Of a stretch of 64,000 bases of DNA, positions 1 to 64,000 are shown piece by piece. A model generated the notes under the pieces. That model searched no databases and was not told the origin of the DNA. It saw only the letters and a program-made list of their open reading frames with translations. A program made the translations under genes and the position numbers. How positions within the stretch are numbered: position 1 is the first letter of the stretch; the number at the start of each line of letters is the position of its first letter. The stretch is from a virus (taxonomy: Duplodnaviria > Heunggongvirae > Uroviricota > Caudoviricetes). The stretch is taken from positions 49,317 to 113,316 of the IMG/VR virus record IMGVR_UViG_3300038968_000013; one strand, given 5' to 3'.

Positions 1-3000
1 GACGTTCGACGGCGTATCGATCTTCGCAAGCGAGAGCTTCAGAAGCTCGATCGAGGTGGCTGCGTTTGCTCCACCCTCGGCGAGAGACCCGAGCATCGCG
101 GCAATGGTTGCAAAGTCACGCTGCGACTGGTTGCCACCCTTGTCACCAATGATAGAGGTCTTGAAGACAAACCCTAGCGCCTCAAACTGCTTGATCTGCT
201 TGTCGGAAAGCCCGATGCTTTGACCCTGCAGCTTGATGAATTCACGAAGTCCTTCAGTGAACGTTCCTTGCCCACTGCTCTCGAAGTCCTTCGCGAAGTC
301 CTGTCCGAGGCTGCGATCGAAGTTACCCTTGATCCACTCCCCGTCCTGCCATACGGGGACGTTCCCCCAGAATGGCGCGAACCGACGCGACTCGTGCTTG
401 CGGCCCTTATCTTCAAGGAAGCCTTCAAATAGGTTACGGGTGACCGTTCCGCCTGTCTTCGGCTTTGTGAACATCGAGAAGAAGTACAGCGGGAGGATCA
501 TACCGGCGAGCGGGTTGCCGGGGTTCAGCGTCAGGAAGAGGTTTGCCCAGTCCATTGCACCAGCTCCACCGAACTGAGTGCGCTGGAACGAACCAAGAAG
601 GTTGCTCGCGTTGCTTCCACCACCGGGGCTTGTGCCACCGCCCCAGAATCCACCGCCCATAAATGACGACAGCGACCCAAGGCCCGCAGTGAAATTCGCA
701 ACGGCCATGGTGAACTTATCAAAACCACCCATGAAGAGCTTGCGCGTTCCTTCGTTACCGAAGACATTACCACGCCCCTCTTCAAGGGAGTTTAGCCCCA
801 TAAAGGCTTCGACCGCAGCAACGATCGCGGTAAGGATGCCGAAGCTTGCCCATGTGGTGTAGCTCGTTAGCGCATTCGCAATTCCACCAATGACACCAAC
901 CTGGGTTGCACCTTGTGTTCCCATTGCAACAGCTTCAGCCCCACTTGTTGCGCCAACGGGAACCGTCGAAGCCCCAAGCACCGCATCGCTGTACCCAACA
1001 AATCCGGGAGCGATATTCGCGAGACCTTCACCAACGGCACCGGCAATCTGAGACGAGGCACCACCGATCGCGACGTTAAACGCCTCGGTAATTGTGGCTC
1101 CACCGCGCCAAGCGTTGAAGCCGTTGTAGATGCCCTTGAGCACGGACACGACGGAGCCGGTATTCGATACGACCTGACCAAGGTTGCCGTTGACCGCGCC
1201 GAGACCAAACTGCGCAAGGCTGCCAGCTCCTTGAACCGCCTGGCCAGTCTGTCCAGTAAGGCCAAAGATACCGGCGATTGATCCGATGCCGTTTGCAACC
1301 TGACTCCAGCCGCCACCAGAACCATCGCCCCCGGTGCTCATTCCACCGAAGAGTCCGTTCCAGATACCACCAATGATATCAGCGCCACCCTTCACCATCG
1401 CGGGAAGATCGTTGAGGAAGTTCGCGCGGAACTTACCATCGAAGCCAAGCTTGTCCTTCAGCATCCCCTTCAGCATGTCGCCGAAGATTGCCTGTCCAGA
1501 CCGCTTGAAGATCTCCATCGCATCGAGACCCTTGTTGGTGCCCTGAAGGATACCGTCTACAAGGCCGTCGATGATGTTGTTGATCGACTCACCAAGATCA
1601 ATCGTGGTGTCCTCGATCTTCTTGCGCAGCTTTTCGATCGCCTGCTCTTGACGTGCAAGTAGCTCGACGTTTTCACCAGTCTGCCCATTTGATTCAGCCT
1701 GTGCCTTTGCCAGCTGAATCTCTGCTTCCTCCATCGAAAGCTTTCCGGCATGAACAAGTGTAAGAAGATCCAGCTCCTTCGCACGTAGCTCGATCGACTT
1801 ATTGACGCTTGCGTTTTCCTGCTGGGCGCTGCTGAGAATAGACTCCTGGTTCTCAAGGGTCGCCTTAGTGACCGCATCGCGAAGCAGCTGTTCCTTCTGT
1901 AGTGCAGGAATAGTCTTTGCGCGCTCTGCGAGTACCTTGGCTTCGGCAAGAGCTTCCGCCTTCTTAATGTCGACTGCCTTTACCGTCGACTGGTTGAGGG
2001 TCTGTAGCGCAACGATACGCGCCTGGATCATCTGGATATCGCGTGGTGTATCGTACAGAAGATCCTGAACCTTCTTCAGGTCAGCTTCAGCCCGCTGGAT
2101 CTCGATCAGCGCAACCTTCTCCTTCGCTAGCTGTGCCGCTAGCTCTGCGGACTTTGCGGACACACCCTTCTTGCCAGCGGCAACCAGAGCATCCGTCTCG
2201 GCCACAAGGCGAGCCTGCGCGATTCCTTCCTCGCGGATCTTGATCTCTAGCCGTGTGGCTTCGATCTCTTCCTTGAGGGAGTCGAGTGCATCGTTGGTCT
2301 TGGGCTTGTCCTTCGGAGGGTCGGTGCGCTTACCTTCTGGCGCAGGGGGTCCGTACGCGCCGATGGCGATACCAGGGATGGAGTTGGCAGCTGCGAGCGC
2401 CATGTTGTCGAGCGCCACACCAGCAGCAACAGCCTTGTTGTAAACGTCAAGAAGGTAGGTCTGGAGATTCTGGAAGTAGGTTTGCAGCGCCTGCTGCTTC
2501 TCTGGGTCCATCTCAAGGCTAAGCCCATCGAACACACCCAGCTCTTCGGCGGTCTTTTGGAGAGCGTCTACGCTGTTCTTAAACTCGGTGTTAAGGTTGA
2601 TCGAGTTGTTGACAAGATCCTTGATTCCCTGCGCAGCGTTCAGCGCATCCTGGCGTACCGCCTTCAGCGCCTCCTGCATCTCCTTCGAGGTTTGCGCAAA
2701 CTCGTTACTGCCATCTCCAACGTCCGTTAGCTTCTCGACGAGCCCATCAAACACGCCCGTGAGAGAGAGCGCGGCGGTGATCGCAATTGCGGCAAGCGCA
2801 GCAAGACGTCCCCACGGCAGCGCAAGAAAGGCTGCCCCGGTTTCGAGGATCGCGATACGGAGATTAGTGAAAGCAACGGTGAGAAGGATGATAAGTGTCT
2901 GCGCCCCCGCATACAGAATAGCGGTTTGTGCAATGGCGCTAGCGAGACCACCCATTGCCTTGATGACGTTATACATCATCTCAGCAAACTTACTCAGGGC

Positions 3001-4017
3001 AATCACACCATCCAGGATTAGGTCAGTGAGGTTAAAGAATCCGTTTGCAAGGGACGGAAGGAGATTCGCGAAGCCCCGGAGCGCGGTGTTCGCGGCTTGG
3101 TCGAAGATGTCGCGCATTCCGGCGACCTTCTCTGTGAGACCGATGACCTCCTTAACGCCACCACGGAGCGCGTTGACGAAGTTCTCGTTTTCGACGACCG
3201 ACTTACCAAACTCCTCGGACAGCGCCCCGAGCATCTGGGAAAGGATGCCCATCTGTCCAGAGTAGTTCTGAACCTGCGCTGCTGCTGATCCACCGAAGCG
3301 TGCCTCGATGATCTTCAGCGCCTGCTCAAGCTTATGCGCCTTCGTGGCACCTTCATCCACCACGATGCCGAAGCGCGAGAGCGTGGCAAACTGACCTTGG
3401 AGTGCCTTACCAATAAGGAGAGCCGCCGCATTGACGTCCTTACCCATCGCAGTTGACAGGTCGAGGGATGCCTTTGTCAGTCGCTCGATATTTTCTTTGG
3501 TTGCACCGAACGCGGTAAGCTGGCCGCTAATGTTGACAATGACATCATCACCGACGCCAGTTAGTCGCTGATACTCGGTTGCCAGCTCTAGGATCTTGTC
3601 CTTGAGTCCGGTTGTGCCTTCCCCTACGTTACGGAGAAGAACGTCGAGCTTCGCAACGGCAACCTGCTTCTCTGAGGCGGCGGTAACGGCGCTGCGAACC
3701 GCATCAGCAAAGAGAGAGAACCCGCGCTGAATCTGAACCAGGGTACCGCGTAGTGTGAAGAACGCGAGGTTCCCCTGGAACACGCCGCGAGTCAGATCGG
3801 TAACCGACGCCCCAGTCTTCCGTGCCGCATTCGAGGCGCCGTTAAGGGCATTCGACGTTTGCTGGACGGTTGTAGTGTGGACCTTGATGTTGCCGCTAGT
3901 CTTCGCAATGGCGTTAGAGAGGTTGCCAATCTCCTGGGTAAGCCTCTGCACTTCAGCAGCACTTGCGCCTACATCAACTCGGAGATTAACTGTAACGTCA
4001 TTGTTGGCTGCAGCCAT
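1..4017 (-). CDS. tail tape measure protein (partial; C-terminus lies beyond window start)
   Basis: Minus-strand ORF from ATG at 4017 stays open to position 1 (>1330 codons), so it is absent from the track. Translation is Ala/Gly/Gln-rich with long coiled-coil-like stretches and Gly-rich hydrophobic segments. It sits directly downstream of the G/G-T chaperone pair. Confidence 0.85.
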   Translation of the reverse strand, partial: MAAANNDVTVNLRVDVGASAAEVQRLTQEIGNLSNAIAKTSGNIKVHTTTVQQTSNALNGASNAARKTGASVTDLTRGVFQGNLAFFTLRGTLVQIQRGFSLFADAVRSAVTAASEKQVAVAKLDVLLRNVGEGTTGLKDKILELATEYQRLTGVGDDVIVNISGQLTAFGATKENIERLTKASLDLSTAMGKDVNAAALLIGKALQGQFATLSRFGIVVDEGATKAHKLEQALKIIEARFGGSAAAQVQNYSGQMGILSQMLGALSEEFGKSVVENENFVNALRGGVKEVIGLTEKVAGMRDIFDQAANTALRGFANLLPSLANGFFNLTDLILDGVIALSKFAEMMYNVIKAMGGLASAIAQTAILYAGAQTLIILLTVAFTNLRIAILETGAAFLALPWGRLAALAAIAITAALSLTGVFDGLVEKLTDVGDGSNEFAQTSKEMQEALKAVRQDALNAAQGIKDLVNNSINLNTEFKNSVDALQKTAEELGVFDGLSLEMDPEKQQALQTYFQNLQTYLLDVYNKAVAAGVALDNMALAAANSIPGIAIGAYGPPAPEGKRTDPPKDKPKTNDALDSLKEEIEATRLEIKIREEGIAQARLVAETDALVAAGKKGVSAKSAELAAQLAKEKVALIEIQRAEADLKKVQDLLYDTPRDIQMIQARIVALQTLNQSTVKAVDIKKAEALAEAKVLAERAKTIPALQKEQLLRDAVTKATLENQESILSSAQQENASVNKSIELRAKELDLLTLVHAGKLSMEEAEIQLAKAQAESNGQTGENVELLARQEQAIEKLRKKIEDTTIDLGESINNIIDGLVDGILQGTNKGLDAMEIFKRSGQAIFGDMLKGMLKDKLGFDGKFRANFLNDLPAMVKGGADIIGGIWNGLFGGMSTGGDGSGGGWSQVANGIGSIAGIFGLTGQTGQAVQGAGSLAQFGLGAVNGNLGQVVSNTGSVVSVLKGIYNGFNAWRGGATITEAFNVAIGGASSQIAGAVGEGLANIAPGFVGYSDAVLGASTVPVGATSGAEAVAMGTQGATQVGVIGGIANALTSYTTWASFGILTAIVAAVEAFMGLNSLEEGRGNVFGNEGTRKLFMGGFDKFTMAVANFTAGLGSLSSFMGGGFWGGGTSPGGGSNASNLLGSFQRTQFGGAGAMDWANLFLTLNPGNPLAGMILPLYFFSMFTKPKTGGTVTRNLFEGFLEDKGRKHESRRFAPFWGNVPVWQDGEWIKGNFDRSLGQDFAKDFESSGQGTFTEGLREFIKLQGQSIGLSDKQIKQFEALGFVFKTSIIGDKGGNQSQRDFATIAAMLGSLAEGGANAATSIELLKLSLAKIDTPSNV

Positions 4018-4047
4018 AGCAACAGTCCTATAGTGTGGGGTTAAGGT

Positions 4048-4913
4048 TTAGACATCATCCTCGTCATCGAGGACAATGATTTCATCTTCGCCGTTCAGGA
4101 TTTGAAGTGCGAGCTGAATACGGGAGAAGATGCGTTCCCGGTCTTGCCCTTCGATGTTGTACGTGGTGTACGCAAAGAGCATGCGGTCGGTATCGAGGTA
4201 CCAACGCGAGGTTTTGTCTTTGGGATCGGTGTGCTTGGCGCACGCGAGACGGAAGACCTTCAGAGCGAAGTTTCCGGCCTCTCCCGCAGCGATGAAAGGA
4301 CAGAGGTCACAGTCCTCATCTTCGGGGTGCTCTCCCACGCAACATGCGCGGCAGAGCCCTGGTCGCGGCGAAAACCCGTTGGCTGTCTTTCGTTCGCAGT
4401 CAAAACAGTCAACGGGCTTTGTCGCATTTTGGAGGTAGCGGAAGAGGCGGACTATTTTCCCAGGTCGTCTTCGTCCTGGGCCTTGTCCTCTTCGTCCCAT
4501 TCATCCATGACTTCCTTGATGCGGTTAGCATACTTGTCCGGAAGCGCATTCAGATAAATGAGTTCACTGTCTGCTTGGTTGAAGGGAAGCTCACCACCGT
4601 TCGACTCCTGGACCTTCTTCAGCTCCGTGAGTGCGTCCGGATAGATCGCAATCTTCAGTGGCCCGGTCAGCGTATCGATCGTGAGACCGCGCCAGCCCTT
4701 AACCACACGACGTGTGTACGCACGCGCATGCTTCTCGCGGTCGACTTCCGCCACACCCTTACGGCCTGGGGCGATACACGCCTTACCAATCATGTCTCGC
4801 TCTTTTGGAGAGAGCCAGTGAATGTTTACAACAAACTTGTCCGCGATTACGACTTCCTTCTCGCGGTCTGGGATCTCGTTTACCTTCCCAGAAAGAAAAC
4901 CACCAACTGCCAT
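4048..4913 (-). CDS. tail assembly chaperones G (4452..4913) and G-T fusion (T part 4048..4461, reached by -1 frameshift)
   Basis: Two overlapping minus ORFs, with the downstream one in the -1 frame. A GGGAAAA heptamer lies just before the upstream stop codon, and both have acidic C-termini. The position between the major tail protein and the tape measure protein matches lambda G/GT. Confidence 0.7.
4455..4461 (-). other. programmed -1 ribosomal frameshift slippery heptamer G_GGA_AAA
   Basis: Minus strand reads CTG GGA AAA TAG. Slipping back 1 nt gives GGG AAA ATA GTC CGC CTC TTC, i.e. G K I V R L F, which matches the downstream ORF translation exactly. Confidence 0.7.
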
Positions 4914-5008
4914 GTTACTTTCCTACCTGTACCTAGATAGAGTATGGTGGGGCAGGATGAACGCTCACGGTATGGTTTACGCCAGAGCCTGCCCCGATGT
5001 TTTGATGC

Positions 5009-6034
5009 TTAGGTGAAGACGAGCGTTAGTTCGCTGTCGTCGTTACCTGTTCCTACCGCTAGATTGTACTGCAGCTGCAGGGTGAGAAGACCAACGTCGT
5101 CTGCCTGCGTGACACTTTGCAGCTGACCCTTAGCAATCATCTGCATGCGCTTTCCAACTCCAGACCCGTGAGTAAAGTTGATGGTCTGGATGAAGCCGGT
5201 GCGAAGGTCATCGTAGAACTGCTGCGCATTAGCCGAGTCACAACCGATCGTGATCTGCAGCGTCGGTGAGCGCCCTACAATCAGCAGACCGTATAGACCG
5301 TCCGCTGAGTTCGCATCCTTATCTTCCTGAACGTCGATACCCGCATCAAGCGAGAACGACTTAAACTTCAGAGATGCCGCTGCAATTGTTCCCACGTTTG
5401 TGGTGATAGTGCAGCCCGAGCTTTCCATTGTTTCGGAAGTGTTACCCGCTGACTGGAAGTGCGCCGAGGTGACATTTTGTGCTGTCGTTACCGTGGGGTT
5501 ACCGTTAATGACACCCGTTAGCGTTGGATCAACCGTAATAACCTGACCCGCCGATCCAGCCATTGTGTACGTACCGAAAACACCCTTTAGCTTGTAAAGA
5601 AGTGCATTCGTGCCAACATCGGAACGCTGAACTTCGACAAGGCCGTCCTCGAAACCAGACGAGCGGAAGGTGTAGGTAAGCGAAGAAGATCCGGCCGATG
5701 CCGACTCAGACATACCGCACATGCGGAGAATGCGGCCAAGACGGAACTTCGGAGACTCGACTGTACCAGGGATCTGCGCCCCGCTGTTTCCGATTCCGAT
5801 AACCACAAGGCCAGGCGTCAGACGATAAAGCTGACGACCAACCGCATCGGAAGTCTTCGACATCGACTGACGAAGCTCCTGCAGGTTTACAAGGTCCGTA
5901 TCAATCTGAACCGGAGTGGTGTTCCGGAACTGATGGATACAGCTTGACATGTTGGGAGAGGTGCCGCCCCCATAGGTTGCCGTGGAGTTTACAGCCACAC
6001 TCATCGCAACGATACGTGATAGATGTGATGCCAT
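5009..6034 (-). CDS. major tail (tube) protein, putative
   Basis: 341-aa ORF immediately upstream of the chaperone pair, Gly/Thr/Ser-rich and beta-type in composition. The call rests on synteny. Confidence 0.6.
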   Translation of the reverse strand: MASHLSRIVAMSVAVNSTATYGGGTSPNMSSCIHQFRNTTPVQIDTDLVNLQELRQSMSKTSDAVGRQLYRLTPGLVVIGIGNSGAQIPGTVESPKFRLGRILRMCGMSESASAGSSSLTYTFRSSGFEDGLVEVQRSDVGTNALLYKLKGVFGTYTMAGSAGQVITVDPTLTGVINGNPTVTTAQNVTSAHFQSAGNTSETMESSGCTITTNVGTIAAASLKFKSFSLDAGIDVQEDKDANSADGLYGLLIVGRSPTLQITIGCDSANAQQFYDDLRTGFIQTINFTHGSGVGKRMQMIAKGQLQSVTQADDVGLLTLQLQYNLAVGTGNDDSELTLVFT

Positions 6035-6047
6035 ATTTCATTCCCCT

Positions 6048-7130
6048 TTACATAACGCCACTGCGTTTCATGTAGTTGGTAAGTGAGTTTGCGACTTGTC
6101 TCCCGGTTGACTCCCACGTCAAGTGTTGGATGGACCGTGATGCGCGCTTCCCCATTTGTAGAGCGCGTCGATAATCGCGCATGATTGATTCCATAGCCTC
6201 AATGGTGTCTGGAATACTTGCCAGCGCACTATTGAGAACTGTCTCTAAACCGTCGATCGTTGCATACCGATTGTTGTACGGCTGCCACGATACATATTTC
6301 ACCGTCTCGCTCGACGTGAAATCTAAGACACCACTGTACTTCGTAACGATGCACGGAAGCCCGGTGGACATTGCCTCGATCAGCGTCAAACCAAATCCTT
6401 CCGCTGCTGTCGGGAAAACGAACCCGTGGCTGCGGTGATAGGTTTCTGCGAGGTCTTTGACGTGCAGCTTCCGGAAATCGAGGACGATGTTATCCTTCCA
6501 AACGACTCCGGGTGAATGCTGCGTATACCCGTCTAGTAGCGCGCGACCAACCGCAGGTTCATAATCAGCGGTGGTCAGCTTGCAGTACAGGTGGCAGTCT
6601 TTCCTGCCGTAGAACTTCTTATTCCAGACAGCCTCGATAACGTCATACCCCTTACGAGCTGACGGGCTGCCAACAATGAGCCACTGGAACGAATCTCCCG
6701 CAGCCCAGGTCCGCTTCTTGTAGGGGAAGTTTTCGTGCTCCACCCCGAGCGGAATGATCTCGATGTCACACCCGACGTGCTTGCGAAAAATGTCGTAGCA
6801 AAACTGCGTCGGGACAATCAGGTGATCCGCGTTCCACAGATACGGTCGGTGCTCCTCTGGGAAATCTGCGGATTCCCACATCGAGAAGAGCACATTCTTC
6901 TTACCGCGAATCGGTCGGAAGTTGCGCGGCGAAGCAACGTGAAAGGCTACCTCGCTGCGCGGGTTGAGGGTGACGCCGTACTTCCGTACCGTAGTCAGCA
7001 GATGGCGGTTTGTCTCACACCATCCAAGATCCCACGTTTGGCCCTCGATATTGCGGTTGGTCCAGTGTACGCCAGGCATTACTGAAACAGCATTCCCAGC
7101 GCATCTTGCAGACGCTTCGTGCGAACCCAC
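6048..7130 (-). CDS. glycosyltransferase, GT-B fold (GT4-like)
   Basis: Motif EGFGLTLIEAMSTGLPCIVT matches the GT4 E-x7-E region. A likely internal start at M18 (7079) abuts the upstream gene with a 1-nt overlap. Confidence 0.8.
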   Translation of the reverse strand: MGSHEASARCAGNAVSVMPGVHWTNRNIEGQTWDLGWCETNRHLLTTVRKYGVTLNPRSEVAFHVASPRNFRPIRGKKNVLFSMWESADFPEEHRPYLWNADHLIVPTQFCYDIFRKHVGCDIEIIPLGVEHENFPYKKRTWAAGDSFQWLIVGSPSARKGYDVIEAVWNKKFYGRKDCHLYCKLTTADYEPAVGRALLDGYTQHSPGVVWKDNIVLDFRKLHVKDLAETYHRSHGFVFPTAAEGFGLTLIEAMSTGLPCIVTKYSGVLDFTSSETVKYVSWQPYNNRYATIDGLETVLNSALASIPDTIEAMESIMRDYRRALQMGKRASRSIQHLTWESTGRQVANSLTNYMKRSGVM

Positions 7131-7813
7131 TTCTCGAAGAACACCTTCGCGTTCTTTGGGTCCAGCACGTTCATGTCACGCGTGCCGCCGAAATTGTGCG
7201 TGACCTTCGCGTCGTACACCATGAGTGGATATTGACCGAACGCCTCAACTTGGCGCAGACAGTAATCCACATCTTCAAACGAGTAGAAGTACTCGGTGCT
7301 CAGTCCCCCGAGCGAGTCCCACGCATCCTTACGGACCAGAACACAGGCAAACGTCACCCACGGGCAGTATAGCGACTTGACCACATTCTCCGGGTCGATT
7401 CCCGCTTGAATGTGTACCGGCATCATATCACTGTGCCGGAAGCCGCAGCCCGCATGAATGAGCTGATTTTTCGTCGTAACGATCTTACAGCCCAAGAGAG
7501 GTAGCGCGCGCTGTTTCCATAGCGCATCAATACAGTCAGGGTCTACGATGACATCATTGTTGACGAGGAGAAGGTGTGACCCTATCGCCCCCCGTGCCCC
7601 GATGTTGTTCCCTTCCGAGAACGACGTATTGTACCCCGGCGTAATGATGGTCCATCCGTATTCACAGGCAATGTCGACCGTTTCTTGGTCGGTGCCATTT
7701 TGAATCAGGATCTTCTCCACAACCGGGAAACGATCCGGGATGGATGCCGCGAGACGTGCAAAGTAATCTGGCCGATCCTTCGACAGGCAGACTACGGTAA
7801 TACCTTCAACCAC
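7079..7813 (-). CDS. glycosyltransferase, GT-A fold (GT2-like)
   Basis: N-terminal VVCLSKDRPDYF is a typical GT2 start. LVNNDVIV provides a DxD-type motif. Confidence 0.7.
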   Translation of the reverse strand: MVEGITVVCLSKDRPDYFARLAASIPDRFPVVEKILIQNGTDQETVDIACEYGWTIITPGYNTSFSEGNNIGARGAIGSHLLLVNNDVIVDPDCIDALWKQRALPLLGCKIVTTKNQLIHAGCGFRHSDMMPVHIQAGIDPENVVKSLYCPWVTFACVLVRKDAWDSLGGLSTEYFYSFEDVDYCLRQVEAFGQYPLMVYDAKVTHNFGGTRDMNVLDPKNAKVFFEKWVRTKRLQDALGMLFQ

Positions 7814-7915
7814 TCCACAACTTCCATGTACCTAGAAAAGAGCCCCGTGTTGGAGTTTCACCACCAGTACGGTCCCTAATCAGGGGACCATACGCAAATG
7901 GCCAGGGCGTAAAAG

Positions 7916-8395
7916 CTAGCTCTTAACGTATGCTTCGCGGGGATTACCCAGCACGGTCGAGAATCGGGCTACGAATTGCACGTAGGCTCCGGGCTGAAAC
8001 TCATCGACCTCTGAAACCGCGACCATCGTTTGGTAGGGGACCAGATCTACTGATGCCCCACCAATGCTCCAAGGTGTGCCGGAAAGAAGAACTTGCTTCA
8101 CATCGGCTGCCATCTCGGCACCAACTTCTGCAGCAGAATAGCATGTTTGGCCACTGATTACAAGGTGTATGTCAAGTTCGGATTGGACCCCATCTACCCA
8201 AGTATTGAGGTTTTCTTCCTCGACGCCGCCCCAAATAAAGATACAGGGCTGAGCCGTCTGGGAATCGAGGGTAGCCTCATTAGGCATCAGCTCGTAGACT
8301 TCCCGGCAGTTAAACGAGTGACCGTTGGCCACCGAGATATTTCGGAGCGCAGCGGCTAGATCCTTGACGATTTGTGTACGAATTGACAGTGCCAT
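7916..8395 (-). CDS. tail terminator / tail completion protein, putative
   Basis: 159-aa ORF between the neck genes and the tail genes. Called by synteny only. Confidence 0.35.
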   Translation of the reverse strand: MALSIRTQIVKDLAAALRNISVANGHSFNCREVYELMPNEATLDSQTAQPCIFIWGGVEEENLNTWVDGVQSELDIHLVISGQTCYSAAEVGAEMAADVKQVLLSGTPWSIGGASVDLVPYQTMVAVSEVDEFQPGAYVQFVARFSTVLGNPREAYVKS

Positions 8396-9081
8396 TACTT
8401 CAAGTTCCCTAGGTCTAGGAGGTCGACTAGACGGGTCGCAATCGCGGGGCCGACATCAGGAACGATCCGGTCCCGAGCCTCCTGCAGGTAGCGGCGCCCA
8501 ACGCCCTTTCCTCCACCAATCTTCACATGGGTTGCCGCAGCAAAGAGCGGAATGACCTTATCCCGCTGTTGCCCACGACCCCGGTCTTCCCCACGGGTGC
8601 GGCGTCGCTTCCCGCGACCCTTAAGGGCCTTGACGCCGTAAAGCACGTCATTCCACCAGAAGGTCCGATCGAATAGCTCGCGAGCCTGGAGTGCGGTGAA
8701 CTTCGGTACCCCAGCTGCCGTCATAGCAGCCTTAAGGGGAATCGTCATGACCTTCGCCTTACGGGGCTCCGCGTCAGCTCCAAACTCCTGCGCACCACCG
8801 TAGATCGGAATCTTGCCATTCTCAGGCTTGAGGATTCCGAGCTTCGCCGTGATCGTGTCGTTATCCTTTTCGACCTTACCCATGATCGAGGCACGCAGCT
8901 TACCGGTGCGTGGGGTAAGGATCTTCCGCGTTAGGTTGTCCTTCGCGTACACTTCCGCCAGCTTCATCGACGCGCGCAGCGTATCTTCGGTCGCCTTGAC
9001 GATCTTCGTATCGATCGTCTTCAGGCGACGAACCAGCGCCTTGAGCGGCTTCAGGTCGACGGCGACCTTCACACTCGCCAT
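8395..9081 (-). CDS. head-tail joining (neck) protein, putative
   Basis: 228-aa ORF downstream of the gp6-like adaptor. It carries an Arg/Lys-rich insert. Called by synteny only. Confidence 0.3.
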   Translation of the reverse strand: MASVKVAVDLKPLKALVRRLKTIDTKIVKATEDTLRASMKLAEVYAKDNLTRKILTPRTGKLRASIMGKVEKDNDTITAKLGILKPENGKIPIYGGAQEFGADAEPRKAKVMTIPLKAAMTAAGVPKFTALQARELFDRTFWWNDVLYGVKALKGRGKRRRTRGEDRGRGQQRDKVIPLFAAATHVKIGGGKGVGRRYLQEARDRIVPDVGPAIATRLVDLLDLGNLK

Positions 9082-9659
9082 TACAGTCGAACCACCGCGT
9101 AGGCAGACAGAATCGAGTTCACTGCCGGAAGAAACTCCAGCGACGTGTAGGACGCAGAACTATTCCCAGTGCCCTGTGACTGCAGCCCCGACTTACTGGC
9201 TAGCTCGATCTCATGCCCCGCCTGTAGGATGCACGCGAACTTGATGTCGTCCGGAATCGGATCAAAGCCACCCACGTAGATTACCTGGACCGTGTTAAAT
9301 CCCTCAAGAAACGCGGTGTAGCGCAGCTTGAGAATTCCCGCCTCGGTGTCAACGCCGTACGACGTGGTGGACATGGCTGCAGCGGTTGAGAAATCACTCG
9401 TTGACGATTCCTTCACAGACGTCACGCTGGCAATCGGAAGTGCATGCAGCTGGAGCACTGACTGCTCTGCTGCTGGTGAGAAGTACTCCGTGTACGTATC
9501 CTTCGTGAACCGACGTCCGATCTTCTTCTCGAAGCGACTCGATACCGACTTGATCGCGAGCTGGTAGAATTCTTCGTCCGCAACATCGACCGTCGCCGCG
9601 CGAATCTTACGGAAGGATGGATGCAGCTTCAGTTCATCTAGTGTGCAAAACTCTGCCAT
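9081..9659 (-). CDS. head-tail connector (gp6-like adaptor) protein
   Basis: N-terminus CTLDELKLHPSFRKI resembles the gp6-like connector family start (..LDE.K.HLRI..). The position in the operon fits. Confidence 0.5.
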   Translation of the reverse strand: MAEFCTLDELKLHPSFRKIRAATVDVADEEFYQLAIKSVSSRFEKKIGRRFTKDTYTEYFSPAAEQSVLQLHALPIASVTSVKESSTSDFSTAAAMSTTSYGVDTEAGILKLRYTAFLEGFNTVQVIYVGGFDPIPDDIKFACILQAGHEIELASKSGLQSQGTGNSSASYTSLEFLPAVNSILSAYAVVRL

Positions 9660-10051
9660 TACGAGGTTACCTTCCGTAGGTTCTCAACGCGGAAACGAAC
9701 TTCGTGGGCGCCCTGCTTCGTTGGAGAGCCGTAGAAGAAATCGAAGCGCGCGATGTGCAGCTCTGTATTAAAACGCTCGTCGATGATTGGGTTGTCCGCT
9801 GACTGCATATTCCACGTCAGTAGCCCCGAGGTTGGATGGATCTCGACGTTGTTTGTGTTCTTGACGTCCTGCTCATTCCGCCCGTTGATGATATTCGCGG
9901 TCAGGGGTGACGGTTCGGGAACATCAGCATTGAACAGTGTCAGCGTAATCGCCGTAAGCGAGGCGAGCGGGATCACTGTCCCCGTCTCATCCTTGAGCGT
10001 GGCGGTATAAATTGCTGCGGTATCCTGTTTGACGCGGAAAGTATTGACCAT
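9659..10051 (-). CDS. hypothetical virion-module protein
   Basis: 130-aa ORF, translationally coupled to its neighbours. Confidence 0.4.
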   Translation of the reverse strand: MVNTFRVKQDTAAIYTATLKDETGTVIPLASLTAITLTLFNADVPEPSPLTANIINGRNEQDVKNTNNVEIHPTSGLLTWNMQSADNPIIDERFNTELHIARFDFFYGSPTKQGAHEVRFRVENLRKVTS

Positions 10052-10054
10052 GGG

Positions 10055-10486
10055 TTACTCTGTCAGTTGGTCGAGGGAGGTCTGAAACACCGTCTGCTTC
10101 TTTGCGGCTTCTTCGTCGGAGAGAGCAGAGCGATACAGATGCTCCGTTGAGCAGGCGGGACACAGGACGGTGTGACGCTCACCATCATATGGCGGCGCCC
10201 CAATTAGCTCTGAAATGTCCTGCCCGCAGTGTGTGCGGAGGTCCATCAGCTTTACGAGGCTGGTGTTCCACGCACCAAGCGTGTCTTCCGTGGGCAGCTC
10301 CGAAGCTCCGAGAATTTCGTTGAGCGCAATCGTCAGCTGCTTCAGCCCATGCCAATCCTGTTCGTCGATAAGGCGATGACGCTTGGCATTGATTGCACGC
10401 ATCCGATCTTCATGGAGACGGCGCGGCCCACGGCAGTAAACCTTGAGGAATCCCCTATTGAATTCCTGTTGCTGTGCATTCGTCAT
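10055..10486 (-). CDS. hypothetical virion-module protein
   Basis: 143-aa ORF in the same operon. Confidence 0.4.
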   Translation of the reverse strand: MTNAQQQEFNRGFLKVYCRGPRRLHEDRMRAINAKRHRLIDEQDWHGLKQLTIALNEILGASELPTEDTLGAWNTSLVKLMDLRTHCGQDISELIGAPPYDGERHTVLCPACSTEHLYRSALSDEEAAKKQTVFQTSLDQLTE

Positions 10487-11301
10487 TAGGTGCTGCTACC
10501 TACAATCTGTAGCGTGAACGTGCTCTTGAGCGCGCCCGTGCTATTCGAAAGCGTCTGCTTGATCCACAGACCTGAGGCTTCTCCCGCCGCGAGAACGCCC
10601 GCTGCTGCCACTTCACCAGACACCGCAGGAATCTGTGTTGCGGCATTCGTGGTGATGAAGGTGACGGAGCTTGGGCTAGACGGCGCCGTGAGACGGTTGG
10701 TTGTGGACTGCGCCGAACCGGTCGCAAATCCCCACTCGATTACGGTGTCCGGATCAGCGGTACACGCGATCGTGGCATTCGTAAGCGAGAGGGTTCCGTG
10801 ATTGTTCTTCGCGTAGATCTTTTCGTAACGATCGACAGGGGAGCCGGTGGGAGTCTGCGAGTCGTAGAACAGCACGCGCACGGCACGCTCACCCGCAGCG
10901 ATAGTCGTGAAATCCGGGGTGTCCCCATCATCCCTTATTGTAATCGTTCCCACCGCGTTGGTGAGTGCGGACCCAGATTGAAGGCGAACCTCCGCAAGTA
11001 GGATGCGCTCAAAGACCTTTGCACCTGTGGTAAAGGTGTTGGCGCTTGCTGAGATGTTGATGTCCTCAGTGTCAATAACACCGGTCGCGAGACGTCCAGT
11101 GATACGAACCTTCTTGTCGCCGTCGCTTGTTCCACTCGATGCCACCTCAACGGCGGTTCCCGTAGAACCAGGGATCTGTCCGGTCGAGAAGACTGGACGA
11201 GTCTTGGTTGTCGTTTCGATAGCGCCACCCGACGTTCCGCTGTCGGACGTCGGCATATTCGCGCTGGTGTAAAGTACTAGATCAGTAGCTGCGATACTCA
11301 T
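10486..11301 (-). CDS. Ser/Thr/Gly-rich beta-type structural protein (decoration or fibre candidate)
   Basis: 271 aa, very S/T/G-rich. The start overlaps the upstream stop codon. Confidence 0.4.
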   Translation of the reverse strand: MSIAATDLVLYTSANMPTSDSGTSGGAIETTTKTRPVFSTGQIPGSTGTAVEVASSGTSDGDKKVRITGRLATGVIDTEDINISASANTFTTGAKVFERILLAEVRLQSGSALTNAVGTITIRDDGDTPDFTTIAAGERAVRVLFYDSQTPTGSPVDRYEKIYAKNNHGTLSLTNATIACTADPDTVIEWGFATGSAQSTTNRLTAPSSPSSVTFITTNAATQIPAVSGEVAAAGVLAAGEASGLWIKQTLSNSTGALKSTFTLQIVGSST

Positions 11302-11313
11302 GTTGTTACTCCG

Positions 11314-12720
11314 TTAGTTCAAGACATCCTCGTCCGTAATGTCTGCGACAGTGACAGATTCGTCTGTGAAAGTTGCCATCTTTAGTTCTTCGGTAGCAGT
11401 AGCTAGCGTCAAAGCTTCCCCACTGATGGTGAGAACCTGTAGTGACTCTAGAACCATCTCCGCTGCACGGACCATCTCGTTTGTGAACTTGATGAACCGA
11501 ATCAGCGAGGGAAGGCCGATAGCCTCAAAAGGGATACCCTTAGAGCTAGCAACCTTTTGTAGGTTCTCGTAGGCTAGCTCGAAGGCTTTGATATTCTTCG
11601 TCAGGTTTTCAAAAGCCACCTGACTATCAGACCGTAGCGTTACTAGAGCTTCGATCTGAACGGCGCGAGACGCCGAGATAAGGCCCCCGCGTGCTTCGTA
11701 CGGAACCTCTGACGTCGATTGCACACCCGTCACGTTTTCAACGGGTACAATAAGGGAGGATGTACGGCTCCCGAGATTTTCTAGCGCGACATCGATCCCG
11801 TGCTGGATCTTAGAGACCGCCTCTAGGGCTGCCTGGCGAGACGCCTGGAGTCCTACCAGCGCCTCATACGCTCCGACCACACTTACCGCCGAAGTCTTAA
11901 GTGCCTCAAATTCTACCACAAATTGCACCGAAAGCATAGAAGATGTTGCTTCAAATGCTACCGGAACGCCCCGTGCTAGCCCGCTAAGGTTTTCCCAATG
12001 CGCCTGGACCGTAGCCTGGAGGGCTATGATGTTCTCGATCGTGGCGTCATGGGTAGAAACGACCTTCGCCAGCGCCTCGTAGGACGTGGCAAGATCCTTG
12101 GCAATTTGCTTCTTTGCCTCAAAGCTTACTGCCGAGCTGTTCATGGTGCCTGCGACCGCCTCCAGAAGAGGGGTCTGGGTGACCAGAATCCCGACAAGCG
12201 CCTCGAAGCTAATGTCCTGTGCCCGCGCCAGGGTGACCAGCGACTCAAAGCTTACCGTGCTTGGCTGGACCGCCCGGAGCAGGGCTTCAAATTGGTTCAC
12301 CCGGCTGGCCGCGAGCCCAACCACGTCCTCGTACGACGGGGTTAGACTCGTAGCCAGTGAGACCAGGGCTTCAAGAACGGCAGGTTGATTTGCCGCAACC
12401 GTATTCGTAGCTTCGTAGGAAACCTGCAGCGCCTTCGCCAGGCCGACGATATCCTCGTGTGAAACATCACTAGAGAGCGAGACTTTAACCAGGGCTTCGT
12501 AAACAGCCTGGAGCCCAAACGCGAGCGAGGTCAGGTTCTCAATACCTACCGTACTGCTGGCTACTTGCCCAACCAGTACCTCATACGCGATCGGAGAGAC
12601 GGTCGAGATCCCGACGATGTTCTCGTAGGCGACGCTGCGGGTCTGTTCTAGCTTGACGATGTTTTCGAAGACAGTCTGAACTTCGGTACCAACGTCGTTG
12701 TCATCAATCAGTAGTAGCAT
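11314..12720 (-). CDS. tandem 14-residue-repeat protein (x-S/A-Y/F-E-A/N-L/I core), function unknown
   Basis: About 30 consecutive repeats are visible in the translation (VAYENI, IAYEVL, AVYEAL, VSYEAT, PSYEDV, NQFEAL, VSFESL, ISFEAL...). Confidence 0.6.
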   Translation of the reverse strand: MLLLIDDNDVGTEVQTVFENIVKLEQTRSVAYENIVGISTVSPIAYEVLVGQVASSTVGIENLTSLAFGLQAVYEALVKVSLSSDVSHEDIVGLAKALQVSYEATNTVAANQPAVLEALVSLATSLTPSYEDVVGLAASRVNQFEALLRAVQPSTVSFESLVTLARAQDISFEALVGILVTQTPLLEAVAGTMNSSAVSFEAKKQIAKDLATSYEALAKVVSTHDATIENIIALQATVQAHWENLSGLARGVPVAFEATSSMLSVQFVVEFEALKTSAVSVVGAYEALVGLQASRQAALEAVSKIQHGIDVALENLGSRTSSLIVPVENVTGVQSTSEVPYEARGGLISASRAVQIEALVTLRSDSQVAFENLTKNIKAFELAYENLQKVASSKGIPFEAIGLPSLIRFIKFTNEMVRAAEMVLESLQVLTISGEALTLATATEELKMATFTDESVTVADITDEDVLN

Positions 12721-15700
12721 TAGTCAAAGTCACAAAAGTAGTAACCACACTGCTTATCCTGCGAGCATGGGAGTCCAATCTTACTATCTGCACCAGCTGA
12801 GCAAGCATAACAATCGGCTGCCGTAGAGCAGGCACGTCCCTTTAGAAAGCCACTCTGGCAGGTAGTGCTACAGGTCGGCGCAGTGTTGCAGACACCATCT
12901 GTCTTCTTCCCCAGGTTCCCAGCGAAATCCACATTTGCAGCACAGGCGCTAAGGAGATCACAGTAGGCGCTTGACCCCTCCTGAGTATAATGGACCTTAT
13001 CAGCCAAGTATGGGTGCGAGGCGTCCTTCGTAAGGATTGAAGCGCCACCCTTGTCAATGAAGTACTGGAACGAATCGACAAAATTTCCACCTGTCGCGAT
13101 TTGCTCGGCTACTAGCCAAGATCGCCAGGAAATGACATCTTGAGTTCCTTCAAACCACCCAGTCTGCTTCCCGTTTTCTACGCCCGAATTAGTCGGAGCT
13201 GAGGTCACCCAAACGTTCTCAACCACCTTACAGACTCCGCTATCGCATTGTCCACCGGAGCTACATGTTTGGCCATTCTGTGTCCCACCGCGACAGCGCA
13301 TCGTTGCCTTATCGTCAATTGATCGCTTGCCCCGAATCATACGCGCAAGGGTATTAGACGTTGCACAGATACCGCTACAGCCAACTGCTCCCGTGGCTGG
13401 GGTACACCCGCTGTAGGAGTCCGCATGAGTAGCCGCTGACGCGGTTGCGACTACGCTGGACCGTGCTGTTACGCAGACGTTAGAGCTACATGTCGTTGTA
13501 GTGATAGTGCCACAGGTACCACTTGGGCAGTCTGCTGGCTTTGTGCAGGAGAGCCCATTGTTTGCGCCGCCGGAGCACGTCGAGGGAAATGGGCCCGCAC
13601 CACCGAGGTGGCACTCTGAGCTTGAAGAGCAGGAGCAGGGCCCAGAGATGTTTGCTAACCCGAATGAGGTTGAGTTCTTAGCCATAGCGCAGAACGCCAC
13701 AAACGGGTAATCCTCTGAGTCCCAATTTGACGTCTCGGGACAGGAGCACTCTTTTCCCTGGTCGGTGCCGTACCCGCCAGCAGCTGTCCACGACTCACAG
13801 AACCCATTCTTTAAGATTCCCCCGTAGGACGAATTATTATAGGGAGCCGCCGTCGCAACCGGGTGAACCGTGTTGTTAGCGATCTGAATGAACGCTACAT
13901 CAATGGCTAGTCCACCTGTTCCAGTAATTGGAATGGTTGTGATCTTGTTTCCGGTTCCACTTTGCCCAGCCGCAAGCGTGTAGAAATCGCGATCGATGTC
14001 TCCCATGGAAGCACCGCCACGGGCCTGATCGTAGATAGCCGAAGCCTCAATCATGCTCGCCGCGCATGCAACCTTAACAGTAGATTGATCGGTTCGCGAA
14101 TCACCCATTAGGCCAACTCGCTTGTCACCCGGCAGCACATCGGAGGGGATCGGCGTGGGGCTTTGACTTACAACCTCTAGGTCCGCAAAAGTAATACGCG
14201 CCTGGTCCCCATTTTTGTGAAAAACGGTCTTATGAACCTCACCGATATAGTCATCAATCCCAGCATAGCTAATAGTGCTATTGTCGGGGTTTGTATTGAT
14301 GAGAAAAGGCACCGGGAAGTACAGCGTATCGCCAGTTCCGTCGTCTGGAACAAAGTTGTTCAGATCAAAGGATGTGCCAGTCTTAACGTTCGGCGTTCCG
14401 GCGATATCGCGGAGGCTGAGTTGCACGCCAGCCCCTAGGGTGTCGCTCCCCTCTGTGTCTTGCGCCGCAACATTAAAGACCGCAGCAAGCGGCGTAAAGC
14501 TACGGCTCGTTGGCTCCTGGAATTCAACCTCGCGGAGCCAGTCGGCATCATCGACACTAGTGTTTTCTGAAATACGAGTGGTGTTTCCATCCGGCTCGTT
14601 CGCAACGGTTCCGTTTCCGGTTAGACACTTATACTCATTGCCAGCCCCAGAGCACCCAGTCCCGACCCATCCTAGGTCCGCTCCGTTAGCGTCTACCCAC
14701 AGGGATTCAGAGACCCAGTTTGTTGATGGCGAGCTGCCTGTTTGCACAATCAGATTGTCACCAAAAACGCGCGAACGCTCTCCACTGTCATCCGGCCCAA
14801 AGAGCACACGATCCGGGGAAACAAGGCTGGTGTATGGACTTGTGAGGCCAGTTGTCGTACAGGATGCGTTAACGCATGACCCAGCAAGAGAGCAGTTGTT
14901 GCTATTGCAGTCCCCGTTTACAGTACAAGTCGCACCAGCGTTTGTGCCGCCAACGCAAGCCTTCATGAGGTTGTAAGTAGGCCACGTTGTGTTACACTCA
15001 CAGTCGGTATTCGTCGCGCAGGCTAGGTTCAGCGTTCCTCCGTTTGCCAGGCGGGAACGAATAGAGTCTCCCCCTGTGCATTTCCCCACCCGTTGAGTTC
15101 CAAGTCCGCGCTGATAAACGACGGGTAGATTGCTTGTGCATACGCCTCCGGTCCCGCAGTCTGCGTTGACGTTGCATACTGACCCGCTAGGGGCCGTTCC
15201 GGCAGTGCAGAGCTTGCCAAACTCGCCGCTATAGAACTTACAGGTTACTTCACCGGTTCCGTTTACCTGCTCAACTGCCATTACGTTTTGGCTGTTTTGC
15301 GCACGGGAAATTAGACCAAAGTAAGAGGGGGAGCACTTCGCCTCATTTGGGCGAAGCTCATCGCATTCGTTAATGCAGTGACAATCGCTTCCGTCGCAAC
15401 TAAGGGTTTCGTTTTCATCGCGAACGCACGCCGTTGGGTTGCTTCCCATTGAAAGGTAATCGGGACGGCCAGGTAGGCAATCCGCGACTGTAGTACAGGA
15501 TTGCCCGCATACGGTATCCACCATTTCAACCGACTGCTGGCATCGACCAACGACCTCCTGCGCATTCCCGTAAAGTACGGCAAAGTGCTCAAGGGGCTGA
15601 GAGCAAGCACCAGAGATAGTATTTAGACCCTGGTCTGTGCATGTCTGCCAATGATAAAGCGAACACCCCTTTTCGGTGCTTGTGGCAAGGGAGATAAGGG

Positions 15701-16157
15701 GACGACGCTGTGGCTTGCAGTACCCGCTTCCGCAGTTTGCTGCCGAGTTGCATGGGGAACCATTACGGGTCGGACCAACGCAAATGGGCATAGCCCCCAG
15801 CATAGGGAGCGTGTACATTCCGGCTAGGAGTTGCGTGTAAGTCGACCCGAGAAGCACGGTGCCGTTAGAATTGACTCCATCCGCGCTGCTACTGTCAAAG
15901 TCAATCAACATGCGGTTATTCACAGCCGACGTAAACAATGTTGTGTTGAGACTTGGCCAGTACGGATTAGTACTAGCAGAAATCGCGACGCTGTTAGAGC
16001 GATATCGCGGCGCTGTCCCTCCGACCCCACCTGTAAAGACCGAGGTCTTAACCGGCGTGTCGTTTGTTGCAACGTCCGATCCGGCAAAGAACTGAGTTGT
16101 TGCAGCTTGCGCAGGCGAAGCAAACAGTAAGAAGAAGTAGAGAATGATCCAATACAT
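12720..16157 (-). CDS. 1145-aa secreted Cys-rich protein
   Basis: Classic Sec signal peptide MYWIILYFFLLFASPAQA|AT. Many CxxGxC / CxSGxC-type Cys pairs (CGSGYC, CGTGGVC, CNSNNC, CDSGVC, CPSGTC). The start overlaps the upstream stop codon. Confidence 0.65.
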   Translation of the reverse strand: MYWIILYFFLLFASPAQAATTQFFAGSDVATNDTPVKTSVFTGGVGGTAPRYRSNSVAISASTNPYWPSLNTTLFTSAVNNRMLIDFDSSSADGVNSNGTVLLGSTYTQLLAGMYTLPMLGAMPICVGPTRNGSPCNSAANCGSGYCKPQRRPLISLATSTEKGCSLYHWQTCTDQGLNTISGACSQPLEHFAVLYGNAQEVVGRCQQSVEMVDTVCGQSCTTVADCLPGRPDYLSMGSNPTACVRDENETLSCDGSDCHCINECDELRPNEAKCSPSYFGLISRAQNSQNVMAVEQVNGTGEVTCKFYSGEFGKLCTAGTAPSGSVCNVNADCGTGGVCTSNLPVVYQRGLGTQRVGKCTGGDSIRSRLANGGTLNLACATNTDCECNTTWPTYNLMKACVGGTNAGATCTVNGDCNSNNCSLAGSCVNASCTTTGLTSPYTSLVSPDRVLFGPDDSGERSRVFGDNLIVQTGSSPSTNWVSESLWVDANGADLGWVGTGCSGAGNEYKCLTGNGTVANEPDGNTTRISENTSVDDADWLREVEFQEPTSRSFTPLAAVFNVAAQDTEGSDTLGAGVQLSLRDIAGTPNVKTGTSFDLNNFVPDDGTGDTLYFPVPFLINTNPDNSTISYAGIDDYIGEVHKTVFHKNGDQARITFADLEVVSQSPTPIPSDVLPGDKRVGLMGDSRTDQSTVKVACAASMIEASAIYDQARGGASMGDIDRDFYTLAAGQSGTGNKITTIPITGTGGLAIDVAFIQIANNTVHPVATAAPYNNSSYGGILKNGFCESWTAAGGYGTDQGKECSCPETSNWDSEDYPFVAFCAMAKNSTSFGLANISGPCSCSSSSECHLGGAGPFPSTCSGGANNGLSCTKPADCPSGTCGTITTTTCSSNVCVTARSSVVATASAATHADSYSGCTPATGAVGCSGICATSNTLARMIRGKRSIDDKATMRCRGGTQNGQTCSSGGQCDSGVCKVVENVWVTSAPTNSGVENGKQTGWFEGTQDVISWRSWLVAEQIATGGNFVDSFQYFIDKGGASILTKDASHPYLADKVHYTQEGSSAYCDLLSACAANVDFAGNLGKKTDGVCNTAPTCSTTCQSGFLKGRACSTAADCYACSAGADSKIGLPCSQDKQCGYYFCDFD

Positions 16158-17479
16158 TACATCACCGGAATAAAGTAAGTTGCGTTAGCTGACCCAGCAT
16201 TCGACCACGCGCACTGCACCCAAACGTCCGCAATATCCATCGCAGCTCCACTTGCAGAGGCGCTTTTATACCCACCAACCTCTAGGCCGTTAAGGTAATT
16301 AAGCCGCGTTGAAACCCCTGATCCGAACCCAGTGATGATGATGTTAAAGGTACTGTAGGTCTCGGCAGAGAGCGTAACTTGGGTATCGACAGGCGTCGGA
16401 GTCGCAGCTGGCGCCGTTGGACTTGGTGCAGGAATCGCAATATAGCGAAGCTGGTAAGTTCGATTCGTACCAGTAGTGCGTCCCGCCCTGGCTTGATAGC
16501 GGCACCCGTGAATAAAATCGACACCAGCTGCCGAAGCTGGAATTGCCGGGGTTGGCGTACCTGAGTCCCACGCCGCGAGACCCATGGTCTGTCCTGTGGT
16601 GTCGTCGCCTGCGTTTGACTGCGCATAGTTGTTGTCTGAGGTAGTCCCATCGTGATTCGCTGCCCAGACGTAGGACGCTGGCGAAGATTCCCATACCGCC
16701 CAAATGTTCGACGATCCGGTTCCGTTGTTAACCTTAGTAGAGGCTGGCCAGTTGTTGTACGTCCCGTTCGAGTCACCTTTTCGAATATTTACGTAGGTGT
16801 TCGGCGTCGGCATATCTCCGGTTCCGATGTAGAGGTCGTCAAACTTTTGATACTGGAAGTGATTACCAGAAACCGTTAGCGCAGCCGAGAGGGTAAGGGC
16901 ATCGATGTTCGTAATAGTACGACCAGTGTGAGTAGACCCAAGCTGGGACCACGTACCACCGGACTCTTGGTACCATTTTGTAGAGCCTGATCCGCTTCCC
17001 GTTACCACCTCAATTAAGAAGGGCACCCAGGTATTCGTTGGAAGGGCGTAAGTGTTTCCTGACTGCGCCCCATTTGTTTCTAGCGTTAGCGTGTAATCGG
17101 TTGTGCCGTTGGGGCAACTAAACTTTAGCTTGATGTCTCCCCAATCGGCAATCGCGCCGGTTGGGGTATTCGTGCAAGTTGTAAACGGGGTAACTTGAAT
17201 GCGGAAAAACAGGTAAACCGTTCCCGTAGCCCCAAGCCCTGTAACAACAGAACAAGTCCCGGATGTCCCAGACGACTTCTCCATGAGCACAAAGTAGTCA
17301 CCTGAAGCGGCCGACCCGCTATTGATCTTGGTCTGGGATAGTCCGGTATTACAGGCAAGGCCCTTTTCCCCCTGCTCAAAGCCTTCAGCCCAGAGCATCC
17401 CTGCTTGTACGTTCCCGCACAGAGTTAAAACAAAAAGAACTGCGGCAATTAGTCCGCGTCGACAGTGTAGGAAAAGCAA
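16157..17479 (-). CDS. 440-aa secreted protein
   Basis: Signal peptide ...AAVLFVLTLCGNVQA|GM. The body is Thr/Gly/Ser-rich. Confidence 0.55.
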   Translation of the reverse strand: MLFLHCRRGLIAAVLFVLTLCGNVQAGMLWAEGFEQGEKGLACNTGLSQTKINSGSAASGDYFVLMEKSSGTSGTCSVVTGLGATGTVYLFFRIQVTPFTTCTNTPTGAIADWGDIKLKFSCPNGTTDYTLTLETNGAQSGNTYALPTNTWVPFLIEVVTGSGSGSTKWYQESGGTWSQLGSTHTGRTITNIDALTLSAALTVSGNHFQYQKFDDLYIGTGDMPTPNTYVNIRKGDSNGTYNNWPASTKVNNGTGSSNIWAVWESSPASYVWAANHDGTTSDNNYAQSNAGDDTTGQTMGLAAWDSGTPTPAIPASAAGVDFIHGCRYQARAGRTTGTNRTYQLRYIAIPAPSPTAPAATPTPVDTQVTLSAETYSTFNIIITGFGSGVSTRLNYLNGLEVGGYKSASASGAAMDIADVWVQCAWSNAGSANATYFIPVM

Positions 17480-18942
17480 ATGTTGATCCGTTTCGCGTTA
17501 GAACCTGACACGTAGTCCAGGTCGATTTCATCACCAACGGCCACCTTACCCTCCGCTGCTTGGATAGTGGTCGTACACGCCCCACCTGTTGAGGTAGAGC
17601 AAGCAAGATCGCTTGTCGCAATATCGGCGGGAGAGCCGTCATCGCGTTGAATGTTGATTGTAGCTGCCGCTGAAGCCTCGCTACTAATCTCGCAACACAG
17701 CTGCGTGATTGTAATCGCACGAGCCTTATTCATCCAGATGGATGGAATATCGAGAGTGGCTGGATTAAGGGCCGAGGTTTCGTTGAAGATTGTAAAACAC
17801 GCCTGCTGCGTCTTCATGGCCACAGAGGCATAAGTGCTGTCGATGTCAACGCATGTCGGAGCTGCGTTGTCCGTAAGTGTTTGGGCAACTGTTCCAGCGC
17901 CACAGGCCCCCGCACCCGCCGCCGCTACGGATGAGGTTGCGAAGGTGGTCCCCGTCCCGCGTAAATAGCGACCGGAGGTTGCAGTGTTGTTGGCACCAGT
18001 GCCACCGTACGATTCGTCTAGTGGGGTGGAAATCTTGAGGCCCGTGAGGATACTTACCTCTTGGCCATCAAACTCAAGGTCGTTAAGCGTAGAGTCGTAT
18101 TCAATCGACATCTGTTGAGTTGTACCGAAGTACTTCTTAACGTCGTTCAGCATCCAAGTAGCGGGCATATTTCCGGTAGCAATTGGATCTGTAACCCGCA
18201 GTAGATTGGCCCCAGCGGAAACAGTCAGAACCCCTCCGGTTGCCGAACCAGAGAAATCCCCCGTGGTGAATTCGATTTTTTCTACCCGGTCGCCTGGAGA
18301 TACAACACCAATAGAGGCCCGGATGCTTGGAATTCGCCAACCGTAAGTAGAGCTTCCAAGGTACGAGCAGTAAAAGAAGCTCTGCCCATCCGTAGTAAGA
18401 TCATTGTCGATGCAGACGCGCCCAACCTCATCCGCAGCATCACAGTTGGCGGAAGAACAGGAGGTTGCATTTGGGAGTTCGACTTGCGCTGCGCCAAAGT
18501 CCTGCACCGTTGCCCCGTAGGTGTTAGCCTCATCCTCATAGCAAATCGCCGAGGGGAGCTTAGATCGTGTTGTGATGCCACTCGCATCAATGTCTGCATC
18601 CGCAACGGTCCCATTTGCAATCTCTGCGGTTCCAACAGCACCCGTTGCGATCTCTGTCGCGGTTACACCATCGGCCTTGATGCTGATAGCACCACTCGAC
18701 GCTGAGAAGTTGTTTGTGTTGAATGACGCGGCGCCCTTCTGAGAGGTCGAGGCATCGGGGATCGAGATGCTACACTGCCCTCCGCTAACACTTCCGGTCA
18801 GCGGAGGCGTGATGCTCGTTTCGAAGCAGGTATCGTACGCTCCACCGTAACTAATCGATGGAGGCGGATAACTGATCTGCGCCCACCCTGGCGTTGCGAG
18901 TAGGAGAACGAAAAGAATGACCAGGAGGTAACGCTTTACCAT
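17449..18942 (-). CDS. 497-aa secreted protein with fibre-like GTAEIANGTVADADI repeats
   Basis: Signal peptide MVKRYLLVILFVLLLATPGWA|Q. Contains the phage-fibre-like repeat IKADGVTATEIATGAVGTAEIANGTVADADI. Confidence 0.55.
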   Translation of the reverse strand: MVKRYLLVILFVLLLATPGWAQISYPPPSISYGGAYDTCFETSITPPLTGSVSGGQCSISIPDASTSQKGAASFNTNNFSASSGAISIKADGVTATEIATGAVGTAEIANGTVADADIDASGITTRSKLPSAICYEDEANTYGATVQDFGAAQVELPNATSCSSANCDAADEVGRVCIDNDLTTDGQSFFYCSYLGSSTYGWRIPSIRASIGVVSPGDRVEKIEFTTGDFSGSATGGVLTVSAGANLLRVTDPIATGNMPATWMLNDVKKYFGTTQQMSIEYDSTLNDLEFDGQEVSILTGLKISTPLDESYGGTGANNTATSGRYLRGTGTTFATSSVAAAGAGACGAGTVAQTLTDNAAPTCVDIDSTYASVAMKTQQACFTIFNETSALNPATLDIPSIWMNKARAITITQLCCEISSEASAAATINIQRDDGSPADIATSDLACSTSTGGACTTTIQAAEGKVAVGDEIDLDYVSGSNAKRINICFSYTVDAD

Positions 18943-19358
18943 TTTTGCACCCGGAGGGTCTTGTTGTTGGTTGTAGCTACACAGTAAACGTTCCCAGTAA
19001 AAATACCTGGACCATTCTGCTGATAGGAACCATTGTTTGGAATAGGAATCCCGTTGGTTGAGGCAACCGAGGAGTGGAATCCCATGTAGATTGTCGCGCC
19101 GGAATTGTTGTAGATGAGCCAGCCCACCTTCGAACCAGCCGCGACTACGATCTCAGGCGTATTGGCGGTATCAAGGGTTAGCTCGACGGGAGCTGTTTGT
19201 GTGGCGCCCGCCGTAACATTGCCGCCGTCTGGATCATCGAGAGAAACGCGCTGCACATAGCGAGTAACGGGCCCAGGGTCCGACACCTGATATGTCGCAA
19301 CGTTGTGGGTCGTCCCGGCTGTTGCGGTCCCCTTAACTACACTCGCCTTTGTTGCCAT
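18936..19358 (-). CDS. hypothetical small beta-rich protein (decoration candidate)
   Basis: 140 aa, Thr/Gly/Asn-rich, sited between the GT4 gene and the secreted-protein genes. Confidence 0.45.
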   Translation of the reverse strand: MATKASVVKGTATAGTTHNVATYQVSDPGPVTRYVQRVSLDDPDGGNVTAGATQTAPVELTLDTANTPEIVVAAGSKVGWLIYNNSGATIYMGFHSSVASTNGIPIPNNGSYQQNGPGIFTGNVYCVATTNNKTLRVQKW

Positions 19359-19361
19359 ACG

Positions 19362-20351
19362 TTACAGATCCTTAATGATATCAATGATACCTTGCGCGGA
19401 TCGTTCCCACGTAAACGCTTGAAGGTCTTGGTGAGCACGCTTTCCGACGATGAGCGAGTTGTCGTAATCGTGCATCACCGCTGCCATCTGCCTTGCGAGG
19501 CCCGGAAGATCCACGATCGCAAACTCGTACTTGCCTGTTGGGTTCGTAACTGCGGGGCCACCCATTGACGCTTCGATCCGCTCTAGCTTGTGCGGAGCAA
19601 AGAAGCAGTTACGGCGATTCGCAAACTCCAGCATCCCAGAGTACTCAGTGGTAATCGTGGGAAGCCCAGAGGACATCGCCTCGGCAACGGTCAAACCCCA
19701 GCCTTCGCCCATGGTCGGCATCACGAAACAGTGCGCCGAATGATACAGCTCGATCATTTCCTCGCGTGTAACATTTCGCCCATCCGTGATGGTGTTGCCA
19801 CGCTTGAAAACGTTCTGAAGATCTGGGTTGTGCGAGGTAGTTTTGATGTACAGTTCAACGAAGGGAATCTCTTTGAAGAAGTGATCCCAGACCACTCCTA
19901 GATTCCACCACCCCTTACGAGCATTAAAGGCGCCCACCCACAAGAAACGAAACTTCTCGTTCTGATCTTGTGAAATCGAGCGCCTTACGTAGGGGACATG
20001 ATCTGTCCCGAGAGGCACCACCTCCACGCGCTTCCCCGTCCACTTACGAAAGTATCGCTGGCAGAACTTGGAAGGCACGATGATAAGGTCGGCCTTGCGC
20101 ACCCGATCAAGCACATCTTGCGTGCAATCGGGTGTTTCGTACATCGTGATCAGAACATTAAACTTGCCTTGAAAGTGCTCAAACGCGTGCGGAGCACAGT
20201 AGGAAATATGAATGGGGCTGCGCCCGGAGATCTGAACCCCAAGCTTTTGAAACGCGGACTTCGTTCGAAAGATCGCGTTGTGATACCCGTAGTAGTTCCC
20301 GCCAGGAAGGTACTCGCCTTCCTTCGTGAACCACGAAACACTGACTGCCAC
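19362..20351 (-). CDS. glycosyltransferase, GT-B fold (GT4-like), paralog of 6048..7130
   Basis: EGWGLTVAEAMSSGLPTITT motif. Overall collinear with the 6048..7130 protein. Confidence 0.8.
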   Translation of the reverse strand: MAVSVSWFTKEGEYLPGGNYYGYHNAIFRTKSAFQKLGVQISGRSPIHISYCAPHAFEHFQGKFNVLITMYETPDCTQDVLDRVRKADLIIVPSKFCQRYFRKWTGKRVEVVPLGTDHVPYVRRSISQDQNEKFRFLWVGAFNARKGWWNLGVVWDHFFKEIPFVELYIKTTSHNPDLQNVFKRGNTITDGRNVTREEMIELYHSAHCFVMPTMGEGWGLTVAEAMSSGLPTITTEYSGMLEFANRRNCFFAPHKLERIEASMGGPAVTNPTGKYEFAIVDLPGLARQMAAVMHDYDNSLIVGKRAHQDLQAFTWERSAQGIIDIIKDL

Positions 20352-20382
20352 TCACTGAAGCCTGATCGTACCCAGATTAGGT

Positions 20383-20622
20383 TTAGCGACGGTTTTGACG
20401 CGTCATCATGCGGTGGTTCGGAGGAAAATCATCAGCCGCTGTCCCTGCCTTTGGAGGCGGTGGCGGTGCTGGCTCTTCACTCTCGAAAACTTCGAGCCGA
20501 ACGACTAGCTGTCGAATCCGCAGCTCTTCAGCTAGTGGGACCACGAAAATCGATCCCTTGGGATGCCAGACGCCATCGGCTGTCGCGACCGGCAGGATTG
20601 CTTGAACTTTGCTTAGTTTCAT
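20383..20622 (-). CDS. hypothetical small Pro-rich protein
   Basis: Track ORF 20383..20646, with the likely start at the internal MKLSKV. Confidence 0.3.
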   Translation of the reverse strand: MKLSKVQAILPVATADGVWHPKGSIFVVPLAEELRIRQLVVRLEVFESEEPAPPPPPKAGTAADDFPPNHRMMTRQNRR

Positions 20623-20694
20623 AACACAACAACGGGGGAAGAGCAAGAAATTCCCACTCTTCCCCCGCTTCCTGTTTTGATTCCCTACGACGGA

Positions 20695-22020
20695 TTAGCT
20701 GTAGGTCTTAGCGACCGACCACGAACCCGTGTTAGATCCATCAGCCTGATTTACGCAGACGAAAGCGAAACGCTCCATCACACGCATCACAAGCTCGCCA
20801 GTGGTGAAACCGGCGTGAGGCGAAATGTCGATCGACATACGCTTGCGATCACCGAAGATCGCGTGCTTGAAGTCACCGTAGATCAGGAACTTCGAGCCCG
20901 AAGTGTCATCCGCAGCCTTCGGCATCACTGTCGAAGTGTAAACCGGACGACCAAGCAGACGGCGAGGCGAGGCTTCCGTTACAGAAGACACGTTGTCCGC
21001 AAGGTTGAACGGACGACCGTTGTTGTCGACCATAGCGGTCTGGATCTGGTTCCACACGTAGTTGGACATGACCCATACGCCATTCTCCTGAAGCTTCTCA
21101 TCGACCTTATTGTAGATTGCAATCAGGTCGTTCCACTTGATGTTCTTGAACGAGGTAGAACCGGAAGGAAGGGTATGGATACCCGCCGTACCAGTCTCGA
21201 CCATTACACCAGTGAACGGAGTGTGGTCGGCACGAAGCACCTGGAAGTCTTCCGCAAGGGCCACAGCCTCTGCGAATACGTCGACCAGGAAGGACATCAG
21301 ATCCGGAGTCGAATCCTCGTCCACTTCGAGCGAGATGTTGTCCAGAGCCATGAGGCGAGTTGCCACCATCTCTGGACGGGTGAACGCCTGAGTCGACTGA
21401 CCTACGCCACTCGCTTCAGTTGTCACCGCCTTGTTTGCGCCAGACGACGTGATGTTCTGGCCTACAAGAGTCGTAGGGCCATAGGTCGCGACCGGTAGAC
21501 GCATGACCTCACGGGTCATCGGCATGATGCGGCAGAGCTTGCGAGCAAGACCAAAGTTGCTCACAAGGCGGATGATTTCGTTGGCCTGCTCCGGTGGAAC
21601 AAGCACACCACCGCCCGCGTCAGGAGTACCGCCAGTGTAGACGTTACCTTCCTTCTGCGTACGTGCGTTCTTCCAGAAATCATACTTCTCATCGAGGCCG
21701 CGAGCCTTGCGAGCAAGGTCCACAACCATCATTCCTACACCCTCACGGGCGCGCGCACGGGCATCTTCCCCATTAGCAGCGGTGTAGTGCTTTTCACCGC
21801 GAGGAAGCTGCTTGTCCATCTCGTCCATGCGCTTGTTGACGTTCTCTAGAAGCCCACGGGTCTGCTCAAGGGCCGCACGAACTTCGGCGGTTTCCTTATC
21901 AATCGCAGCTCCCTTGGACTCAAACTCACGGAGGGCGGTTTCTACCTTCTCCGTCTGCTCAAGAACCGCATCCTTCAGCTTGTAAAGGGGGTTCTCGTCC
22001 TTAACATGAATGTCAGCCAT
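20695..22020 (-). CDS. major capsid protein, HK97 fold, with N-terminal coiled-coil (delta/scaffold-like) domain
   Basis: 441 aa. The N-terminal 100 aa are coiled-coil. The position after the protease and the composition are typical of HK97-family MCPs. Confidence 0.75.
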   Translation of the reverse strand: MADIHVKDENPLYKLKDAVLEQTEKVETALREFESKGAAIDKETAEVRAALEQTRGLLENVNKRMDEMDKQLPRGEKHYTAANGEDARARAREGVGMMVVDLARKARGLDEKYDFWKNARTQKEGNVYTGGTPDAGGGVLVPPEQANEIIRLVSNFGLARKLCRIMPMTREVMRLPVATYGPTTLVGQNITSSGANKAVTTEASGVGQSTQAFTRPEMVATRLMALDNISLEVDEDSTPDLMSFLVDVFAEAVALAEDFQVLRADHTPFTGVMVETGTAGIHTLPSGSTSFKNIKWNDLIAIYNKVDEKLQENGVWVMSNYVWNQIQTAMVDNNGRPFNLADNVSSVTEASPRRLLGRPVYTSTVMPKAADDTSGSKFLIYGDFKHAIFGDRKRMSIDISPHAGFTTGELVMRVMERFAFVCVNQADGSNTGSWSVAKTYS

Positions 22021-22107
22021 TGCTGTATTTCCTAGTTGTTGTCTATGGCTGGTAGTTAACCAGCGAGTAAGAGTTTCTTGGTTCTTTGCCTACAAAAGAA
22101 CTGGGAG

Positions 22108-23322
22108 CTACCCGTTCTTTGAGCGAGCCTTAGTCTTCGTGACCAGCTCGCCGAGAATGTCCGCTGCGAGACTGCGCTGACGGATCTCTTCCTTGCGCGC
22201 ATTCATCGCTGAGCGAATGTCTTCGATATCTTCAAACTTAAACTCAGGCTCCTTAGGAGTCTCTGATTCACGCTTCCCCTCAGGCTCTGCGGCTGACTTG
22301 CCGGTGTCGGCGTCGCCATCAGCTTCCTGTGGCCCTGCGTTACGAAGCACTGCGGCGATCAGCTGCATTGCGTCCGTTAGCGCCTTGCGGTTTGCGGAGT
22401 TGAGCACCGCACCCTTGCGATTCTCCCCAACGGGGATCTCGTCAATGCGCTTCTCTAGTGACTCAAAACGAGCACCAAATTCCTTCATCAGCTTCTCTAG
22501 ATCCATGACTGTCTCGTCCTTGGTTCCCTCGGCTGCCAGATCAACGCCGACCTCAACAGGGGCCCGCTGTTCGTTCTCTGGGTCCGCATCGACCGTTTCG
22601 TCATCGTCACTCTCTACGATGCGCCACTCACCCGCCTTGAATTCATCAGGCAGGGTCTCGCGTACCTCGTAGATTCCACGCTCATTCTTGGTGGCCACAA
22701 ACCGCTCTGGGTTTAGTCCACGTTCACGAATGTTCGTGATCAGCGCATCAGGGTCCGCTGGGACCGGAACAACGCTGGTCTCCATCGCGTCAGTGCGAAT
22801 GAAGTTCCATCCCGTGTAGTAGCCGTCGCCATCGCGAATCGGCTCAGCTTCAAGGGTGCGCCACCCAAACGACACTGTGCGTAGATCGCCATTCACCAGC
22901 ATCTCAAAAATACTATCGGCGAAACGCTTGTGCTCCGTGTCAGTCGTAGTCTTGAGCGGGGTGAAGCGGATCTTCAGCACCTTCCCAAGCCCCTCAACGT
23001 TCGTCTTGCGGAAATCCACAATGCGACCGATCGGTGGCTGGTCATAACGGTGCGCCCACATCAGGACCGGGTTGGCCTTCAGATTACGAAGGTCAATGCC
23101 CTTGACCTGGATAGTGCTGCCGTCGCGCTTGATTCCTTCGCTAACGGCAATCGCCTCCACGACGGGGCCTGAGCTGGTCTCGTCAACCTTGCGTGCGCCG
23201 AACGCACTGTAGTTGGTCGCTACCGGCTGCTTATTGTCAGCAAGCGCCTCGGCAAAGCGAAGCGTCGCCATCTTGTCCCCATCAGGGGTATCCTTACGAA
23301 ACTTTAGATCCGTGATCTTCAT
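22108..23322 (-). CDS. prohead protease (HK97/S78-like) with C-terminal scaffold-like coiled coil
   Basis: Likely start MKITDLKF with an AGGAG RBS 6 nt upstream. Motifs PVLMWAHRYDQPPIGRIVDF and LRTVSFGW match the protease family. The C-terminus is acidic coiled-coil. Confidence 0.6.
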   Translation of the reverse strand: MKITDLKFRKDTPDGDKMATLRFAEALADNKQPVATNYSAFGARKVDETSSGPVVEAIAVSEGIKRDGSTIQVKGIDLRNLKANPVLMWAHRYDQPPIGRIVDFRKTNVEGLGKVLKIRFTPLKTTTDTEHKRFADSIFEMLVNGDLRTVSFGWRTLEAEPIRDGDGYYTGWNFIRTDAMETSVVPVPADPDALITNIRERGLNPERFVATKNERGIYEVRETLPDEFKAGEWRIVESDDDETVDADPENEQRAPVEVGVDLAAEGTKDETVMDLEKLMKEFGARFESLEKRIDEIPVGENRKGAVLNSANRKALTDAMQLIAAVLRNAGPQEADGDADTGKSAAEPEGKRESETPKEPEFKFEDIEDIRSAMNARKEEIRQRSLAADILGELVTKTKARSKNG

Positions 23323-23626
23323 TGATGCTCCTGTGATACTGTTCCTCGCGCGTGGCGATCGTATGGCAATTCGCGCAAAGCAAAGTGAGTTCCCCAAGGA
23401 GGAACCGTTGTAAAATGCGTTGCGCTTGTTGCAGATTTACTGCCGTCGCGCGGAAACCACGTCGCCGATCTTCAGCTCCGTCGTGGTATCGATGGTGAAA
23501 CTCTAACGCCCGCCAGTCTGAAAACCGGCATTGGGAGCATCTTCCACCGACTTGCTCAATGATCCACTGTCGGTATTCAAACCGACGTTCATGAGCCTGG
23601 GACTTCTCTTCCGCGCTATTAAACAC
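23294..23626 (-). CDS. HNH endonuclease
   Basis: EFHHRY...LLCANCH motif pair. Confidence 0.65.
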   Translation of the reverse strand: MFNSAEEKSQAHERRFEYRQWIIEQVGGRCSQCRFSDWRALEFHHRYHDGAEDRRRGFRATAVNLQQAQRILQRFLLGELTLLCANCHTIATREEQYHRSINEDHGSKVS

Positions 23627-23659
23627 TAATTACTGACAAAAATCAAGTGATTTACGTAT

Positions 23660-25957
23660 TTACTCGTCGTCATCGCCGCCCGCAGGGACGGTGGTGCAAC
23701 GACAGTTGCAAACATCAGCTGCCGACCCGAGGACATCACCTGGCCAGCGAAGCCCGTTACTGAAGGTTTCCCCAACAACGACAACCTCATAGTCGATATC
23801 GTGTCCAGCACGAACGAGGTCATCTTGACTTGAAAGCCAGCCATGGCGCTCGACACCCTGCTCTGCGTATTCAAGCGAACGCGCCTCGTTTACCGCCGAC
23901 AGCATTTCTGTCCGCGCGATGCGGTTTGCCCGCGAGGTTGTGAGGGTCATCACTTCCTTCGTGGCATCCTCCAGCGCCGCCGCTTGCTGGTTGATCGTAA
24001 GCCCTTCCATAGCGGTCTCAGCGAGCGAGGCCTGCAGCAGTTTACGTACCGTCTTTTCAATGTCCTGTGGCACCTGGCGAATCTGAATGACGCGCGTATC
24101 CAGCAGCGTCTTCATCTTGTGCGAGTCAATGGCGATGGGATCTTCGCCGAGCGTCATCGCGGCAGACTTGATACCCAGCTCAATGGCTGCCTTGTAGTGC
24201 TTACGCGAGAACTCCTCGATCTGGCTCTGCGCCTTTGGAACGTCAAACATGATGCCGTCAAGAAGATCATCAAGCACACCGCGCTTCTGCATGCGTACCG
24301 TCTTCTTGACCTTAGCGAGCATTTCCTTCCGCAGCCCGTAGAAGAAGTTATGCAGCTTGCGATAGAAGGCGTGCTCTAGCGGCACCAGCATGCGCTCAAA
24401 ATCCTCGGCCAGCTTGGCGCGGCGAGCTGAGCGAGTCTTGCCCTTGAAAGACTTCTCTCCGACCGCCTTCTCGACGGCCTTGTCCTTCTTCTTTTTCTTC
24501 TTGGCGCTCTCTACGGCGTCGTCAATTTCCTTCTGTTCCTTCTCGTCGTCATCCATCACGGCGTCATCAGTGGCGCCGTTCGACTGATCCTCAAGAAGGA
24601 GATCGTCCCCAAGCCCTGCCGGGTCACCAAGACCCATCACCATCGCCATGCTGGCTTGCTCACCAGCAAGCATACGGGCAGGAACGAGGTTGTTGGCCAC
24701 GAGCCAATCGTCACCCCATTCGACACTTTCGAAGCCAAGTGAAAGCACCCGATTGATCTGGTTGATCGGCCAGCCCATCTGGAAGAACTTCATGGCAATC
24801 TCTGCCTTCTCTCCCATGTCCTCGCGCATCGCGGGGATCTCATCGATGGCAAACCCAGCAACCTTCCCTGGTGCGTACGACTTCACCAGCGTCTTTTGCA
24901 GCACAGACGACAGACGGTTGATCTTCGGCACGATGTTGTTTTCGAACAGCATGCGCTGCGCCGACTCAACACCATCACGGCTCAGTCCTGCGCCCTGGAA
25001 GTCATTTAGTAGGGGCACAGGTACACGGAAGCAGGCAGCGATCTCCTGACGGGACCACTTACGCCCTTCCACAAAATCCATTTCTTTCTGCGAGAGACCA
25101 AGCTCTTCGAGCTGCATCCCCCCGTGAACAATGGCGACCTTGTGAATGTTGCGCGGCCCACCCCACTGGTCCTCGATACCCATACGAATCTGACGCATCT
25201 GCTCTTCCGTAAGGAAGATGTCATCCGGACGTGTCTCCGGTGGCGTGAAGGTCAGCTTCAGTGACGGGCTTGATCCGTTCAGAAAGAACTTCTCGTCGAA
25301 CACCTGGCGCGCAATGTCCGCACGAATAGACTTCATCGCGGCCTGCAGCGGCCCAATGCCCATGATCTGATTGTGTGATGCGGGGTCGGTGTACTTGAGG
25401 TGAATCAGCGAATCACCAGGGACGTTAAACGCCACCTTGCCAATCTTGACGGACCAGCTAACGAACTTCCCTGACGCATGCTCATAGTTCGGCGACACAT
25501 GCTGCACCCCGAGGGCGAGCAGTGAGCGAGGAAGTCCCCGCGAGTTGGGAAGGTCTGGCATGATCCAGGCATTCCCAGCCGCCTCTAGGTAGAGCGCAAT
25601 AGTTTCGATGAACTGACAGAAGTCGGCGTAGATGCCGGGGTAGGGGTCCGCAAGGAGGTCGAGCAGCGGGTCTTCCTTCACCGCAATCGGCAGCCCATCT
25701 TCGTCAGGCTGCTCTAGGTACATACGGTAGGGAACAGACGCCATCGCCTGCGAAATGATCGTCATACAGGCGTAGGTTGTGCTGTGATTGGAAAATGGGT
25801 CGCGGTAACCGGACTCGCCGCCGTAGGTCTGAATCTCACGACCCTCAATAAAGGCACGCTGGATTTCAGCTAGGCTCGTCGAACGCTGCTGTGGTGCAGG
25901 CGTCTTCGGTGCGAAGAACGGAAGGTTCTTTATAGTAGTTCGAAGGCGATCAAACAT
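23660..25957 (-). CDS. portal protein fused to MuF-like minor head protein domain
   Basis: 765 aa. The N-terminal ~430 aa are portal-like. A poly-Lys linker (KKKKKKDK) separates them from a C-terminal domain ending RAGHDIDYEVVVVGETFSNGLRWPGD, typical of Mu gpF / SPP1 gp7 domains. Confidence 0.75.
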   Translation of the reverse strand: MFDRLRTTIKNLPFFAPKTPAPQQRSTSLAEIQRAFIEGREIQTYGGESGYRDPFSNHSTTYACMTIISQAMASVPYRMYLEQPDEDGLPIAVKEDPLLDLLADPYPGIYADFCQFIETIALYLEAAGNAWIMPDLPNSRGLPRSLLALGVQHVSPNYEHASGKFVSWSVKIGKVAFNVPGDSLIHLKYTDPASHNQIMGIGPLQAAMKSIRADIARQVFDEKFFLNGSSPSLKLTFTPPETRPDDIFLTEEQMRQIRMGIEDQWGGPRNIHKVAIVHGGMQLEELGLSQKEMDFVEGRKWSRQEIAACFRVPVPLLNDFQGAGLSRDGVESAQRMLFENNIVPKINRLSSVLQKTLVKSYAPGKVAGFAIDEIPAMREDMGEKAEIAMKFFQMGWPINQINRVLSLGFESVEWGDDWLVANNLVPARMLAGEQASMAMVMGLGDPAGLGDDLLLEDQSNGATDDAVMDDDEKEQKEIDDAVESAKKKKKKDKAVEKAVGEKSFKGKTRSARRAKLAEDFERMLVPLEHAFYRKLHNFFYGLRKEMLAKVKKTVRMQKRGVLDDLLDGIMFDVPKAQSQIEEFSRKHYKAAIELGIKSAAMTLGEDPIAIDSHKMKTLLDTRVIQIRQVPQDIEKTVRKLLQASLAETAMEGLTINQQAAALEDATKEVMTLTTSRANRIARTEMLSAVNEARSLEYAEQGVERHGWLSSQDDLVRAGHDIDYEVVVVGETFSNGLRWPGDVLGSAADVCNCRCTTVPAGGDDDE

Positions 25958-25968
25958 CCAGGTGGTCC

Positions 25969-27441
25969 TTACATAACTCGGATTGACGCCGAGTAGTCAT
26001 ACTGTCGTTGGTTGGTGACCGTCGCAAAAGCTAGTAGTAGCGCGTCGGCACGATCGGGTGAGGGCAGTCCTCGCTTGAGAAGTTCATCCTTAGTTTCGAC
26101 ACGCCGTTGCGTTCCGTTACGTGCATAACGCACTTCCCGGTTACACAGCTGGTGCTGTAGCTCCTCGTCTCGTTGAGGGATGGAGATGCGGTCCATTGCA
26201 AGCTTACCGTCCACGAACCAAAGCTCATCTCCCCGACTGGCATAATGCTTAGGGTTCCGTGGCTTTGATCCGTTGTTAATTCCAGAGACAGTCCATCCCT
26301 GACTACGGAGAGCATCAATCACTCCTCCACCAATCCCGACTTCATCAACCACAATCAGCGTGTCATCCTGGCACTTCAGGAAGGCGTCTGGATCAAGGTC
26401 AAACTTATTCGGGTTCCCAAAGGGCTGCCGCCACCACATGGTTGCCGCCTGTACCGTCATCCCCGCAACTGACATCAGGTCGAGGCGCTTGTAGGTCTGA
26501 ATGTCCAGCACAAGGTTGCCGCGACGAACGAGGATCACGGTTTCACAGTCCCCGTACCGGGCAACGTCTACCCCAATCTGAATCGGGAGCAGCGGCATAT
26601 CCTCGCAGAAGCGGTCAAATGCCTGCTCCACCTCATCGTAACCGAAGATCGTCTTTCCCTCTGCGATCATCGGGAAGAGCCCATGGACCTTCGCCTGCAC
26701 AATCGGGGAATCTTCACCGTGTAGATCAATCAGGCGCTGGCTCGCTTCGGGGTTCACAAATGAAGACTCCCGTTGATCTACGTGCCGTGTAATCCAGTAC
26801 TTTTTGTATGACGGCTTGGTGAAGATCTCGTAGAAACGACCCGAGCGCCGTTGCGGGTTTCCAATGCAGAGACAGACGTTCCGAATGCCGCCCGTGAGAG
26901 TCGCCATCTTCGCGTCGAATTGTGCATCATCGACCCCGCTAGCCTCACTGATGACAATAAGAAGGTAGTCAGCATGGAGTCCCTGACCAGCTTCGGCATG
27001 GGCGTCCCCGGTTACCGCTGAGACACGTTTAGCCGCGATCGACTGGAAGGCCCGCCACCGCTCACCATATCCACGCACCTTTATTGTAGAGGGAGTCCAC
27101 TCCAGGAGCTGCGGTAGGTACTCAGAGTCGGAAATAACGCGTTGGATCTCCATCCAGAGCGATACTTGGATTTGCTGGGCACTCGCGGACATCGCCGCAA
27201 CCTTCGCGTACGGATGCACGAGCAGGAACCACACAATGGCCACCGACGCGAGGAAGTCTTTACCGACTCCTGTTCCCGCCGCGACCGCGACAAGATCGTT
27301 CGTGGCAAGAGACATCAGTACTTCCTCTTGCCACTTATCGAGCTTCTTTACTTGAGCAACTTCATAGGCAAACTTGACGGGATCTTTGCGGTAATCTTCC
27401 CATCGTGCCTGTAGTAGCTCTAGATCACTACTTTGACTCAC
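25969..27441 (-). CDS. terminase large subunit
   Basis: 490 aa with a P-loop-like AAGTGVGKD. The length and the position upstream of the portal fit TerL. Confidence 0.75.
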   Translation of the reverse strand: MSQSSDLELLQARWEDYRKDPVKFAYEVAQVKKLDKWQEEVLMSLATNDLVAVAAGTGVGKDFLASVAIVWFLLVHPYAKVAAMSASAQQIQVSLWMEIQRVISDSEYLPQLLEWTPSTIKVRGYGERWRAFQSIAAKRVSAVTGDAHAEAGQGLHADYLLIVISEASGVDDAQFDAKMATLTGGIRNVCLCIGNPQRRSGRFYEIFTKPSYKKYWITRHVDQRESSFVNPEASQRLIDLHGEDSPIVQAKVHGLFPMIAEGKTIFGYDEVEQAFDRFCEDMPLLPIQIGVDVARYGDCETVILVRRGNLVLDIQTYKRLDLMSVAGMTVQAATMWWRQPFGNPNKFDLDPDAFLKCQDDTLIVVDEVGIGGGVIDALRSQGWTVSGINNGSKPRNPKHYASRGDELWFVDGKLAMDRISIPQRDEELQHQLCNREVRYARNGTQRRVETKDELLKRGLPSPDRADALLLAFATVTNQRQYDYSASIRVM

Positions 27442-27664
27442 TCTTTACGTTCTTCTCCCCGGCTGCGACCATCAGCGCCAGCGCAGAGATAAACGGGCCC
27501 AGCTTCTGCCCGAGTCCTTCAATACCGGTAGGGATGGTGCCGTTGCGTACTAGCTCTCCCGCTAGGAAGACCGTCATACGAAAGCACCGCTCGAAGAACG
27601 TCTCGTCGTAGAGAAACTTCTTAATCCATTCAAGCATCGCTCTTCTTCTTTCCCCCGGCACCAA
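27428..27664 (-). CDS. hypothetical protein
   Basis: 78-aa ORF between the TerS candidate and TerL. Confidence 0.3.
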   Translation of the reverse strand: MVPGERRRAMLEWIKKFLYDETFFERCFRMTVFLAGELVRNGTIPTGIEGLGQKLGPFISALALMVAAGEKNVKSESK

Positions 27665-28109
27665 TCGCTAGCGCGAGAATGTCCAGCGCCTTACTGTTCT
27701 GGGCATCGCCCGCACGCTGAACGTGACCGAGATCCTGTGCCAGTTCCTTCAGCATCTCGGTCGTCTTATTCGCACCAGAGACATCGCGCTTTTCGAGCGC
27801 CATGTCGTAATTTGCACGTAGCTGTGCAATTAGCTGGCCGACGAGTTCGGCCCCGATTTCCCCATGCTGCATCGCCTTCGCCATCCCGATGTTCACGACG
27901 CGGAGGTCCGCGTTCACGATGCCTTCGGACGTCTTCAGGATGCGAGCAATCTGGCGTACCGCGTAGCGCATTTCGTATCGCAGAAACTCGACGCAGAGAC
28001 GCCGATCCTCGACAGAGAGCGTCTTCGGATCAACCTGATCCTTCGCAATCTGCTCGATGGTTTCACGAATAGAATTTAGCTTCTGTTGCTTGTCGCTGGT
28101 ACGCGCCAT
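27630..28109 (-). CDS. terminase small subunit, putative
   Basis: 159-aa helical protein directly upstream of TerL. Called by synteny only. Confidence 0.35.
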   Translation of the reverse strand: MARTSDKQQKLNSIRETIEQIAKDQVDPKTLSVEDRRLCVEFLRYEMRYAVRQIARILKTSEGIVNADLRVVNIGMAKAMQHGEIGAELVGQLIAQLRANYDMALEKRDVSGANKTTEMLKELAQDLGHVQRAGDAQNSKALDILALAIGAGGKKKSDA

Positions 28110-28112
28110 TGG

Positions 28113-28742
28113 TTATCTTTCGATGTCGTACTGCCGGTTCACAGCAGTCATGACAATTTCGGTGATGTCGACTTGTCCGTACGCATCACCGAGTGCGCGA
28201 ATCTTCGCTTGGAAGTCCGCGTGTTGGTCACTAGGTACCCACAGGATCACACGCTCAATGGGTGTTTCCTGCGGCTTGTTCTTTTCCGATTCGGGCGAGA
28301 TCGGGTCGTTCGGATCAAGCTGCTCCTTCTCTAGGAGATAGGTCAGCTCATCTTCGCCCCAGAGCCCCTTGAGGGAATTCTCATCCTCGTGGAGTAGGTC
28401 TTTCAGCACGTCGGTATTCCATCCGCCGCCTACTTCCTGGGAGCGATTGTCGAGCAGCGCCATGCGGACCTTCTTCTTGCCCTTGAGATCCTTGCGCCGC
28501 ACCGCGATGATTTCTGATCCGTCCGTGTCGACAACACGAACCTTGGTGATCCCTGCAGCCGTAGCCGCTTCGACCACACCGTTGCCAGCGATCAGTTCAC
28601 CGTCTTCGTCGATCAGAACTGACCGACCCATGCCCACTTCATGCACGCCGTCAATCAGCATGCTGATATTCTTCTCGGTATGAATCCGAGCATTCTTCGG
28701 ATCGTACTTCAGATCCTTAACTGACTTAATGTCCTTTGCCAC
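28113..28742 (-). CDS. ParB-like nuclease domain protein
   Basis: N-terminal KYDPKNARIHTEKNISMLIDGVHEVGMGRSVLIDEDGELIAGNGVVEAA resembles the ParB/Srx fold. Such proteins often sit near phage terminases. Confidence 0.55.
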   Translation of the reverse strand: MAKDIKSVKDLKYDPKNARIHTEKNISMLIDGVHEVGMGRSVLIDEDGELIAGNGVVEAATAAGITKVRVVDTDGSEIIAVRRKDLKGKKKVRMALLDNRSQEVGGGWNTDVLKDLLHEDENSLKGLWGEDELTYLLEKEQLDPNDPISPESEKNKPQETPIERVILWVPSDQHADFQAKIRALGDAYGQVDITEIVMTAVNRQYDIER

Positions 28743-28995
28743 GCTTTACCTCTCCACACGTTGGGAAGGGAACTTCCCCACGATCCATCCGGGCCAATCC
28801 GGAAAGATCCATGACCTCCACCGGCACTCCGTAGTTGTGGTACTTCCGATACGACAGTCGATACTCGATCATGAACGCCGGTTCGTGCCCGCGTTCGTGA
28901 CAGTAGTGACACATCCCAATCGTCATCGGGCCCAACCGCGACGCATACGTATTCACTGCGCCGTTCGGTGCTCCACAGCAGTCGCATTTACCCAA
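28726..28995 (-). CDS. hypothetical Cys/His-rich small protein
   Basis: 89 aa with a CDCC..CHYCHERGH pattern. Confidence 0.3.
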   Translation of the reverse strand: MGKCDCCGAPNGAVNTYASRLGPMTIGMCHYCHERGHEPAFMIEYRLSYRKYHNYGVPVEVMDLSGLARMDRGEVPFPTCGEVKRGKGH

Positions 28996-29848
28996 GGAGC
29001 TTCACCACTTCCTGGACAACTTCCTCCACGGACACATAGGTCGGACATGGATTGCGAAAGCCGTTACAGACTTCCTCGCAGTTACACCCGGTTCCCGGAT
29101 TCACGGGGTAGGTATTGCTGTAGGCGCGAAGATTTGAATCCTTCGGGCCAAAGACAATCACCTGAGGGGTACCCATGGCGGCTGCAACATGCATCAGTCC
29201 CGAATCTTGTCCGAGGTACAGGGAGCACCAGTTGAGTAGTCCCGCTGTCTCGCGCACCGAGAACGTGTCGATGTAACACGCGTCGGTGTCTTGTAGGATC
29301 TCGGTGCGACGTTGCCCAAAGCAATCGGGCGTTGAAGCACCAATCTCAATGATTGGATACGACTCACGCAGCTCCGACACGACCGCCTGCCACATGTCGA
29401 AGGGCCAACGACGCGACGGCCATCCTGCCCACGTATCGATGGCGATGGTGCCAGGGGAGATGTCACGACCGACTTCGAGTTCCTTATCGGTCAGAAACAG
29501 CTCAGGCATGCGGTACTCGTCGCGTGGGGTGAGCCCACACGCGGCAACGTACGCATCCACCATGTGCTGGTGACTATTGCCACCTAGCGGTAGCTCCACC
29601 TTTCGGGGAAGCTGCAGCATTTCGTGCGTCCCGTTGAATCGAGGGCTATGACTGAAGATCCAAGGACGACGAACGTTGACCTCGATCTTGAGGTCAGGGT
29701 ACGTGTGTCGTAGCGCACGTACAGCGCCGGTTACTGCTATCTCGTCACCGAGAGAGCCAAACAGTTCTAGAAGCATCGCTCCAGCCAATCGCTCATCACG
29801 ACTACAGCGTTGGCATAGGAATACGGTGATCCGTACTGCTTGTCCCAA
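28988..29848 (-). CDS. glycosyltransferase family 9 (heptosyltransferase-like)
   Basis: GQDSGLMHVAAAMGTPQVIVFGP matches the GT9 signature region. LLELFGSLGDEIAVTGAVRALRHTYPDLKIE matches the GT9 N-terminus. Confidence 0.7.
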   Translation of the reverse strand: MGQAVRITVFLCQRCSRDERLAGAMLLELFGSLGDEIAVTGAVRALRHTYPDLKIEVNVRRPWIFSHSPRFNGTHEMLQLPRKVELPLGGNSHQHMVDAYVAACGLTPRDEYRMPELFLTDKELEVGRDISPGTIAIDTWAGWPSRRWPFDMWQAVVSELRESYPIIEIGASTPDCFGQRRTEILQDTDACYIDTFSVRETAGLLNWCSLYLGQDSGLMHVAAAMGTPQVIVFGPKDSNLRAYSNTYPVNPGTGCNCEEVCNGFRNPCPTYVSVEEVVQEVVKLLG

Positions 29849-30393
29849 TTCTCCTTGCCCACCTCGTATACCTTGGGAGCAAGTTGATGCAGCATGATGC
29901 GCGGCGCGTTAGATTTTTGTGCCGCTTTGTCTAGCTCTCGATTGAAGCCCACTGGCCAAGTGAGACAGTAGTGAGAGCTGTTTACAATAATAGAGTGAAG
30001 TGTTTCAGCCGCTTCTTCGGGTCGATGTTTCTGGGCACCCGATCCGCCATAGTGGCTCTCGTCAACCCCGATGTGCTCTAGCGTTGAAATCGAGAGGACC
30101 GTGAGCCCCGTAAAATCGAAGCCTACCGCGTCAACCCGTTCGGCCTTGATGTACGGGTCATACGGGTCGAGCACCCGGTGCGGCACAATCGCGGCATCCG
30201 CGTTCGGCAGCACCTTCAGCGCGCGGCGATAGGGCACGTTAGGATCGTACCAGTACGGGGTCACAGCCCCGACTTCCACGATGTCCCACGGCTCTTTCAG
30301 GTCGCCGTACCACTCGGCCACGATGGGGATCTCAACCGCTCGCTCCCCTTCATTTACCGCGTAGCTTAATTCTTTGCCACGGAACAAAAACAC
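29767..30393 (-). CDS. putative SAM-dependent methyltransferase
   Basis: Weak motif I (DIVEVGAV) and motif LTVLSISTLEHIGVD of the class I MTase type. Confidence 0.3.
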   Translation of the reverse strand: MFLFRGKELSYAVNEGERAVEIPIVAEWYGDLKEPWDIVEVGAVTPYWYDPNVPYRRALKVLPNADAAIVPHRVLDPYDPYIKAERVDAVGFDFTGLTVLSISTLEHIGVDESHYGGSGAQKHRPEEAAETLHSIIVNSSHYCLTWPVGFNRELDKAAQKSNAPRIMLHQLAPKVYEVGKENWDKQYGSPYSYANAVVVMSDWLERCF

Positions 30394-31004
30394 TACAGCT
30401 TCTCAAATACCGCGATACCGCCCCAATTCAGGGACTCGTCGATCGCCATCTTCACGAGGCGCCAGTCGCTGCGGAGTTCCGGGAAGAGCCCGAGCTTGCG
30501 CAGAGCTTCCCGCGTCGCGGTGCCAAAGTCGACGTGATCCTTCGGACCACTACCTTGCCAGTCCATCTTGTTCTGGGCTGCAGGGGAGACGTCATGGAAC
30601 AGCATGAGCCCGCCCTTTTCTACCTTGTCGCCGTAGTGAAGCGCGTCGAGCATCACATGCGTGATGTCGTGCCCGCCATCCACGAACAGGAACTGCAGCG
30701 GAGCTGGGACGTGCATGTACACGTACTCTGACTCACCCTGCACAACGTTCGCGCCAGGGAACGGAGGTTGCTTCGCGCAGATAGCGCCAGCAGCGCCGTC
30801 GCGGTCATTGTCCACACCCCAATACTCAAACTCACGCCCGAGATCCTGGAGGTGCTGGGCGATACCACGAGAGGTGTCGCCGTGACAGATTCCAATCTCA
30901 CACACGCGCAGCTTCTGATCAGGAAAGCGACGCGCCACTTCTTCCAACGCCTCGGCTACTGCCGCCGCGTCGGTTGCACTAATGATTCCGTATGACTTGA
31001 GCAA
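30393..31004 (-). CDS. class I SAM-dependent methyltransferase (Methyltransf_24 / TylF-like)
   Basis: VCEIGICHGDTS ... LFVDGGHD motifs. Confidence 0.55.
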   Translation of the reverse strand: MLKSYGIISATDAAAVAEALEEVARRFPDQKLRVCEIGICHGDTSRGIAQHLQDLGREFEYWGVDNDRDGAAGAICAKQPPFPGANVVQGESEYVYMHVPAPLQFLFVDGGHDITHVMLDALHYGDKVEKGGLMLFHDVSPAAQNKMDWQGSGPKDHVDFGTATREALRKLGLFPELRSDWRLVKMAIDESLNWGGIAVFEKL

Positions 31005-31773
31005 CTTTTTCCACCACTTCTTCTACCGAGATTTCTTCGAGGCACGGGGCAATCCCGTGTACCGCCACATCACAATCCAACTTCCAGCACGGTGAGCAAA
31101 CAATCTGCGACTCGCACCACACGTCGTCAGGGTACCCCACGACGCTGCGCTGCTCCCGTCCACCAGCGATCACGACTGACCGAGTGCCAACGGCGTTCGC
31201 GAGATGCATTGGGCCACTGATAGGGCCAACGTGGCACAATGCATCTGCAAGCATAACGAGTGTTTCGGGTAGCGGCTTCCCCATACAGAGCGAGAGGCAC
31301 CCGATATCTGGGTCCGTGAGTCCACCAATCTGAACTACGTAGACGCCTAGGTCACGTACGTCACTAACAAGCTTCCGCCACTTCTCTAGCGGCCATCGCT
31401 TGGTATTCCCTGCCCATGCCCCTGCGGTGCTCTGCACGGTCACGTAGCGGAATTCCGAGAAGGCGTGGTTGCCTTCTACGCGCGCGAACAGCTGCACGCG
31501 CCCTGGAGGTTCAAGCCCCAGCTTGCGACACATGAACACAACCATGTGCTCATCGCCGCAGACCCGCATATCATCCAACTCCGGGAAACTTCTGGCGCCA
31601 TCCCATGGCACCGCTTCTCCGATGTAGGGGTTCCCGGCAAACAGTTCCGGGTATGCGGATGAAACTACCGGTCGAACACCACGCTGCTGATAAATCTCTC
31701 GCGCCACTGCCGAGAGAAGTATTGCATCGCCGATACCGGGACCGCCCGCGCTAATCCTCTCATACGAGAGCAT
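30979..31773 (-). CDS. glycosyltransferase family 9 (heptosyltransferase-like), second copy
   Basis: GIGDAILLSAVAREI N-terminus and GPISGPMHLANAVGTRSVVIAGG signature. Confidence 0.65.
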   Translation of the reverse strand: MLSYERISAGGPGIGDAILLSAVAREIYQQRGVRPVVSSAYPELFAGNPYIGEAVPWDGARSFPELDDMRVCGDEHMVVFMCRKLGLEPPGRVQLFARVEGNHAFSEFRYVTVQSTAGAWAGNTKRWPLEKWRKLVSDVRDLGVYVVQIGGLTDPDIGCLSLCMGKPLPETLVMLADALCHVGPISGPMHLANAVGTRSVVIAGGREQRSVVGYPDDVWCESQIVCSPCWKLDCDVAVHGIAPCLEEISVEEVVEKVAQVIRNH

Positions 31774-32383
31774 TGTAGGCGCAGAGAGGTCGATTCACGA
31801 ACAGAAACTCAAGGGGCTTCTTGTTGTAGATCGCCTGGTAGAACTCGCCGTCGTTCACGGACGAATTCACATTCCAGCGTTCGTCGCCCACTAGCTCGAT
31901 CGGGATGCAGCCTTGTGCCGTATCGATCCCGCATGGACGCACATTCTGTGGAGCCGCGATGCAGCGATACGAACCATCGAGGTTCACCTGATCGTAGAAG
32001 AAGCCCTTGCTAGGAAACTCCTTCATCAGGAACTGAATCGTCTCAAGATAGCTCGTGAGCATCAGGTTGTCGTCATCAAGGAAGCAGATGCGACACTTTC
32101 CACGCTCCGTGAGGTAGTCGAGGACTTCGTTACGCTCCGCTGTCCCGCCGATACCGGGAGACTCGCAGCGCGTCTTCACGACGTATATACCGTCTTCCCA
32201 TCCCTGCTTCTCTTGCAGGGGGATAAAGTGCGCATGCGACTGCCACCAGACAATCGGCAGCGTGCTCTTCTCCATCGACATGCGAATCGACTTCTCTACG
32301 AACGGCAGGTTGTCGAGGCGTGTTACCGGCGTGATGATGACGAACGGGTATTCAAACTCGTGTAGATTTACATCTAGCTTCAT
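31760..32383 (-). CDS. glycosyltransferase, GT-A fold
   Basis: Likely start MKLDVN. FVIITPVTR is a GT2-type N-terminus. CFLDDDN provides a DxD motif. Confidence 0.5.
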   Translation of the reverse strand: MKLDVNLHEFEYPFVIITPVTRLDNLPFVEKSIRMSMEKSTLPIVWWQSHAHFIPLQEKQGWEDGIYVVKTRCESPGIGGTAERNEVLDYLTERGKCRICFLDDDNLMLTSYLETIQFLMKEFPSKGFFYDQVNLDGSYRCIAAPQNVRPCGIDTAQGCIPIELVGDERWNVNSSVNDGEFYQAIYNKKPLEFLFVNRPLCAYNALV

Positions 32384-32880
32384 GGTTGCTTCTGCCCCTC
32401 GATCTTGCAGTGCCCCTCGATCCACCCTGAGGCAACCTCGCGCGTCTCCGGTGAGAGAGATTGGACTAGAGAGAACGGCGCAAACTCAGCGAGGATGATC
32501 ACCATGGCTGTAATTGCCGCTGCCTTATCTAGCGAGGCGTCTTCCGTTAGGATCTCAGCATGGGCCGCGAGCTTAAACATGTACCGCTCTGACAGCACAC
32601 AGCTTGGCGTGATGAATGCCGAGACACGCGCGACCGCAGGGTTGTTGAAGAATGTTGTGGACTCTTCGCCCCCAAGGTTGTTGCGCGCCGCTTCTTTCAC
32701 CATCCAGCGTTGGAAGAAATCCGAAGCGAGATACTTGACGTTCTCGTAAAAAACAGAGTCGAGATACTGACCTAGGTGGTCTTCCCCGGTGCCAGATCCT
32801 TGCGCAGATGGAAGCCATCCAACACTTGGCTCCATGCACCGACTCGCCGATTCGCTGAGACCACTGCCGCTAATCCACAT
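32380..32880 (-). CDS. hypothetical protein
   Basis: 166-aa ORF within the glycan island. No motif recognised. Confidence 0.3.
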   Translation of the reverse strand: MWISGSGLSESASRCMEPSVGWLPSAQGSGTGEDHLGQYLDSVFYENVKYLASDFFQRWMVKEAARNNLGGEESTTFFNNPAVARVSAFITPSCVLSERYMFKLAAHAEILTEDASLDKAAAITAMVIILAEFAPFSLVQSLSPETREVASGWIEGHCKIEGQKQP

Positions 32881-33386
32881 AGACCACCCTTACCCACGTA
32901 CGCTTTCGCGCCGAGCACCACTCCAGCTTGTAGAGTCGCAAAGTCACATACGCGTGCTTCCGCTCCTACAATGACACCTGACCCGATCATCACATGGCTG
33001 CCGAGTTCGGCACCGTCCATGATCAGGGCTCCAGGCATGACAATACTACCGACCCCGATCTTTGCTGAAGAGGCGATGACAGCCGTTGGCGCCTTCACGC
33101 TCCTGATCGGCCAAACCCGCTTCTCCTGACGGGCACTCAGCACAGGCGTAAGAGCCGCCGCGCGTTGCACCGGATCAGGATTCGTAAAGACCAGTTGCCC
33201 GGTGACGGGCATTTCCGCTAGCGCCTCGGTGAACCCGATGATGCGCAGCCCGTGAAACGTTGTCCCGATTTCGCCGTACCCGCGATCCGCGAGTACTTCA
33301 ATGTCCACCAACGGATTCGCATCCATCAGCAGATTTGCAACTGTGCGTGCTTCTTGGCTCGCTCCTACAAGAAAAACCTTCGACAA
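32772..33386 (-). CDS. sugar acetyltransferase, NeuD/PglD-like (left-handed beta-helix)
   Basis: N-terminal Rossmann-like MSKVFLVGAS... followed by hexapeptide-repeat stretches (IGVGSIVMPGALIMDGAELGSHVMIGSGVIVGAEARV). Confidence 0.6.
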   Translation of the reverse strand: MSKVFLVGASQEARTVANLLMDANPLVDIEVLADRGYGEIGTTFHGLRIIGFTEALAEMPVTGQLVFTNPDPVQRAAALTPVLSARQEKRVWPIRSVKAPTAVIASSAKIGVGSIVMPGALIMDGAELGSHVMIGSGVIVGAEARVCDFATLQAGVVLGAKAYVGKGGLCGLAAVVSANRRVGAWSQVLDGFHLRKDLAPGKTT

Positions 33387-33391
33387 CGGAC

Positions 33392-33775
33392 CTACCTCAG
33401 ACCCGCAAGAAGGTAGCTAACTGCGCTAGCTAGAACCTCAGGCTTGTCATGGAAAAACGCGATGCCCGTATTACACTTACGACACAGGAGACCACGCACT
33501 CGACCAGTAGCATGACAGTGGTCCACCGCAAGACGACCATTCTTAGCGCGCTCAGGGGACTTACAGATCGCACAAACGTGCCCCTGTAGCTTTAGGAGCG
33601 TTTCGTACTCAGCAAAAGATATCCCGTATCGCTTAACCTCAACCGCAATACGACACTGACCGCACTTGACGTGATTAGGGTTTTCCCTGCTGATGTATTT
33701 ATACTTTGCGTCGTGACCCTTCGCGCATGGTGTCTTCAGCTTACGAAGGATGCGACCCCGAACCGGTGCATCCAT
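33392..33775 (-). CDS. recombination endonuclease VII (Holliday junction resolvase)
   Basis: CAIC...LAVDHCHATGRVRGLLCRKCN matches the Endo VII zinc/HNH-like core. Confidence 0.65.
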   Translation of the reverse strand: MDAPVRGRILRKLKTPCAKGHDAKYKYISRENPNHVKCGQCRIAVEVKRYGISFAEYETLLKLQGHVCAICKSPERAKNGRLAVDHCHATGRVRGLLCRKCNTGIAFFHDKPEVLASAVSYLLAGLR

Positions 33776-33818
33776 TTACGCCGGTAGTTTCTCACAGAAC
33801 CCATTGAAAGTCAAGGAA

Positions 33819-34349
33819 TTACATGAGGTTTTTCCATGAAACCCGGTCGATGATGTTCGCGATGGTTTTGCGGGTCACCTTGTATTGTCGCGCAAGGTCG
33901 CCGAGCGTAAAGAGCTTCGAGGCGTACTTCTTTCGGATCGTCAATACTTCGGCCGGTCCCAAAGTAGCGCGGGGTTGTCCTGGACGACTGCCTGGACGCC
34001 CGCGTCCTTTAGAATAGCAGTCACGAATGTTAGCCTTTCGGGAGTCAACACGGATATGAGCTGGATTAACGCATAGCTTATTATCGCAAGCATGAAGGCA
34101 GTCTTGAGTACGCGGAATACTTGCAACATTATGTTCCAGCATGTAGCTGAACCGATGAGCCCCGAGAAGTCGCGGTCGTCCACTTGGCGTTTGTTCTCCG
34201 GTGTACGCGGCGCCGTAACCATCAGAGCTAACCGCGCCTTGCCACCACCAGCAGTCTGTTGTCTTTCGTACCTTCGCATAGAACCGATCCTTGATCAGCG
34301 ACGGCCATACCTTGGTTTCTATGGCGTACCCGTTGGGTGGTACCCGCAA
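33819..34349 (-). CDS. HNH homing-type endonuclease (HNH_3-like)
   Basis: HRFSYMLEHN ... CLHACDNKLCVNPAHIR. Confidence 0.6.
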   Translation of the reverse strand: MRVPPNGYAIETKVWPSLIKDRFYAKVRKTTDCWWWQGAVSSDGYGAAYTGEQTPSGRPRLLGAHRFSYMLEHNVASIPRTQDCLHACDNKLCVNPAHIRVDSRKANIRDCYSKGRGRPGSRPGQPRATLGPAEVLTIRKKYASKLFTLGDLARQYKVTRKTIANIIDRVSWKNLM

Positions 34350-34771
34350 AACTCACAGTCGCTATAACCGTGTCGAGTACAGACCGACATCATGGGGTCG
34401 CGCGGTTGTGGTCGCTCGATCGTTACCGTTGGTACTCCACCAAACCATGATGCTGACGAAAAAATCTGCGATGCCGGTGGCCCCGCATGTAGCTTGCATT
34501 CCTTCCGCTCGATCTCCGGATCGCAGATGATCTTCTGAAGGCCCATCAGGGCACGACATGCCCCGTGTGCTGCTTCCGTCTCGGCGCCATCTTCGGCGTT
34601 ACGAATGGCCACACTGAAATGCACAATCGCGCGTAGCAGATGTTCCTGCCACGTTTGATCGAGCCACTTGTGACCCTTGTTGCTATCGTGTGCTTCGAGT
34701 AGTTCGTCGACCCGCGCTAGTGCATCAACCAGCTCTGGCCCCAAAATTCGTGTTCTCTCTTGCTTCAGCAT
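34319..34771 (-). CDS. hypothetical protein
   Basis: Track ORF 34319..34864, with a likely internal start at MLKQER. Confidence 0.3.
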   Translation of the reverse strand: MLKQERTRILGPELVDALARVDELLEAHDSNKGHKWLDQTWQEHLLRAIVHFSVAIRNAEDGAETEAAHGACRALMGLQKIICDPEIERKECKLHAGPPASQIFSSASWFGGVPTVTIERPQPRDPMMSVCTRHGYSDCEFCGYHPTGTP

Positions 34772-35204
34772 CTTTCCTCTTCTTCCGCTCCTCAGCCTGT
34801 ACGATCTTTTTCGCATCCGCTTGCAACCGCTTAATGAACGCGTCTGCCTCAGGGGTACGGTCACCCTCTTTCAGGATGCGATACATCGTCCGCACCTCGT
34901 CCTTGCACCGCTCCACCCGTAGCTTCCAGATTGCCTCACGCAGCGCCGTGATCTTCGCACCACCAAACGAAATGATGCCGATGTCTTCCACGACGTCGAT
35001 TGCGGCGTTCTCTAGTCCGAGCCACGCCTTCTCGTATTCGTCTGACTGCTCCGGGTAGGTGTTCTTCCACATAGGCTCCGGAAGGACGATTTTCTTCTTT
35101 GGCTTACTTGCCACGACTCCACCTCTTCCGCTTCTTCTGTGTTCCGTGCTTCTTGTGATGCTTCCGGTTCTCGCCGCGATTCGGAGGACAGAGCGCGCAC
35201 CCAA
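34725..35204 (-). CDS. hypothetical protein
   Basis: 159 aa, helical and Lys/Glu-rich C-terminus. Confidence 0.3.
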   Translation of the reverse strand: MGARSVLRIAARTGSITRSTEHRRSGRGGVVASKPKKKIVLPEPMWKNTYPEQSDEYEKAWLGLENAAIDVVEDIGIISFGGAKITALREAIWKLRVERCKDEVRTMYRILKEGDRTPEADAFIKRLQADAKKIVQAEERKKRKDAEARENTNFGARAG

Positions 35205-35242
35205 GGTTCAATTGCCTACGGATGCGGTCATCCATCTGCGAG

Positions 35243-35653
35243 TTAACGTCTTCGGCCTTTAGTAGCGTCTTCGCCCGGTGGATCATACTCGACTACGAAT
35301 TCCTCCGTGGGCTTGCCGAGTTCTGCTGCGCGGTCGCGGGTCCAACCGCTTCCGTAAGATTTGGATCGGGACCAGGCGATACGAACCAGCCGCTCACATC
35401 GTTCCGCGATTTCTCGATTTCGAGACATATATCCGCGAAGTTTGCCTCGATTACCCCACTGCGCGACTTCGGGTAGAAAGATACATGTAGGGATTCCGCG
35501 TCGCGTGGCGGCTTCAGCTGCCAACGTGTCAACGCCCAGAGCCCCGCCAGATACCACCTCAGAAGGCTGATATTTGTCCAGAACCTCTTCCACAATCCGT
35601 TTCGCTTCTTCACTCTCACCTAACGCCACCGATCCTACGATTGCTAGTCGCAC
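35243..35653 (-). CDS. SLOG / DUF2493-like Rossmann protein (DprA-LOG superfamily)
   Basis: MRLAIVGSVALG...VVSGGALGVDTLAAEAA matches the pattern. Confidence 0.45.
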   Translation of the reverse strand: MRLAIVGSVALGESEEAKRIVEEVLDKYQPSEVVSGGALGVDTLAAEAATRRGIPTCIFLPEVAQWGNRGKLRGYMSRNREIAERCERLVRIAWSRSKSYGSGWTRDRAAELGKPTEEFVVEYDPPGEDATKGRRR

Positions 35654-35856
35654 GGAATCGCCTCCTCTAGTTGGATGCTCACCCGCAGGATCTGCGCGCC
35701 CTTATAGTGATGGCACCGCACCGCAGACTTCGCGTGGTTGATCTGGCGATACACCTTTGCGCGCTCGATCTTCTTGGTCAGCTTATGACCGCGCCCGCCG
35801 CAGAAGTATTCGCCGTTGTGCTCAACGATGTATCCCTTGAACGTCTCGTCAAACAT
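35644..35856 (-). CDS. hypothetical protein
   Basis: Likely start MFDETFKGY, which contains CGG..H.. Cys/His. The upstream part of the track ORF looks like non-coding shadow. Confidence 0.3.
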   Translation of the reverse strand: MFDETFKGYIVEHNGEYFCGGRGHKLTKKIERAKVYRQINHAKSAVRCHHYKGAQILRVSIQLEEAIPCD

Positions 35857-36061
35857 TATTGTTCCAGTGCTGCTGTCTGTGGAGAGCATCCTGGTCCATC
35901 TGGGTGACGTACACCATTTCGACGGTCCATAGCTCTGCGTAGTTGTCTCCGGACATCGTAAGCTGCGCGCCTGAGTGAATACCACTCCGCATCGGCAGCC
36001 ACACGACGGCCCGCTCGTCTCCTTTACGGAGCATGACTTGTTTCATTCGTTGGTTGGTCAT
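35849..36061 (-). CDS. hypothetical protein
   Basis: 70-aa ORF with protein-like composition. Confidence 0.3.
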   Translation of the reverse strand: MTNQRMKQVMLRKGDERAVVWLPMRSGIHSGAQLTMSGDNYAELWTVEMVYVTQMDQDALHRQQHWNNNV

Positions 36062-36303
36062 AAGAAAGGTGCCCCTTGCAGTATTGCGCCTCCGGTTTCA
36101 GCCGTCGCTTACTCCTGCTAGTTTTGATAAGGAGGAGGGGCTAGCTCTAAAGATTCCCGTACTCGATACACCAGTCGTACGCGTCGCGGTGCTCTACACG
36201 ATCCTGCCAGTCTTTTGGCTTCTCGGTATAGCGACGTTCGCGGTAGGTGTTGCCCTTGCCGCAGACCGGACAGTAGGCATACGTGATGTGGTACCAGTGC
36301 GGC

Positions 36304-36660
36304 CTAGGCGTGGGCATAGATGGTTTCTTTCCAGGCGAAAGGTAGGTCGTAGACGAAGTGGTAACGTTGCTTCAGGATCTCGACCATGCGCTTCCTGCCA
36401 TCCTCGTTGATCGAGTGGCAGATCACCGACACGCCGAACTTTGCGACGTCAGGGTTCCCGATCATCCACTGCGCGAGACCGGTGCCGTCCATTTCCGTGC
36501 CGAGGTCGTGATCGAGCATGATCACGTCGTACGGAAACGACATCAGCAGCCGTTGCGCGTGGTAGGGATTCTTCGCGTAGTCCGTCTCGTGGTGTGGATT
36601 ATTCCACGAGTACTCTTTGAACCGCTCGACCTCATCGTCCACAAACAACACCCGCATCAC
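36304..36660 (-). CDS. orphan response-regulator receiver (REC/CheY-like) domain protein
   Basis: MMRVLFVDDE...YDVIMLDHDLG shows the acidic pocket and phospho-acceptor Asp context of REC domains. No output domain is present. Confidence 0.5.
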   Translation of the reverse strand: MMRVLFVDDEVERFKEYSWNNPHHETDYAKNPYHAQRLLMSFPYDVIMLDHDLGTEMDGTGLAQWMIGNPDVAKFGVSVICHSINEDGRKRMVEILKQRYHFVYDLPFAWKETIYAHA

Positions 36661-36944
36661 ACCACCCCGTACTCGATCTTCAGGTTCTCGTCGCGCATCA
36701 TGTCATCCACGCGCGCATCGATTGACTCGTACCCACGAAGCCGCGCCGCTGTTTCCATCCGTAGCCAAGTTTGGAATTGCTTACTCTTAGCCATGCGGAG
36801 AAACGCGAGGCGCTTGTTCTCGTGCTGAGAACGCGTATCCTGCGCCGTGCCTACAGCTCCGCTAAAGACGGTGGCGACACCGACAGGCTGAAGACGTCTT
36901 CTGCTTCTTCTGGCCACCGTGACCAGATCCACGGAAGAATTCAA
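36657..36944 (-). CDS. hypothetical protein
   Basis: 95-aa ORF. Confidence 0.25.
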   Translation of the reverse strand: MNSSVDLVTVARRSRRRLQPVGVATVFSGAVGTAQDTRSQHENKRLAFLRMAKSKQFQTWLRMETAARLRGYESIDARVDDMMRDENLKIEYGVV

Positions 36945-37092
36945 ACTCTAGGTCTTTCGACCCCACACTAAAAAGTAGCTCTTTCATGCTTAGTCCGTTG
37001 TTACTGCTACCGCGATGTCGATAATCGCCTCACCGAGGCAGAAGAACATTTCCGCCACCTCGATCAATCCTCGCCACACCCATCCGCCGCGC

Positions 37093-37347
37093 TTAGGCTT
37101 TTTCATCTTCCCAGACGATCTCGGTTGCCCCATCGTGCCCATGGATTGCTTCAAGCACAGAGATGGAGTCGTAGATTGCCACACAGCTGGTCGGCTTTAA
37201 CCAGCTGAGGGCGCATTTCCCGTTCGTGAATTCGATTCCTTCCGCAACGACACCAGTTCCCGATACTCCGGAGATATCTTCGTTGCGTTGAAGCCAGAAT
37301 CTCTTGTTGGTCACCTTAGGTTTGTTACTGGTTTTCGATCGCCCCAA
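37093..37347 (-). CDS. hypothetical protein
   Basis: 84-aa ORF. Confidence 0.25.
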   Translation of the reverse strand: MGRSKTSNKPKVTNKRFWLQRNEDISGVSGTGVVAEGIEFTNGKCALSWLKPTSCVAIYDSISVLEAIHGHDGATEIVWEDEKA

Positions 37348-37747
37348 GCGTTACCTCGATGGATGCTACCGTTGCCTCGGTGACACTGATACTCTCCGAG
37401 GTGCCCGTCAGTACTACGTCGTCCTTCGTCCAGGTGACGATGACAGCGCACATACCAGCCGCCTTGCCTACAAGCTTCGGTACACCCAGCTCGTCTACCA
37501 CTTCGCCTACGTTCGAATCGTTGACGGAGTAGGCAAGCGTCCCGCCATCAAGCGAAACCACCTTCCCTGCCGCCGACTTCCCTGTCACTACAACGGTGAC
37601 CTTCTGCTCTGTGCTGATTGTTGCCATAGGATATCCTTTGTCGTCTAAGAGTTTAACTACAATGTATGCCGGTTCTGCATATGCGCGCGCGATGATGATA
37701 AGACACAGCAGGAACAGGCATACGGCGAGCGCCACCAGTTCGAACAT
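37325..37747 (-). CDS. membrane-anchored Ig-like (Big_2-type) protein
   Basis: Likely start MFELVALAVCLFLLCLIIIARAYA (TM or signal sequence) followed by a beta-rich Ig-like region. Confidence 0.35.
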   Translation of the reverse strand: MFELVALAVCLFLLCLIIIARAYAEPAYIVVKLLDDKGYPMATISTEQKVTVVVTGKSAAGKVVSLDGGTLAYSVNDSNVGEVVDELGVPKLVGKAAGMCAVIVTWTKDDVVLTGTSESISVTEATVASIEVTLGAIENQ

Positions 37748-37917
37748 GTTAGTGGGCGCAGTTACGAAACACAGGGGCACCACCCCATGTGATCTGAGGT
37801 ACTACTCGCATACCCCACTCACGCTTGCACGAGGTGCAATAGCGGACCTGGCATGTGTAGCAGTACACAATCGATGGATGCAGACAGTGCCAGTGGGTGT
37901 GGGTATGGTGCTGATGG

Positions 37918-38211
37918 TTATGCGTATAGGTCATCGTCTTCTTCTAGTTCCTTTGCTAGCTCTGCAGGGATCTCTGGACCGATCTTCACGGGGAACCCTT
38001 CCGGTTCCCACTCAGGGAAGAGTACTTCGCCTACCATGCAGAAAAAGTTATGCAGCCATGCTGCGGGTGGGATGAGCCAGTCGTAGACGACGTTCGTTCC
38101 GCGAAGGAAGTTCTCGCCGTCCTTTTCCCCGAAGTAGCAGGGGATTCCGTAGAAGCTGGCGTAATTCTGATACCTGTATGTTCGTCTCAAGTGCGCTCCA
38201 CGACTCGCCAT
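37918..38211 (-). CDS. hypothetical protein
   Basis: 97 aa with an acidic C-terminus. Confidence 0.3.
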   Translation of the reverse strand: MASRGAHLRRTYRYQNYASFYGIPCYFGEKDGENFLRGTNVVYDWLIPPAAWLHNFFCMVGEVLFPEWEPEGFPVKIGPEIPAELAKELEEDDDLYA

Positions 38212-38484
38212 TTCTTGAGAAGGCGGTCGACCAGCTCCTGGACGGAGGTGGTATGGGTATTGACAAGGAATTCAACGAGTTCTACGTATGACGCGTCGCG
38301 GTGGAGGCACCAGAAAGACATAGGTTGTGTAGTATTTTCATCCATGTTCTACAATATGCCGTGTGCGTTCCGCACTACTACTCTCACCTATTTCCGGGGC
38401 TTGCGCAGATCAGAAGGTTCCGCTAGCTATTCATCATCACGAAAGGAGGACGGTATCGCCAGCACGCGAACCGTTACATGAACA

Positions 38485-38841
38485 ATGCCGAAAACCATCA
38501 CATTCACCGAACAGCAGCTGCTGACGCTTCTTCGGGGAATCGCACCACAGCGCCAGACTAAGCTTTCCGTGAAAGACCTCGTACGTCTTTCTGGAAGCGC
38601 CGACCCCAACCTTCAGCTGTCGATTCGCGAAGCCATTCGCGCGACGCTGGAGGAACACGGGGAGTTGAAGTCTCGCGACATCAACTACCATCTGAAGCGC
38701 GACAACCTGCCTCTCGCTACCGCATCCACAAACCTCCCTGCACTCATTCAAACCACCCTCGGAACGATGCAAGCGAACAAGGAAGTCGTCCGACGTGGAA
38801 AGCGTGGACGCTCGACCTACCGACTCGCGAAAGCAGCGTGA
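38485..38841 (+). CDS. hypothetical DNA-binding-like protein
   Basis: 118-aa plus-strand ORF that converges on the terminator at 38937..38973. Confidence 0.4.
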   Translation: MPKTITFTEQQLLTLLRGIAPQRQTKLSVKDLVRLSGSADPNLQLSIREAIRATLEEHGELKSRDINYHLKRDNLPLATASTNLPALIQTTLGTMQANKEVVRRGKRGRSTYRLAKAA

Positions 38842-38936
38842 AGGGGGCGCTTCGAGAGACATACTAGCACCCCCACCACCACCCGTCAAGAAAAAGCGTG
38901 TGCGTGGTCTCGCCCCCCGTGCTGCGCACAAGAAAA

Positions 38937-38973
38937 GGGCCGGAACCCATCAGGGAACCGGCCCTTTCTCTTT
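38937..38973. terminator. bidirectional rho-independent terminator
   Basis: GGGCCGG(38937-43)...CCGGCCC(38958-64) stem with an inner CCC/GGG pair, followed by TTTCTCTTT. It is preceded by AAAAG, so it also works for the minus strand. Confidence 0.55.
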
Positions 38974-39318
38974 ACCGCTCCACATTGCCACCCCACCGGG
39001 CTGCAGCCGGGTGTGTGGACTGGACCCTCGTCATGGTCACACCGTCCGCGTTTCAACCCCTTCGCACTCGATCCTTCTCAGCTACTCCTTAGGACTCACC
39101 TTTTAAGGGCTTTGTTGGCCCTGCCAGCTGCAGGCTGGCGATGACCATCCCGTTTGGCTCCAGACCGAACACTACTCTTGGTGCGGATTTCCCTAGGCGT
39201 CCCTAGGGCATTGCTGTTGAAGGTCCTGCCCCCGTAGGGCTGCAACTAGCTCACCGGGCGACCTAGGCGCCTAGTACCCGTGTATTTTGCCGTGCAGCTG
39301 CCTACGGGGCACAGCTCG

Positions 39319-39542
39319 TTACGCCGCAGCCTGCGCCTTGGCTTCCTTCTTCTGCTTGTCGAACTCGTCGCAGCCGTCCGTGAGCATTGCCATCACGACG
39401 TCACGCTTGGTCACGCCCTGCGGACAGGACTTCGCGATCTTGCTGATGCGATCGAACAACGCGGGCGGGATCTTCACCGCCAGCAGCTTGTCTTCGTTCT
39501 CTTTCGCTTCCTTCTTCGTGAGCAGTTCCTTGATGTTCTTCA
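39319..39542 (-). CDS. ribbon-helix-helix (Arc/CopG-like) regulator, putative
   Basis: GTG start with a GGGAGG RBS 7 nt upstream. KLLAVKIPPALFDRISKIAK...VTKRDVVMAML fits an RHH beta-alpha-alpha layout. Confidence 0.4.
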
Positions 39543-39731
39543 CCGTGGTTCCTCCCTTTCGTGAGTGAGCTGCAACAGCTGACCACCGTACTACTACAGG
39601 TATGCTCAACTGTCAAGCCCAGAAAGCATGCCCCGGTCACTTCGTTTGCGACCGTCCAGGTGCGACGTACTCTCGCATACGTGAAACCATCTGTCAAGAG
39701 CGAAGAATTCATCAGCCATTCACCAGGGCAC

Positions 39732-39760
39732 TTGACACGGTGCGCCATATCCGCTAAAAT
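39732..39760 (+). promoter_or_regulatory. sigma70-like promoter TTGACA-N17-TAAAAT
   Basis: TTGACA at 39732-37, 17-nt spacer, TAAAAT at 39755-60. It lies upstream of the small operon ending at the terminator 40548..40599. Confidence 0.55.
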
Positions 39761-39791
39761 GGCTGCGAATACAGAGAAAAGGAGAATACAC

Positions 39792-39887
39792 ATGACGAAG
39801 ACAGACTCAATGGGAATCTTCGGAGTCGCATGGCTCGTCGTGCTGCTTGCATTCACGGTTTCTGCACGGTATGCTTTCCTTCCGTAA
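39792..39887 (+). CDS. small membrane peptide (31 aa)
   Basis: AGGAG RBS 8 nt before the ATG. MTKTDSMGIFGVAWLVVLLAFTVSARYAFLP has a single TM segment. It is below the track's length cut-off. Confidence 0.35.
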   Translation: MTKTDSMGIFGVAWLVVLLAFTVSARYAFLP

Positions 39888-39899
39888 GGAGGAAGCACC

Positions 39900-40196
39900 G
39901 TGCGATTCAAGACCCGCCCAAAAAAGACCAAGGCACTCCGGGCGCACGCAAAGCTCCGTGCGCTCCAACGCTACGACCTCGATCTCACCGCGAAGATGCG
40001 GCGCAAGATCATCGAGGAGATTCAGCAGCAACGTAGCATCCATCTCGAAACGCAATCCAATCGCGTCTCGATACACCTCGTCGAGATAGAGCAGCGCGAT
40101 ATCCGTGTGGTATACGACCGCACGCGCAAAGAAATCATTACCGTGCTGCCCCCGGAGAACGAGCATGCTCAAGTGGCTACCTGTCACGCTCTGTGA
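39900..40196 (+). CDS. hypothetical protein
   Basis: GTG start with an AAGGAGG RBS 7 nt upstream. 98 aa. Confidence 0.4.
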   Translation: MRFKTRPKKTKALRAHAKLRALQRYDLDLTAKMRRKIIEEIQQQRSIHLETQSNRVSIHLVEIEQRDIRVVYDRTRKEIITVLPPENEHAQVATCHAL

Positions 40197-40512
40197 TCCG
40201 CCACACTCCGTGTCGAGACCGAATCAGGTCGTCGATCTCGCAAACGACTTCCACGAAACCGGCTGGTATGGTCCCGCGCTCGTTGGGTATCCGCTCAACG
40301 GACGCATCCAGCTCCTGACCGGTTCGCATCGGTACGCTGCAGCTCGTCTCAGCGAGAAGGATCAGCTCCCCGTCTACTTGGTCTCACTCGCCGAGGTCGA
40401 GGCATTCTGGGGCAACGTCGGCCAATGGAAGCGCATTCTGAACAGCGCACCGCACGTCATCGCAGGATTCCCCGGCAAGCACTTTGTCGACCGTAAAGCG
40501 ATTCAACGCTAA
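40165..40512 (+). CDS. ParB-like (sulfiredoxin-fold) domain protein
   Basis: Likely start MLKWLP. LLTGSHRYAAARL resembles the ParB GxxR box. Confidence 0.45.
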   Translation: MLKWLPVTLCDPPHSVSRPNQVVDLANDFHETGWYGPALVGYPLNGRIQLLTGSHRYAAARLSEKDQLPVYLVSLAEVEAFWGNVGQWKRILNSAPHVIAGFPGKHFVDRKAIQR

Positions 40513-40547
40513 GGACGGACTCACCGGTCCCTGGCCAAAACTAGAAA

Positions 40548-40599
40548 AGCCTATCTCTCATTGGTGCGGTGGTTTCGCTACCAGAGAGATAGGCTTTTT
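40548..40599. terminator. bidirectional rho-independent terminator (long composite hairpin)
   Basis: AAAAGCCTATCTCTC ... GAGAGATAGGCTTTTT. The stem is 12 bp and encloses a structured 24-nt loop. It is flanked by an A-run and a T-run. Confidence 0.6.
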
Positions 40600-40798
40600 G
40601 CGTATTGGTACAGAAATAACGTACTACACGATGTGCGATCGATGCTACGCGGTATTCGCGTTGTCCTTGCTGTAGCACTCGTAGCAGCGCACCGGGTACC
40701 CACACCAACGGTGTGTCAGTGTTCCACACCGACAGCATCGTTTACGGCGGTACCCATAGCGACAGTCTTCGCAGGTTGCTGGATTGTGTTTCATAGAG

Positions 40799-40872
40799 CG
40801 GAACCGAGGGGGATCGAACCCCTAACCTTTCCCGTGACAGGGGAGCGTTCTAGCCAATTGAACTACGGCTCC
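40799..40872 (-). tRNA. tRNA-Asp (GTC)
   Basis: Manual fold. Acceptor GGAGCCG/CGGTTCC, D-arm GTTC..GAAC, anticodon loop CTGTCAC and T-arm AGGGG TTCGATC CCCCT. Confidence 0.6.
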
Positions 40873-40877
40873 GTGAG

Positions 40878-40951
40878 AGTCGATACCCGGATTCGAACCG
40901 GGACCGCTAGTTTGGAAGACTAGCATGCTAACCGTTGAACACTACATCGAC
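40878..40951 (-). tRNA. tRNA-Gly (TCC), probable
   Basis: Manual fold. Acceptor GTCGATG/TATCGAC, anticodon stem CTAGT/ACTAG with loop CTTCCAA, and T-arm CCCGG TTCGAAT CCGGG. The D-stem is weak, and the 5' end overlaps the ORF 40928..41182. Confidence 0.45.
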
Positions 40952-41182
40952 ATTGATATGACCGCCATCTGCGGTGGTATAGGGGGCGCAGGTTCTGATG
41001 TGGAACCCCTCGACCGTCTTGCCACTTCCCTCATGTATTGTACGGAAGTACTTCTGAGCCGCTTGGCAAGCACTGAGGACGTCTAGCGCCACTACCCTTA
41101 CGATTCGATTAACCGTCGAAGGCATACGACTGTCCGTAACCCTTGCCTCACACTCCACCACGTATACCTTCATTGTCATCAC
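40928..41182 (-). CDS. hypothetical protein (doubtful 3' end)
   Basis: 84-aa ORF. Its last 24 nt overlap the predicted tRNA-Gly. Confidence 0.25.
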   Translation of the reverse strand: MMTMKVYVVECEARVTDSRMPSTVNRIVRVVALDVLSACQAAQKYFRTIHEGSGKTVEGFHIRTCAPYTTADGGHINVDVVFNG

Positions 41183-41397
41183 TCAATCAACCCCGCTGCC
41201 TTACACCGCGCCTCGAATTCCCGCGACAAAATGCGGCATCCCTCCAGCTGTCGCTTCACGAACTCCCTATCCTCGATCAACCTAGCCGTTGGACATGGGC
41301 TGAGATTCGCACACCCACGGCAGAACTTCGGATTGGATGGCATCGCCTGATGGTACCCCCTGAGTACCTTCAACTCCTCGTCCGTGATCAAATCCAT
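41179..41397 (-). CDS. hypothetical Cys-containing small protein
   Basis: 72-aa ORF downstream of the minus-strand promoter at 41517..41546. Confidence 0.35.
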   Translation of the reverse strand: MDLITDEELKVLRGYHQAMPSNPKFCRGCANLSPCPTARLIEDREFVKRQLEGCRILSREFEARCKAAGLIE

Positions 41398-41516
41398 CCA
41401 CCCCTCTTCTGCAGGCTAGCTCGCTTGACATGGATTTGGGCAACCATGTCGTATTCAGGATTCGCTTCTGAGCTATCTGCCTCGTCGCCCGAAGTACAAG
41501 CGAATCGGCAAAAGGC

Positions 41517-41546
41517 ATTATACGCACACCCTCAAGAAGGCGTCAA
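41517..41546 (-). promoter_or_regulatory. sigma70-like promoter TTGACG-N18-TATAAT (minus strand)
   Basis: Reverse complement of 41517..41546 reads TTGACGccttcttgagggtgtgcgTATAAT. Confidence 0.55.
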
Positions 41547-41614
41547 GGTGTTTTTTAGCAGCAATTCCGCGTATTTAGGCCCAACCTCGCGGAATCGTTG
41601 AGGAAAATCGATTT

Positions 41615-41626
41615 TTCCCTAGGGAA
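41615..41626. promoter_or_regulatory. perfect 12-bp palindrome TTCCCTAGGGAA (candidate operator, copy 1)
   Basis: Exact palindrome followed by TCAAC. An identical copy lies 105 bp away. Confidence 0.45.
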
Positions 41627-41719
41627 TCAACGTGAGGGGCGCATCCCAAGAAGACGTGAGAAAAAACTCACCCCTTTTCCCTATATGACCGGGAAAAGTT
41701 CCCTATGCCTGCGTAAGTA

Positions 41720-41731
41720 TTCCCTAGGGAA
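41720..41731. promoter_or_regulatory. perfect 12-bp palindrome TTCCCTAGGGAA (candidate operator, copy 2)
   Basis: Identical to copy 1 and also followed by TCAAC. A CTTTTCCC/GGGAAAAG inverted repeat lies between the two copies. Confidence 0.45.
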
Positions 41732-41938
41732 TCAACAGGTCTGTTTTGTGGTCCCGTGCTTTAGGGCTTTGTTCATGGCGCGTTCAGACTCTCGAATCAA
41801 GGCACCCACAGCCTTGCCTATACGTTCGCGCTGAGCGTAGGTGAACGGATCGTTCGTCTCTACGCTGGCGAGTAGGAGCACGAGGCTCTGTACGTGAGTC
41901 TCGACCTTTTCTAGGTAGTCTCTGACGGTACGTGCCAT
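41732..41938 (-). CDS. hypothetical protein
   Basis: 68-aa ORF. Confidence 0.3.
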   Translation of the reverse strand: MARTVRDYLEKVETHVQSLVLLLASVETNDPFTYAQRERIGKAVGALIRESERAMNKALKHGTTKQTC

Positions 41939-42150
41939 AGCGTTACCGGATGCTTCGGGAAGAGGACGAACGACTGCAGCGGGAACTGTAGCTCAGTATC
42001 CCAAGCGACGGGCGTACCATTGACCACCACAGCCTTATTGTTGAACCATCGGCGTAGTTCGGACCCAGAAGCCTCGCCACGTTTCGCGCCCTCACGAGTT
42101 TGAAAGTGACAGACCTCATGCAGTTCCTTTAAGAAGTCGAGCGCCCTCAT
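41911..42150 (-). CDS. hypothetical protein
   Basis: 79-aa ORF. Confidence 0.3.
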   Translation of the reverse strand: MRALDFLKELHEVCHFQTREGAKRGEASGSELRRWFNNKAVVVNGTPVAWDTELQFPLQSFVLFPKHPVTLWHVPSETT

Positions 42151-42223
42151 TCCTCGAATGTACCATAAAAGCTAGCTGGGTACAATAGGTGGAGAAGGTT
42201 ACTTGTATGCCGGGTTCCCGGTT

Positions 42224-42502
42224 TTACTGCCAGACCGGCTTCGACATGTCGAGGATCTGTCCGAACTGATTGCGACAGTCTGCCAGACATGCCGGGGCCT
42301 TCTCGTGTTTGAACCGGATGATCTTCGCGACCCGTGCCGCCTGTGCCGCCAGCGCCACGCTGTTGGCGCGAGAGCAGAGATCCACCAGATACCGACATTC
42401 CGCTTCCTCGTTCGGAAGCGTCGCCGCCACCGTCTCTGGGTCTGCCTGTGCCGTTGCTGCCGTGAAGAGCACCATTGCTGCCGCGAGTATGATCTGCCTC
42501 AT
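42224..42502 (-). CDS. secreted 92-aa four-Cys protein (paralog A)
   Basis: Signal peptide MRQIILAAAMVLFTAATAQA. Near-identical to 45127..45405. Confidence 0.5.
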   Translation of the reverse strand: MRQIILAAAMVLFTAATAQADPETVAATLPNEEAECRYLVDLCSRANSVALAAQAARVAKIIRFKHEKAPACLADCRNQFGQILDMSKPVWQ

Positions 42503-42630
42503 GATGGTTCCTCCCTTTCGTGCGTCTTACTTCATTCCGAAGTACTGCTTCAACCGCTCCGGAAGCAGAATGATTGAATACCCGATGTAGAGCACTAAGC
42601 CAAGAGCAAACCAGCGAGCCTTGCGGACCA

Positions 42631-42867
42631 TCACACTCCCCACTCGTACCCGTCGTGAGAGTGCGCGGCTAATGCCTGGTACATGTTGTCGAAAAACTTC
42701 TTCCACGCAATGCGCCTACCCTCCGTAAGACCTATCGTGTCTATGGTCTCACGTACCCGTTCTTCGCTAAACAGATGTAGCAAGTGCCCTAGTTCCTTCT
42801 CGGACTGCACCGTGATGCTGATAGTGATGTCCTGAAAGGGGGTTTCAGGTGCGCGACGGAACTTCAT
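42631..42867 (-). CDS. hypothetical protein
   Basis: Likely start MKFRRAPETPF within the track ORF 42631..42942. Confidence 0.3.
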   Translation of the reverse strand: MKFRRAPETPFQDITISITVQSEKELGHLLHLFSEERVRETIDTIGLTEGRRIAWKKFFDNMYQALAAHSHDGYEWGV

Positions 42868-43223
42868 ACCAACACCCACGCCAGGAAGAAGTAGGTCAGC
42901 GCATGAAGGTACTGATCGAACCCCAGCAAGATCCAGAACCACTCGCTATTGTTCGGCAGTAAGCCGTAATGCGCACCAACGTTCATCTTGGCCCAATCGA
43001 TGTGGTAGTGAGCTACCCCGTCGACCACCATCGACAACATAGCGAGCGTCACGCTATCGCAGCACGAGAGCACAACCCAGAACGTTGCCAGCGCATGCAG
43101 CCCCGCGTGGAGAATTCCGCCAGGGTGACCGTACGTACCCTTATTGGTGTACATGTACGGATGCGCCTGCATCGGAAAGTCCACGATGAAATGCTTCGTG
43201 AATAGCCAGAAGAGTAGCGTCAT
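42864..43223 (-). CDS. polytopic membrane protein, His-rich
   Basis: 119 aa with 3-4 hydrophobic helices. Confidence 0.4.
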   Translation of the reverse strand: MTLLFWLFTKHFIVDFPMQAHPYMYTNKGTYGHPGGILHAGLHALATFWVVLSCCDSVTLAMLSMVVDGVAHYHIDWAKMNVGAHYGLLPNNSEWFWILLGFDQYLHALTYFFLAWVLV

Positions 43224-43954
43224 TAGCCCTCCATCCCCATGTCATACCCCGGATGATCCGGAATCAGGCTACCGAGATATGCTCGGTCCTGCGTGAAAAC
43301 CGGAGGACACCCATTTGTTCCCCAACCATGCGACAGGCACTCGCGCCAATACTGCTGCACACGACCGCGACGAAAGCCTTCCGGATGATTGTTCCAGTTG
43401 TCACCCTTCGCGTGAATCATGTCGTGTAGGTCGGGCGACTTCTTCCCGTGCAGTTCCTTGTGCGAGTAGTAGTGCTGCGCCAGCATCTGCAGGGAATTGC
43501 GTTCCGCATCCTGCTGCCGCCAGATGAAGTAGTTCATGACCTCGGTGCGATCTGGGATCACGAACACGCGCGCATCGAAGACAGCCGCCATGTCGACGCC
43601 CCAGCACCGGTTGAACGCGACCGATGCCGTTGCCGCCGCGATCGAGCACATTTTCTGCAGGTTGCCGTCGAACCACGCGTCGGTCTGAATCGAGTCGAAG
43701 TCCGTCAGGAGTAGCGAGATTTCGTCCGACTGCGTGAAGGCGAATTGGGTACCCTGAATGCTTTTGCAGAGCGCCAACGCGGTGACGTCCATCGCGTTCA
43801 TGAAGCCCTTATCGTATGGCTTCTCCATGTGACGAGTCAGCGTGTGAAACGCTTTCCCGTCGACACGGATGACGGTGTAGGTGCGCCGAGGAAGGGAAAT
43901 GCGGTACCGATCTTCGTACTGCTCCTTCATGCGATCACCTAGCGAGTCAGGCAT
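43223..43954 (-). CDS. tRNA-His guanylyltransferase (Thg1-like protein)
   Basis: YEDRYRISLPRRTYTVIRVDGKAFH, EKPYDKGFMNAMDVTALAL and AFTQSDEISLLL align with the Thg1 family blocks (..VVRLDGRGFH.., ..KPNDERALNLMN.., ..YGYSDEYSFVF). Confidence 0.65.
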   Translation of the reverse strand: MPDSLGDRMKEQYEDRYRISLPRRTYTVIRVDGKAFHTLTRHMEKPYDKGFMNAMDVTALALCKSIQGTQFAFTQSDEISLLLTDFDSIQTDAWFDGNLQKMCSIAAATASVAFNRCWGVDMAAVFDARVFVIPDRTEVMNYFIWRQQDAERNSLQMLAQHYYSHKELHGKKSPDLHDMIHAKGDNWNNHPEGFRRGRVQQYWRECLSHGWGTNGCPPVFTQDRAYLGSLIPDHPGYDMGMEG

Positions 43955-44249
43955 CCATTACCTCTTCCGCAACGTCGAACAGGTGGAAAACCAGCGGGCT
44001 GCCATCCTCGATGAACTGCACCGTTCCGATGAACTTCGAGACGTCAGGAACGTTGCAATGAAACCAGCCGGTTCCGAGGATCTTCACGATCCGATGTACC
44101 TTCTCCGCTTCTGGATCGACCCTCGCCCAGAGCACGATATCGTTGCCCTGCGCTCCGACCGAAAGAAGCTGCGCCCCCTTCGGCATAGTGATCGCCGAAT
44201 CTTGCAGAAACGGATTCGGGACCGGAACGATGTACTTGAAAATGACCAC
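43947..44249 (-). CDS. hypothetical protein
   Basis: 100-aa ORF. Confidence 0.35.
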   Translation of the reverse strand: MVIFKYIVPVPNPFLQDSAITMPKGAQLLSVGAQGNDIVLWARVDPEAEKVHRIVKILGTGWFHCNVPDVSKFIGTVQFIEDGSPLVFHLFDVAEEVMDA

Positions 44250-44250
44250 G

Positions 44251-44571
44251 CTACTCCCTCCCCTTCGTACGCTCTCCGATGACGCCGCCTTTCTTCACGA
44301 GCATGAAGCTCATTCCGTACGGCGACGCGAACCGGATGCCGTCCTGAGGATGACCGTGCGGCGGGATGCCAAGAATGCTGCGGCGCCCACCACAGGTGAA
44401 ATCCTTCCCGACGAACTCGATGTAGTCTTCGGGAAGACCACCAACCTCGGCGGGATCGGCCCACCGAATGTCGACCAGCTCAGTCTCCGCGAGCGCAGGA
44501 GAATCGCAATCCTCCTCGATCAGCCAGCCACCGATCCAGTCTGCTTTCTTGTCGATCAGATCCTGCCACAT
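44251..44571 (-). CDS. hypothetical protein
   Basis: Likely start MWQDLIDKK within the track ORF 44251..44733. Confidence 0.3.
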   Translation of the reverse strand: MWQDLIDKKADWIGGWLIEEDCDSPALAETELVDIRWADPAEVGGLPEDYIEFVGKDFTCGGRRSILGIPPHGHPQDGIRFASPYGMSFMLVKKGGVIGERTKGRE

Positions 44572-44602
44572 CAGTGCATCCTCCCTGATTCTTTCCTGAG
44601 TG

Positions 44603-44935
44603 TCAAGCCTTGAAGCAGTCGGGCACCGGAACGTCCGTCTCGTTCCCGTCGTCGTCCGGAGGGCCCACGAGAAACACGTCGCCCGCCAGGTAATCGCCAG
44701 GACGGAGATTGCGTCCCGCCATCTGCGTCGCACGGCGGTTGAGCGGCAACCCTTCCAGCTTTCCCTCTTCGTTACAGAAGAGAGAAACCTCGTGCCGAGT
44801 CCCCGCGAGGTTGAGCGTCATGGGAACCAGCTCGATGTAGCCACCGACCACCTTCTGCATAGCGTCGAGACCGTTCAGCTCTTCGAACCGCACCGGCTGG
44901 GTTTCGTCTGCCGGGATGATCATTGCCTTTGCCAT
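44603..44935 (-). CDS. DUF3846-like protein
   Basis: MAKAMIIPADETQPVRFEELNGLDAMQKVVGGYIE resembles the DUF3846 N-terminus common in phages and plasmids. Confidence 0.35.
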   Translation of the reverse strand: MAKAMIIPADETQPVRFEELNGLDAMQKVVGGYIELVPMTLNLAGTRHEVSLFCNEEGKLEGLPLNRRATQMAGRNLRPGDYLAGDVFLVGPPDDDGNETDVPVPDCFKA

Positions 44936-45126
44936 CGCGTCACACCTCCTTAGTGAATGACTGATGCTTTACTAGCGGTACCAGGGCTTCGTGTCAAGCC
45001 CCTTGATCAATCCGTAGAATCCGCCATCGCCACCGGCCCAACGGAAGATATGTCCCGTGCGTGTGTCGAGCGTATCTCCGCTGTTGAAGTACACCTTCGT
45101 GCCGATGATCATGTAGATGCCGAGGT

Positions 45127-45405
45127 TCACTTCCAGACCGGGGCGTTCATGTCGAGGATCTGGCCGAAGTTATTCCTGCAGTCGGCCAGGCACGCGGGAG
45201 CCTTCTCGTGCTTAAATCGAATAACCTTCGCGACTCGTGCCGCCTGTGCCGCGAGCGCCACCGAATTCGCGCGAGAGCACAGGTCCACCAGAAACTTGCA
45301 CTCTGCTTCCTCGTTCGGAAGTACCGCAGCTACCGTTTCGGGATCTGCATGCGCCTTCGATGCCAAACTGATGGCGAGAGCTACCGCCAGAATGATCTTT
45401 TTCAT
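45127..45405 (-). CDS. secreted 92-aa four-Cys protein (paralog B)
   Basis: Start MKKIILAVALAISLASKAHA inside the track ORF 45127..45621. The mature parts are ~90% identical to paralog A. Confidence 0.5.
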   Translation of the reverse strand: MKKIILAVALAISLASKAHADPETVAAVLPNEEAECKFLVDLCSRANSVALAAQAARVAKVIRFKHEKAPACLADCRNNFGQILDMNAPVWK

Positions 45406-45788
45406 CGCGTCTCCAATTCTTGTGTGATTTTGTTGATCCACTCTTGAAGGGAACGTCCCTCGTGATCTACCGGTTCCTCTGGTGCTTCCCCTGCTGCCAC
45501 TAACTGCTGACTGTACCATGTAAGGTACACTTGCTGAGACTGCAACTGCTCGCGAAGGATGATCAGGGAGCGCCCGTCGATCTTCTGGAGCCCGTACTTC
45601 GTGATCCAGCAGACCGGGCACTTACAAGAGAGCTTCTGAAAGACTTCTTCAGGCTTTCGCATTCCACAGACCTCGACCGCCCACTGTGCCGCATTGCAGA
45701 CGCGGTACACTTCGTCCTGGATAGGACCGTGAGCTGCAGCTGCGGACACGTACATGATGTCGTCGAGAACGGGCCAGCCTTCACTCAT
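45402..45788 (-). CDS. hypothetical Cys-rich protein
   Basis: Likely start MSEGWPVLDD. Stop and start overlap (ATGA) with paralog B. Confidence 0.35.
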   Translation of the reverse strand: MSEGWPVLDDIMYVSAAAAHGPIQDEVYRVCNAAQWAVEVCGMRKPEEVFQKLSCKCPVCWITKYGLQKIDGRSLIILREQLQSQQVYLTWYSQQLVAAGEAPEEPVDHEGRSLQEWINKITQELETR

Positions 45789-45982
45789 CGCTGCGCCTCG
45801 ATTGCGCCCAGCACTGCACGACACGCGGCTTCCAATTGCTCTCGTGCTGTTGCGTCCATTTCCGACAGCACCCGATCGGCCTGGGTATGGCCATCGGTAC
45901 GCATGAAGGCGATCAGAACGTCCTCGAAATCACGCCCGACTGCATGAATCCTGCTGACGATACCAAGAACCCCTCGCGGCAT
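45785..45982 (-). CDS. hypothetical protein
   Basis: 65-aa ORF. Confidence 0.25.
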   Translation of the reverse strand: MPRGVLGIVSRIHAVGRDFEDVLIAFMRTDGHTQADRVLSEMDATAREQLEAACRAVLGAIEAQR

Positions 45983-46185
45983 AACCCTTACCTCCCTTTA
46001 TTGTACGTTTAGGCTAGAGCGTTTACGGGGAGCCTTGCGCGACACAATGGAGACACGCGACCACTCACTCCCACTCCGATGTTGACATACGAAGTTGGCA
46101 GCTGCCGAGACCGAACGAAACGGACCTACTCGGCTAAACTGCGCTGCCTTTGAAACGACGAACCACTGTCTGTCGAATGTCATTG

Positions 46186-46431
46186 TCAGATAACCCGAAG
46201 GTGTTCGCAGAAAACGTACAGATTGTGCTTCACTGACGGGTGGTCCATCTTCACCGTTGCGCATTTCCCGTCGAGAGCAATCACGGTACCGTACTTCGCG
46301 CCGCGCATCCACAGGTCGCAAGCCGGATGCAACTCGATTCGATTCCCTACAGTAACCGTCTTTCCTTGGTAGTCCGTCATAGTCACCCCTCCAGTGCCCA
46401 AATCCATATCGACCTTCTCGGATTCTGTCAA
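46186..46431 (-). CDS. hypothetical protein
   Basis: 81-aa ORF, the last minus-strand gene before the repeat region. Confidence 0.3.
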   Translation of the reverse strand: MTESEKVDMDLGTGGVTMTDYQGKTVTVGNRIELHPACDLWMRGAKYGTVIALDGKCATVKMDHPSVKHNLYVFCEHLRVI

Positions 46432-46439
46432 GCTTTTTC

Positions 46440-47980
46440 TGGATGGATTTCTGATGATTCGTTATTTGTTCAACTTGGTAGCTAACTTAGGCGACTTGCC
46501 AGAGACGCTACTTTGGGCTGGATCAATTTGAAACTGGGTGGGTTATACATATGCGGGACTTTGGGGAGGAGCTATTCAGGGAAACGTGAAATATTATAGC
46601 GCGGGGGTACACTACAGAATAAGCTAACTCATTGATCCGACTGGGAAAACCAAATTGCCCAATGTTTTCGCGGGGTTAGGGGCTGGACAAGATCCGTGCC
46701 AGCCGATTGGCACGGGACTTGCTAGCGATCGTTGGCATGCGGATTATCCCTGCTAGATCGCGGGGTTACGCGCTTCCCCAAAACATGAGGGGTATCGCGG
46801 ACTTAGGGCACCTAATGAAATCAGGTACTTAGCGCCAATGTCCGATAATGTTCTATTATGTCAACTCGCCACTCCAATTAAATCAGGTACTTAGTTAGGC
46901 TCGCCGAATATTATTAGGTCGCGGGGCCGTTACGCCTAACGCGCTTTTCGGCCAGGTGTGGCATAATCCTTGCTAGAACCGACGCGTAAGGCGTTGGCAT
47001 GATTCTTGCAGGGTCGGGGATCGCTAGGGTGGCCCCCCCCTGTATCATTTCGTTACACCCTGTCTCATTTTAACACATATCGACCCATCCCTTAGTGCGT
47101 CATTATGTCGCACCTACCTTAGGCGAAAGTCGCTTCCTTAACAATTCCGGGCACTTACCCGAGCTGGCACGATTCTCGCGTATCTGATTCTTCTTTACTT
47201 TCGCGCACTTAGGTCTGGTATGGTACTAGTGACATAGGCGAAAGTAGGGCAGATTTTGACGGCGTGCGTCATTTTTCGCTAAACTTTCGCTTTTCTGGAC
47301 CATGCGCTAATCGAGCGGAAACCGGCATAGGCAACGCGTCAAGGTCGGTTGATACATTGGCATGGTCTCAGGGTTGCGCGTGTCCTAGGGCAATTGTGGA
47401 CGTTCTAGACCTACGTTCCGAATGACATAGGTTGTTTCGGTTGCTATCTATTAAGGGCGGTTCCCGGTTCGCCCGGTTGGTTCCCGTTCCCGTGGCCTCG
47501 GCGCGGTTGGCCACGGTTCCCGGTTCGCTCATGGTTCCCGGTTGAATTGGCCACGGGTCGCGGTTGGTTTTCTGGGCTAGACGCGCGCCCGCTAGCGTCT
47601 AATCGGGCGCGAATTTTCCCGGTTGGTAGCGGATTATGCGCTAAGTACCCGGAAACATTAGAAAAGAAAAATTACGATTGACGCATTTTTTTTGTTGACA
47701 ACCGCTTGCGGTTTCCTTAGGATCGGTTCCGTTGATAGCGCAACCCCGCATGACGGCGGTTCGCGGATTCCGTAGGGTGCAAGGTTGTTCGCCGTTTCGC
47801 ACGCGGTTCAACGGAACGTGCGTTAAGGTTCGCGGCGCGCTAATCCGTAGGCTTTGACGTCGGAACGTTGCCCGGTTCCGATACCATGCCACATAGGGCG
47901 GAAACATTGGGAACGCGGTTGACCCTCACTGCTAAACCGCGCGGAATTAACCGCGCCGTTTACCTAGGAGGGTTTCACCA
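46440..47980. repeat. 1.5-kb repeat-dense non-coding region (candidate origin / partition / control region)
   Basis: No credible ORF. Direct repeats TTGGCA(C/T)G..TGCTAG x4 (46700-47030), AAATCAGGTACTTAG x2 (46815, 46882), TAGGCGAAAGT x2, and CGGTTCC/GGTTCCCGGTT x>8 (47460-47900). Palindrome CCGTGCCAGCCGATTGGCACGG (46693-46716). Also contains a C8 tract (47035-42) and T8 tracts. Confidence 0.6.
47695..47723 (+). promoter_or_regulatory. sigma70-like promoter TTGACA-N17-TAGGAT preceded by an A/T-rich UP-like tract
   Basis: TTGACA at 47695-700, 17-nt spacer, TAGGAT at 47718-23. It points into the plus-strand module. Confidence 0.45.
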
Positions 47981-48153
47981 TGGCAAAGGTTGTCGGCAAG
48001 GTTGTTTTGCGTAACGGTAAGGTTGCAACGCACGGCGGTTGCGCGTTGCTGCGTCGTTCCCTTTCCGGTCTCACGGTTCGTGTCATGACGTCGCCGAACA
48101 TTCGGCGCGAAACCGTCATGGCGCACGCGTTGCGGTTGGCGGTTGCCCGGTAG
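47980..48153 (+). CDS. small hypothetical protein (57 aa)
   Basis: AGGAGG RBS 8 nt before the ATG at 47980. Translates MAKVVGKVVLRNGKVATHGGC... and is below the track's length cut-off. Confidence 0.3.
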   Translation: MAKVVGKVVLRNGKVATHGGCALLRRSLSGLTVRVMTSPNIRRETVMAHALRLAVAR

Positions 48154-48264
48154 GTAGCAAGTAGGACGCTCGCGCGGTTCGGAGCGTCTTACATGATATC
48201 AACCGGTCAAGGTTGGTTTCCCGTGTCGCATGGTGCGGCATAGTATCTAGGAAAGGTTCGAACA

Positions 48265-49188
48265 ATGGCGCACGAATTGGAAATGAACAACGGCGAAGCT
48301 TCCATGATCTATTCTGGCGAGCTTCCGTGGCATGGTCTCGGTTTTCGGATTCCGCGAAACGTTCCGTGGGAAATTGGTTTCGTGAAATGCGGCGCCGATT
48401 TTCATGTTCAGCGTGCGAAGCTTCAAACGGAAACCGGTTCGCACGTTCCGGGTCATTTCGCGTTGCAACGCACGGATACCGGGCGCGTGCTTTCCGTGGT
48501 CTCGGATCGGTATTCGGTGATTCAAAACGTGGACGCGTTCCGGTTGTTCGGCGAAGCATTCGGAAGCGCGGCGGTTTTGCATACTGCCGGGGTTTTGCGG
48601 CATGGCGCGGAAGTTTGGGGGTTGGCGGAATTGCCGCCCATGGCCATCGTCTCGCGCGAGATTCATCGTCGTTTTTTGCTGGTCACTACTGGCCACGGTT
48701 CGCGCAAAGCGTTGAAAGTGATTCCGACCGCAACGCGCGTCGTTTGCGCGAATACTCTCGCGGTTGCGCTCGGCGGTTCCACGGATGGAATTACCATCCG
48801 GCATTCCGGCGACGTCAACGCGAAGCTTGCCGCCGCTGGCGAAGCGTTGAACGCGGCATATGCCGAATTCAACGCCTATGCCGAAACGGCGGAACGGTTG
48901 GCAAATAAGACGTTGACCAATGGCGAGCGAACCGAATTGCTCGAAACGGTTTTCGGCGACAATTCGGAAGCGATCGACCGTTGCAAATTCCTTGCGGTTC
49001 ACGGCAAGGGTCAACGCGGTTCTGATATCGTCGGGAGCGCATACGCGTTGCTGGCGGGAATCACGGATTACGTAGACCACGAAACCCGTGCGGCGCGTTC
49101 CCGGAACGTCAACCGTCGTTTCGCGGTTGCGACGCTTGGCGCGGGCGCGCGCGTCAAGTCAAAAGCGTTGCAATTGCTCGCGGCGTAG
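48265..49188 (+). CDS. DUF932-like phage/plasmid protein
   Basis: 307 aa. N-terminal MAHELEMNNGEASMIYSGELPWHGLG is typical of the DUF932 family found in ICEs and phages. Confidence 0.5.
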   Translation: MAHELEMNNGEASMIYSGELPWHGLGFRIPRNVPWEIGFVKCGADFHVQRAKLQTETGSHVPGHFALQRTDTGRVLSVVSDRYSVIQNVDAFRLFGEAFGSAAVLHTAGVLRHGAEVWGLAELPPMAIVSREIHRRFLLVTTGHGSRKALKVIPTATRVVCANTLAVALGGSTDGITIRHSGDVNAKLAAAGEALNAAYAEFNAYAETAERLANKTLTNGERTELLETVFGDNSEAIDRCKFLAVHGKGQRGSDIVGSAYALLAGITDYVDHETRAARSRNVNRRFAVATLGAGARVKSKALQLLAA

Positions 49189-49191
49189 TTT

Positions 49192-49266
49192 GAACGCTAG
49201 ACGCGTGCGCTCGCATAGGCGCGCGTCTAGACGTTTGCACTAACGCGAACGGGAAAGGTTTAGACG
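49192..49266 (+). repeat. conserved intergenic cassette, copy b (GC-rich imperfect palindrome + GTTTGC-ACTAAC-GCGAAC hairpin + GGGAAAGG RBS)
   Basis: Shares about 60 bp with copies c and d. It ends 6 nt before the ATG at 49267. Confidence 0.6.
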
Positions 49267-49662
49267 ATGATTCAACGCATGTCGGAACCGGAATTGTTGG
49301 AACGGGCGGCAACCGCCGCACGGTTGGCAATGCGGGCGCGAACCGGAAACGGTTTCGCCTATTTTTTTCGCATGGCGGTTGAAACCGACCGCGAATTACA
49401 GGAACGCGCCGCAACGCGGGCGGTTGTTTCGGCAATGCTCGCAAGCGTTCCGGAAAACAACGCGCGCGCGCTGGCAACGCTCGCGGCATTCGGGCGCGCG
49501 TTCACCATGACGGCGGCAACCGAGACCAACGGCGACAACGGAAGCGACAACGGCGACGGCGGGTCAAAGGTTCGGCGACGAAAACCGCGACCGCAACCGC
49601 CATCGGGAACGCTCGCGGAATTGTTCGCGGCGAAGCTTGCGACCGCGAACGGGAAAGGTTGA
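49267..49662 (+). CDS. hypothetical protein
   Basis: 131-aa, Ala-rich ORF preceded by cassette b. Confidence 0.4.
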   Translation: MIQRMSEPELLERAATAARLAMRARTGNGFAYFFRMAVETDRELQERAATRAVVSAMLASVPENNARALATLAAFGRAFTMTAATETNGDNGSDNGDGGSKVRRRKPRPQPPSGTLAELFAAKLATANGKG

Positions 49663-49665
49663 CCA

Positions 49666-49890
49666 ATGAGCTATACCCTCACGAAACGGCAATTGACAAC
49701 GCTTCGCGCGGGGTTGACCCGCGCTATTGGTTCGGGCGATGCGGCGAAAGTAGCAAAGCAGGTTCGCGGCGCCCGCGTTGTTTTCGACTCGTTCGGCTAT
49801 CCCGATTGTTGGTCAAATTGGCAACGCGCATGGGACGATTTCTGCGCGAATGATGTTCGCTTTTTCGGCGAACCTAACCCGATGCATTAA
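49666..49890 (+). CDS. hypothetical protein
   Basis: 74 aa. Its GCGAACGGGAAAGGTT RBS module is embedded in the 3' coding end of the previous gene. Confidence 0.4.
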   Translation: MSYTLTKRQLTTLRAGLTRAIGSGDAAKVAKQVRGARVVFDSFGYPDCWSNWQRAWDDFCANDVRFFGEPNPMH

Positions 49891-49974
49891 ACGTGAAACC
49901 GCTAGACGTTGCGGAATCCGCGTTTATTGCGTGGTATGCCGCATGGGTTGTCGGCAACCTGCTTTTCTAGTGTC

Positions 49975-50056
49975 AACGTCGGGCGCGTGCGCTAGTCTCG
50001 GCGCGCGTCCTATCGTTTGCACTAAACGCAAACGGGAAAGCGAGACCGAAACGAAT
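49975..50056 (+). repeat. conserved intergenic cassette, copy c (hairpin GTTTGC-ACTAAAC-GCAAAC)
   Basis: Same architecture as cassette b. It precedes the ATG at 50057. Confidence 0.6.
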
Positions 50057-50797
50057 ATGGGAAAACTTTTGACCCTTGGAAGCTGCAACGCAAAAACCGT
50101 GAAAGGCGAAGCATTCGGGGTTTTGACCGGGATTCTTCACCTTGCGCCGGAACGCGCCAGCGGTTTCAATGTTTGCGCCTATGCGGGCGCGTGCGTCGCG
50201 CCATGTCTTAACACTAGCGGGCGCGGTCGACCCGAAACCCCGCTAGGTGAACGGATACAATCGGCGCGGTTGCGTAAGACGGCGCGGTTTTTTTCCGACC
50301 GCGCCGAATTCATGCGAGACCTTGTGCGCGACGTTGCGGCGGTTGAACGCAAAGCGAAACGGCGCGGCATGGTTCCGGCAATTCGGTTAAACGGAACGTC
50401 GGATATTCCATGGGAACGCGTAGCGGTTGGCGCGGCGCCGAATATCATGGCGTTGTTTCCTGACGTGCAATTTTACGATTACACGAAATACCCGGTAGCG
50501 CGGCGGTTGCTGCTTCCGCCGAATTACCATTTGACGCAATCGCTGGACGTTGGCCACAATTCGGAACGCGAAGCGTTGACCGCGCTTTCCATCGGGCGAA
50601 ACGTGGCGGTTGTTTTTCCCGTGGCGCGTTCCGGACCTTTACCCGAAACGTTTACGCTAGGCGCGTCAACGTTCCCGGTAATCAACGGCGACGCTTCCGA
50701 CCTTCGATTTACTGACCCGGTTGGCGTTATCGTGGGGTTGCGTGAGAAAGGTCGGGCGAAGCATGACGCAAGCGGATTCGTGCGGGCGGTTGCCTAA
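50057..50797 (+). CDS. conserved phage hypothetical protein
   Basis: Start MGKLLTLGSCNAKT inside the track ORF 49778..50797 and preceded by cassette c. 247 aa. Confidence 0.45.
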   Translation: MGKLLTLGSCNAKTVKGEAFGVLTGILHLAPERASGFNVCAYAGACVAPCLNTSGRGRPETPLGERIQSARLRKTARFFSDRAEFMRDLVRDVAAVERKAKRRGMVPAIRLNGTSDIPWERVAVGAAPNIMALFPDVQFYDYTKYPVARRLLLPPNYHLTQSLDVGHNSEREALTALSIGRNVAVVFPVARSGPLPETFTLGASTFPVINGDASDLRFTDPVGVIVGLREKGRAKHDASGFVRAVA

Positions 50798-50877
50798 ATG
50801 ACCGACGCAATGCGCGTTGTCTGGAATTGCGTTAAACTTGCCGTTGCGTTGTATCTGCTAGGACGGTTGACCCGGTA

Positions 50878-50955
50878 GCGTAAACGCTAGGCGCGTGCGC
50901 TGGTCTCGGCGTGCGTCTAGACGTTTCCACTAACGGAAACGGGAAAGGTTGCACG
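50878..50955 (+). repeat. conserved intergenic cassette, copy d (hairpin GTTTCC-ACTAAC-GGAAAC, compensatory change)
   Basis: The stem changes G-C to C-G at the same pair relative to copies b and c. It precedes the ATG at 50956. Confidence 0.6.
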
Positions 50956-51207
50956 ATGAATGTTCCTGAGATTGTTTGCGGCAATTGCGACCAATGGAAA
51001 CACGCAACGGGAAACGACGCGGCGCCGTTTGATTGCGTCAACCGTTGCACGGAACGCAAACTAGATCCGGTCTCGCGTTGCCGAACATGCGAGACGAAAC
51101 TTGACGCGCGTGCGCATGTGGACATGCGTTCCGACAATCGCGGCGCCTATTGCTCGCGCGTATGTTTGAACGGCGCGACGAAACTACAGGAAAGGTCGGG
51201 ATACTGA
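50956..51207 (+). CDS. Cys-rich zinc-finger-like small protein
   Basis: MNVPEIVCGNCDQW...CVNRC...CRTCE...CSRVC. Confidence 0.4.
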   Translation: MNVPEIVCGNCDQWKHATGNDAAPFDCVNRCTERKLDPVSRCRTCETKLDARAHVDMRSDNRGAYCSRVCLNGATKLQERSGY

Positions 51208-51210
51208 ACC

Positions 51211-51456
51211 ATGGAAATTTTCTATTCTGACGGTGGACACGGCGGACCTTACCCTAGCGTCTATGCCGCAGAATGCGCCGCTCGCGTCTATGTGAAACGG
51301 AACGCGCGTCTAGGTCGCAAAGTCTCGGTTCAAGTAAGACGGTCGACCACGGAAACGGAACCGGTTTCCACGGTTGACGTCAAAACGTGCATTGTGACGG
51401 CGGCAATTGACGGCGACGTCGAGACCGTGCGCAAATTGCTCATGGTGCTTTCATGA
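51211..51456 (+). CDS. hypothetical protein
   Basis: 81-aa ORF. Confidence 0.35.
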   Translation: MEIFYSDGGHGGPYPSVYAAECAARVYVKRNARLGRKVSVQVRRSTTETEPVSTVDVKTCIVTAAIDGDVETVRKLLMVLS

Positions 51457-51722
51457 GTCGACCACGGGTCAAACAATGGGAACGGTTGCCGTCATGGGAA
51501 CGCATGCCGGGTCAACCGAGACCGGAACCGGAAACGGAACCGCCGCTATGCTTCGCGTGCGGCGCGGCGTACGTTGACGCGGTTGGCGTTGCGTGCGGCG
51601 GTTGCGTGGACGATTGCGTTGCGTGTCGATACTGCCGAACCGCATACGCGTTGAGCAACCGCGACGATTGCGCCGAATGCGCGTTGACGGCGGCAATGTC
51701 GCGGCATGAATCCGAACGATAG
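51453..51722 (+). CDS. Cys-rich small protein
   Basis: 89 aa with multiple CxxC pairs. Confidence 0.35.
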   Translation: MSRPRVKQWERLPSWERMPGQPRPEPETEPPLCFACGAAYVDAVGVACGGCVDDCVACRYCRTAYALSNRDDCAECALTAAMSRHESER

Positions 51723-51749
51723 ACCACGGGCGGAACGCTTTGACCCTAA

Positions 51750-51780
51750 CCGGGCGAAGCGTTCCGCCCGGTTTTTTTTT
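51750..51780 (+). terminator. rho-independent terminator
   Basis: CCGGGCG(51750-56) AAGCGTTC CGCCCGG(51765-71), a perfect 7-bp stem, followed by T9. Confidence 0.65.
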
Positions 51781-52277
51781 GCCTACCAACCGCCAACCGC
51801 TAACCGCGCCAACCGCGAAACCCTACCTAGAACGCGCCACGTTGACCGTAGACGCGCGCGCGCCCTATCCCCTACCCTATCCCCTACCCTCGCCGTTGCG
51901 TTGCTCTAATCGAATCCTAGGACGTCGCCTAATAAATCGCGGGTCGCCGCGACCACGCACCTTTCGTGCCAACCTGATTCCCATTATTAAGAATGGGAAT
52001 GTAAATGTAACAATGACAATGTAATTCTTACATGTAGGAATGTAAGTTTTACAACGGGGGGTCGCGCAGGGAGGCAGCGCGGCGCAATAGCCCAAAAATC
52101 GCTTCGAACCGCTGGGAAAAATGACCTCTTTGGACCAACCGCCTAACCCTGTAAACAAACTCAACTTTTCGCAATTTTCGTTTTGAAAGTTTTCGTTTTG
52201 AAATTTCTTCACGAAAAATTTGCGGAATCGTGATATAATTATTGCGAATAATTGAGAGAGGGGGGGGGTGTTTTGAG

Positions 52278-52748
52278 ATGCCTTACCGAACAGCAGAGGA
52301 ACGAAAGCAATACGCGAAGCGTTGGAGAGAGCAGAACCCAGACTACTATAAGCAATGGAGCGAAAGGGTAAAGTTAGGTGAGCGCACGGTTAAGCCACAG
52401 GCGCGTGTGCCTTATTCAGCTAAAGGCAAGAATAAGTGGATTGAGCGGTATCCAGAGAAGTACAGGAAGCAGATGGAAGCCCAACGTGAGCGCAGGCTTG
52501 AGAACAAGAGGAAGCTTGTAGAAATGTTTGGCGGGAAGTGTGAGCTATGCGGGTACGACAAATACCTCGGCGCGCTGGACTTTGATCACATAGATCCAAG
52601 CACTAAGTCATTTAGTATCGGTGGACTTCTCCACGCTAGCCTTGAGAAGTGTGTCGAGGAGGCAAAGAAGTGTCGCCTTCTCTGCGCAAACTGTCACCGT
52701 GAGCACGGAGCCCGTCCGAAGCTGGACAAGTACAACGCTCTACAATAG
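52278..52748 (+). CDS. HNH endonuclease (homing-type), AT-richer than its surroundings
   Basis: GGKCELCGY...DFDHIDP...LLCANCHR. Likely ATG at 52278 (MPYRT); the track shows an upstream TTG start. A G9 tract lies inside the RBS region 52262-70, and a TATAAT box at 52233-38. Confidence 0.6.
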   Translation: MPYRTAEERKQYAKRWREQNPDYYKQWSERVKLGERTVKPQARVPYSAKGKNKWIERYPEKYRKQMEAQRERRLENKRKLVEMFGGKCELCGYDKYLGALDFDHIDPSTKSFSIGGLLHASLEKCVEEAKKCRLLCANCHREHGARPKLDKYNALQ

Positions 52749-52993
52749 AGGTGAGGGTTTCAATTTCCTGCTCCCTATCGGCTATCGACTTGAGGTGTGG
52801 ACTCGGTATCACCACCACACCATACGGCCAATCTTGCCTCACTTTATCGTGCGATCCTTAGCTATACACAATAGCCCAATCGCGAGCGTCAAAGCCAGGA
52901 AAAATGCATGCCCGTCTATCTCCGGAGCAGCGTTGCCCGATTGTGCTACGTGGTGACTGTTCTCACAGAACCAACCAAACCAATCGCACAGCA

Positions 52994-53452
52994 TTACTTT
53001 TCCTCGCAGTCTTTCGGTTGCCACTGGATACGCGGTACCCGATCTTCTTCATCGTGTCGTGCCACGACTAGCCGATTACACTTCGGTGGCCAGTACATCA
53101 CCAGCGGTACGTCAGCGTCGACAGGATTTGAGGCTTGCGAATCAAGTGTCGGTCGTTCCCCTACTGCCTTGAGCCAGTAGCGACGGTTCCCGAAGGCTTG
53201 GATCACGACGTCGCTAGTTGTACTCAGCTCACAATGCACTTGGCCATCGTTTGGAATGACCGCATCGCTTTGGGCTTGCGCCAAACTAGGCTCAGGCTTG
53301 CGTGTCGTGATTGGTGCCGAGAGGACTTCCCACCCTATTGTACGCTCACAATCCACCGGTTGGCTCCAGGTGAACGTCATAGGGATCGAAACAGGATTAG
53401 CGGCTGCCACCGACGATGCGAGGGCGGCAGCCGCGATTGACTTGAGAAACAT
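52994..53452 (-). CDS. secreted hypothetical protein
   Basis: Likely start MFLKSIAAAALASSVAAANP (signal peptide) inside the track ORF 52994..53524. Confidence 0.4.
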   Translation of the reverse strand: MFLKSIAAAALASSVAAANPVSIPMTFTWSQPVDCERTIGWEVLSAPITTRKPEPSLAQAQSDAVIPNDGQVHCELSTTSDVVIQAFGNRRYWLKAVGERPTLDSQASNPVDADVPLVMYWPPKCNRLVVARHDEEDRVPRIQWQPKDCEEK

Positions 53453-53453
53453 G

Positions 53454-53969
53454 TTAGTTGCTGGGCTCGACGCCATGGAGGATCGGCGGGGCGAGACGCG
53501 TTGGCGTCGGCGTCGGCGTAGCACTCCGAGTAGGCGTTGTTGTTGCCACGGGCGTTACCGTCCGCGTGCTTGTTGGCGTTGCGGTGGCTGTTGCGGTTGG
53601 CGTTGGTAGCGTCGCGAATCGGTCTGGCGTATCACACGGATCGACGCCACCACACCCGGTACACGATTCACCCGCTGTGTTTGATTGGCACAGGCGGAAA
53701 CGAATAGTGTCACCCGGTGAAGCAAGCGTAGAGAAATCTGCGCAAAGCACGCCCGGTTGTGGTGAAGGGCAAGGTGCTTGAACCGCCAGAACGTTCGTAA
53801 TGACGGTCTGTTGCGTTGGCGTGAGGCGCAGTAGTCGCGCCCCCGTTGCCGAGGAATCGAACGGAGCAAACCTCGCACGAAAGTTTTGATTGGTTTGCGC
53901 GTTAGCAAACTGCGCGAGGTATAGAATGAAAACGATGATCGCAGCTAGTGCGAAAAACAGCTTACGCAT
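53454..53969 (-). CDS. secreted protein with Thr/Pro-rich linker
   Basis: Likely start MRKLFFALAAIIVFILYLAQFANA|Q. The C-terminal stretch is TPTATATATPTSTRTVTPVATTTPTRSATPTPTPT. Confidence 0.4.
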   Translation of the reverse strand: MRKLFFALAAIIVFILYLAQFANAQTNQNFRARFAPFDSSATGARLLRLTPTQQTVITNVLAVQAPCPSPQPGVLCADFSTLASPGDTIRFRLCQSNTAGESCTGCGGVDPCDTPDRFATLPTPTATATATPTSTRTVTPVATTTPTRSATPTPTPTRLAPPILHGVEPSN

Positions 53970-54444
53970 GTGGCTTCTCCATGATCGACTGCACGATCGC
54001 GAGGGAGTTCTTTGCATTGATATGCAGCACGAACAATCCATTCGCCTCGATCCAGTCTTTGGCGTACTTGAGGTAATCGTCCACGAGGATATCTCCCGCG
54101 TGGCAGTATTTGTTCTTCAGGAACGAGCGCCCCACGGTACACATAGTGAAGCCCTTGAAATGCTCCTGGCCCCACGCGATCTTTTGCGCCTCGGACCACC
54201 CACCTTCTGGGCATCCGGTCAGGATCACGGGGCGGTACTTTTGTAGCCCGCGCATGAGATCCCAGGCGTCGGGCATAACGGGCAGCTCCGCGTAGAAGTT
54301 TGGCGCCTTCTCGCGAAGCTTAGCCCAGGCTTCTTCCCAACCGAGTTTTTCCTCGGTTTCCTTCATGGAGCCACCCATGAGGTCGGCGTACGCGCGGTCG
54401 AAATCCGCGAGCACGCCGTCACAGTCGATGAAGATCCGGCGCAT
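53962..54444 (-). CDS. HAD-family 5'(3')-deoxyribonucleotidase-like
   Basis: Likely start MRRIFIDCDGVLADFD, a HAD motif I of the NT5C type. Confidence 0.55.
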   Translation of the reverse strand: MRRIFIDCDGVLADFDRAYADLMGGSMKETEEKLGWEEAWAKLREKAPNFYAELPVMPDAWDLMRGLQKYRPVILTGCPEGGWSEAQKIAWGQEHFKGFTMCTVGRSFLKNKYCHAGDILVDDYLKYAKDWIEANGLFVLHINAKNSLAIVQSIMEKPHA

Positions 54445-54582
54445 TACCAAAGCTTGTTCCAGATCTTGCGGTACCGAGCTGCGAGAGTATCGTTGGTGCG
54501 ACCGTCGAACGTTTCGAGCGACCACACGACGATGACGGCGAGGTTCGCCACCACGAATGCTGCACCGATGAATCCCACCATG

Positions 54583-54711
54583 TTACTGTCCTCCCATCCC
54601 TACGATGATGTACTTGAAGTAAGCCGCGCCCGAGATAAACCCGAGCGCGACTCCCACACCCACCGCCACCCCAAACACCACCGACCGAAAAAACGTCTTT
54701 ACGTTGTCCAT
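54583..54711 (-). CDS. small membrane peptide
   Basis: MDNVKTFFRSVVFGVAVGVGVALGFISGAAYFKYIIVGMGG. The start overlaps the SPFH gene stop codon. Confidence 0.3.
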   Translation of the reverse strand: MDNVKTFFRSVVFGVAVGVGVALGFISGAAYFKYIIVGMGGQ

Positions 54712-55796
54712 TACTGTGCCTGCTTCAAGTCGACCATGGGCATCGCGGGACCGGAGACGAGGGAGAGTTTTCCATCCCACTTCCGAATACGTTCCCACTC
54801 GACCAGTGTCGGCGTGATTGACTTGGCGAGGATTTCGTTTGCTTGTGCCTCGGCCTTGGCGCGGATCAGCTGTGCATCGGCTTGTCCTTGAGCGAGCGCC
54901 TTAGCCTGGTCACCCTCGGCTTGCTTGGCGCGCACCATGTTCTCGGCTTGGATTGCAGCCTGTGTCGCGGCGATAGCCTGGTTGACTGCCTGCATGACCT
55001 TATCGTCGACCCGCAGTCCCGAGACGAAGGCGAACGATTCCACCTTGATACCGTCCGGTGCCATACGAGTCTGCAGCTCCTTGAGCACGTTGGCCTCTAG
55101 CTCGCGGCGCCCTTCTCCGAGAATGAGCATCGTGTCCATCGTCTGGCCATAGTGGGCCACGATGTCACGAATCTGAGAGCGCATGTATGTGTGTGTGATG
55201 CGTCCGATGTCCTGGCGGAACTTCACGAAGAGCTGCGGAATCTTCTCCGGTTCCAGCGAGTAGGCCAGGAAGACGTCGGCGTTCACGAGGCTCGACTGCT
55301 TCGAGTTGAACGTGATGCTCTCGTCGCCGGGGGACTCTGGGGTATCGTCCTTGGTGAATACCTGCTGCTGCAGGAAGATCGGGAACAGATGAATCTCGGT
55401 CTTGAAGGGGTTGTACACCTGAATGCCAGTAACGGCAGTCGCGTTAGCAACGCCCTTATCTGAGCCCCAGAGGTTCACCTTGACGCCTACGTAGCCAGGC
55501 GGCACCCGTGTATATCCACAGCCGCTACCTGTCAGCAGAAACGCGGACAGCGCCAGCGGCAGCAGCACGGCGGGGAACGATACCTTACCCACGTTCTCGG
55601 TGAGCCAGGCGAATCCCATGTAGAGTAGCGTCGCGGCCAGCATGAAATCGGCCAGACACACGAGCAGCCCAAAGATAGCGAGGAACGTGCTCTTCGCGGA
55701 CCACATTTCGATCCCGAGCGTCCACACCCCCACGACCACGAGTAGCGCGCAGATGACGCTACCTACGACTTGAACGAGAAACCGCAATCCACTCAT
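54711..55796 (-). CDS. SPFH/band-7 (flotillin/HflK-like) membrane protein
   Basis: N-terminal TM helices followed by an SPFH-like core, then an Ala/Gln-rich coiled-coil tail (AQAENMVRAKQAEGDQAKALAQGQADAQLIRAKAEAQA). Confidence 0.65.
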   Translation of the reverse strand: MSGLRFLVQVVGSVICALLVVVGVWTLGIEMWSAKSTFLAIFGLLVCLADFMLAATLLYMGFAWLTENVGKVSFPAVLLPLALSAFLLTGSGCGYTRVPPGYVGVKVNLWGSDKGVANATAVTGIQVYNPFKTEIHLFPIFLQQQVFTKDDTPESPGDESITFNSKQSSLVNADVFLAYSLEPEKIPQLFVKFRQDIGRITHTYMRSQIRDIVAHYGQTMDTMLILGEGRRELEANVLKELQTRMAPDGIKVESFAFVSGLRVDDKVMQAVNQAIAATQAAIQAENMVRAKQAEGDQAKALAQGQADAQLIRAKAEAQANEILAKSITPTLVEWERIRKWDGKLSLVSGPAMPMVDLKQAQ

Positions 55797-55822
55797 ACCA
55801 TCCTCCCCTTATTGTACTCGGT

Positions 55823-57544
55823 TTACTTAGCCTGCATTCGATACCGCAACTCCGACTCGTGCTGACTTCTCAGCGCGGTAAGGACTTGCGCAGAGTCGAT
55901 TGGAGTGTATAGCTCCCGAACCATGGCGACTCTTTCGTCCCAGCTGCGACTACGAAACGCCTCTGGCTTTTCGTACCATTCTTCGGGCACGTCGAAATCG
56001 CTAGCATTCGCGAGTACCGTATCGATAGTGTTTTTGATTGAACGTCCGGTGAAGTGTTCACTTTGCTTCCTGAAATCCTCGCACTCCATCCCGAGGTCGA
56101 GCCACGTATCCGCCATGTCAAAAGCGGGAGCCTTGTGCTTCGTCTGCGCCCTACGTGGACGGGACAGTGGCTCGTATCTCGTTGATGGAATCTTGACGAT
56201 ACCCTGTTTGGTGGCTTTGCGCAAGAGGAGCGCGATCAGATCCGCGTAATCCTCTGGCGTCTCCGGTCCCATGACTGGAAAGCGCGCGACGAATCGCTGA
56301 CGGAGAGCCGCGTCGGTGGCGGTCGGAGCATTCGTGGCTGCAATTGTGATGTATGAGCCCGAATAGGCTGAACCGACACCAGAGAAGAAATCCATCAGCC
56401 CCTTGAGAATGTCACGATCGCCGCCACCCATGCCGGGAGAGGAACGATCGCCACCCGCGAAGAGCAGATCCACGTCGTCGAGACACATGATCGAGAGACG
56501 ACCCGGATCTCTCAGGTCGTTCAGTAGATCATTTAGAAGCGTAGCTGTTTTGCCATACCATTCCGACTTCACGTCCGATGCACCCAGCGACTTGAAGTAG
56601 GTTGGCATACCGATTTGGTCAGCGCGACGCTGTAGCAGCGTCATCGCCATCCTCATGATACTGCTTTTACCAGTGCCCGGAGGTCCGTCCAGGAGGATGC
56701 TTTCGAGAATACCCCCCATTTCACAAAATGGATTCTTCCCGAGCTGTGGGTCGTAGCACGCGAGACGATCCATTTGCCGCCTGAGCTGTAGTACCGCAGC
56801 GTCGTTGCCGACGATCTCTTCCGGTTGAACCGGGACAAAGGAAACACTTGTAGCATCTTTTGCTTTCTCTACCGTTGTTCCCGTGATGGTGAACTTCTGG
56901 TATCGGAAGGTGACTTGATCGAGAGACGATCCGAGTGTCTTATGAGCACGGGCTTTAATCCGAGCTTGTTCAGCAACCCAGCTCCAGTAGTCGCGAGAAA
57001 TACTAAGCTCGTCGCCAACGATATGGACGATAGGATTGCCGTGCTGATCTTTTGCTTGAATGGCATCGATGTACCGTGCAAGGCAAAGCCCGAGGTCGCC
57101 GTCGATAGATCCACGGATATCTAGCTTCAGGATGCTTGTGTCGAGAGTTGCGAATTGACCTTCCCGACGTCGCAGCAGGCGAGCCGCTTCCACTTGAATG
57201 AAGCTCGCTGCTACGAACGTCGAGTAGGCAGAAATGAATGCTGCGCGTTCTTGAATCTCCGGAGAGATAACGCCACCGCGTGCTTGAAGCTCTTTGGCAG
57301 CCTCGCGCTGCCCGGTGCGTTCCATCAGATGGTCCACGAACCAGTAGTAGAAGCACACGGCTTGCCGAATGAGGAAAACGAGAGCCATTTCCTCAGGCAG
57401 GACTCGCCAGGTCTCTTGTGGCGAGAGGTCTTTCAGAATGTCTTCGAGGTCGCGTTCACCGTCGATCTTGGAGAGCGCCCGTTCGGCGGTCGCAATCCAC
57501 TTATCGAGGTCTTCAGCCTTGATGGGGAGGGCTTCGCGTTCCAT
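55823..57544 (-). CDS. AAA+ ATPase (classic-clade AAA domain) with ~330-aa N-terminal domain of unknown function
   Basis: Walker A LLDGPPGTGKSS, Walker B IMCLDDVDLL and sensor/Arg-finger region IAATNAPTATDAALRQRF. Confidence 0.7.
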   Translation of the reverse strand: MEREALPIKAEDLDKWIATAERALSKIDGERDLEDILKDLSPQETWRVLPEEMALVFLIRQAVCFYYWFVDHLMERTGQREAAKELQARGGVISPEIQERAAFISAYSTFVAASFIQVEAARLLRRREGQFATLDTSILKLDIRGSIDGDLGLCLARYIDAIQAKDQHGNPIVHIVGDELSISRDYWSWVAEQARIKARAHKTLGSSLDQVTFRYQKFTITGTTVEKAKDATSVSFVPVQPEEIVGNDAAVLQLRRQMDRLACYDPQLGKNPFCEMGGILESILLDGPPGTGKSSIMRMAMTLLQRRADQIGMPTYFKSLGASDVKSEWYGKTATLLNDLLNDLRDPGRLSIMCLDDVDLLFAGGDRSSPGMGGGDRDILKGLMDFFSGVGSAYSGSYITIAATNAPTATDAALRQRFVARFPVMGPETPEDYADLIALLLRKATKQGIVKIPSTRYEPLSRPRRAQTKHKAPAFDMADTWLDLGMECEDFRKQSEHFTGRSIKNTIDTVLANASDFDVPEEWYEKPEAFRSRSWDERVAMVRELYTPIDSAQVLTALRSQHESELRYRMQAK

Positions 57545-57663
57545 TAGTACGCCAGGAAGTAGTACACGTTAAGACTGCACGAGCCGAGAAGTAGGAGAAG
57601 CGAGACGCCCGAGACCCACATGAGGGTCGTAAGCGCATCCCCGATGCCACGTCCGTCCATTAC
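57544..57663 (-). CDS. possible 39-aa membrane peptide
   Basis: MDGRGIGDALTTLMWVSGVSLLLLLGSCSLNVYYFLAY sits between the coiled-coil and AAA genes. The upstream part of the track ORF is antisense shadow. Confidence 0.2.
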   Translation of the reverse strand, partial: VMDGRGIGDALTTLMWVSGVSLLLLLGSCSLNVYYFLAY

Positions 57664-58772
57664 TCGTGCCGTACGCCTTCGTGAGCCTCGCGCTCGACGT
57701 CCGCAAACTCTTTGAGGAAGTCGTTGACGTGACCGGTAAGCTGTTGCAGCAGCTCCCGCGAACGCTCTGGGCTGATTGCCGCGTGCTTGAGGCGCTGTGC
57801 CGCGATTTCGAGTGCCGCTCCTGCCACCGCCACGTTGTGATCCGTGATCACTTCCACGGAACGGTTGAGCGCAGGATCGACCGCCTGGTAGCGTTCCAGC
57901 TGAGCGCGCGCACGCACTGCCGTCATGGAGTTTTCGAGCACGACGGCCAGGTTCTGCCACTTCTCCAGCAGGTTCCGACGCATGCCGTGAACCGACTCGA
58001 TGGAGAGCGCAGCTGCATCCTTCGACTTCTGCAGCGTGGGGATGGCGCGCTGAGCCTCGGTGACGATGGTAATGAATTCCATCACGTCGAGACGCACCTT
58101 CTCCAGGTCACGCTTCAGAGCTTCGAATTCGGCTTCCTTCGCGGGCCGATCCTTCTGCTCGATGGTTCCGGACTTCAGCTCCAGGTCGAGCGCATTGTAG
58201 CGCCCTTCCAGCTCTGCTCTGCGCTGTTCCGCTTGGAGTTGACGCGGGGTCGCTTCCTTGAGCTTGGACAATACGGTATCGATGCTCTTCCCGTACGACT
58301 CGACGTTGGACACGTACTCCGCTTCTACCGTCCCCAACTTCTCGATCGTCTCCTGCACGAAGGTCTCGACTTCGCGACACGCCTCTTCGACCGAGGCAGT
58401 GTCGAGCCGCGAAACACGGAGCGCCTGAGCCTTGTTCATCGCCTTGTCGGAGAACTGCCCGAGGAACGCCAGGGTCTTTTCCTTGACGCCCCGGAATTCG
58501 CCCGACCGCGCGATTTGCAGCCCGATGGCCTCGATGCGCTGAATCACGTCAGAGCACAACGCCCGAAGCTCCTGCTCCATGGCGGCGCCCTTCTCGTGTG
58601 CGTCGGCCAACTTCTGGCTACCGTGCGTGACGCGTTGCTTGCCCTGCTTGACCTCGGTGGCTTGCCGTTCCTGCTTGATGTCCAGGTCCGAAATCACCGT
58701 GTCGTTCTGCAGCGATTCGCGGATAGCTGCCCGCCCGGTACGCTGCGCCGTTTGTTCCCTCACTTGCGCCAC
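57660..58772 (-). CDS. all-helical coiled-coil protein (TelA/YaaN-like?)
   Basis: 370 aa. GTG start with a GGAGGTGG RBS. Long heptad-like Glu/Arg/Leu-rich segments. The family assignment is tentative. Confidence 0.45.
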   Translation of the reverse strand: MAQVREQTAQRTGRAAIRESLQNDTVISDLDIKQERQATEVKQGKQRVTHGSQKLADAHEKGAAMEQELRALCSDVIQRIEAIGLQIARSGEFRGVKEKTLAFLGQFSDKAMNKAQALRVSRLDTASVEEACREVETFVQETIEKLGTVEAEYVSNVESYGKSIDTVLSKLKEATPRQLQAEQRRAELEGRYNALDLELKSGTIEQKDRPAKEAEFEALKRDLEKVRLDVMEFITIVTEAQRAIPTLQKSKDAAALSIESVHGMRRNLLEKWQNLAVVLENSMTAVRARAQLERYQAVDPALNRSVEVITDHNVAVAGAALEIAAQRLKHAAISPERSRELLQQLTGHVNDFLKEFADVEREAHEGVRHE

Positions 58773-58799
58773 TGTGCCACCTCCGTTTGATAGTATGCG

Positions 58800-58925
58800 A
58801 ACATGTTGTTTGTGACCATCTTTTTACCGGTGCTCTAACACTGAGCTACTTCCACATGTGGAAGGCTGGACTTTAACCAGCGACCCCCGGTCCTTCATGA
58901 GAACAGTCAACAGTCGGCTCGCAAG
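58800..58925 (-). ncRNA. Y RNA-like permuted tRNA mimic, E1
   Basis: Reading 5' to 3' on the minus strand, in order: leader GCGAGCCGAC, anticodon-stem 3' strand ACCGG, variable loop GGGTC, T-arm GCTGG TTAAAGT CCAGC, acceptor 3' strand CTTCCAC-A, a 1-nt link, acceptor 5' strand GTGGAAG, TA, D-arm GCTC AGTGTTA GAGC, A, and anticodon-stem 5' strand CCGGT. The 7-bp acceptor and 5-bp anticodon stems are perfectly complementary between the two halves. Confidence 0.5.
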
Positions 58926-59109
58926 CCGTTAACATTGGTCCCGATGCCGTGGACACAACCCCCGGCTCTCCCGCACCAACGCGGTTGTTCTGTGTACATG
59001 TCGGGCTACACCGAATCGTGCTGCCCCGGCCGGGTCAACAGCAGAGATTCATCTGGCAGACATTTAACCAACACGGTCTAGTTTCTGAACTACATCGGGA
59101 AAAGAAAAA

Positions 59110-59246
59110 GCGAGCATGTAGCTTCTTTGAGGAGTGTATTTTTGACGGTTGCTCTACCAACTGAGCTACATTCTTGGTTGCCCTTGAATGGCTGGATTCG
59201 AACCAGCGACCCACTGTGTGTGATAACCCTCAAACGTTCGGCTCGC
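59110..59246 (-). ncRNA. Y RNA-like permuted tRNA mimic, E2
   Basis: Same order as E1. T-arm GCTGG TTCGAAT CCAGC, acceptor halves CATTCAA / AAGAATG (5 of 7 bp) joined by a GGGCAACC loop, and D-arm GCTC AGTTGGTA GAGC. Leader GCGAGC pairs with trailer GCTCGC. Confidence 0.5.
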
Positions 59247-59328
59247 GAAAAATGACCCCGAAGTCATGCTAATTATGCATGAATACTCAGCCTCGATGAG
59301 CATCGGGGAGAGAAGCTGTTTCAAAAAG

Positions 59329-59411
59329 TACCGGTGACAGGATTCGAACCTGCAAGAGTTTCCCCTACTAGTTCCTAAGACTAGCGTGTACGCCAATGCC
59401 ACCTCACCGGC
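59329..59411 (-). tRNA. tRNA-Leu (TAG), class II
   Basis: Manual fold. Acceptor GCCGGTG/CACCGGT, anticodon arm CTAGT CTTAGGA ACTAG, a 13-nt variable arm and T-arm GCAGG TTCGAAT CCTGT. Collinear with E. coli tRNA-Leu. Confidence 0.6.
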
Positions 59412-59421
59412 AAAAAGAAAG

Positions 59422-59531
59422 TGGGTAGGGGTGGAGTTGAACCACCAAGTAAGCTCTCAAGTAGGCATACTCAACTAGTATTTTCAGCCCACCATCCAGC
59501 TATTCTCTGTACAACAAATGTACACCTACCC
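59422..59531 (-). ncRNA. 110-nt tRNA-like RNA (perfect 7-bp acceptor + T-arm, ~35-nt extra internal sequence)
   Basis: 5' GGGTAGG ... GGTGG TTCAACT CCACC CCTACCC A 3'. The D-arm is a 4-6 bp palindrome (G)TGTACA..TGTACA. No canonical anticodon arm could be placed by hand. Confidence 0.35.
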
Positions 59532-59595
59532 ATAGTCTCGGACAACGGATTGCGGTCTCACTGTACCGCGCTTAATCCCCGAGCTTAAAACGGTT

Positions 59596-59650
59596 GGGGC
59601 CAGGCTGGATTCGAACCAGCAGAGAGGGATGGCAAATCCCCCACGAACTG
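59596..59650 (-). ncRNA. tRNA-like 3' module (anticodon-like hairpin GGGGA TTTGCCA TCCCT + T-arm GCTGG TTCGAAT CCAGC + CTGGCCC)
   Basis: No matching 5' acceptor strand either upstream or downstream. It shares a GCTGGCAAAA submotif with E4. Confidence 0.3.
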
Positions 59651-60100
59651 AGCGGATCAAAGCGTGCAAGCTTTTGCCAGCTCAGCGACACTACCCGGTC
59701 TAGACTTCCTCAGCCCGCCGCCATTGCCAACCATGCGACTTACTGACCCCAGAAAACTAACCACGAACATAAAAGTGAAGAGCGAGCTGTCAGCTGGGTA
59801 CCCTTGATCTACTCGTACCGCCCCATTGATGCGAAGGCTTATCAGCTTCGTAGAGGGTATCACCCCAGGTGACTTGTCATCCATCTTACACCCCGGATGC
59901 ATAGGTGTGCTGCCTTCATCGGTGGACCTGACCTTTTCACTACTCAGTTAAACGTTGTTTCGAGGGCGCCTTGTCCGGTCTCCCCCTGGCTTTTTTATCA
60001 AAGTAGAGAACACTCTTCGATTGGCTCGTGGTTCTTGTCCCAGCAATCCTACCCCTCAGTGTGCTAATGAGTCTCAGATCTCAGCCGGGACCAAAACTAT

Positions 60101-60235
60101 ATACCCTGAACGTATGGGCGTCGATGCGGTTTAACGCTCTGCCATTGAGCTAACTCTGCAGGTTAGTGCAGAGCCTGGGACTCGAACCCAGATCTTTCGA
60201 TTATCATTCGAGAACACACCAACAGTCGGCTCAGG
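60101..60235 (-). ncRNA. Y RNA-like permuted tRNA mimic, E3
   Basis: Leader GTTTCACCCTGAGCCGACTGTTG..., T-arm CTGGG TTCGAGT CCCAG, acceptor 3' strand GCTCTGC-A, loop CTAACCT, acceptor 5' strand GCAGAGT, TA, D-arm GCTC AATGGCA GAGC. Head ACCCTGA pairs with tail TCAGGGT. Confidence 0.45.
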
Positions 60236-60284
60236 GTGAAACTTAGATTGTCAAAGAACAAGGTGGAGAACGAGTTACAGAAAG

Positions 60285-60365
60285 CAGGGATTAGTGGGAT
60301 TTGAACCCACATCAGCCGGTTTTTGCCAGCTTCGTCATCCAGTAGCGATAACCCTGCCTAGTTCG
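60285..60365 (-). ncRNA. tRNA-like module E4 (shared leader + T-arm GTGGG TTCAAAT CCCAC)
   Basis: Leader GAGAGCCGAAC matches those of E1-E3. The tRNA-like features are incomplete. Confidence 0.3.
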
Positions 60366-60380
60366 GCTCTCCGGATCTTT

Positions 60381-61043
60381 TTACAGCGCCACTTCGCGTG
60401 GCGTGTGAACTGACGGCATCGTAGCACCGATGGATGGCTTTGTCAAATCCTGATGCTTTGCCATCCAATCCTGCACGAACCAGAGCTGTCCACAGCCGCC
60501 GCCGATGTCGTCCTGTCCCGCAGGATCGAAGCAGCGCACCGAGTACCCGATCGTCTTCATCATGTCCATGAAGTTGGTCGCGAGGGTCCGCTGACGATGA
60601 TTCGCCGCAGCCACGCTCTCGTCCCGCTCACAGATGACGCTGATCGTTGCTTCCCACGTATCCGGGTGAAACAAGCGGCGCAGGTTGTTGACGTCCTGCC
60701 ACGATACGTTACCCGGATGCGCGCAGTAGTTGAAGAACGGGCGGCGCCCGGTGACGTTGTAGAAGCGATTGCCTTGGTACGCGATCTGCGCGAGGTTCAG
60801 CTTTGCCTTGAACGGAATGAGCTGATCGCGCTTCTCGTCGGTGCTCTCATGAACCGAGAATTGCAGCCCGATGGTAGGAATCTTCCGCGCCGCTTCCATG
60901 ATCGGGTCGTAATCGACGTCCGGAGCACTCGTGGAAATGAGCAGCGAGAAGTTCGGGTAGAGGAAGTACAGGTACTCCATCGCCCTGATCAGTTCCTTTT
61001 GGTTGAGCATTTGTTTACACCAATTGTAAGTAAGATAACCCAC
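60381..61043 (-). CDS. hypothetical protein downstream of rsr
   Basis: 220-aa ORF. No motif recognised. Confidence 0.4.
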   Translation of the reverse strand: MGYLTYNWCKQMLNQKELIRAMEYLYFLYPNFSLLISTSAPDVDYDPIMEAARKIPTIGLQFSVHESTDEKRDQLIPFKAKLNLAQIAYQGNRFYNVTGRRPFFNYCAHPGNVSWQDVNNLRRLFHPDTWEATISVICERDESVAAANHRQRTLATNFMDMMKTIGYSVRCFDPAGQDDIGGGCGQLWFVQDWMAKHQDLTKPSIGATMPSVHTPREVAL

Positions 61044-61160
61044 TACCCGGTCGGCTCACCGTATGCCGTTATGTCTGAGACGCGAACATGTAGACGCCTA
61101 GGGCTGTTTTCATTTAGGCAATGGTAACCCTAGAGCTATCGGCTCGCGCGTATCTTGTCG

Positions 61161-62777
61161 TTACAGACCCTTCGCGAACTCCGAGATTAGCTGCGGGGTG
61201 GCAGTGTCGAAGCCCACCACGTCGAGCTGACCCGGATCGTTTGGATCTGCGATGGTGAAGTTGGTCGCAGTCATGCCGACCGTTACCATCTTGCAGTCCT
61301 TCTTGTTCATGCGCGTACGGAACTGGCGCAGAGCAGTGCTCGCGTGCGTGTTCCCGGCCCAAACCTCGTTGTCCGTGATGATCACGAAGCAATCGACGTC
61401 GAGGCTATGCTGCATCGCGTACTTCATTGCGACCGCACCGTCCGTACCACCGAAGTTGGCGTCCTGAGCAGCGCGCGCAGCATCACGGAGCGACATGCCC
61501 GGATGGATACGAAGATCCTTGAAGTGATGCGCGAATCCACCGATGAAATAGTTGCTCTCGGTGTTTGCGATCACGAGCGCCATTGCTGCTGCGCCGATGC
61601 ACGGAGTCAGACCCGGCACGCCCGCGATGCTGCCGCCCGCCATCGAGCCCGAGACGTCGACTCCCAGGAAGAAGTTCTTCCCGGTCGGCTCGACCGCCTT
61701 GAACGCGAGGTAGAACGCCTCGTCGAGGGCCTTGACCACCTTCTGCGAAGGTGTCCAGGTCTTGGACATGTCGCGGGCACCACGCCCCGCCGCGTACGTC
61801 AGGTTCGCAGCCAGGATCTGAATCGGATGCACACGGCCCTTGATGATCGCGTCCTGGTTGCCCAGAAGCTTCACGATGTCCTTCTCGGCCTGCGACAGCG
61901 GCTTCAGCAGTCCGACACGCGTCATGGTCGCCAGGTTGCGGATGACCATGGTGATCCCGCCCGTCGACAGCAGCGCCTCCCAAACCTCTGGAGCGTTCAG
62001 CAGCTGCGTCGGGATGATCTCGCGCGGCAGGTTGAAATCGGTGATCAGCTGCACCGCAGTCTTCACGTCGGCCTTGGTAGCCCCCGTGATTGCCTGCATG
62101 ACACGCGCACCCTCGATCATGTCCGGACCCTTGGTGAAGTCTTCCTTCTTCAGGGCGAACTCGAAGACAGCACGGCGCATAGCATCGTCGGTCTTCGGAT
62201 GCGTCAGACGCAGGAGGTCACGATGCGACCAACCGTCACGCTGCTGGTACTTCACGACCTGCAGTGCCAGCTTGTCGACCGGCTTGGCAAGGTACCAATC
62301 ACGCACCGCGTTCTTCAGCGCACGACCCCAGCCACGATACTGGCGGGCGAAGGCGATGAAATGGAACAGATGCGTTCCAGTACGCGCGACCTTGTGCAGA
62401 TTGGCGAGCGCGTAACGCTTCACGTCGTCGCTACCCTCGGAGGCAGCGTATGCCAGTGCCAGCAGCGCCGGATCGTTCTTCGGCGCGCGACCGTCCTGCG
62501 AAATCTGGACGATCTCGTTGACGAGACGCATGCCATCCTCCAGGAGGCACGCCTTGACGGCGTTCAGGCTCTCCTTGGTGTGCTGGCGCTGGTCAGCGTA
62601 GTACGTCCCACCCTCGGTGCCGAGGATCAGGAAGCGACGCAGATGCATCCAATGCCCGGTGGCAAAAACGTAACCACCCGCATGGTTCTTCACCTGGCGC
62701 GCGTCCAGCGGCTCCGACTCCGGAACCGGCTTCGAAATCTCGTTCAGTAGATAGCTTCCCTTGCGTCCCATCGTCAT
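61161..62777 (-). CDS. rsr: Ro60/Rsr ortholog (TROVE domain + C-terminal vWA/MIDAS domain)
   Basis: GGYVFATGHWMHLRRFLILGTEGGTYYADQRQ...ISQDGRAPKNDPALLALAYAAS aligns with the N-terminus of the Ro sixty-related protein (..RFLILGSEGGTYY..RAPKND). GVDVSGSM is a MIDAS motif. Confidence 0.85.
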   Translation of the reverse strand: MTMGRKGSYLLNEISKPVPESEPLDARQVKNHAGGYVFATGHWMHLRRFLILGTEGGTYYADQRQHTKESLNAVKACLLEDGMRLVNEIVQISQDGRAPKNDPALLALAYAASEGSDDVKRYALANLHKVARTGTHLFHFIAFARQYRGWGRALKNAVRDWYLAKPVDKLALQVVKYQQRDGWSHRDLLRLTHPKTDDAMRRAVFEFALKKEDFTKGPDMIEGARVMQAITGATKADVKTAVQLITDFNLPREIIPTQLLNAPEVWEALLSTGGITMVIRNLATMTRVGLLKPLSQAEKDIVKLLGNQDAIIKGRVHPIQILAANLTYAAGRGARDMSKTWTPSQKVVKALDEAFYLAFKAVEPTGKNFFLGVDVSGSMAGGSIAGVPGLTPCIGAAAMALVIANTESNYFIGGFAHHFKDLRIHPGMSLRDAARAAQDANFGGTDGAVAMKYAMQHSLDVDCFVIITDNEVWAGNTHASTALRQFRTRMNKKDCKMVTVGMTATNFTIADPNDPGQLDVVGFDTATPQLISEFAKGL

Positions 62778-62927
62778 CCCCTCACATTCGGTTATCGGCT
62801 CACACGGTAGGTTTTAAGACACCACTTACCCGGCCCAGCCACGCTTGCGCTTTCGATTCGGCCCGTGTGCTCAGGAAACAGAGCTTATGCTATCCTGATG
62901 GTTGTGTCAAGCGGTCGCGCAGATTTT

Positions 62928-63098
62928 TTAGCAGTCGTCTTCTTCGAGAGCAGCGGCCCACGCGTCTTCGAGGTCGTAGGTGTCGAAAATTTCACCGCAG
63001 TTGTTGCATTCGAACTCGTAGACTTCACCGTCGATGTCGTCTTCCAGATAGTCCGACTCGACGTCTCTCGATCCACATTCGATACACCGCACCGCCAT
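62928..63098 (-). CDS. small acidic zinc-ribbon protein (56 aa)
   Basis: MAVRCIECGS...CNNCGEIF... has two CxxC pairs. It is below the track's length cut-off. Confidence 0.4.
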   Translation of the reverse strand: MAVRCIECGSRDVESDYLEDDIDGEVYEFECNNCGEIFDTYDLEDAWAAALEEDDC

Positions 63099-63099
63099 G

Positions 63100-63738
63100 T
63101 CATCCCCCTTGAATGATCGACAGGATATGTTGAGCGGAAATCGGCGCGTAGTTCCACACGTCGACTCCGACGTTGATACGCTTGTCGAGAACCTTCCAGG
63201 CTTCGTGAACGTGGCCGCAGAGCAACCACTGGTTCGGGTTGTACTCCGGACGAAACTCTTCGAACCGCACTTCGTCGGAATGATCCGCGTTGACGCGCGC
63301 TTCCAGATCCGGGAGGTGGGCGAGAGTTACAACGGGACCATCGATTCCCAGCTGCAGCTCCAGAGGTGGCTGCCAGATTTCAGAAATGCCACCCCACTCC
63401 TTGTATTGTGCTTCGTGCTTGTCGCGATGCTTCGTGGAATGCCCGTCGCGCCCCTTGTCCCAGCAGTTGTCATGGTTGCCAGGAACCACGATCTTGGTAC
63501 CCCGGCACCAGCTGAGCCACGGGACCGTTTCGGCACGCTTCCCCATGGCAACGTCGCCGACGTGAATGACGGTTGCACCTTCCGGAACAACCGCATTCCA
63601 GTTGAGCACAAGACCCTTGTTCATGCTGGGTACATCAGCCCATGGCCTCGTGCAGTACGTGAGGATATTGCCATGCCCCCAATGTGTGTCGGAGGTAAAG
63701 TAAAGCTTACTAATATCCTCCCATACTTTTCTGATCAT
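63100..63738 (-). CDS. calcineurin-like metallophosphoesterase
   Basis: FTSDTHWGH, IHVGDV, GNHD and GHVH form the dimetal phosphoesterase motif set. Confidence 0.65.
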   Translation of the reverse strand: MIRKVWEDISKLYFTSDTHWGHGNILTYCTRPWADVPSMNKGLVLNWNAVVPEGATVIHVGDVAMGKRAETVPWLSWCRGTKIVVPGNHDNCWDKGRDGHSTKHRDKHEAQYKEWGGISEIWQPPLELQLGIDGPVVTLAHLPDLEARVNADHSDEVRFEEFRPEYNPNQWLLCGHVHEAWKVLDKRINVGVDVWNYAPISAQHILSIIQGG

Positions 63739-64000
63739 CTACTTAGACTCCGTAGCCCCAGGACTATTATCAGCCCAACCAAGGCGAGTAAGAAGGCGTC
63801 GTTGTTGACTATGCCTCTGGTAATTGCGGCGCTGCCTCTCTCCCACCAAGTCAGAGAGGTCTTGTTTCTCGGCGGGACTGCGATCACTCTTCGCCTCGTA
63901 CGCTTTGATCGCTTGATCCAACGTCGAGTCCTGCATCCACCGCACCAGCAGCCTTCCCATCTTCCCTCCAAGGAAACGATATTTGGTTGATGCTGTCGTC
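63739..64000 (-). CDS. hypothetical protein (partial; the frame is open to the window end)
   Basis: The ORF has no stop between 63960 and 64000. Its stop overlaps the start of the phosphoesterase gene. Confidence 0.25.
   Translation of the reverse strand, partial: TTASTKYRFLGGKMGRLLVRWMQDSTLDQAIKAYEAKSDRSPAEKQDLSDLVGERQRRNYQRHSQQRRLLTRLGWADNSPGATESK

Follow-up and report, generated by a model that had tools for sequence, protein, structure and literature searches.

Why would a tailed phage keep glycosyltransferase (GT) genes among those for its capsid and tail, and what would the enzymes modify? The question is raised by a 64,000-nucleotide stretch of DNA (the window), the late region of an uncultured siphovirus with a genome of at least 92 kb, in which three genes for soluble GTs lie within a single co-directional virion operon on the minus strand. 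The sequence-only reading had proposed these genes, and all three proved real, in the positions that it gave them. The features are listed from the terminase gene onwards, with the basis of each assignment in brackets:

25969-27441, minus strand, large terminase (Pfam/PHROG search)
23660-25957, minus strand, portal-MuF fusion (Pfam/PHROG search)
22108-23397, minus strand, S78 protease/scaffold (Pfam/PHROG search)
20695..22020, minus strand, major capsid protein (MCP), 441 aa, HK97 fold family (PF05065, 4e-41; phrog_10, 8e-44)
20631..20669, minus strand, terminator-like or attenuator hairpin (18-bp stem, 9 G-C pairs)
20383..20622, minus strand, small ORF, 79 aa from ATG 20622 (between MCP and GT4-A)
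19362..20351, minus strand, GT4-A, soluble GT-B (CAZy GT4-type), 329 aa (Pfam, PHROG, AF2)
9659..19358, minus strand, eight unannotated genes of 140, 497, 440, 1145, 468, 271, 143 and 130 aa (composition)
9081..9659, minus strand, head-closure/head-tail adaptor protein, 192 aa (phrog_442, 4e-23; PF24163 HCP in the public record)
8395..9081, minus strand, Neck1/HK97 gp10-like tail-completion protein, 228 aa (phrog_5, 3.5e-6; PF04883, weak)
7916..8395, minus strand, 159-aa protein in the tail-terminator position (synteny only)
7079..7813, minus strand, GT2, soluble GT-A-fold glycosyltransferase, 244 aa (PF00535; orthologue profile)
6048..7079, minus strand, GT4-B, paralogue of GT4-A, 343 aa from ATG 7079 (Glycos_transf_1, 4e-11; phrog_2170, 3e-23; both scores from the ORF as first given, 6048-7130)
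5009..6034, minus strand, major tail (tube) protein (MTP), 341 aa, double-domain, pb6/P74-26-like (BLASTP; AF2 and Foldseek)
4452-4913 and 4048-4500, minus strand, overlapping tail-assembly-chaperone-like ORFs, 153 aa and 150 aa (position)
1..4017, minus strand, 5' part of the tape measure gene (single open frame without stops, leaving the window at its left end)

Intact motifs and, for GT4-A, a structural model make the GTs look catalytically competent. GT4-A matched Glyco_trans_1_4 (1.3e-13) and Glycos_transf_1 (4e-12) in Pfam, and phrog_2170 (3e-27); its AF2 model (pLDDT 93.6) has a GT-B fold, with Foldseek matches to chlorovirus B736L (TM 0.74), MshA, SdgB and GtfA. The two GT4s are indeed paralogous, as had been suggested (BLASTP, 32% identity over 319 residues, E 1e-51), and both keep all 12 invariant residues of the family, including the EX7E motif (EGWGLTVAE in GT4-A and EGFGLTLIE in GT4-B). 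ATG 7079, and not 7130, is the most probable start of GT4-B; it overlaps the GT2 stop codon (TAATG), and the resulting 343 aa match the public gene call. The single GT2 sequence scored marginally against PF00535 (24.1 bits, cut-off 23.3). Its orthologue profile matched chondroitin synthase (4e-27), GmaR (4e-14) and ppGalNAc-T (7e-12) in the PDB; SunS was also among the matches and, like GmaR and ppGalNAc-T, is a protein glycosyltransferase. GT2 has conserved Asp87 (NND) and Asp183 (FEDVD), its family keeps D87, D183 and H206, and it is 71% identical to the GT2 of the relative L007. In NCBIfam, the GTs score best against GTs for polysaccharides, lipids or small molecules, in every case under the cut-offs.

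GT2 (7079-7813) is followed by GT4-B (6048-7079) and then by the tail-tube gene, the start codon of which lies 13 nt downstream of GT4-B behind an AGGGGA ribosome-binding site. That this neighbour encodes the MTP, as previously claimed, was confirmed by BLASTP against PF18906 proteins (E 2e-24 and 6e-18), the homologues carrying PF18906, and by an AF2 model matching the P74-26 and T5 tail tubes (Foldseek: 8ed0, E 2e-9, TM 0.60; also T5 pb6). Between the MTP and tape measure genes (the latter encoding 2133 aa in the full contig of the public record), the chaperone-like ORFs overlap by 49 nt and have an acidic C-terminus; a family search gave no match for them. On the other side of the GT pair, the only match of the 159-aa protein is phrog_5185, a family of unknown function, and the equivalent slot in L009 carries PF23818 Phage_tail_terminator_7. 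GT4-A is separated by 3 nt from the next gene and lies downstream of the MCP gene, but does not strictly adjoin it as had been stated, since a hairpin and a conserved ORF intervene. The hairpin, the strongest terminator-like site within 4000-23500, lies 26 nt past the MCP stop codon. The 79-aa ORF is 70% identical in amino-acid sequence to its positional counterpart in L007 and L008, has no family match and is uncalled in the ENA record. Judging from the shared strand, minimal gaps and coupled junctions, the GT genes are expressed alongside the virion proteins.

The total of three GTs given by the sequence-only reading is an undercount, however, as two more GT9-like genes lie within a cassette upstream of the terminase gene:

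28988-29776, minus strand, GT9-like (PF01075, 4.8e-13)
29767-30393, minus strand, 208-aa unknown protein (gene call)
30393-31004, minus strand, Methyltransf_24 (PF13578, 3.5e-16)
30979-31773, minus strand, GT9-like (PF01075, 1.3e-7)
31760-32425, minus strand, 221-aa unknown protein (gene call)
32772-33386, minus strand, NeuD/PglB/VioB-type sugar N-acetyltransferase (Hexapep; TIGR03570, 1.2e-26, under the model cut-off)

GT9 is classically an LPS family. One possibility is that the GTs change a glycan of the host envelope (LPS core or O-antigen, exopolysaccharide or teichoic acid) in the course of infection, perhaps so as to prevent superinfection or to keep progeny from sticking to debris. The GT9-like genes resemble LPS heptosyltransferases (under the model cut-offs), the GT4s weakly match EPS, LPS and teichuronic-acid GT models, and PHROGs places the GT4 family in the class 'moron, auxiliary metabolic gene and host takeover'. 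We nevertheless regard this reading as distinctly unlikely. All of these model matches are far under the curated cut-offs, and no membrane route is visible: in a scan of the region, the GTs and the proteins near them lacked TM segments, and there was no flippase, GT-C, membrane GT or polymerase. The genes are translationally coupled in a late operon, not arranged as a lysogenic-conversion cassette, and their position next to MCP or MTP is kept across many putative host phyla with differing envelopes (phylum labels of the GT4 contigs come from MAG bins only). The GtrABC systems of Shigella and Salmonella phages likewise comprise phage-encoded GT genes, including a GT2. However, they have a membrane flippase, a bactoprenol GT with TM helices and a GT-C, lie beside an integrase gene and are expressed from the prophage, whereas the GTs of the window are all soluble and inside the late operon.

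The placement of the GT genes is not due to chance, as it recurs in many unrelated contigs. The order terminator-GT2-GT4-MTP is found in L007, L159, L160 and L161, and the MTP is just 44-46% identical in relatives that keep the GT2-GT4-tube adjacency. A Tara marine phage has one GT4 directly before a Phage_tube_2 MTP and another after the MCP, and in a Mu-like-head phage a GT2-GT4 fusion precedes an unrelated MTP, presumed from position only. Members of the GT4 family are encoded by at least 529 IMG/VR contigs, where the usual location is between the genes for capsid and head closure. Of the 75 best loci, 69 have GT4 next to a gene for capsid, head closure or tube, and among loci with an MCP at least 39% identical to a typical family MCP, GT4 lies between the MCP and head-closure genes in all 32 determinable ones. 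Since the positions after MCP and before MTP are conserved across divergent phages, they provide strong guilt-by-association for glycosylation of virion proteins. In relatives, the interval from MCP to head closure also holds methyltransferases, radical-SAM enzymes, GT2s and a cupin-cytidylyltransferase, and behaves as a glycan-tailoring island. The GT4s that precede MTP genes do not form a well-supported clade (bootstrap 9-14/100), so the tree does not support substrate specialisation.

Enzymes that glycosylate modified phage DNA bases were reportedly described by Pyle et al. in 2024, and the GTs studied here might act on such bases to evade restriction, like the T4 alpha/beta-GT. Hydroxymethylated bases are known substrates of phage GT-B enzymes (see the review PMC12619734), and in cultured Streptomyces and Rhodococcus phages a homologous GT4 has as its neighbours not capsid or tube genes but those for ribonucleotide reductase and lysin, with ThyX nearby; no isolate has the GT-capsid/tube layout. 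Modification of DNA is highly improbable here, however, given the linkage of the family to capsid, head-closure and tube genes and the late position of the genes within the head and tail modules. In addition, the scanned ORFs of the window included no gene for a hydroxymethylase or for any other base modification; the genome extends at least 28 kb beyond the window.

Freeman et al. 2023 (Cell Host Microbe 31:1216) reportedly dealt with mycobacteriophage virion glycosylation, involving Che8 gp108-110 and Corndog gp35-38. According to two later papers, the capsid and tail tube of mycobacteriophages are glycosylated by phage-encoded GTs together with an O-methyltransferase (PMC11600133, PMC12619734, citing Freeman 2023). 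The window resembles these systems in combining soluble phage GTs with a Methyltransf_24-class methyltransferase, and in that the proposed targets are capsid and tail tube, the two proteins that are most abundant at the particle surface. The earlier suggestion that the placement is typical of glycosylating phages holds in part: the Corndog GTs are located inside the structural operon (PMC4351075), between portal and protease, and those of Che8 at the genome end just before the terminase, where the window has its second cassette; but in neither phage do GT genes lie beside those for MCP or MTP, whereas in the window they abut the candidate substrate genes. The Che8 and Corndog enzymes are of GT2, GT25 and TylF type, with no GT4, in contrast to the two GT4, one GT2 and two GT9-like enzymes of the window; pairwise similarity between the two sets was not detectable, and they are not orthologous. 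The host of the window phage, unlike mycobacteriophage hosts, is probably not an actinobacterium.

A comparison of C-terminal tails with those of glycosylated phages, proposed in the sequence-only reading, did not favour its claim. The Che8 and Corndog acceptors end in ..G/D-S, which is absent from the tube family: in alignments this family has no C-terminal acceptor tail or extension and ends in a conserved beta-strand. The MCP, 82% identical to that of L007, ends in ...NTGSWSVAKTYS, but its terminal Ser is not conserved, being missing even in the nearest relative; C-terminal Ser occurs in 16 of 31 GT4-linked capsids versus 3 of 13, and the enrichment is not significant. MCP remains a candidate acceptor of GT4-A, and MTP, with variable loops rich in Ser, Thr, Pro and Gly around residues 95-112 and 178-222 in alignments, of GT2/GT4-B.

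Without obvious acceptor tails on MTP and MCP, other virion-associated proteins come into consideration, either tail fibres or the products of the 9.7-kb block right after GT4-A, which may be head fibres or decoration proteins. Pfam and PHROG gave no function for the eight block proteins, which are alternative glycosylation targets: their Ser+Thr content is 17-27%, the 143-aa protein falling below this at 13%, with six of the eight at 18% or more and the 271-aa protein highest at 27%. Equivalents of the block are conserved in L007 and L159-L161, where they accompany GT2-GT4. Such targets appear doubtful, however, as the block is missing in most GT4 phages, in which the head-closure gene directly follows GT4, and GT-MTP adjacency is found also without it. 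Moreover, signal-peptide-like N-termini, present in three block proteins, fit poorly with cytoplasmic modification and assembly. The 1145-aa block protein contains 66 Cys.

Our preferred reading, with a probability of roughly 0.55, is that the virion operon encodes its own cytoplasmic glycosylation machinery for virion proteins; that the acceptors are proteins is what we infer. GT4-A would share its late mRNA with the capsid protein, with an attenuating hairpin ahead of its own coding sequence, and would move sugar from a host nucleotide-sugar to hydroxyls of the capsid shell or of a head-associated protein. The translationally coupled GT2 and GT4-B would assemble a short glycan on the subunit of the tail tube, most likely in the variable Ser/Thr/Pro-rich surface loops and not at the C-terminal tail, and the pre-terminase cassette, with its two GT9-like enzymes, methyltransferase and NeuD-type N-acetyltransferase, would supply or tailor further sugars. 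The resulting particle would carry a coat of glycans that could protect it against proteases, predators, defence proteins or adsorption that leads nowhere. We likewise infer the modified proteins and sites, the sugars used and this benefit to the phage. If the reading is true, sugar-coating of phage particles may be far commoner than the few mycobacteriophages where it was shown, since the GT-beside-capsid/tube layout occurs in hundreds of environmental phage contigs.

Soluble GT-B and GT-A enzymes that modify proteins in the cytoplasm are found among the structural and profile matches of the window GTs: GtfA, SdgB, GmaR and SunS act on Ser/Thr (SunS on Cys) of folded or repeat proteins. These matches are, however, no better than those to MshA, glycogen synthase and SenB, which are small-molecule or polysaccharide GT4s, and the accessory domains or partners of the four enzymes are absent here. 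The best structural match of GT4-A by TM-score, and the second-best by sequence profile (1.2e-16), is B736L of chlorovirus NY-2A (PDB 3oy2), like GT4-A a virus-encoded, GT4-like cytoplasmic GT-B enzyme, although the two are only about 14% identical and their gene placement is not comparable. Chloroviruses differ from the window phage in being eukaryotic giant viruses with a double-jelly-roll capsid and atypical N-glycans. Their major capsid protein is glycosylated by virus-encoded enzymes (PMC7826918, PMC5408694), and PBCV-1 A111/114R is a further example of a chlorovirus capsid glycosylation enzyme.

Every large ORF from ~34.8 kb down to coordinate 1 of the window lies on the minus strand, and family searches placed the head and neck genes in the usual late-gene order. 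The window sequence is 100% identical to that of ENA ERZ23500300 scaffold_4 (65 kb, wastewater-type metagenome), which continues ~28 kb past the window's left end and gives a genome of no less than 92 kb. The features of this strand that concern us here, in the order of transcription, are:

Genes and gene groups of the minus-strand late region
28988-33386 (-), second sugar cassette: two GT9 (heptosyltransferase-like) genes, Methyltransf_24, NeuD/PglB/VioB-type N-acetyltransferase, 208- and 221-aa proteins
25969-27441 (-), large terminase (family searches)
23660-25957 (-), portal fused to a C-terminal Mu F-like (MuF) head-morphogenesis domain, 765 aa (family searches)
22108-23397 (-), S78 protease/scaffold (family searches)
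20695-22020 (-), HK97-type major capsid protein, MCP (PF05065, 4e-41)
19362-20351 (-), predicted glycosyltransferase GT4-A
9659-19358 (-), block of eight Ser/Thr-rich genes without known function, between GT4-A and the head-closure gene
9081-9659 (-), head-closure/adaptor protein (family searches)
8395-9081 (-), Neck1/gp10-like protein (family searches)
7079-7813 (-), predicted glycosyltransferase GT2
6048-7079 (-), probable extent of predicted glycosyltransferase GT4-B
5009-6034 (-), major tail-tube protein, MTP
1-4017 (-), 5' part of the tape measure gene, with an open frame off the window's left end (2133 aa in scaffold_4)

The sequence-only reading had placed two paralogous GT4 enzymes and one GT2 in the virion operon, and this was borne out by Pfam, PHROG, fold comparison and the position of the genes among late genes of the same strand. 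Against Glycos_transf_1 and Glyco_trans_1_4 (cut-offs 27 and 26.4 bits), GT4-A scored 51.9 and 46.3 bits and GT4-B 42.3 and 43.1 bits; both matched phrog_2170. The EX7E motif reads EGWGLTVAE and EGFGLTLIE in the two paralogues, and both keep all residues that are invariant over an alignment of 56 family members, E216, E224, R145, K146 and K170 being among them, so that the phosphate-binding Arg/Lys is conserved too. The AF2 model of GT4-A (pLDDT 93.6) has a GT-B fold of two Rossmann domains and matched GT4 structures in Foldseek at E values of about 1e-12; the top TM-score was to the chlorovirus NY-2A glycosyltransferase B736L, with MshA, SenB, SdgB and GtfA near. GT4-B probably shares this fold, given its 32% identity to the modelled GT4-A (E 1e-51), and both proteins are predicted retaining GT-B glycosyltransferases of CAZy GT4 type. 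In a library of 1.84 billion proteins, the best-scoring members of the GT4 family were giant proteins of 1000-5000 aa, in which 2-6 GT4 domains stand in tandem, accompanied by a GT2 domain and TPR repeats.

As a single sequence, GT2 gave a marginal match to PF00535 (24.1 bits, cut-off 23.3). A profile of its orthologues matched chondroitin synthase at 3.9e-27 among solved structures, together with many other GT2/GT27 structures. Residues D87 (LLVNND), D183 (FEDVD) and H206 are invariant in a nine-sequence alignment; by analogy, D87 and D183 may provide the DXD-type metal/nucleotide motif and the catalytic Asp. GT2 is a predicted GT-A-type (CAZy GT2) glycosyltransferase.

The three genes are tightly packed against their neighbours. 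GT4-B had been read as 6048-7130; the gene stands, and ATG 7079 is its most likely start, the stop of GT2 and this start codon overlapping as TAATG. Only 13 nt, containing AGGGGA, separate GT4-B from the MTP start, and the gene after GT4-A begins 3 nt past its end. GT4-A had been described as the next gene after MCP, and it does lie downstream on the same strand, but a hairpin and a 79-aa ORF intervene. The hairpin (20669-20631, minus strand) has a strong 18-bp stem and lies 26 nt past the MCP stop, and the ORF (20383-20622, minus strand), 70% identical in a relative, fills the space between the hairpin and GT4-A. Six other phages have small CxxC...CxxC zinc-ribbon proteins in this slot. The portal and MuF parts of the fused head gene are joined by a Lys/Asp/Glu-rich linker.

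A GT2-GT4 pair directly before the tail-tube gene was confirmed by PF18906 homology, tube fold and gene order. A direct Pfam match was absent for MTP, and BLASTP against PF18906 (Phage_tube_2) proteins gave E values of 2e-24 and 6e-18; its homologues at 31-45% identity carry this domain. The likeness to known tubes emerged from fold comparison, a profile search with MTP having found no match among PDB sequences: the AF2 model (pTM 0.77) matched the P74-26 tube (2e-9, TM 0.60) and the T5 pb6 tube (9e-9) in Foldseek. The gene order is terminator, MTP, chaperones and tape measure. Because homology, fold, chaperone-like ORFs and tape measure agree, we regard 5009-6034 as the tail-tube gene. The two chaperone-like ORFs (4048-4913, minus strand) share 49 nt, as expected of a programmed frameshift (G/GT-type). 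We rejected 4048 as the end of the tail module, as the open frame of the tape measure continues off the window; its 2133 aa imply a very long tail. In scaffold_4 it is followed by a 274-aa protein and a 1465-aa Laminin_G_3 protein. Cys residue 106 of MTP (LRMCG / LEACG), unusual for a tube protein, is invariant in 18/18 and 26/26 aligned homologues.

Megablast of positions 5000-23400 against 50,697 phage records returned no isolate relatives, tblastn of MCP gave no isolate match at 27% identity or more, and no cultured representative was found by megablast or by tblastn of MCP and GT4-A. Single-protein scans of IMG/VR found no relatives, whereas an alignment-based scan for the GT4 family detected it in at least 529 contigs. 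In L007, a close relative whose MCP is 82% identical, the layout is the same as in the window, and the order terminator, GT2, GT4, MTP is kept in three contigs whose MTP is just 44-46% identical. In a Tara Oceans phage, MCP is followed by a small ORF and a GT4, and farther along a GT4 precedes a Phage_tube_2 gene; in a phage with a Mu-like head, a GT2-GT4 fusion lies directly before an unrelated presumed MTP, assigned by position only. We then counted neighbours in the best 80 loci, in 75 of which the GT4 gene was called: in 69 of these, the strand of GT4 carries either MCP upstream of it or, downstream, a head-closure or tube gene. In an independent sample anchored on MCP, with query MCPs restricted to closer sequences, GT4 lay between MCP and the head-closure gene in all determinable loci (32/32) where MCP was at least 39% identical to the query; at 29-38% identity it was present in that interval in 9 loci and absent from it in 14. 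Methyltransferases, radical-SAM enzymes, GT2s and a cupin-cytidylyltransferase occupy this interval as well in relatives. These comparisons indicate that, across a large and mostly uncultured radiation of phages, a GT4 in the structural module, at the head-to-tail junction, belongs to the near-core gene set, often with predicted extra tailoring enzymes.

An exhaustive profile search for the GT4 family returned 6539 cluster representatives at E<=1e-30. Full-length GTDB relatives occur, mostly on short contigs, in MAGs labelled Planctomycetota, Binataceae (Desulfobacterota/Binatia), Deltaproteobacteria, Acidobacteriota, Spirochaetaceae (Spirochaetota), Verrucomicrobiota and others. A neighbour-joining tree grouped the pre-MTP copies loosely (bootstrap 9-14% for post-MCP versus pre-MTP clades).

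The proposal that these enzymes glycosylate virion proteins is plausible and was much strengthened by comparative genomics, but it departs from the mycobacteriophage system in two features that define the latter, the orthology of the enzymes and the C-terminal acceptor tails. What the analysis shows is the identity of the genes, their folds and motifs, their coupling and their conserved synteny. From these we infer, at a probability of roughly 0.55, that GT4-A modifies the head and GT2/GT4-B the tube, with participation of the second cassette; that inference extends to the acceptors, their sites, the sugars and the benefit, and MCP and MTP are candidate targets. Being soluble and made from late transcripts that also encode their presumed substrates, the enzymes would attach sugars in the cytoplasm, ahead of assembly or while it proceeds: GT4-A to the head, and the coupled GT2/GT4-B pair to the tube subunit. 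From the terminase-proximal cassette would come additional sugars as well as N-acetylation and methylation. The hairpin 3' of the MCP gene may lower expression of the enzyme relative to that of the capsid.

Glycosylation of other virion proteins, notably those of the Ser/Thr-rich 9.7-kb block that follows GT4-A, is an improbable alternative to this proposal: L007 and three further related contigs keep the block, but most GT4-bearing phages are without it. Signal-peptide-like N-termini are seen in its 497-, 440- and 1145-aa proteins. The largest of these carries its 66 Cys in repeats of a CxxxxxCxSGxC-like motif and also has a GDS(R)T motif that recalls SGNH esterases, and the 468-aa protein has ~20-residue repeats (..YEALV..); searches with the 1145-aa and 271-aa proteins gave no match among PDB sequences.

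Phage glycosyltransferases can also remodel the host envelope, as in GtrABC lysogenic conversion, where a membrane-embedded GtrA flippase, GtrB and a GT-C enzyme are encoded beside the integrase. In contrast, the genes in the window are coupled within the late operon, membrane components are absent, with no transmembrane segments in any of the three glycosyltransferases or their neighbours, and phages of putative hosts that differ in their envelopes keep the genes in this position, all of which makes such a role unlikely here. Glycosylation of DNA bases, by analogy with the T4 alpha/beta-GT, would accord with the gene neighbourhood in cultured Streptomyces and Rhodococcus phages, where the homologous GT4 has ThyX and ribonucleotide reductase close by. 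We consider it very unlikely for this phage, since the window ORFs scanned include no hydroxymethyl-pyrimidine or base-modification genes, at least 28 kb of the genome being outside the window.

To our knowledge, phage virion glycosylation has been experimentally shown in a few mycobacteriophages only, and Freeman and colleagues reportedly judged in 2023 that the evidence for it elsewhere was slight. PMC11600133, PMC12619734 and PMC4351075 place glycans at the C-terminal ends of capsid and tail-tube subunits and describe, for cluster O phages, an O-methyltransferase followed by glycosyltransferases. As in the window, the glycosyltransferases of Che8 and Corndog are phage-encoded within or adjoining the virion structural genes. 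Corndog gp35-38, between portal and protease, comprise a TylF/Methyltransf_24 protein, a protein without family, a GT2-like protein and a GT25; Che8 gp108-110, at the right genome end directly before the terminase, are a GT2-TylF fusion, a GT2-like protein and a GT25. The enzyme sets differ, however: GT2, GT25 and TylF with no GT4 in the mycobacteriophages, and GT4, GT2 and GT9 in the window. BLASTP of the window enzymes against Che8 gp108-110 and Corndog gp36-38 detected no similarity, and tblastn of GT4-A gave no mycobacteriophage match. We therefore rejected orthology to the Che8/Corndog enzymes on Pfam families and BLASTP.

Nor do the acceptor ends correspond. All four validated acceptor proteins end in ..G/D-S (Che8 ..NKTGS and ..YSDGS, Corndog ..PLVGS and ..IKGDS), and the idea that the C-terminal tails of MCP and MTP would resemble them failed: MTP ends in ..DDSELTLVFT, a strand conserved across the tube family, with no tail extension, and MCP ends in ..AKTYS here and in ..AKTY in the closest relative, which lacks the terminal Ser. 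Among GT4-linked MCPs, 31/58 end in Ser, ..LTAAS being a common ending. A C-terminal Ser as acceptor motif was considered and rejected, because the ..LT..AA strand also occurs in HK97-type MCPs without a glycosyltransferase; in the MCP-anchored sample, terminal Ser was found in 16/31 GT4-positive and 3/13 GT4-negative MCPs, which is not a significant difference. Since the C-terminal acceptor ends are not matched, the sites in MCP and MTP, if these are targets, must differ from those of the mycobacteriophage proteins. MTP has two variable Ser/Thr/Pro/Gly-rich loops, at about residues 95-112 and 178-222, which are candidate sites.

We tentatively propose, at somewhat less than even odds, that a mostly uncultured siphovirus radiation glycosylates its capsid and tail tube at internal surface sites, with enzymes unrelated to the mycobacteriophage ones. 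If so, virion glycosylation would be common and independently evolved in environmental phages rather than an actinophage curiosity, and, if structural-module GT4, GT2 and GT9 cassettes decorate capsids and tubes, one would expect sugar-coated phages to abound in water, soil and wastewater. Particle stability, grazing and adsorption would be affected, as would recognition by host defences and immune systems and the engineering of glycan-shielded therapeutic phages; viral metaproteomes would also have to be read differently, since modified peptides escape detection. The substrate-adjacent layout offers testable enzyme-substrate pairs, GT4-A/MCP and GT2+GT4-B/MTP, for cytoplasmic glyco-engineering.

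The second cassette adds two GT9-like genes to the three glycosyltransferases counted earlier, which hold individually but not as a total. Its Methyltransf_24 protein (30393-31004) shares its Pfam family with Corndog gp35 and the C-terminal domain of Che8 gp108, with pairwise similarity and a TylF match absent. At the cassette position, L007 has a GT2 and a DegT/DnrJ/EryC1 aminotransferase. Endonuclease VII and HNH/His-Me homing-endonuclease-like genes lie around the cassette and elsewhere (33392-34349, minus strand; 52242-52748, plus strand). In L009, a 125-kb related contig, an IS605 OrfB/TnpB (Cas12f-like) gene (12189-13274, minus strand) lies between the head-closure and tail-terminator genes, and a 1058-aa B12-binding radical-SAM protein is encoded directly 3' of the capsid gene.

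An Rfam scan of the window found three tRNAs and nothing else, with no Y-RNA-like gene at the gathering threshold. A Ro60/TROVE + vWA protein is encoded at 61161-62777 (minus strand), ~1.7 kb from tRNA-Leu (59328-59411, minus strand). A Thg1-like tRNA-His guanylyltransferase gene (43223-43954, minus strand) and a tRNA Asp and Gly pair (40798-40951, minus strand) are also present, and the Thg1-like gene with the tRNAs looks like a phage tRNA repair or maintenance set.

Follow-up and report, generated by a model that had tools for sequence, protein, structure and literature searches.

The locus lies within a 64,000-nt stretch of DNA from an uncultivated tailed phage (hereafter, the window) and consists of three consecutive minus-strand ORFs spanning positions 12720-18942. 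Gene 1 (17449-18942) encodes a fibre-like protein of 497 aa, gene 2 (16157-17479, TTG start) a lectin-like protein of 440 aa and gene 3 (12720-16157) a giant protein of 1145 aa with 66 Cys. Upstream are encoded the portal (23660-25957), the prohead protease (22108-23397) and an HK97-type capsid protein (20695-22020; PF05065, E = 4e-41), along with a GT4 glycosyltransferase and a 140-aa ORF. Downstream genes encode a head-tail adaptor (9081-9659; phrog_442, E = 4e-23) as well as a Neck1/tail-completion protein. The original prediction had described three successive genes for signal-peptide-like proteins, overlapping stop to start and placed between capsid and connector genes, and all of this was recovered. 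Head fibres and decoration proteins are often encoded right behind the capsid gene; tailed-phage late operons are taken to encode cytoplasmic proteins, lysis genes excepted.

The predicted coupling of the block to the structural operon also held. The 140-aa ORF (18936-19358, minus strand), which has no signal peptide, lies directly 5′ of gene 1 and overlaps it by 7 nt. Genes 1 and 2 overlap by 31 nt, the TTG start of the latter sitting 31 nt into the former, and TAATG junctions join gene 2 to the giant and the giant to a 468-aa ORF (11314-12720, minus strand). Both ends of the block are stop/start-coupled to late-operon genes without signal peptides. A 14-residue repeat (..[YF]E[AN][LI]V.L..), present about 30 times, makes up the 468-aa protein, which has 0 Cys. 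In one related locus (L001), the giant is followed by a 709-aa counterpart of this protein, which is absent at that place in another (L002); it is not shown to belong to the block and is given as context only. A terminator-like hairpin with an 18-bp stem (20631-20669, minus strand) stands just 3′ of the capsid gene and probably lowers the expression of all downstream genes, these three included.

Signal peptides were judged by Kyte-Doolittle hydropathy and the -3/-1 rule. They are predicted at residues 1-21 of the 497-aa protein (nt 18880-18942; MVKRYLLVILFVLLLATPGWA↓QI), 1-26 of the 440-aa protein (nt 17402-17479; MLFLHCRRGLIAAVLFVLTLCGNVQA↓GM) and 1-18 of the 1145-aa protein (nt 16104-16157; MYWIILYFFLLFASPAQA↓AT), with c-regions GWA↓Q, VQA↓G and AQA↓A, respectively. 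In all three, the hydrophobic core starts at residues 4-9 and reaches a 10-residue mean of 2.9-3.9. No other late-operon gene among the 72 non-overlapping ORFs of the window has so strong a core at its very N-terminus; a single further flagged ORF (37304-37648, plus strand) has a core as close to its start, but it is outside the operon and may be spurious. The n-region is charged in the 497-aa (K3, R4) and 440-aa (R7, R8) proteins and carries no Lys/Arg in the 1145-aa protein, whose nine homologues have 1-5 (three of them on over-long called N-termini, with acidic residues too). The signal peptide is kept in 10/10 members of the 1145 family (AxA↓A; A16 invariant, A18 nearly so) and in 9/9 members of the 440 family, all of which obey the -3/-1 small-residue rule, at only 33-41% identity. 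Points that count against export are the uncharged n-region of the giant and the dependence of the 440-aa signal peptide on a TTG start: a public gene call on identical DNA begins at the ATG of codon 28 and loses it, while all eight other members of the family carry one. A lipoprotein was rejected, as LTLCG of the 440-aa protein has no lipobox ahead of the Cys, and so was Tat export, because a twin-arginine consensus with its usual following motif is absent. The three proteins showed no outer-membrane sorting signal; in a diderm, a Sec signal alone brings a protein only as far as the periplasm.

Cysteine content offers a separate line of evidence. With 66 Cys, the giant is 5.8% cysteine; the fibre-like protein contains 15 and the lectin-like protein 8. 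Cysteine makes up 0-3% of most other late proteins (5.3% of a 150-aa tail chaperone-like ORF), with one or two Cys in the capsid protein and the protease and 0 in the tape measure and several connector proteins. The mature Cys count is even in 19/19 proteins of the 440 and 1145 families (range 6 to 78; 50-78 in the ten members of the latter), and in two of them, P0006 (61 Cys) and P0035 (11 Cys), it becomes even only once the signal-peptide Cys is removed. Further signal-peptide proteins of related loci have even counts in 16/17 cases, five of them only after such removal (the L001 249-aa, L002 652-aa, L007 715-aa and 299-aa and L008 1212-aa proteins). Among the window late proteins without a signal peptide, 11/18 are even. 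Even counts, reached in some cases only by removing the signal peptide, point to cleavage and to full pairing of the Cys in disulfides, and hence to export. The odd count of the fibre-like protein speaks against it. Conserved signal peptides at around 35% identity, together with this parity, agree with what had been anticipated, and export of the products to an oxidising compartment is, on these sequence grounds, well supported.

The 497-aa protein is probably fibrous and trimeric. It contains repeats of the type GVTATEIATGAVGTAEIANGTV, a conserved motif (GGTGANNTATSGRYLRG..F.TSSVAAAGAG.C) and, at the C-terminus, a conserved domain of about 110 aa (TINIQRDDGSPA...). The window protein itself has no Pfam or PHROG match; its positional homologue in L002 contains a collagen triple helix (PF01391, E = 2.5e-21), and homologues occupy tail-fibre positions in other phage contigs. 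A clear signal peptide is present in 9/12 fetched homologues, one other being N-terminally truncated and one lacking its N-terminus. Among 1.8 billion cluster representatives, only eight are related to the 440-aa protein, and each of them has a signal peptide. The mature part of the 440-aa protein has six invariant Cys and the family profile matches the jelly roll of Cip1 (3zyp_A, E = 0.008), which suggests a lectin-like jelly-roll protein. When the 440 and 1145 families were compared by hhalign, only the signal peptide and the first mature residues aligned, and no deeper homology was evident.

The giant is a putative SGNH carbohydrate esterase joined to lectin-like or lyase-like jelly rolls. 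Its beta-rich N-terminal half (residues ~19-665; 14163-16103, minus strand) matches ConA-like jelly-roll domains and is putatively carbohydrate-binding or lyase-like, resembling a Douge baseplate protein, the J-1 Dit CBM2 and the Pan3 tailspike. The SGNH/GDSL domain (residues ~672-1078; 12924-14144, minus strand) is split by Cys-rich inserts and matches the acylhydrolase 4ppy by profile (E = 0.0026). Block I is LMG-D686-S687 (S687 codon 14097-14099), with Ser invariant in 10/10 members and Asp nearly so; G714, G715 and N762 of blocks II/III are invariant and in canonical order; block V is D1053-K-V-H1056 (His codon 12990-12992), with His invariant and Asp nearly so, aligning with DGVH of 4ppy_A. 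Modelling of this domain used the window fragment aligned to full-length homologues, and the giant has the three-layer alpha/beta/alpha, flavodoxin-like fold. Structural searches matched best to GDSL hydrolases and carbohydrate esterases of generic type, without singling out the periplasmic esterase Ape1, and a scan of all 1145-family members (E ≤ 10) gave a single weak Lipase_GDSL_2 match. Structure prediction and search, as originally suggested, returned GDSL-type matches; the jelly-roll assignments stay soft because the structure models are of low confidence (pLDDT 48 and 61).

The original prediction had also spoken of dozens of CxxGxC pairs in the giant. Its cysteines allow for 33 possible pairs, but only five canonical four-Cys modules and some three relatives were found. 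On the minus strand, these modules are located at 15717-15782 (residues 126-147, CVGPTRNGSPCNSAANCGSGYC), 15138-15209 (317-340, CTAGTAPSGSVCNVNADCGTGGVC), 14892-14957 (401-422, CVGGTNAGATCTVNGDCNSNNC, the canonical 22-aa C-x9-C-x5-C-x4-C unit), 13512-13577 (861-882, CSGGANNGLSCTKPADCPSGTC, within an insert that splits the SGNH domain) and 13230-13295 (955-976, CRGGTQNGQTCSSGGQCDSGVC, a second insert of the SGNH domain). A conserved Cys-rich C-terminal tail (residues 1086-1145; 12723-12902, minus strand) ends in ...CGYYFCDFD, with Cys 1090, 1096, 1100, 1110, 1116, 1119, 1131, 1137 and 1142 invariant or nearly so. The knots are of extracellular type, with weak EB-module and Dickkopf matches. Zinc binding was judged unlikely: the spacing has no CxxC pairs, and strict parity suits disulfides better. 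An 85-aa query of concatenated modules retrieved one irrelevant protein. Occurring as an insert in the loops of unrelated proteins, this 22-residue four-Cys knot is a compact, apparently mobile stabilising module.

The genes for the 440-aa and 1145-aa proteins are a conserved pair and form a cassette with the fibre-like gene. It recurs at four loci, which stand for three independent relatives; at one of them it lies within a tail/lysis module. In the window and L001, it is located between head and connector genes; in L002, a prophage-like element with an integrase, it stands behind the tail genes, where the giant's gene overlaps the start of an endolysin gene (a Hydrolase_2, SleB-type wall hydrolase) and signal-peptide proteins flank it. 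The 140-aa ORF is the positional partner of the cassette in all relatives; its identity is 31% with the counterpart in L001 and only 18-21% with those in L002 and L006. Three unrelated uncultivated phages (L007, L008, L009) possess analogous blocks of Cys-bearing proteins with signal peptides. In L007 and L009, these proteins fill the usual tail-fibre or tailspike slot and adjoin genes for small, lysis-like membrane proteins 3′ of the structural module. L008 encodes a 1212-aa protein with 95 Cys, whose homology to the giant is not demonstrable. A search of a genome collection gave a single relative, a Candidatus Binatia MAG contig. Pfam, PHROGs and NCBIfam had no match, and no known virion-anchor domain, for any of the three proteins; tblastn of each against 50,697 cultured-phage records gave no match, and IMG/VR scans with the 440 and 1145 family alignments found nothing. 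In the literature, covered incompletely, we found no account of signal-peptide fibre/esterase cassettes inside structural operons.

The proteins had been suggested as possible exported moron cargo rather than virion parts. Export and a variable position among related phages agree with this proposal, but the block has neither its own promoter and terminator nor a deviant base composition. No sigma-70-like promoter was found on the minus strand between 9000 and 23500 by a simple consensus scan, whose consensus may not be that of the host. No convincing terminator exists in or beside the block, where 5-6-bp stems inside genes are at chance level and the only strong hairpin is the upstream one behind the capsid gene. 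GC content (0.53-0.55 across 12-20 kb) equals that of the flanks. A classic moron is therefore not supported. The phage has, in addition, a conventional tail tip comprising a 2133-aa tape measure, a 274-aa protein and a 1465-aa Laminin_G_3 protein, all without signal peptides and with few Cys; therefore, the three proteins are extra to the standard adsorption apparatus.

We hypothesize, with a probability of about one half, that the locus is a late-expressed exported cassette directed at envelope glycans, serving to destroy the receptor, exclude other phages or promote release. The three genes, probably with the upstream 140-aa gene, would form a mobile late-gene unit whose products leave the cytoplasm via Sec, shed their signal peptides and become fully disulfide-bonded. 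The trio would comprise a trimeric fibre (497), a jelly-roll lectin (440) and a giant SGNH esterase studded with four-Cys knots. Translational coupling would link their synthesis and keep it roughly coordinated, as would suit proteins acting jointly, possibly as a complex. The target, we infer, may be a glycan of the infected cell's envelope that bears acyl groups (for example O-antigen, capsule, EPS or a polymer nascent in the periplasm), which the proteins would bind and strip of acyl groups, destroying or masking the phage's own receptor late in infection. The gain would be exclusion of superinfecting phage, fewer progeny lost on debris and easier release. A precedent exists in BFVD, where SGNH domains of phages belong to tail fibres and tail spikes involved in surface-glycan processing. 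Two further observations weigh against this reading: the combination of fibre, lectin and SGNH domain is exactly that of virion receptor-binding proteins, and the block lies right behind the capsid gene, a frequent head-fibre site.

Both observations would be expected if the proteins were virion appendages (head or tail fibres), exported because they need disulfides, folded in the periplasm and, once lysis breaches the inner membrane, docked on particles assembled in the cytoplasm. Collagen/fibre repeats and jelly rolls, stop/start coupling to late genes without signal peptides, and the tail-fibre/tailspike slot of the L007 and L009 proteins agree with this alternative, and the conserved 140-aa partner ahead of the fibre could be an adaptor. 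Nevertheless, we consider it unlikely: the cassette switches between head and tail modules, a conventional tail tip is already there, no recognisable virion-attachment domain is left after cleavage, mixing at lysis would be brief and dilute, and no tailed phage is known to us to equip its virions with exported proteins. The broader idea that some tailed phages make host-recognition or decoration proteins outside the cytoplasm, with virion assembly in two compartments, would explain the signal peptides and even Cys counts of fibre- or tailspike-like genes in several uncultivated lineages, and is similarly doubtful. If, instead, no export takes place, the proteins would be cytoplasmic virion fibres, and their hydrophobic N-termini would, for instance, serve as trimerisation or anchor helices or reflect mis-called starts. 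The uncharged n-region of the giant and the gene call that drops the 440-aa signal peptide fit such an explanation, which is nonetheless very improbable given the AxA-type c-region conserved across families, parity restored by signal-peptide removal in seven proteins, the extracellular type of the knots and the scarcity of Cys in the window's tape measure, 468-aa, connector, capsid and protease proteins.

A role in lysis would make the giant a periplasmic peptidoglycan O-acetyl esterase like Ape1, which readies the wall for the endolysin while its partners bind the wall. The periplasm is exactly where a Sec signal alone takes a protein, the L002 cassette overlaps a wall-hydrolase gene, and the L007 and L009 proteins abut lysis-like genes. 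There is also a precedent of exported phage lysins (PMC6116005). This role, too, seems improbable to us: no endolysin is encoded near the block in the window or L001, 1145 aa with lectin domains and a fibre partner far exceed the needs of de-O-acetylation, and Ape1 does not stand out among the structural matches. Lysogenic conversion, in which a prophage-expressed cassette decorates or remodels the lysogen surface (adhesin, coat, serotype change), draws on the prophage-like nature of L002, the relative in the Binatia contig, the fact that collagen-like exported proteins are typical surface proteins, and the familiar exported phage morons. The lack of a promoter-like coding-strand site and of a convincing terminator, the tight coupling to late genes and the absence of an integrase among the window ORFs scanned make it quite unlikely.

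The envelope-targeting cassette that we favour has partial counterparts among known systems. E. coli phage G7C gp63.1 is a virion-associated SGNH esterase tail protein, and our BFVD matches include the tail fibre of Klebsiella phage Sin4 and the tail spike of Pectobacterium phage PP99. Like the giant, these late proteins fuse SGNH to fibre or carbohydrate-binding domains and presumably act on an acylated host glycan; however, they are proven virion parts of the tail module with an N-terminal particle-binding domain, no signal peptide and no Cys richness, whereas the giant has a predicted cleavable signal peptide and 66 presumably paired Cys, its genomic position varies, and no sequence homology to cultured phages was detected. 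Exported-protein morons (lambda Bor and Lom, T5 Llp, Cor of phi80/N15), some of which block their own phage's receptor, are likewise accessory proteins encoded in or beside structural genes. Each is a small single gene that typically brings its own promoter and terminator (Bor, Lom), and the temperate examples are expressed in the lysogen; the cassette, in contrast, covers about 6.2 kb and three or four genes, lacks such signals and is coupled in translation to late genes. Lys44 of Oenococcus phage fOg44 and SAR endolysins are late proteins exported by Sec before lysis (PMC6116005). They resemble the cassette, whose late products would also use host Sec, but they are single peptidoglycan hydrolases of a lysis cassette, whereas the three coupled genes encode a fibre, a lectin and an esterase without a peptidoglycan-hydrolase domain. 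Outside phages, Pantoea stewartii WceF is a tailspike-like glycan-modifying enzyme with an export signal that acts on the bacterium's own exopolysaccharide (PMC7949094); it differs in being chromosomal, Tat-exported and not Cys-rich, and it is a depolymerase of beta-helix type, not an SGNH esterase. Ape1 (PDB 8gld), a periplasmic SGNH peptidoglycan O-acetylesterase, has a housekeeping role in the host, measures about 390 aa and lacks Cys knots; no specific sequence similarity between it and the giant was detected.

A conserved multi-gene block of apparently exported, disulfide-bonded proteins with receptor-binding-type domains is unusual in a late operon. If the proteins act on the envelope of the infected cell, they would be a phage counterpart of viral receptor-destroying enzymes, deployed from within, and would also provide new glycan esterases and lectins stabilised by disulfides. 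If, on the other hand, the products reach virions, phage assembly would extend across two cellular compartments. In either case, the "tail fibre" labels that annotation pipelines assign by position would mislead for such genes.

The three minus-strand ORFs singled out by the original prediction lie exactly where it placed them and encode proteins of 497 aa (17449-18942), 440 aa (16157-17479) and 1145 aa (12720-16157). The proposed stop/start coupling was likewise borne out, as every junction overlaps (7 nt, 31 nt, TAATG, and TAATG into the next gene), and so were the signal-peptide-like N-termini on three consecutive genes, in each of which a short n-region leads into a hydrophobic core and then into a small-x-small c-region. 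In a scan of 72 non-overlapping ORFs of the window, an extreme N-terminal hydrophobic core was found, among late-operon genes, only in these three adjacent ones; one further flagged ORF (37304-37648, plus strand) also begins with a core, but it does not belong to the operon and may not be a real gene. Two features weaken the calls: Lys and Arg are both missing from the n-region of the 1145-aa protein, and the signal peptide of the 440-aa protein requires a TTG start within the upstream gene. Two public gene calls on identical DNA (window 17399-17479) disagree at this start, one using the TTG and keeping the signal peptide, whereas the other begins at an ATG 27 codons downstream and lacks it, so automated annotation can drop a signal peptide silently. 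The doubt about the TTG start is lessened because a signal peptide is present at the start of all eight other members of the 440-aa family and because, in an 86%-identical relative, the frame stays open and the hydrophobic substitutions are conservative.

An uncultivated tailed phage is the source of the window, which covers the greater part of its genome; identical DNA is also found on a 65,072-bp ENA metagenome scaffold. The late operon occupies the minus strand throughout and reads from terminase to tape measure. It opens with a terminase assigned by position alone, without a family match (25969-27441), a portal with a Mu F domain (23660-25957), a prohead protease (22108-23397) and an HK97-type capsid protein (20695-22020). 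Directly after the capsid gene, a terminator-like hairpin with an 18-bp stem (20631-20669) probably attenuates transcription of all downstream genes, beginning with a GT4 glycosyltransferase (19362-20351), a 140-aa ORF and the cassette. The gene that follows the cassette (11314-12720) encodes a 468-aa protein assembled from a 14-residue repeat, ..[YF]E[AN][LI]V.L.. (lag-14 identity 0.21), that recurs about 30 times; the protein has no Cys and no signal peptide and may be a virion beta-solenoid or fibre. Next come ORFs of 271, 143 and 130 aa, a head-tail adaptor (9081-9659; phrog_442, E = 4e-23), a Neck1/tail-completion protein and a 159-aa ORF, then GT2 and GT4 glycosyltransferases (6048-7813) directly before the gene of a 341-aa putative tail-tube protein (weak match to phrog_290, 'minor tail protein'), two chaperone-like ORFs and a 2133-aa tape measure that continues past the left end of the window. 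A conventional tail tip free of signal peptides follows the tape measure, with a 274-aa protein and then a 1465-aa Laminin_G_3 protein. Across the start regions examined (window 9000-23500), no clear Shine-Dalgarno motif precedes the late genes, and starts often overlap the preceding stop in TAATG or ATGA fashion, a pattern suggestive of a host or phage that depends on coupling or on leaderless-like initiation.

Glycan enzymes are unusually many in this phage, and a minus-strand group at 28988-33386 comprises two GT9 heptosyltransferase-like genes, a methyltransferase and a hexapeptide acyltransferase. Mycobacteriophages are known for virion glycosylation, of which the placement of GT4 after the capsid gene and of GT2 and GT4 before the tail-tube gene is reminiscent. 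The non-structural region encodes an SPFH/Band-7 membrane protein (E = 2e-18) adjoining a 573-aa AAA ATPase (54711-57544, minus strand). A 538-aa Ro60 orthologue is encoded at 61161-62777 on the minus strand (TROVE, E = 2e-42; Ro60 vWA, E = 8.5e-49), near a tRNA-Leu (59328-59411); tRNA-Asp and tRNA-Gly are at 40798-40951, and a Thg1-like tRNA-His guanylyltransferase (PF04446, E = 3.5e-28) is at 43223-43954, also on the minus strand. Apart from these three tRNAs, neither a Y RNA nor any other Rfam family reached the gathering score across the window.

In their domains, the cassette proteins match phage receptor-binding and depolymerase proteins. The C-terminal half of the 1145-aa protein carries the four SGNH blocks in canonical order (G-D-S687, G714-G715, N762 and D1053-x-x-H1056); the family alignment shows no variation at the Ser, Gly, Asn and His and almost none at the Asp. 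Sequence methods gave weak matches, namely the trimmed family profile against the acylhydrolase 4ppy_A (E = 0.0026, block V aligned) and Pfam Lipase_GDSL_2 for one family member (E = 0.083). Further structural matches were acetyl-xylan, carbohydrate and sialic-acid esterases, Ape1 and PatB/OatA; the cropped model (pLDDT 75-91 over the domain's first half, patchier over its second) gave weak viral matches (E = 1e-3 to 0.1) to SGNH-domain proteins of phages, among them lipases, esterases, tail fibres and tail spikes. An acyltransferase and an exported esterase in one phage make a suggestive pairing. The 440-aa family profile matched Cip1 (E = 0.008). The 497-aa protein has fibre-type repeats, and its conserved motif and C-terminal domain of ~110 aa are common to about 20 metagenome proteins; nine of the 12 homologues fetched have a clear signal peptide.

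The original prediction also saw the Cys pairs of the 1145-aa protein as suited to an oxidising compartment, and the Cys counts agree. Cysteines make up 5.8% of the 1145-aa protein and 0-3% of most late proteins without a signal peptide, the exception being a 150-aa chaperone-like ORF (5.3%); the tape measure has none. Ten relatives of the 1145-aa protein (~35% identity) each carry, at the N-terminus, a signal peptide whose cleavage site reads AxA|A. Mature proteins of the 1145-aa and 440-aa families contain 6 to 78 Cys, and all 19 have an even number; this 19/19 is not a clean probability, because the members are related and four-Cys modules keep parity by construction. Two of them, P0006 (61 Cys) and P0035 (11 Cys), have odd totals; each has one Cys within its predicted signal peptide, and only without that residue is the total even. 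Among further signal-peptide proteins of related phage loci, 16/17 are even, five of them, of different protein types, only after signal-peptide removal; for window late proteins without a signal peptide the figure is 11/18. Judged from sequence, this parity fits signal-peptide cleavage followed by disulfide pairing of all cysteines, which points to an oxidising compartment; the 497-aa fibre (15 Cys) is an exception.

Part of the Cys content resides in a 22-residue unit, C-x9-C-x5-C-x4-C, with the consensus CxGGxNAGAxCxxxSxCPSGxC (looser form CxGGxNAGxxCxxxSxCPSGxC), exemplified by residues 401-422 of the 1145-aa protein (nt 14892-14957, minus strand). Its 43 regular-expression matches, in 1145-aa, 440-aa, fibre and Laminin_G_3 proteins, represent 40 distinct copies, since P0001 is identical to the 1145-aa protein of the window. 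The unit is inserted at non-homologous loop positions in unrelated proteins (A1, A2, L001, L002), comes and goes between close relatives and varies from 1 to 6 copies among close homologues, much as a small knot that can be inserted would do. Neither Pfam nor NCBIfam yielded a family for it, the only matches being weak ones to EB-module and Dickkopf.

Related cassettes occur elsewhere. An 80-kb JGI contig (L001) is syntenic with the window, in the order capsid, GT4, 146 aa, then signal-peptide proteins of 482, 249 and 1193 aa, and the repeat protein (709 aa). A prophage-like element with an integrase and ~70% GC (L002) carries its set after the tape measure and tail proteins: a 139-aa protein and signal-peptide proteins of 652 aa (with a collagen triple helix, E = 2.5e-21, in the position of the 497-aa protein), 432 aa and 1096 aa. 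Its cassette end overlaps the start of a Hydrolase_2 endolysin, followed by three more signal-peptide genes, two directly and one further downstream. The same four-gene set is on a Candidatus Binatia MAG contig. Fibre homologues also led to three unrelated phage contigs with analogous runs. A podovirus-like one (L007, 844-9993) has three signal-peptide proteins at the end of its structural module, one a beta-helix protein, with 10, 12 and 6 mature Cys; in the adjacent virion module, Cys is absent from every protein that lacks a signal peptide, apart from a 178-aa ORF with 11. Another, also of an uncultivated phage (L008, 6928-15995), carries between terminase and portal an unbroken run of seven genes whose products have a signal peptide or are lipoproteins, including a 1212-aa protein with 95 Cys (94 after signal-peptide removal), and the third has a run of two.

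We favour, at a probability of about one half, a late, co-translated, exported module for glycan binding and de-acylation that would act on the envelope polysaccharide of the infected cell; the benefit might be receptor destruction or masking, superinfection exclusion, or release. The only hints of the host are the Binatia relatives and the two GT9 heptosyltransferase-like genes. In a diderm host a Sec signal alone reaches the periplasm only, and no outer-membrane sorting signal was found in the cassette proteins, so periplasmic targets or release at lysis are favoured. The suggestion of moron cargo did not survive in its classic form, because neither a promoter-like coding-strand site nor a convincing terminator was found flanking the cassette, its composition is that of its neighbours, and both ends are coupled to late genes without signal peptides.

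The fibre-like and SGNH domains would also suit virion appendages that mature in the periplasm, which we consider unlikely; the cassette occupies different genome positions in different phages, and this speaks against a fixed station in assembly. Virion assembly across two compartments, which would be categorically new, has a small probability. An Ape1-like lysis helper, for which the endolysin overlap in L002 speaks, is likewise improbable, and surface proteins of lysogenic conversion seem rather improbable too. That the cassette proteins are not exported at all, despite the signal peptides shared by relatives, we regard as very doubtful indeed.

The exported module that we prefer has several close counterparts. 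Bor, Lom, Llp and Cor, which are exported phage morons, are among them, as is the periplasmic esterase Ape1. SGNH tail fibres and tailspikes have the enzyme logic in common with it, but they are established components of the virion and lack a signal peptide. Sec and SAR endolysins are exported phage late proteins (PMC6116005) that share late export with the cassette and differ in their enzymes, and WceF is a tailspike-like enzyme, bacterial and exported by Tat (PMC7949094). Homologues of the three proteins were found neither in cultured phages (tblastn, 50,697 records) nor in IMG/VR (scans with the 1145-aa and 440-aa family alignments), and no description of such cassettes was found in an incomplete full-text literature collection. 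The cassette would belong with phage-encoded exported accessory proteins, a group already known, and its products appear to be proteins of the receptor-binding and depolymerase type that have been redirected to Sec export and are made to suit oxidising surroundings.

Follow-up and report, generated by a model that had tools for sequence, protein, structure and literature searches.

The window, a 64,000-nucleotide stretch of the IMG/VR virus record IMGVR_UViG_3300038968_000013, encodes a protein (REP) that belongs to a group of proteins built from tandem 14-residue units centered on a glutamate. Judged from their sequences, these 14-residue E-repeat proteins are a genuine, previously undescribed family. 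REP is probably, at modest confidence, a fibre stalk whose C-terminus sits on the virion, probably near the head-tail junction, with a variable adhesin at the N-terminal end. REP, its parts and the genes around it are given in Table 1.

Table 1. Features of the window that bear on REP and its neighbours.
Feature	Coordinates	Strand	Description
REP coding sequence	11314..12720	-	ATG start, 468 aa; coordinates include the stop codon
Repeat tract of REP	11497..12678	-	Residues 15-408; 28 units, each 14 residues long except two of 15
N-terminal (putatively distal) half of REP	12049..12720	-	Residues 1-224; fast-evolving
C-terminal (putatively virion-proximal) half of REP	11422..12048	-	Residues 225-433; conserved
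C-terminal tail of REP	11329..11448	-	Four 10-residue units: ESLQVLTISG / EALTLATATE / ELKMATFTDE / SVTVADITDE
Cys-rich gene	12720..16157	-	1145 aa, 66 Cys; upstream of REP
PART	10486..11301	-	271 aa, member of a ~245-aa family; start 12 nt past the REP stop, behind GGAG
143-aa gene after PART	10055..10486	-	Weakly conserved with the post-PART gene in L001 and L008
Tail-terminator-like gene	7916..8395	-	159 aa; phrog_5185, E=5.5e-4
244-aa ORF	7079..7813		

An earlier note on this DNA had described about 30 tandem units at a fixed 14-residue spacing over nearly the whole protein. The tandem 14-residue repeats stand, although their number is 28, and the spacing is statistically well supported: with 500 shuffles as the reference, the BLOSUM62 autocorrelation of REP reaches z=10.8 at lag 14, and z=8.9, 8.8, 7.3, and 6.0 at lags 28, 42, 56, and 70. 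The core proposed at that time, x-[SA]-[YF]-E-[AN]-[LI], agrees with the unit profile x-V-[AS]-[FY/LI]-E-[AN]-[LIV]-V-G-[LVI]-A-x-S-x. Glutamate occupies unit position 5 in 28/28 units; 18 consecutive glutamates (residues 19, 33 ... 257) are spaced at exactly +14, against a maximum run of 6 in 5000 shuffles, and two further series follow (six at 272-342 and four at 357-399), both register shifts being single-residue insertions. Tandem Repeats Finder reports no repeat in the REP DNA, and the repeat is visible at the protein level only; mean identity among the units is 38% for nucleotides and 25% for amino acids, which indicates that the array is old and has been kept by selection. The 10-residue period of the C-terminal tail recurs in the tails of P0020 and the L020 protein. 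An identical REP protein is called on seven metagenome contigs.

REP has no significant match in Pfam, PHROGs, or NCBIfam (the best Pfam hit, E=0.007, fails its cut-off), PDB sequence searches find nothing, and Foldseek with a REP model finds no significant match in PDB and BFVD; the earlier statement that the repeat is not a recognised one thus holds, with no clear match to a known repeat family. The Pfam models Phage_fiber, Phage_fiber_2, and Collagen match neither the window protein nor 61 REP relatives, in which no Pfam family falls on the repeat tract. REP is likewise unmatched by Adeno_shaft, by the Hep_Hag/YadA models even at E<=10, and by the tape-measure families of PHROG and Pfam, and no fibritin or foldon similarity appears in Pfam, PDB sequences, or Foldseek. 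YadA, adenovirus-shaft, and collagen-type repeats were dropped as candidates for lack of a model match. GenBank phages hold no protein match for REP, its partner PART, or the Cys-rich protein, which also has no family match, and no nucleotide match to the 23-kb structural region. A genome collection yielded a single 2.5-kb MAG contig, and the REP and PART families are essentially absent from isolate genomes (1 match in 185,579 species). A literature search on 14-residue repeats in phages found nothing relevant.

The REP family was found only by exhaustive HMMER search; a word-indexed homology search returned nothing with the single REP protein or a 77-sequence repeat profile. The same 14-residue unit is carried by 111 metagenomic protein clusters, with the consensus x-h-[PN]-[YWFL]-E-[AS]-L-x-G-[LVI]-[AS]-x-[TS]-x. 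Membership was defined as at least seven units of the form x-h-[PNA]-[YWFLIV]-E-[AS]-L-x-G-[LVI]-[AS]-x-[TS]-x at fixed 14-residue spacing; REP itself has 28 and scores E=1.2e-64 with the family HMM. Glutamate is the residue that defines all 2222 family units collected on the glutamate lattice, with occasional replacement by Asp, and its invariance across the family is partly by construction because the units were picked by that lattice. Family members usually consist of a variable N-terminal region, from ~7 to ~60 repeats, and a short C-terminal tail (medians, 259 aa ahead of the first repeat and 68 aa in the tail). Laminin_G_3 is found at the N-terminus in 14/61 relatives, and DUF2341 and CBM96 also occur in the N-terminal regions. 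A variable N-terminal domain followed by repeats and a short tail is an adhesin-on-stalk layout; REP of the window has no lectin domain of its own.

The earlier note had placed the gene between the giant Cys-rich gene and the connector genes. It does follow the Cys-rich gene, but the next gene downstream is PART, which is not a known connector; a 143-aa and a 130-aa gene come after PART, and only then recognisable connector genes. The gene order in the window is TerL, portal, protease, major capsid, REP, PART, head-tail adaptor/HCP, Neck1, terminator, tail protein, chaperones, and a 2133-aa gene, a tailed-phage order that places REP inside the structural operon. The 2133-aa gene, of tape-measure size, is separate from REP and follows overlapping chaperone-like genes; its presence led to rejection of REP as the tape measure. 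The 143-aa gene resembles its counterparts in L001 and L008 (blastp E=1e-8 and 3e-7) and has no Pfam, PHROG, or NCBIfam match. Tailed-phage genes are carried by all four contexts fetched through REP homologs (L001, L006-L008) and by all annotated loci fetched with the partner as bait.

PART has a homolog of ~245 aa at each of the loci reached through REP homologs, with identities of 32-39% by blastp and 35-42% in the multiple alignment. REP adjoins, 12 nt away, a member of a family that comprises at least 255 clusters (244-246 aa), all annotated 'hypothetical', and PART has no match in Pfam, NCBIfam, PHROGs, or PDB sequences and none to an enzyme family. Back-translated pattern scans of IMG/VR with a single REP or PART sequence gave no result, and the PART alignment worked as bait. 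Of the 21 PART-baited loci flanked by 3 kb or more on each side, 17 have a same-strand REP-family ORF; REP lies directly upstream of PART, as in the window, in 16 loci, and 0.3-2.5 kb downstream in 11. PART proteins are 32-55% identical, a better conservation than that of these phages' portal or capsid proteins, and share the invariant polar residues D7, D20, R35, E79, E98-R99, E138, Y159, K165-N166-x-H168-G169, D183, and R203. The 244-aa ORF was rejected as the partner because it does not align to the partner family. As a separate observation, this ORF has a weak match to a glycosyltransferase PHROG (E=1.5e-5); glycosyltransferase genes occur within the module or close to it in the window, L001, and L006.

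The place of the REP-PART module varies: it follows the portal in L001, L008, L021, L023, and L031, stands beside the connectors in the window, L020, L032, and L033, and is found elsewhere before the tape measure (L010), after baseplate genes (L030), or before the lysin (L007). With such variation, the attachment site cannot be read from synteny. P0007 and the 893-aa protein of L032 consist of LamG, repeats, and C-terminal tail-terminator domain(s) that match phrog_4204 'tail terminator' (E=1.7e-8 and 7.8e-15); this arrangement occurs in only 2 of about 130 family members. An HMM of the fused domains matches the 159-aa gene of the window (E=3.3e-7), and the same domain is a stand-alone gene in the window phage and in L020. 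The L012 protein has its repeats ahead of a DUF2460 domain (E=7.5e-6, failing Pfam's cut-off); DUF2460 is the distal-tail protein of gene transfer agents. The fusions to terminator and Dit-like domains argue that in those proteins the C-terminus is the virion end, carried on a tail or neck ring protein.

The divergence between REP and its ortholog in a close relative, L033, is polarised along the protein. The L033 ortholog is 69% identical overall, and neighbouring genes of the two phages are 93-99% identical. Residues 1-224 are 39-71% identical per 28-residue block (~53% for the half) with no indel within the repeat tract, and residues 225-420 are 79-96% identical per block (about 91% on average; ~93% for the C-terminal half); the L033 tail lacks exactly two 10-residue units (20 aa). 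DNA similarity ends at window position 12624, and the Cys-rich gene is replaced in L033 by an unrelated gene alongside the divergence of the REP N-terminus. A conserved C-terminal half, a diverged N-terminal half, and a replaced neighbour form a mosaic that is typical of phage fibres. The stop of the Cys-rich gene overlaps the REP start (TAATG), and the two genes are possibly translationally coupled; the Cys-rich protein is a candidate distal partner of the stalk.

Single-sequence AlphaFold2 of REP gives a pLDDT of 42.7; with a 38-sequence alignment the model consists of elongated helical segments without a globular domain (pLDDT 60.5, pTM 0.30), and Foldseek matches it to generic long-helix proteins only (E>0.03). 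The continuous helices of this low-confidence model conflict with the abundance of G or P: 61% of the units in the window protein and 81% of those across the family contain at least one of them, and Pro alone occurs in 45% of the family's units. In the family they are concentrated at positions 3 and 8/9. The hydrophobicity spectrum has power at 3.5 and 2.8 residues and also at 2.0, and of the two heptads that make up a unit only one has a bulky core. Direct-coupling analysis of 1690 three-unit windows finds i/i+14 couplings, which are confounded by the similarity of units within a protein, and the strongest couplings within the unit are i/i+2, a hint of extended structure or of Gly sliding between positions 8 and 9.

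In the proposed mechanism, the 28 units would build a long, regular, probably oligomeric rod on a siphovirus-like phage. The C-terminal half of REP and its short tail of 10-residue units would form the virion-attached end. Attachment would most likely be at the head-tail junction or close to it, with PART probably taking part; the N-terminal end would face away from the particle and bear a host- or glycan-binding function. In most relatives this function appears to be fused in cis, as a ConA-like lectin (Laminin_G_3), DUF2341, or CBM96, and REP of the window, which lacks an N-terminal domain, probably relies for it on the Cys-rich protein acting in trans. Such a fibre would hold the adhesin tens of nanometres off the particle for a first, reversible contact with the host surface. 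The invariant glutamate is most likely a repeated contact between chains or with a partner that sets the register, through a hydrogen bond, a salt bridge, or a metal site; this last assignment is speculative.

Several other roles account for parts of the same evidence. REP could be a capsid-attached head fibre anchored by PART as a capsid-decoration base, a split version of the phi29 gp8.5 design; gp8.5 is a trimeric fibre, encoded beside the capsid gene, with stem units of ~13-15 residues that each form a short amphipathic helix and a turn (PMC6542822). The unit length of REP (14 residues against about 13-15) and its one amphipathic stretch per unit would be compatible with a trimer of helix-turn units like that of gp8.5, and in the window, L020, L001, L008, L021, L023, and L031 the module sits among the head genes or immediately follows them. 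However, gp8.5 has only about 5-6 units, no conserved Glu, and an N-terminal capsid-binding base in the same chain; profile-profile comparison with REP by hhalign gives a probability of 0.1%, and neither the PDB sequence searches nor Foldseek retrieved 3QC7. A head fibre is further made unlikely by the fusions, since the only informative ones are to tail ring proteins (terminator, Dit-like) and none to capsid proteins, by the placement of the module among tail genes in L030, L010, and L007, and by the conservation of PART among phages whose capsid proteins can hardly be aligned, an awkward trait for a protein that has to dock on those capsids.

An internal or transient assembly factor (a scaffold, ruler, or template on which PART or some other subunit assembles into a polymer, one per 14-residue unit) would suit the strict register, kept without indels even at about 50% divergence, and the tight linkage to PART; the module also lies between portal and capsid genes in L008, L021, and L023, the usual place of scaffolding genes, and the helical model resembles tape-measure and SMC-like proteins in Foldseek at non-significant E-values. 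Such a role is improbable, because N-terminal lectin or carbohydrate-binding domains make no sense on an internal ruler (they equally count against a scaffolding protein), the repeat number ranges from ~7 to ~60, the phage already has a protease/scaffold-type gene and the 2133-aa gene with its chaperones, and a fast-evolving distal half beside a replaced gene is typical of host-facing proteins. To about the same degree it is doubtful that REP and PART are a substrate-enzyme pair, in which PART modifies or cross-links the glutamates (ester, isopeptide, or glycosylation) or loads metal, and the fibre's properties depend on that chemistry. The conservation of Glu at position 5 (100% in the window and defining family-wide), the constant length and many invariant polar residues of PART, and the nearby glycosyltransferase genes (window, L001, L006) would fit; but PART matches no enzyme family in the databases listed above, a structural protein that forms a ring would be just as likely to have invariant residues, the family-wide invariance of Glu partly follows from unit selection, and nothing indicates any chemistry. 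That REP is non-structural (a host-takeover, defence, or secreted factor) or a spurious ORF is very improbable: although no annotated homolog was found in the databases searched, the ORF lies in a tightly packed structural operon with overlapping or 12-nt junctions, the protein is conserved in relatives while the DNA diverges (for which a spurious ORF was dropped), and the family of at least 111 clusters is found only in phage structural regions.

The stalk reading can be set beside other fibre systems. T4 fibritin (gpwac) forms neck whiskers at the head-tail junction from 486 residues, as short helical segments with Gly/Pro-containing breaks. It is similar to REP in size (486 vs 468 aa) and in the segmented long helices that AlphaFold2 predicts for REP at low confidence, and its neck site recalls the relatives fused to a tail terminator, a neck ring protein. 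Fibritin differs in its irregular heptad segments, without a strict 14-residue unit or an invariant Glu, and in its N-terminal anchor and C-terminal foldon, the reverse of the polarity proposed for REP; there is no sequence or Pfam match, and G/P (81% of family units) seems too frequent for an ordinary coiled coil. T4 Hoc shares the proposed polarity and glycan-adherence role, with N-terminal binding domains outward, a short C-terminal part on the virion, and weak glycan adherence, but it is a string of Ig-like domains that binds capsid hexamers and has no dedicated partner gene.

Two beta-structured fibres come close to the unit length. The head of YadA, a trimeric fibrous adhesin, is a left-handed parallel beta-roll built on 14-residue units that each have two turn positions; the REP family has the same period and two G/P/N-rich positions per unit (3 and 8/9). 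YadA, however, is bacterial and has no invariant Glu, its NSVAIG-type motif is missing from REP, and the AlphaFold2 model gives no support for a beta fold. The shafts of adenovirus, reovirus, and PRD1 are triple beta-spirals of ~15-residue pseudo-repeats with alternating hydrophobics, a conserved Gly/Pro turn, and a distal binding domain. The G/P turn-like positions were their sole resemblance to REP in the unit test; the shaft period is 15 or more and variable, in contrast to a strict 14 in REP, with no invariant acidic residue and a C-terminal knob.

Beyond the stalk itself, it is possible, though doubtful, that REP and PART form an undescribed, horizontally mobile two-gene fibre module of environmental phages. 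The stalk would then have a new fibrous fold in which the glutamates line up as a ladder and contact other chains, metal, or a partner, and PART might install or read these contacts. It would serve as an all-purpose spacer, fitting onto a variety of ring proteins (terminator, Dit) and distal adhesins.

Phage fibres decide which surfaces are bound, and the known stalk folds are a small set. The REP family (at least 111 clusters) and the PART family (at least 255) escape detection by Pfam, PHROG functional annotation, NCBIfam, PDB, and GenBank phages. For structural biology the stalk is a clean target that may prove to be a new fibrous fold: it is strictly periodic, its acidic residue is invariant, and its partner is conserved. 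Should the fold be an ordinary segmented coiled coil, what remains is a further, new phage-whisker family. As a modular spacer with tunable length, the stalk has a possible use in engineering, and the two families give annotators two new models with which to mark an adsorption module in uncultured soil and sediment phages.

The earlier note described the protein (here REP) as about thirty tandem 14-residue repeats of a kind that it did not recognise, and both parts of that description hold. Its glutamates fall at residues 19, 33 and onward to 257, 18 positions each exactly 14 from the last, and the lattice resumes at 272-342 and then at 357-399, with a one-residue insertion before each stretch. 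The array comprises 28 units (residues 15-408) with the profile x-V-[AS]-[FY/LI]-E-[AN]-[LIV]-V-G-[LVI]-A-x-S-x, the Glu being kept in 28 of 28. The periodicity is real and highly significant: in a BLOSUM62 autocorrelation tested against 500 shuffles, lag 14 reaches z=10.8 and the peaks at 28, 42, 56, and 70 are progressively lower, and the longest run of Glu at +14 is 18, versus 6 in 5000 shuffles. Tandem Repeats Finder reports no tandem repeat in the DNA of the array, and identity between units is 38% (nucleotide) and 25% (amino acid); because the DNA is not repetitive and unit identity is low, the array is old and has been maintained by selection rather than newly expanded.

None of the resources searched describes this repeat. 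REP has no Pfam match above cut-offs (best, DUF2610, E=0.007), matches only one unannotated family in PHROGs (E=0.0017), and has no match in NCBIfam or among GenBank phages; PDB sequences gave none to REP or to a 77-sequence repeat profile, a Pfam scan of 61 relatives placed no family on the repeat tract, and literature searches found no description of this type of repeat.

An exhaustive HMMER search of 1.84 billion representatives returned 111 relatives at E<=1e-3 (best E 3e-44); a simple lattice scan finds the Glu lattice in 109 of these, with up to about 60 units per protein. The consensus of 2222 distinct units is x-h-[P27%/N14%]-[Y/L/W/F]-E-[A/S]-L(57%)-x-[G30%]-[L/V/I]-[A/S]-x-[T/S]-x. 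A few members have Asp on the lattice, as does the family protein P0092 ('S-L-D-A-L-L-Q'), and a protein of locus L009 (13208..15889) has units without the aromatic residue ('A-D-E-S-L-L-G-V-A'); given these variants, the minimal conserved core is [ED]-[SA]-L-x-G-[LIV]. A typical member begins with a variable N-terminal region (median 259 aa ahead of the first repeat), continues with the repeats, and ends in a short tail (median 68 aa), often beta-rich as judged by eye; in 19 members, as in the window protein, there is almost no N-terminal domain.

AlphaFold2 without an alignment is uninformative (pLDDT 42.7); with 38 sequences it places helices at 8-82, 88-194, 200-259, 266-319, 341-393, and 404-450 (mean pLDDT 60.5, about 90 near residues 190-220; pTM 0.30), and Foldseek with the REP model finds generic long-helix proteins only, none significant. 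G or P occurs in 81% of family units and Pro in 45%, concentrated at positions 3 and 8/9, a composition that counts against a continuous coiled coil. Positions 4, 7, and 10 are hydrophobic and 6, 9, and 13 form a small-residue face, a pattern that fits a unit made of a single short amphipathic helix and a linker. In principle the phi29 gp8.5 stem (PMC6542822) offers a parallel to this reading, but REP shows no profile similarity to that stem. A 14-residue beta-roll or beta-spiral would also fit, because each unit has two turn-like positions. Coupling analysis of the units gives mostly i/i+2 signals, which do not discriminate between these folds. Standard geometry puts the length of 394 residues at about 59 nm for a helix and about 13 nm for a beta-roll of 4.8 Å per unit. 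We conclude that REP is an elongated, regular rod, probably oligomeric.

Which end of the rod is attached is suggested by fusion proteins. The family protein P0007 and an 893-aa protein of locus L032 combine LamG, repeats, and a C-terminal tail-terminator domain, the last of these twice in L032. The terminator domains match phrog_4204 (E=1.7e-8 and 7.8e-15), and an HMM built from them matches the window's terminator-like gene (E=3.3e-7) and a stand-alone L020 gene just upstream of the tail protein (E=1.9e-19). A separate terminator gene is not evident in the L032 locus; a trimer of the L032 chain would form a pseudo-hexameric terminator ring, consistent with a trimeric fibre. L012 has a few repeats N-terminal to a DUF2460 domain (E=7.5e-6, under the Pfam cut-off); DUF2460 is a distal-tail (Dit-like) protein and would be a different anchor for the same stalk. 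By this domain order, the C-terminus of these fusions is the virion end, on a tail or neck ring protein, with the lectin at the far end.

Phage host-recognition fibres are usually mosaic, with a conserved proximal half and a swapped distal half and neighbour. In L033, a close relative of the window phage, identity to the window is 93-99% for the genes neighbouring REP. Within REP itself, the 28-residue blocks of residues 225-420 match at 79-96% (on average about 91%) and those of residues 1-224 at only 39-71%, with no indel in the repeat tract. DNA similarity stops at window position 12624, and the gene upstream of REP is replaced in L033 by an unrelated one carrying a 'NGYAALDGSSKL' motif, which is common in phage fibre proteins. 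This divergence pattern supports the C-terminal polarity read from the fusions. L033 also has a GIY-YIG-like gene between REP and its downstream neighbour (PART) and two HNH_3 genes, one following PART and the other following the terminator; the window phage lacks all three, and homing endonucleases may drive mosaicism of the region.

The array is followed by a 60-residue tail, the last 40 residues of which are four 10-residue units. Such periodic tails are found in REP proteins directly upstream of PART (window, P0020, and L020 8618..9988), each unit beginning with Glu or Asp and having alternating hydrophobic residues. Copy number varies among close relatives: L033 has two units to the window's four, its tail being short by exactly two.

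Coordinates of REP, PART, and associated features, and placement of the REP/PART module
Feature	Locus	Coordinates	Strand	Remark
TerL	window	25969-27441	-	first in operon order
Portal	window	23660-25957	-	after TerL
Protease	window	22108-23397	-	after portal
Major capsid	window	20695-22020	-	after protease
Glycosyltransferase	window	19362..20351	-	after major capsid
140-, 497-, 440-aa genes	window		-	between glycosyltransferase and Cys-rich gene
Cys-rich gene	window	12720..16157	-	1145 aa; directly ahead of REP
REP ORF	window	11314..12720	-	468 aa
REP tail of 10-residue units	window	11329..11448	-	
PART	window	10486..11301	-	271 aa; directly after REP
143-aa and 130-aa genes	window		-	after PART
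HCP/adaptor	window	9081-9659	-	after 143/130-aa genes
Neck1	window	8395-9081	-	after HCP/adaptor
Terminator-like gene	window	7916-8395	-	after Neck1
Two glycosyltransferases	window	6048..7130, 7079..7813	-	between terminator-like gene and tail protein
Tail protein	window	5009-6034	-	after two glycosyltransferases
Two overlapping chaperone-sized genes, then 2133-aa gene	window		-	end of operon order
ORF, PHROG 850 match	window	61161..62777	-	'RNA-binding protein'
ORF, PHROG 200 match	window	54711..55796	-	'lipoprotein'
PART paralogs and repeat proteins	L011	1498..4072, 8009..8761, 10001..10753, 11223..13709		
Two tandem paralogs	L012	421..1221, 1221..2285		few N-terminal 14-residue units, then DUF2460
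LamG-repeats-two-terminator-domain protein	L032	12171..14852		
Homing-endonuclease-like genes	L033	2149..2895, 3692..4174, 7180..7698		GIY-YIG-like, two HNH_3
REP/PART module	L001, L008, L021, L023, L031			after portal
REP/PART module	window, L020, L032, L033			beside connectors
REP/PART module	L010			ahead of tape measure
REP/PART module	L030			after baseplate genes
REP/PART module	L007			ahead of lysin

The window phage is a divergent tailed phage (its capsid protein shares no more than 26% identity with any GenBank phage) with its structural operon on the minus strand. The stop of the Cys-rich gene overlaps the REP start (TAATG), and 12 nt separate the REP stop from PART, which is preceded by GGAG. 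Glycosyltransferase genes are embedded in this operon, and glycosyltransferase and sugar-aminotransferase genes lie near the module in L001 (13600..20149) and L006 (12030..12962); the virion may be glycosylated, perhaps on the Ser/Thr-rich part of the units. At about 46000..54000 of the window, GC skew flips sign and long ORFs change to the plus strand, which indicates a divergently transcribed block, presumably an early or regulatory region.

PART is the conserved partner. Four phages reached through REP homologs (L001, L006, L007, and L008) are otherwise barely related, and each has a protein of about 245 aa that is 32-39% identical to window PART (blastp) and 39-55% identical to the others. 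Among these phages, few portal or capsid pairs align (22-26% identity; others no match at E<=1e-3), so PART exceeds the capsid and portal of the same phages in conservation; the small gene after PART shows weak conservation too. At least 255 clusters make up the PART family, nearly all of them 244-246 aa long and all 'hypothetical', with a conserved N-terminus MSIAASDL..LY..AN.P.DD and a K-N-x-H-G motif (window, L001, and L006-L071). None of these clusters has a Pfam domain, and PART has no relative in PDB, Pfam, or NCBIfam and an unannotated PHROG match only. That PART is an enzyme acting on the Glu of REP as its substrate is improbable, and would be compatible with a fibre.

With PART as bait in IMG/VR and metagenomes, plus L030-L032 by exact look-up, 51 distinct loci were collected. 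A REP-family ORF lies on PART's strand in 17 of the 21 loci with 3 kb or more of flank on each side; REP is directly upstream of PART in 16 loci, which is the arrangement of the window, and lies 0.3-2.5 kb downstream of it in 11. That REP is a non-structural protein or a spurious ORF is very unlikely. Its place in the structural region differs between phages, so the pair acts like a self-contained accessory module; isolate genomes almost lack it (one MAG contig among 185,579 species). The large phage contig L011 (174 kb) encodes three repeat proteins along with two PART paralogs, an indication that a single virion bears several types of fibre.

In the favoured reading, REP would form a fibre stalk that docks on the virion by its C-terminal half and tail, the likeliest site being the head-tail junction and PART the probable intermediary; a head fibre on the capsid, with the same kind of stalk and PART serving as the base, is rather unlikely. 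The N-terminal end would bear the adhesin, in most relatives fused in cis: Laminin_G_3 occurs in 14 of 61 members, and DUF2341, CBM96, and BNR now and then. An internal ruler or scaffold has little probability in a family with such domains. In the window phage the adhesin is probably supplied in trans by the Cys-rich protein; the gene for this protein may be translationally coupled to REP and co-varies with the N-terminal half of REP. This protein has 66 Cys, about six copies of a ~22-residue module (C-x-G-G-x3-G-x2-C-x5-C-x-S-G-x-C), a GDSRTD motif at residue 685 resembling SGNH-hydrolase block I, and no match in Pfam, PHROGs, NCBIfam, or GenBank phages; its hydrophobic, signal-peptide-like N-terminus (MYWIILYFFLLFASPAQA) is unusual for a gene within a phage structural operon.

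REP is best placed among phage fibre stalks, a known class, and its repeat marks a family that is widespread in environmental phages and has a conserved partner; the fibre would lengthen the particle's reach for initial contact with surface glycans.
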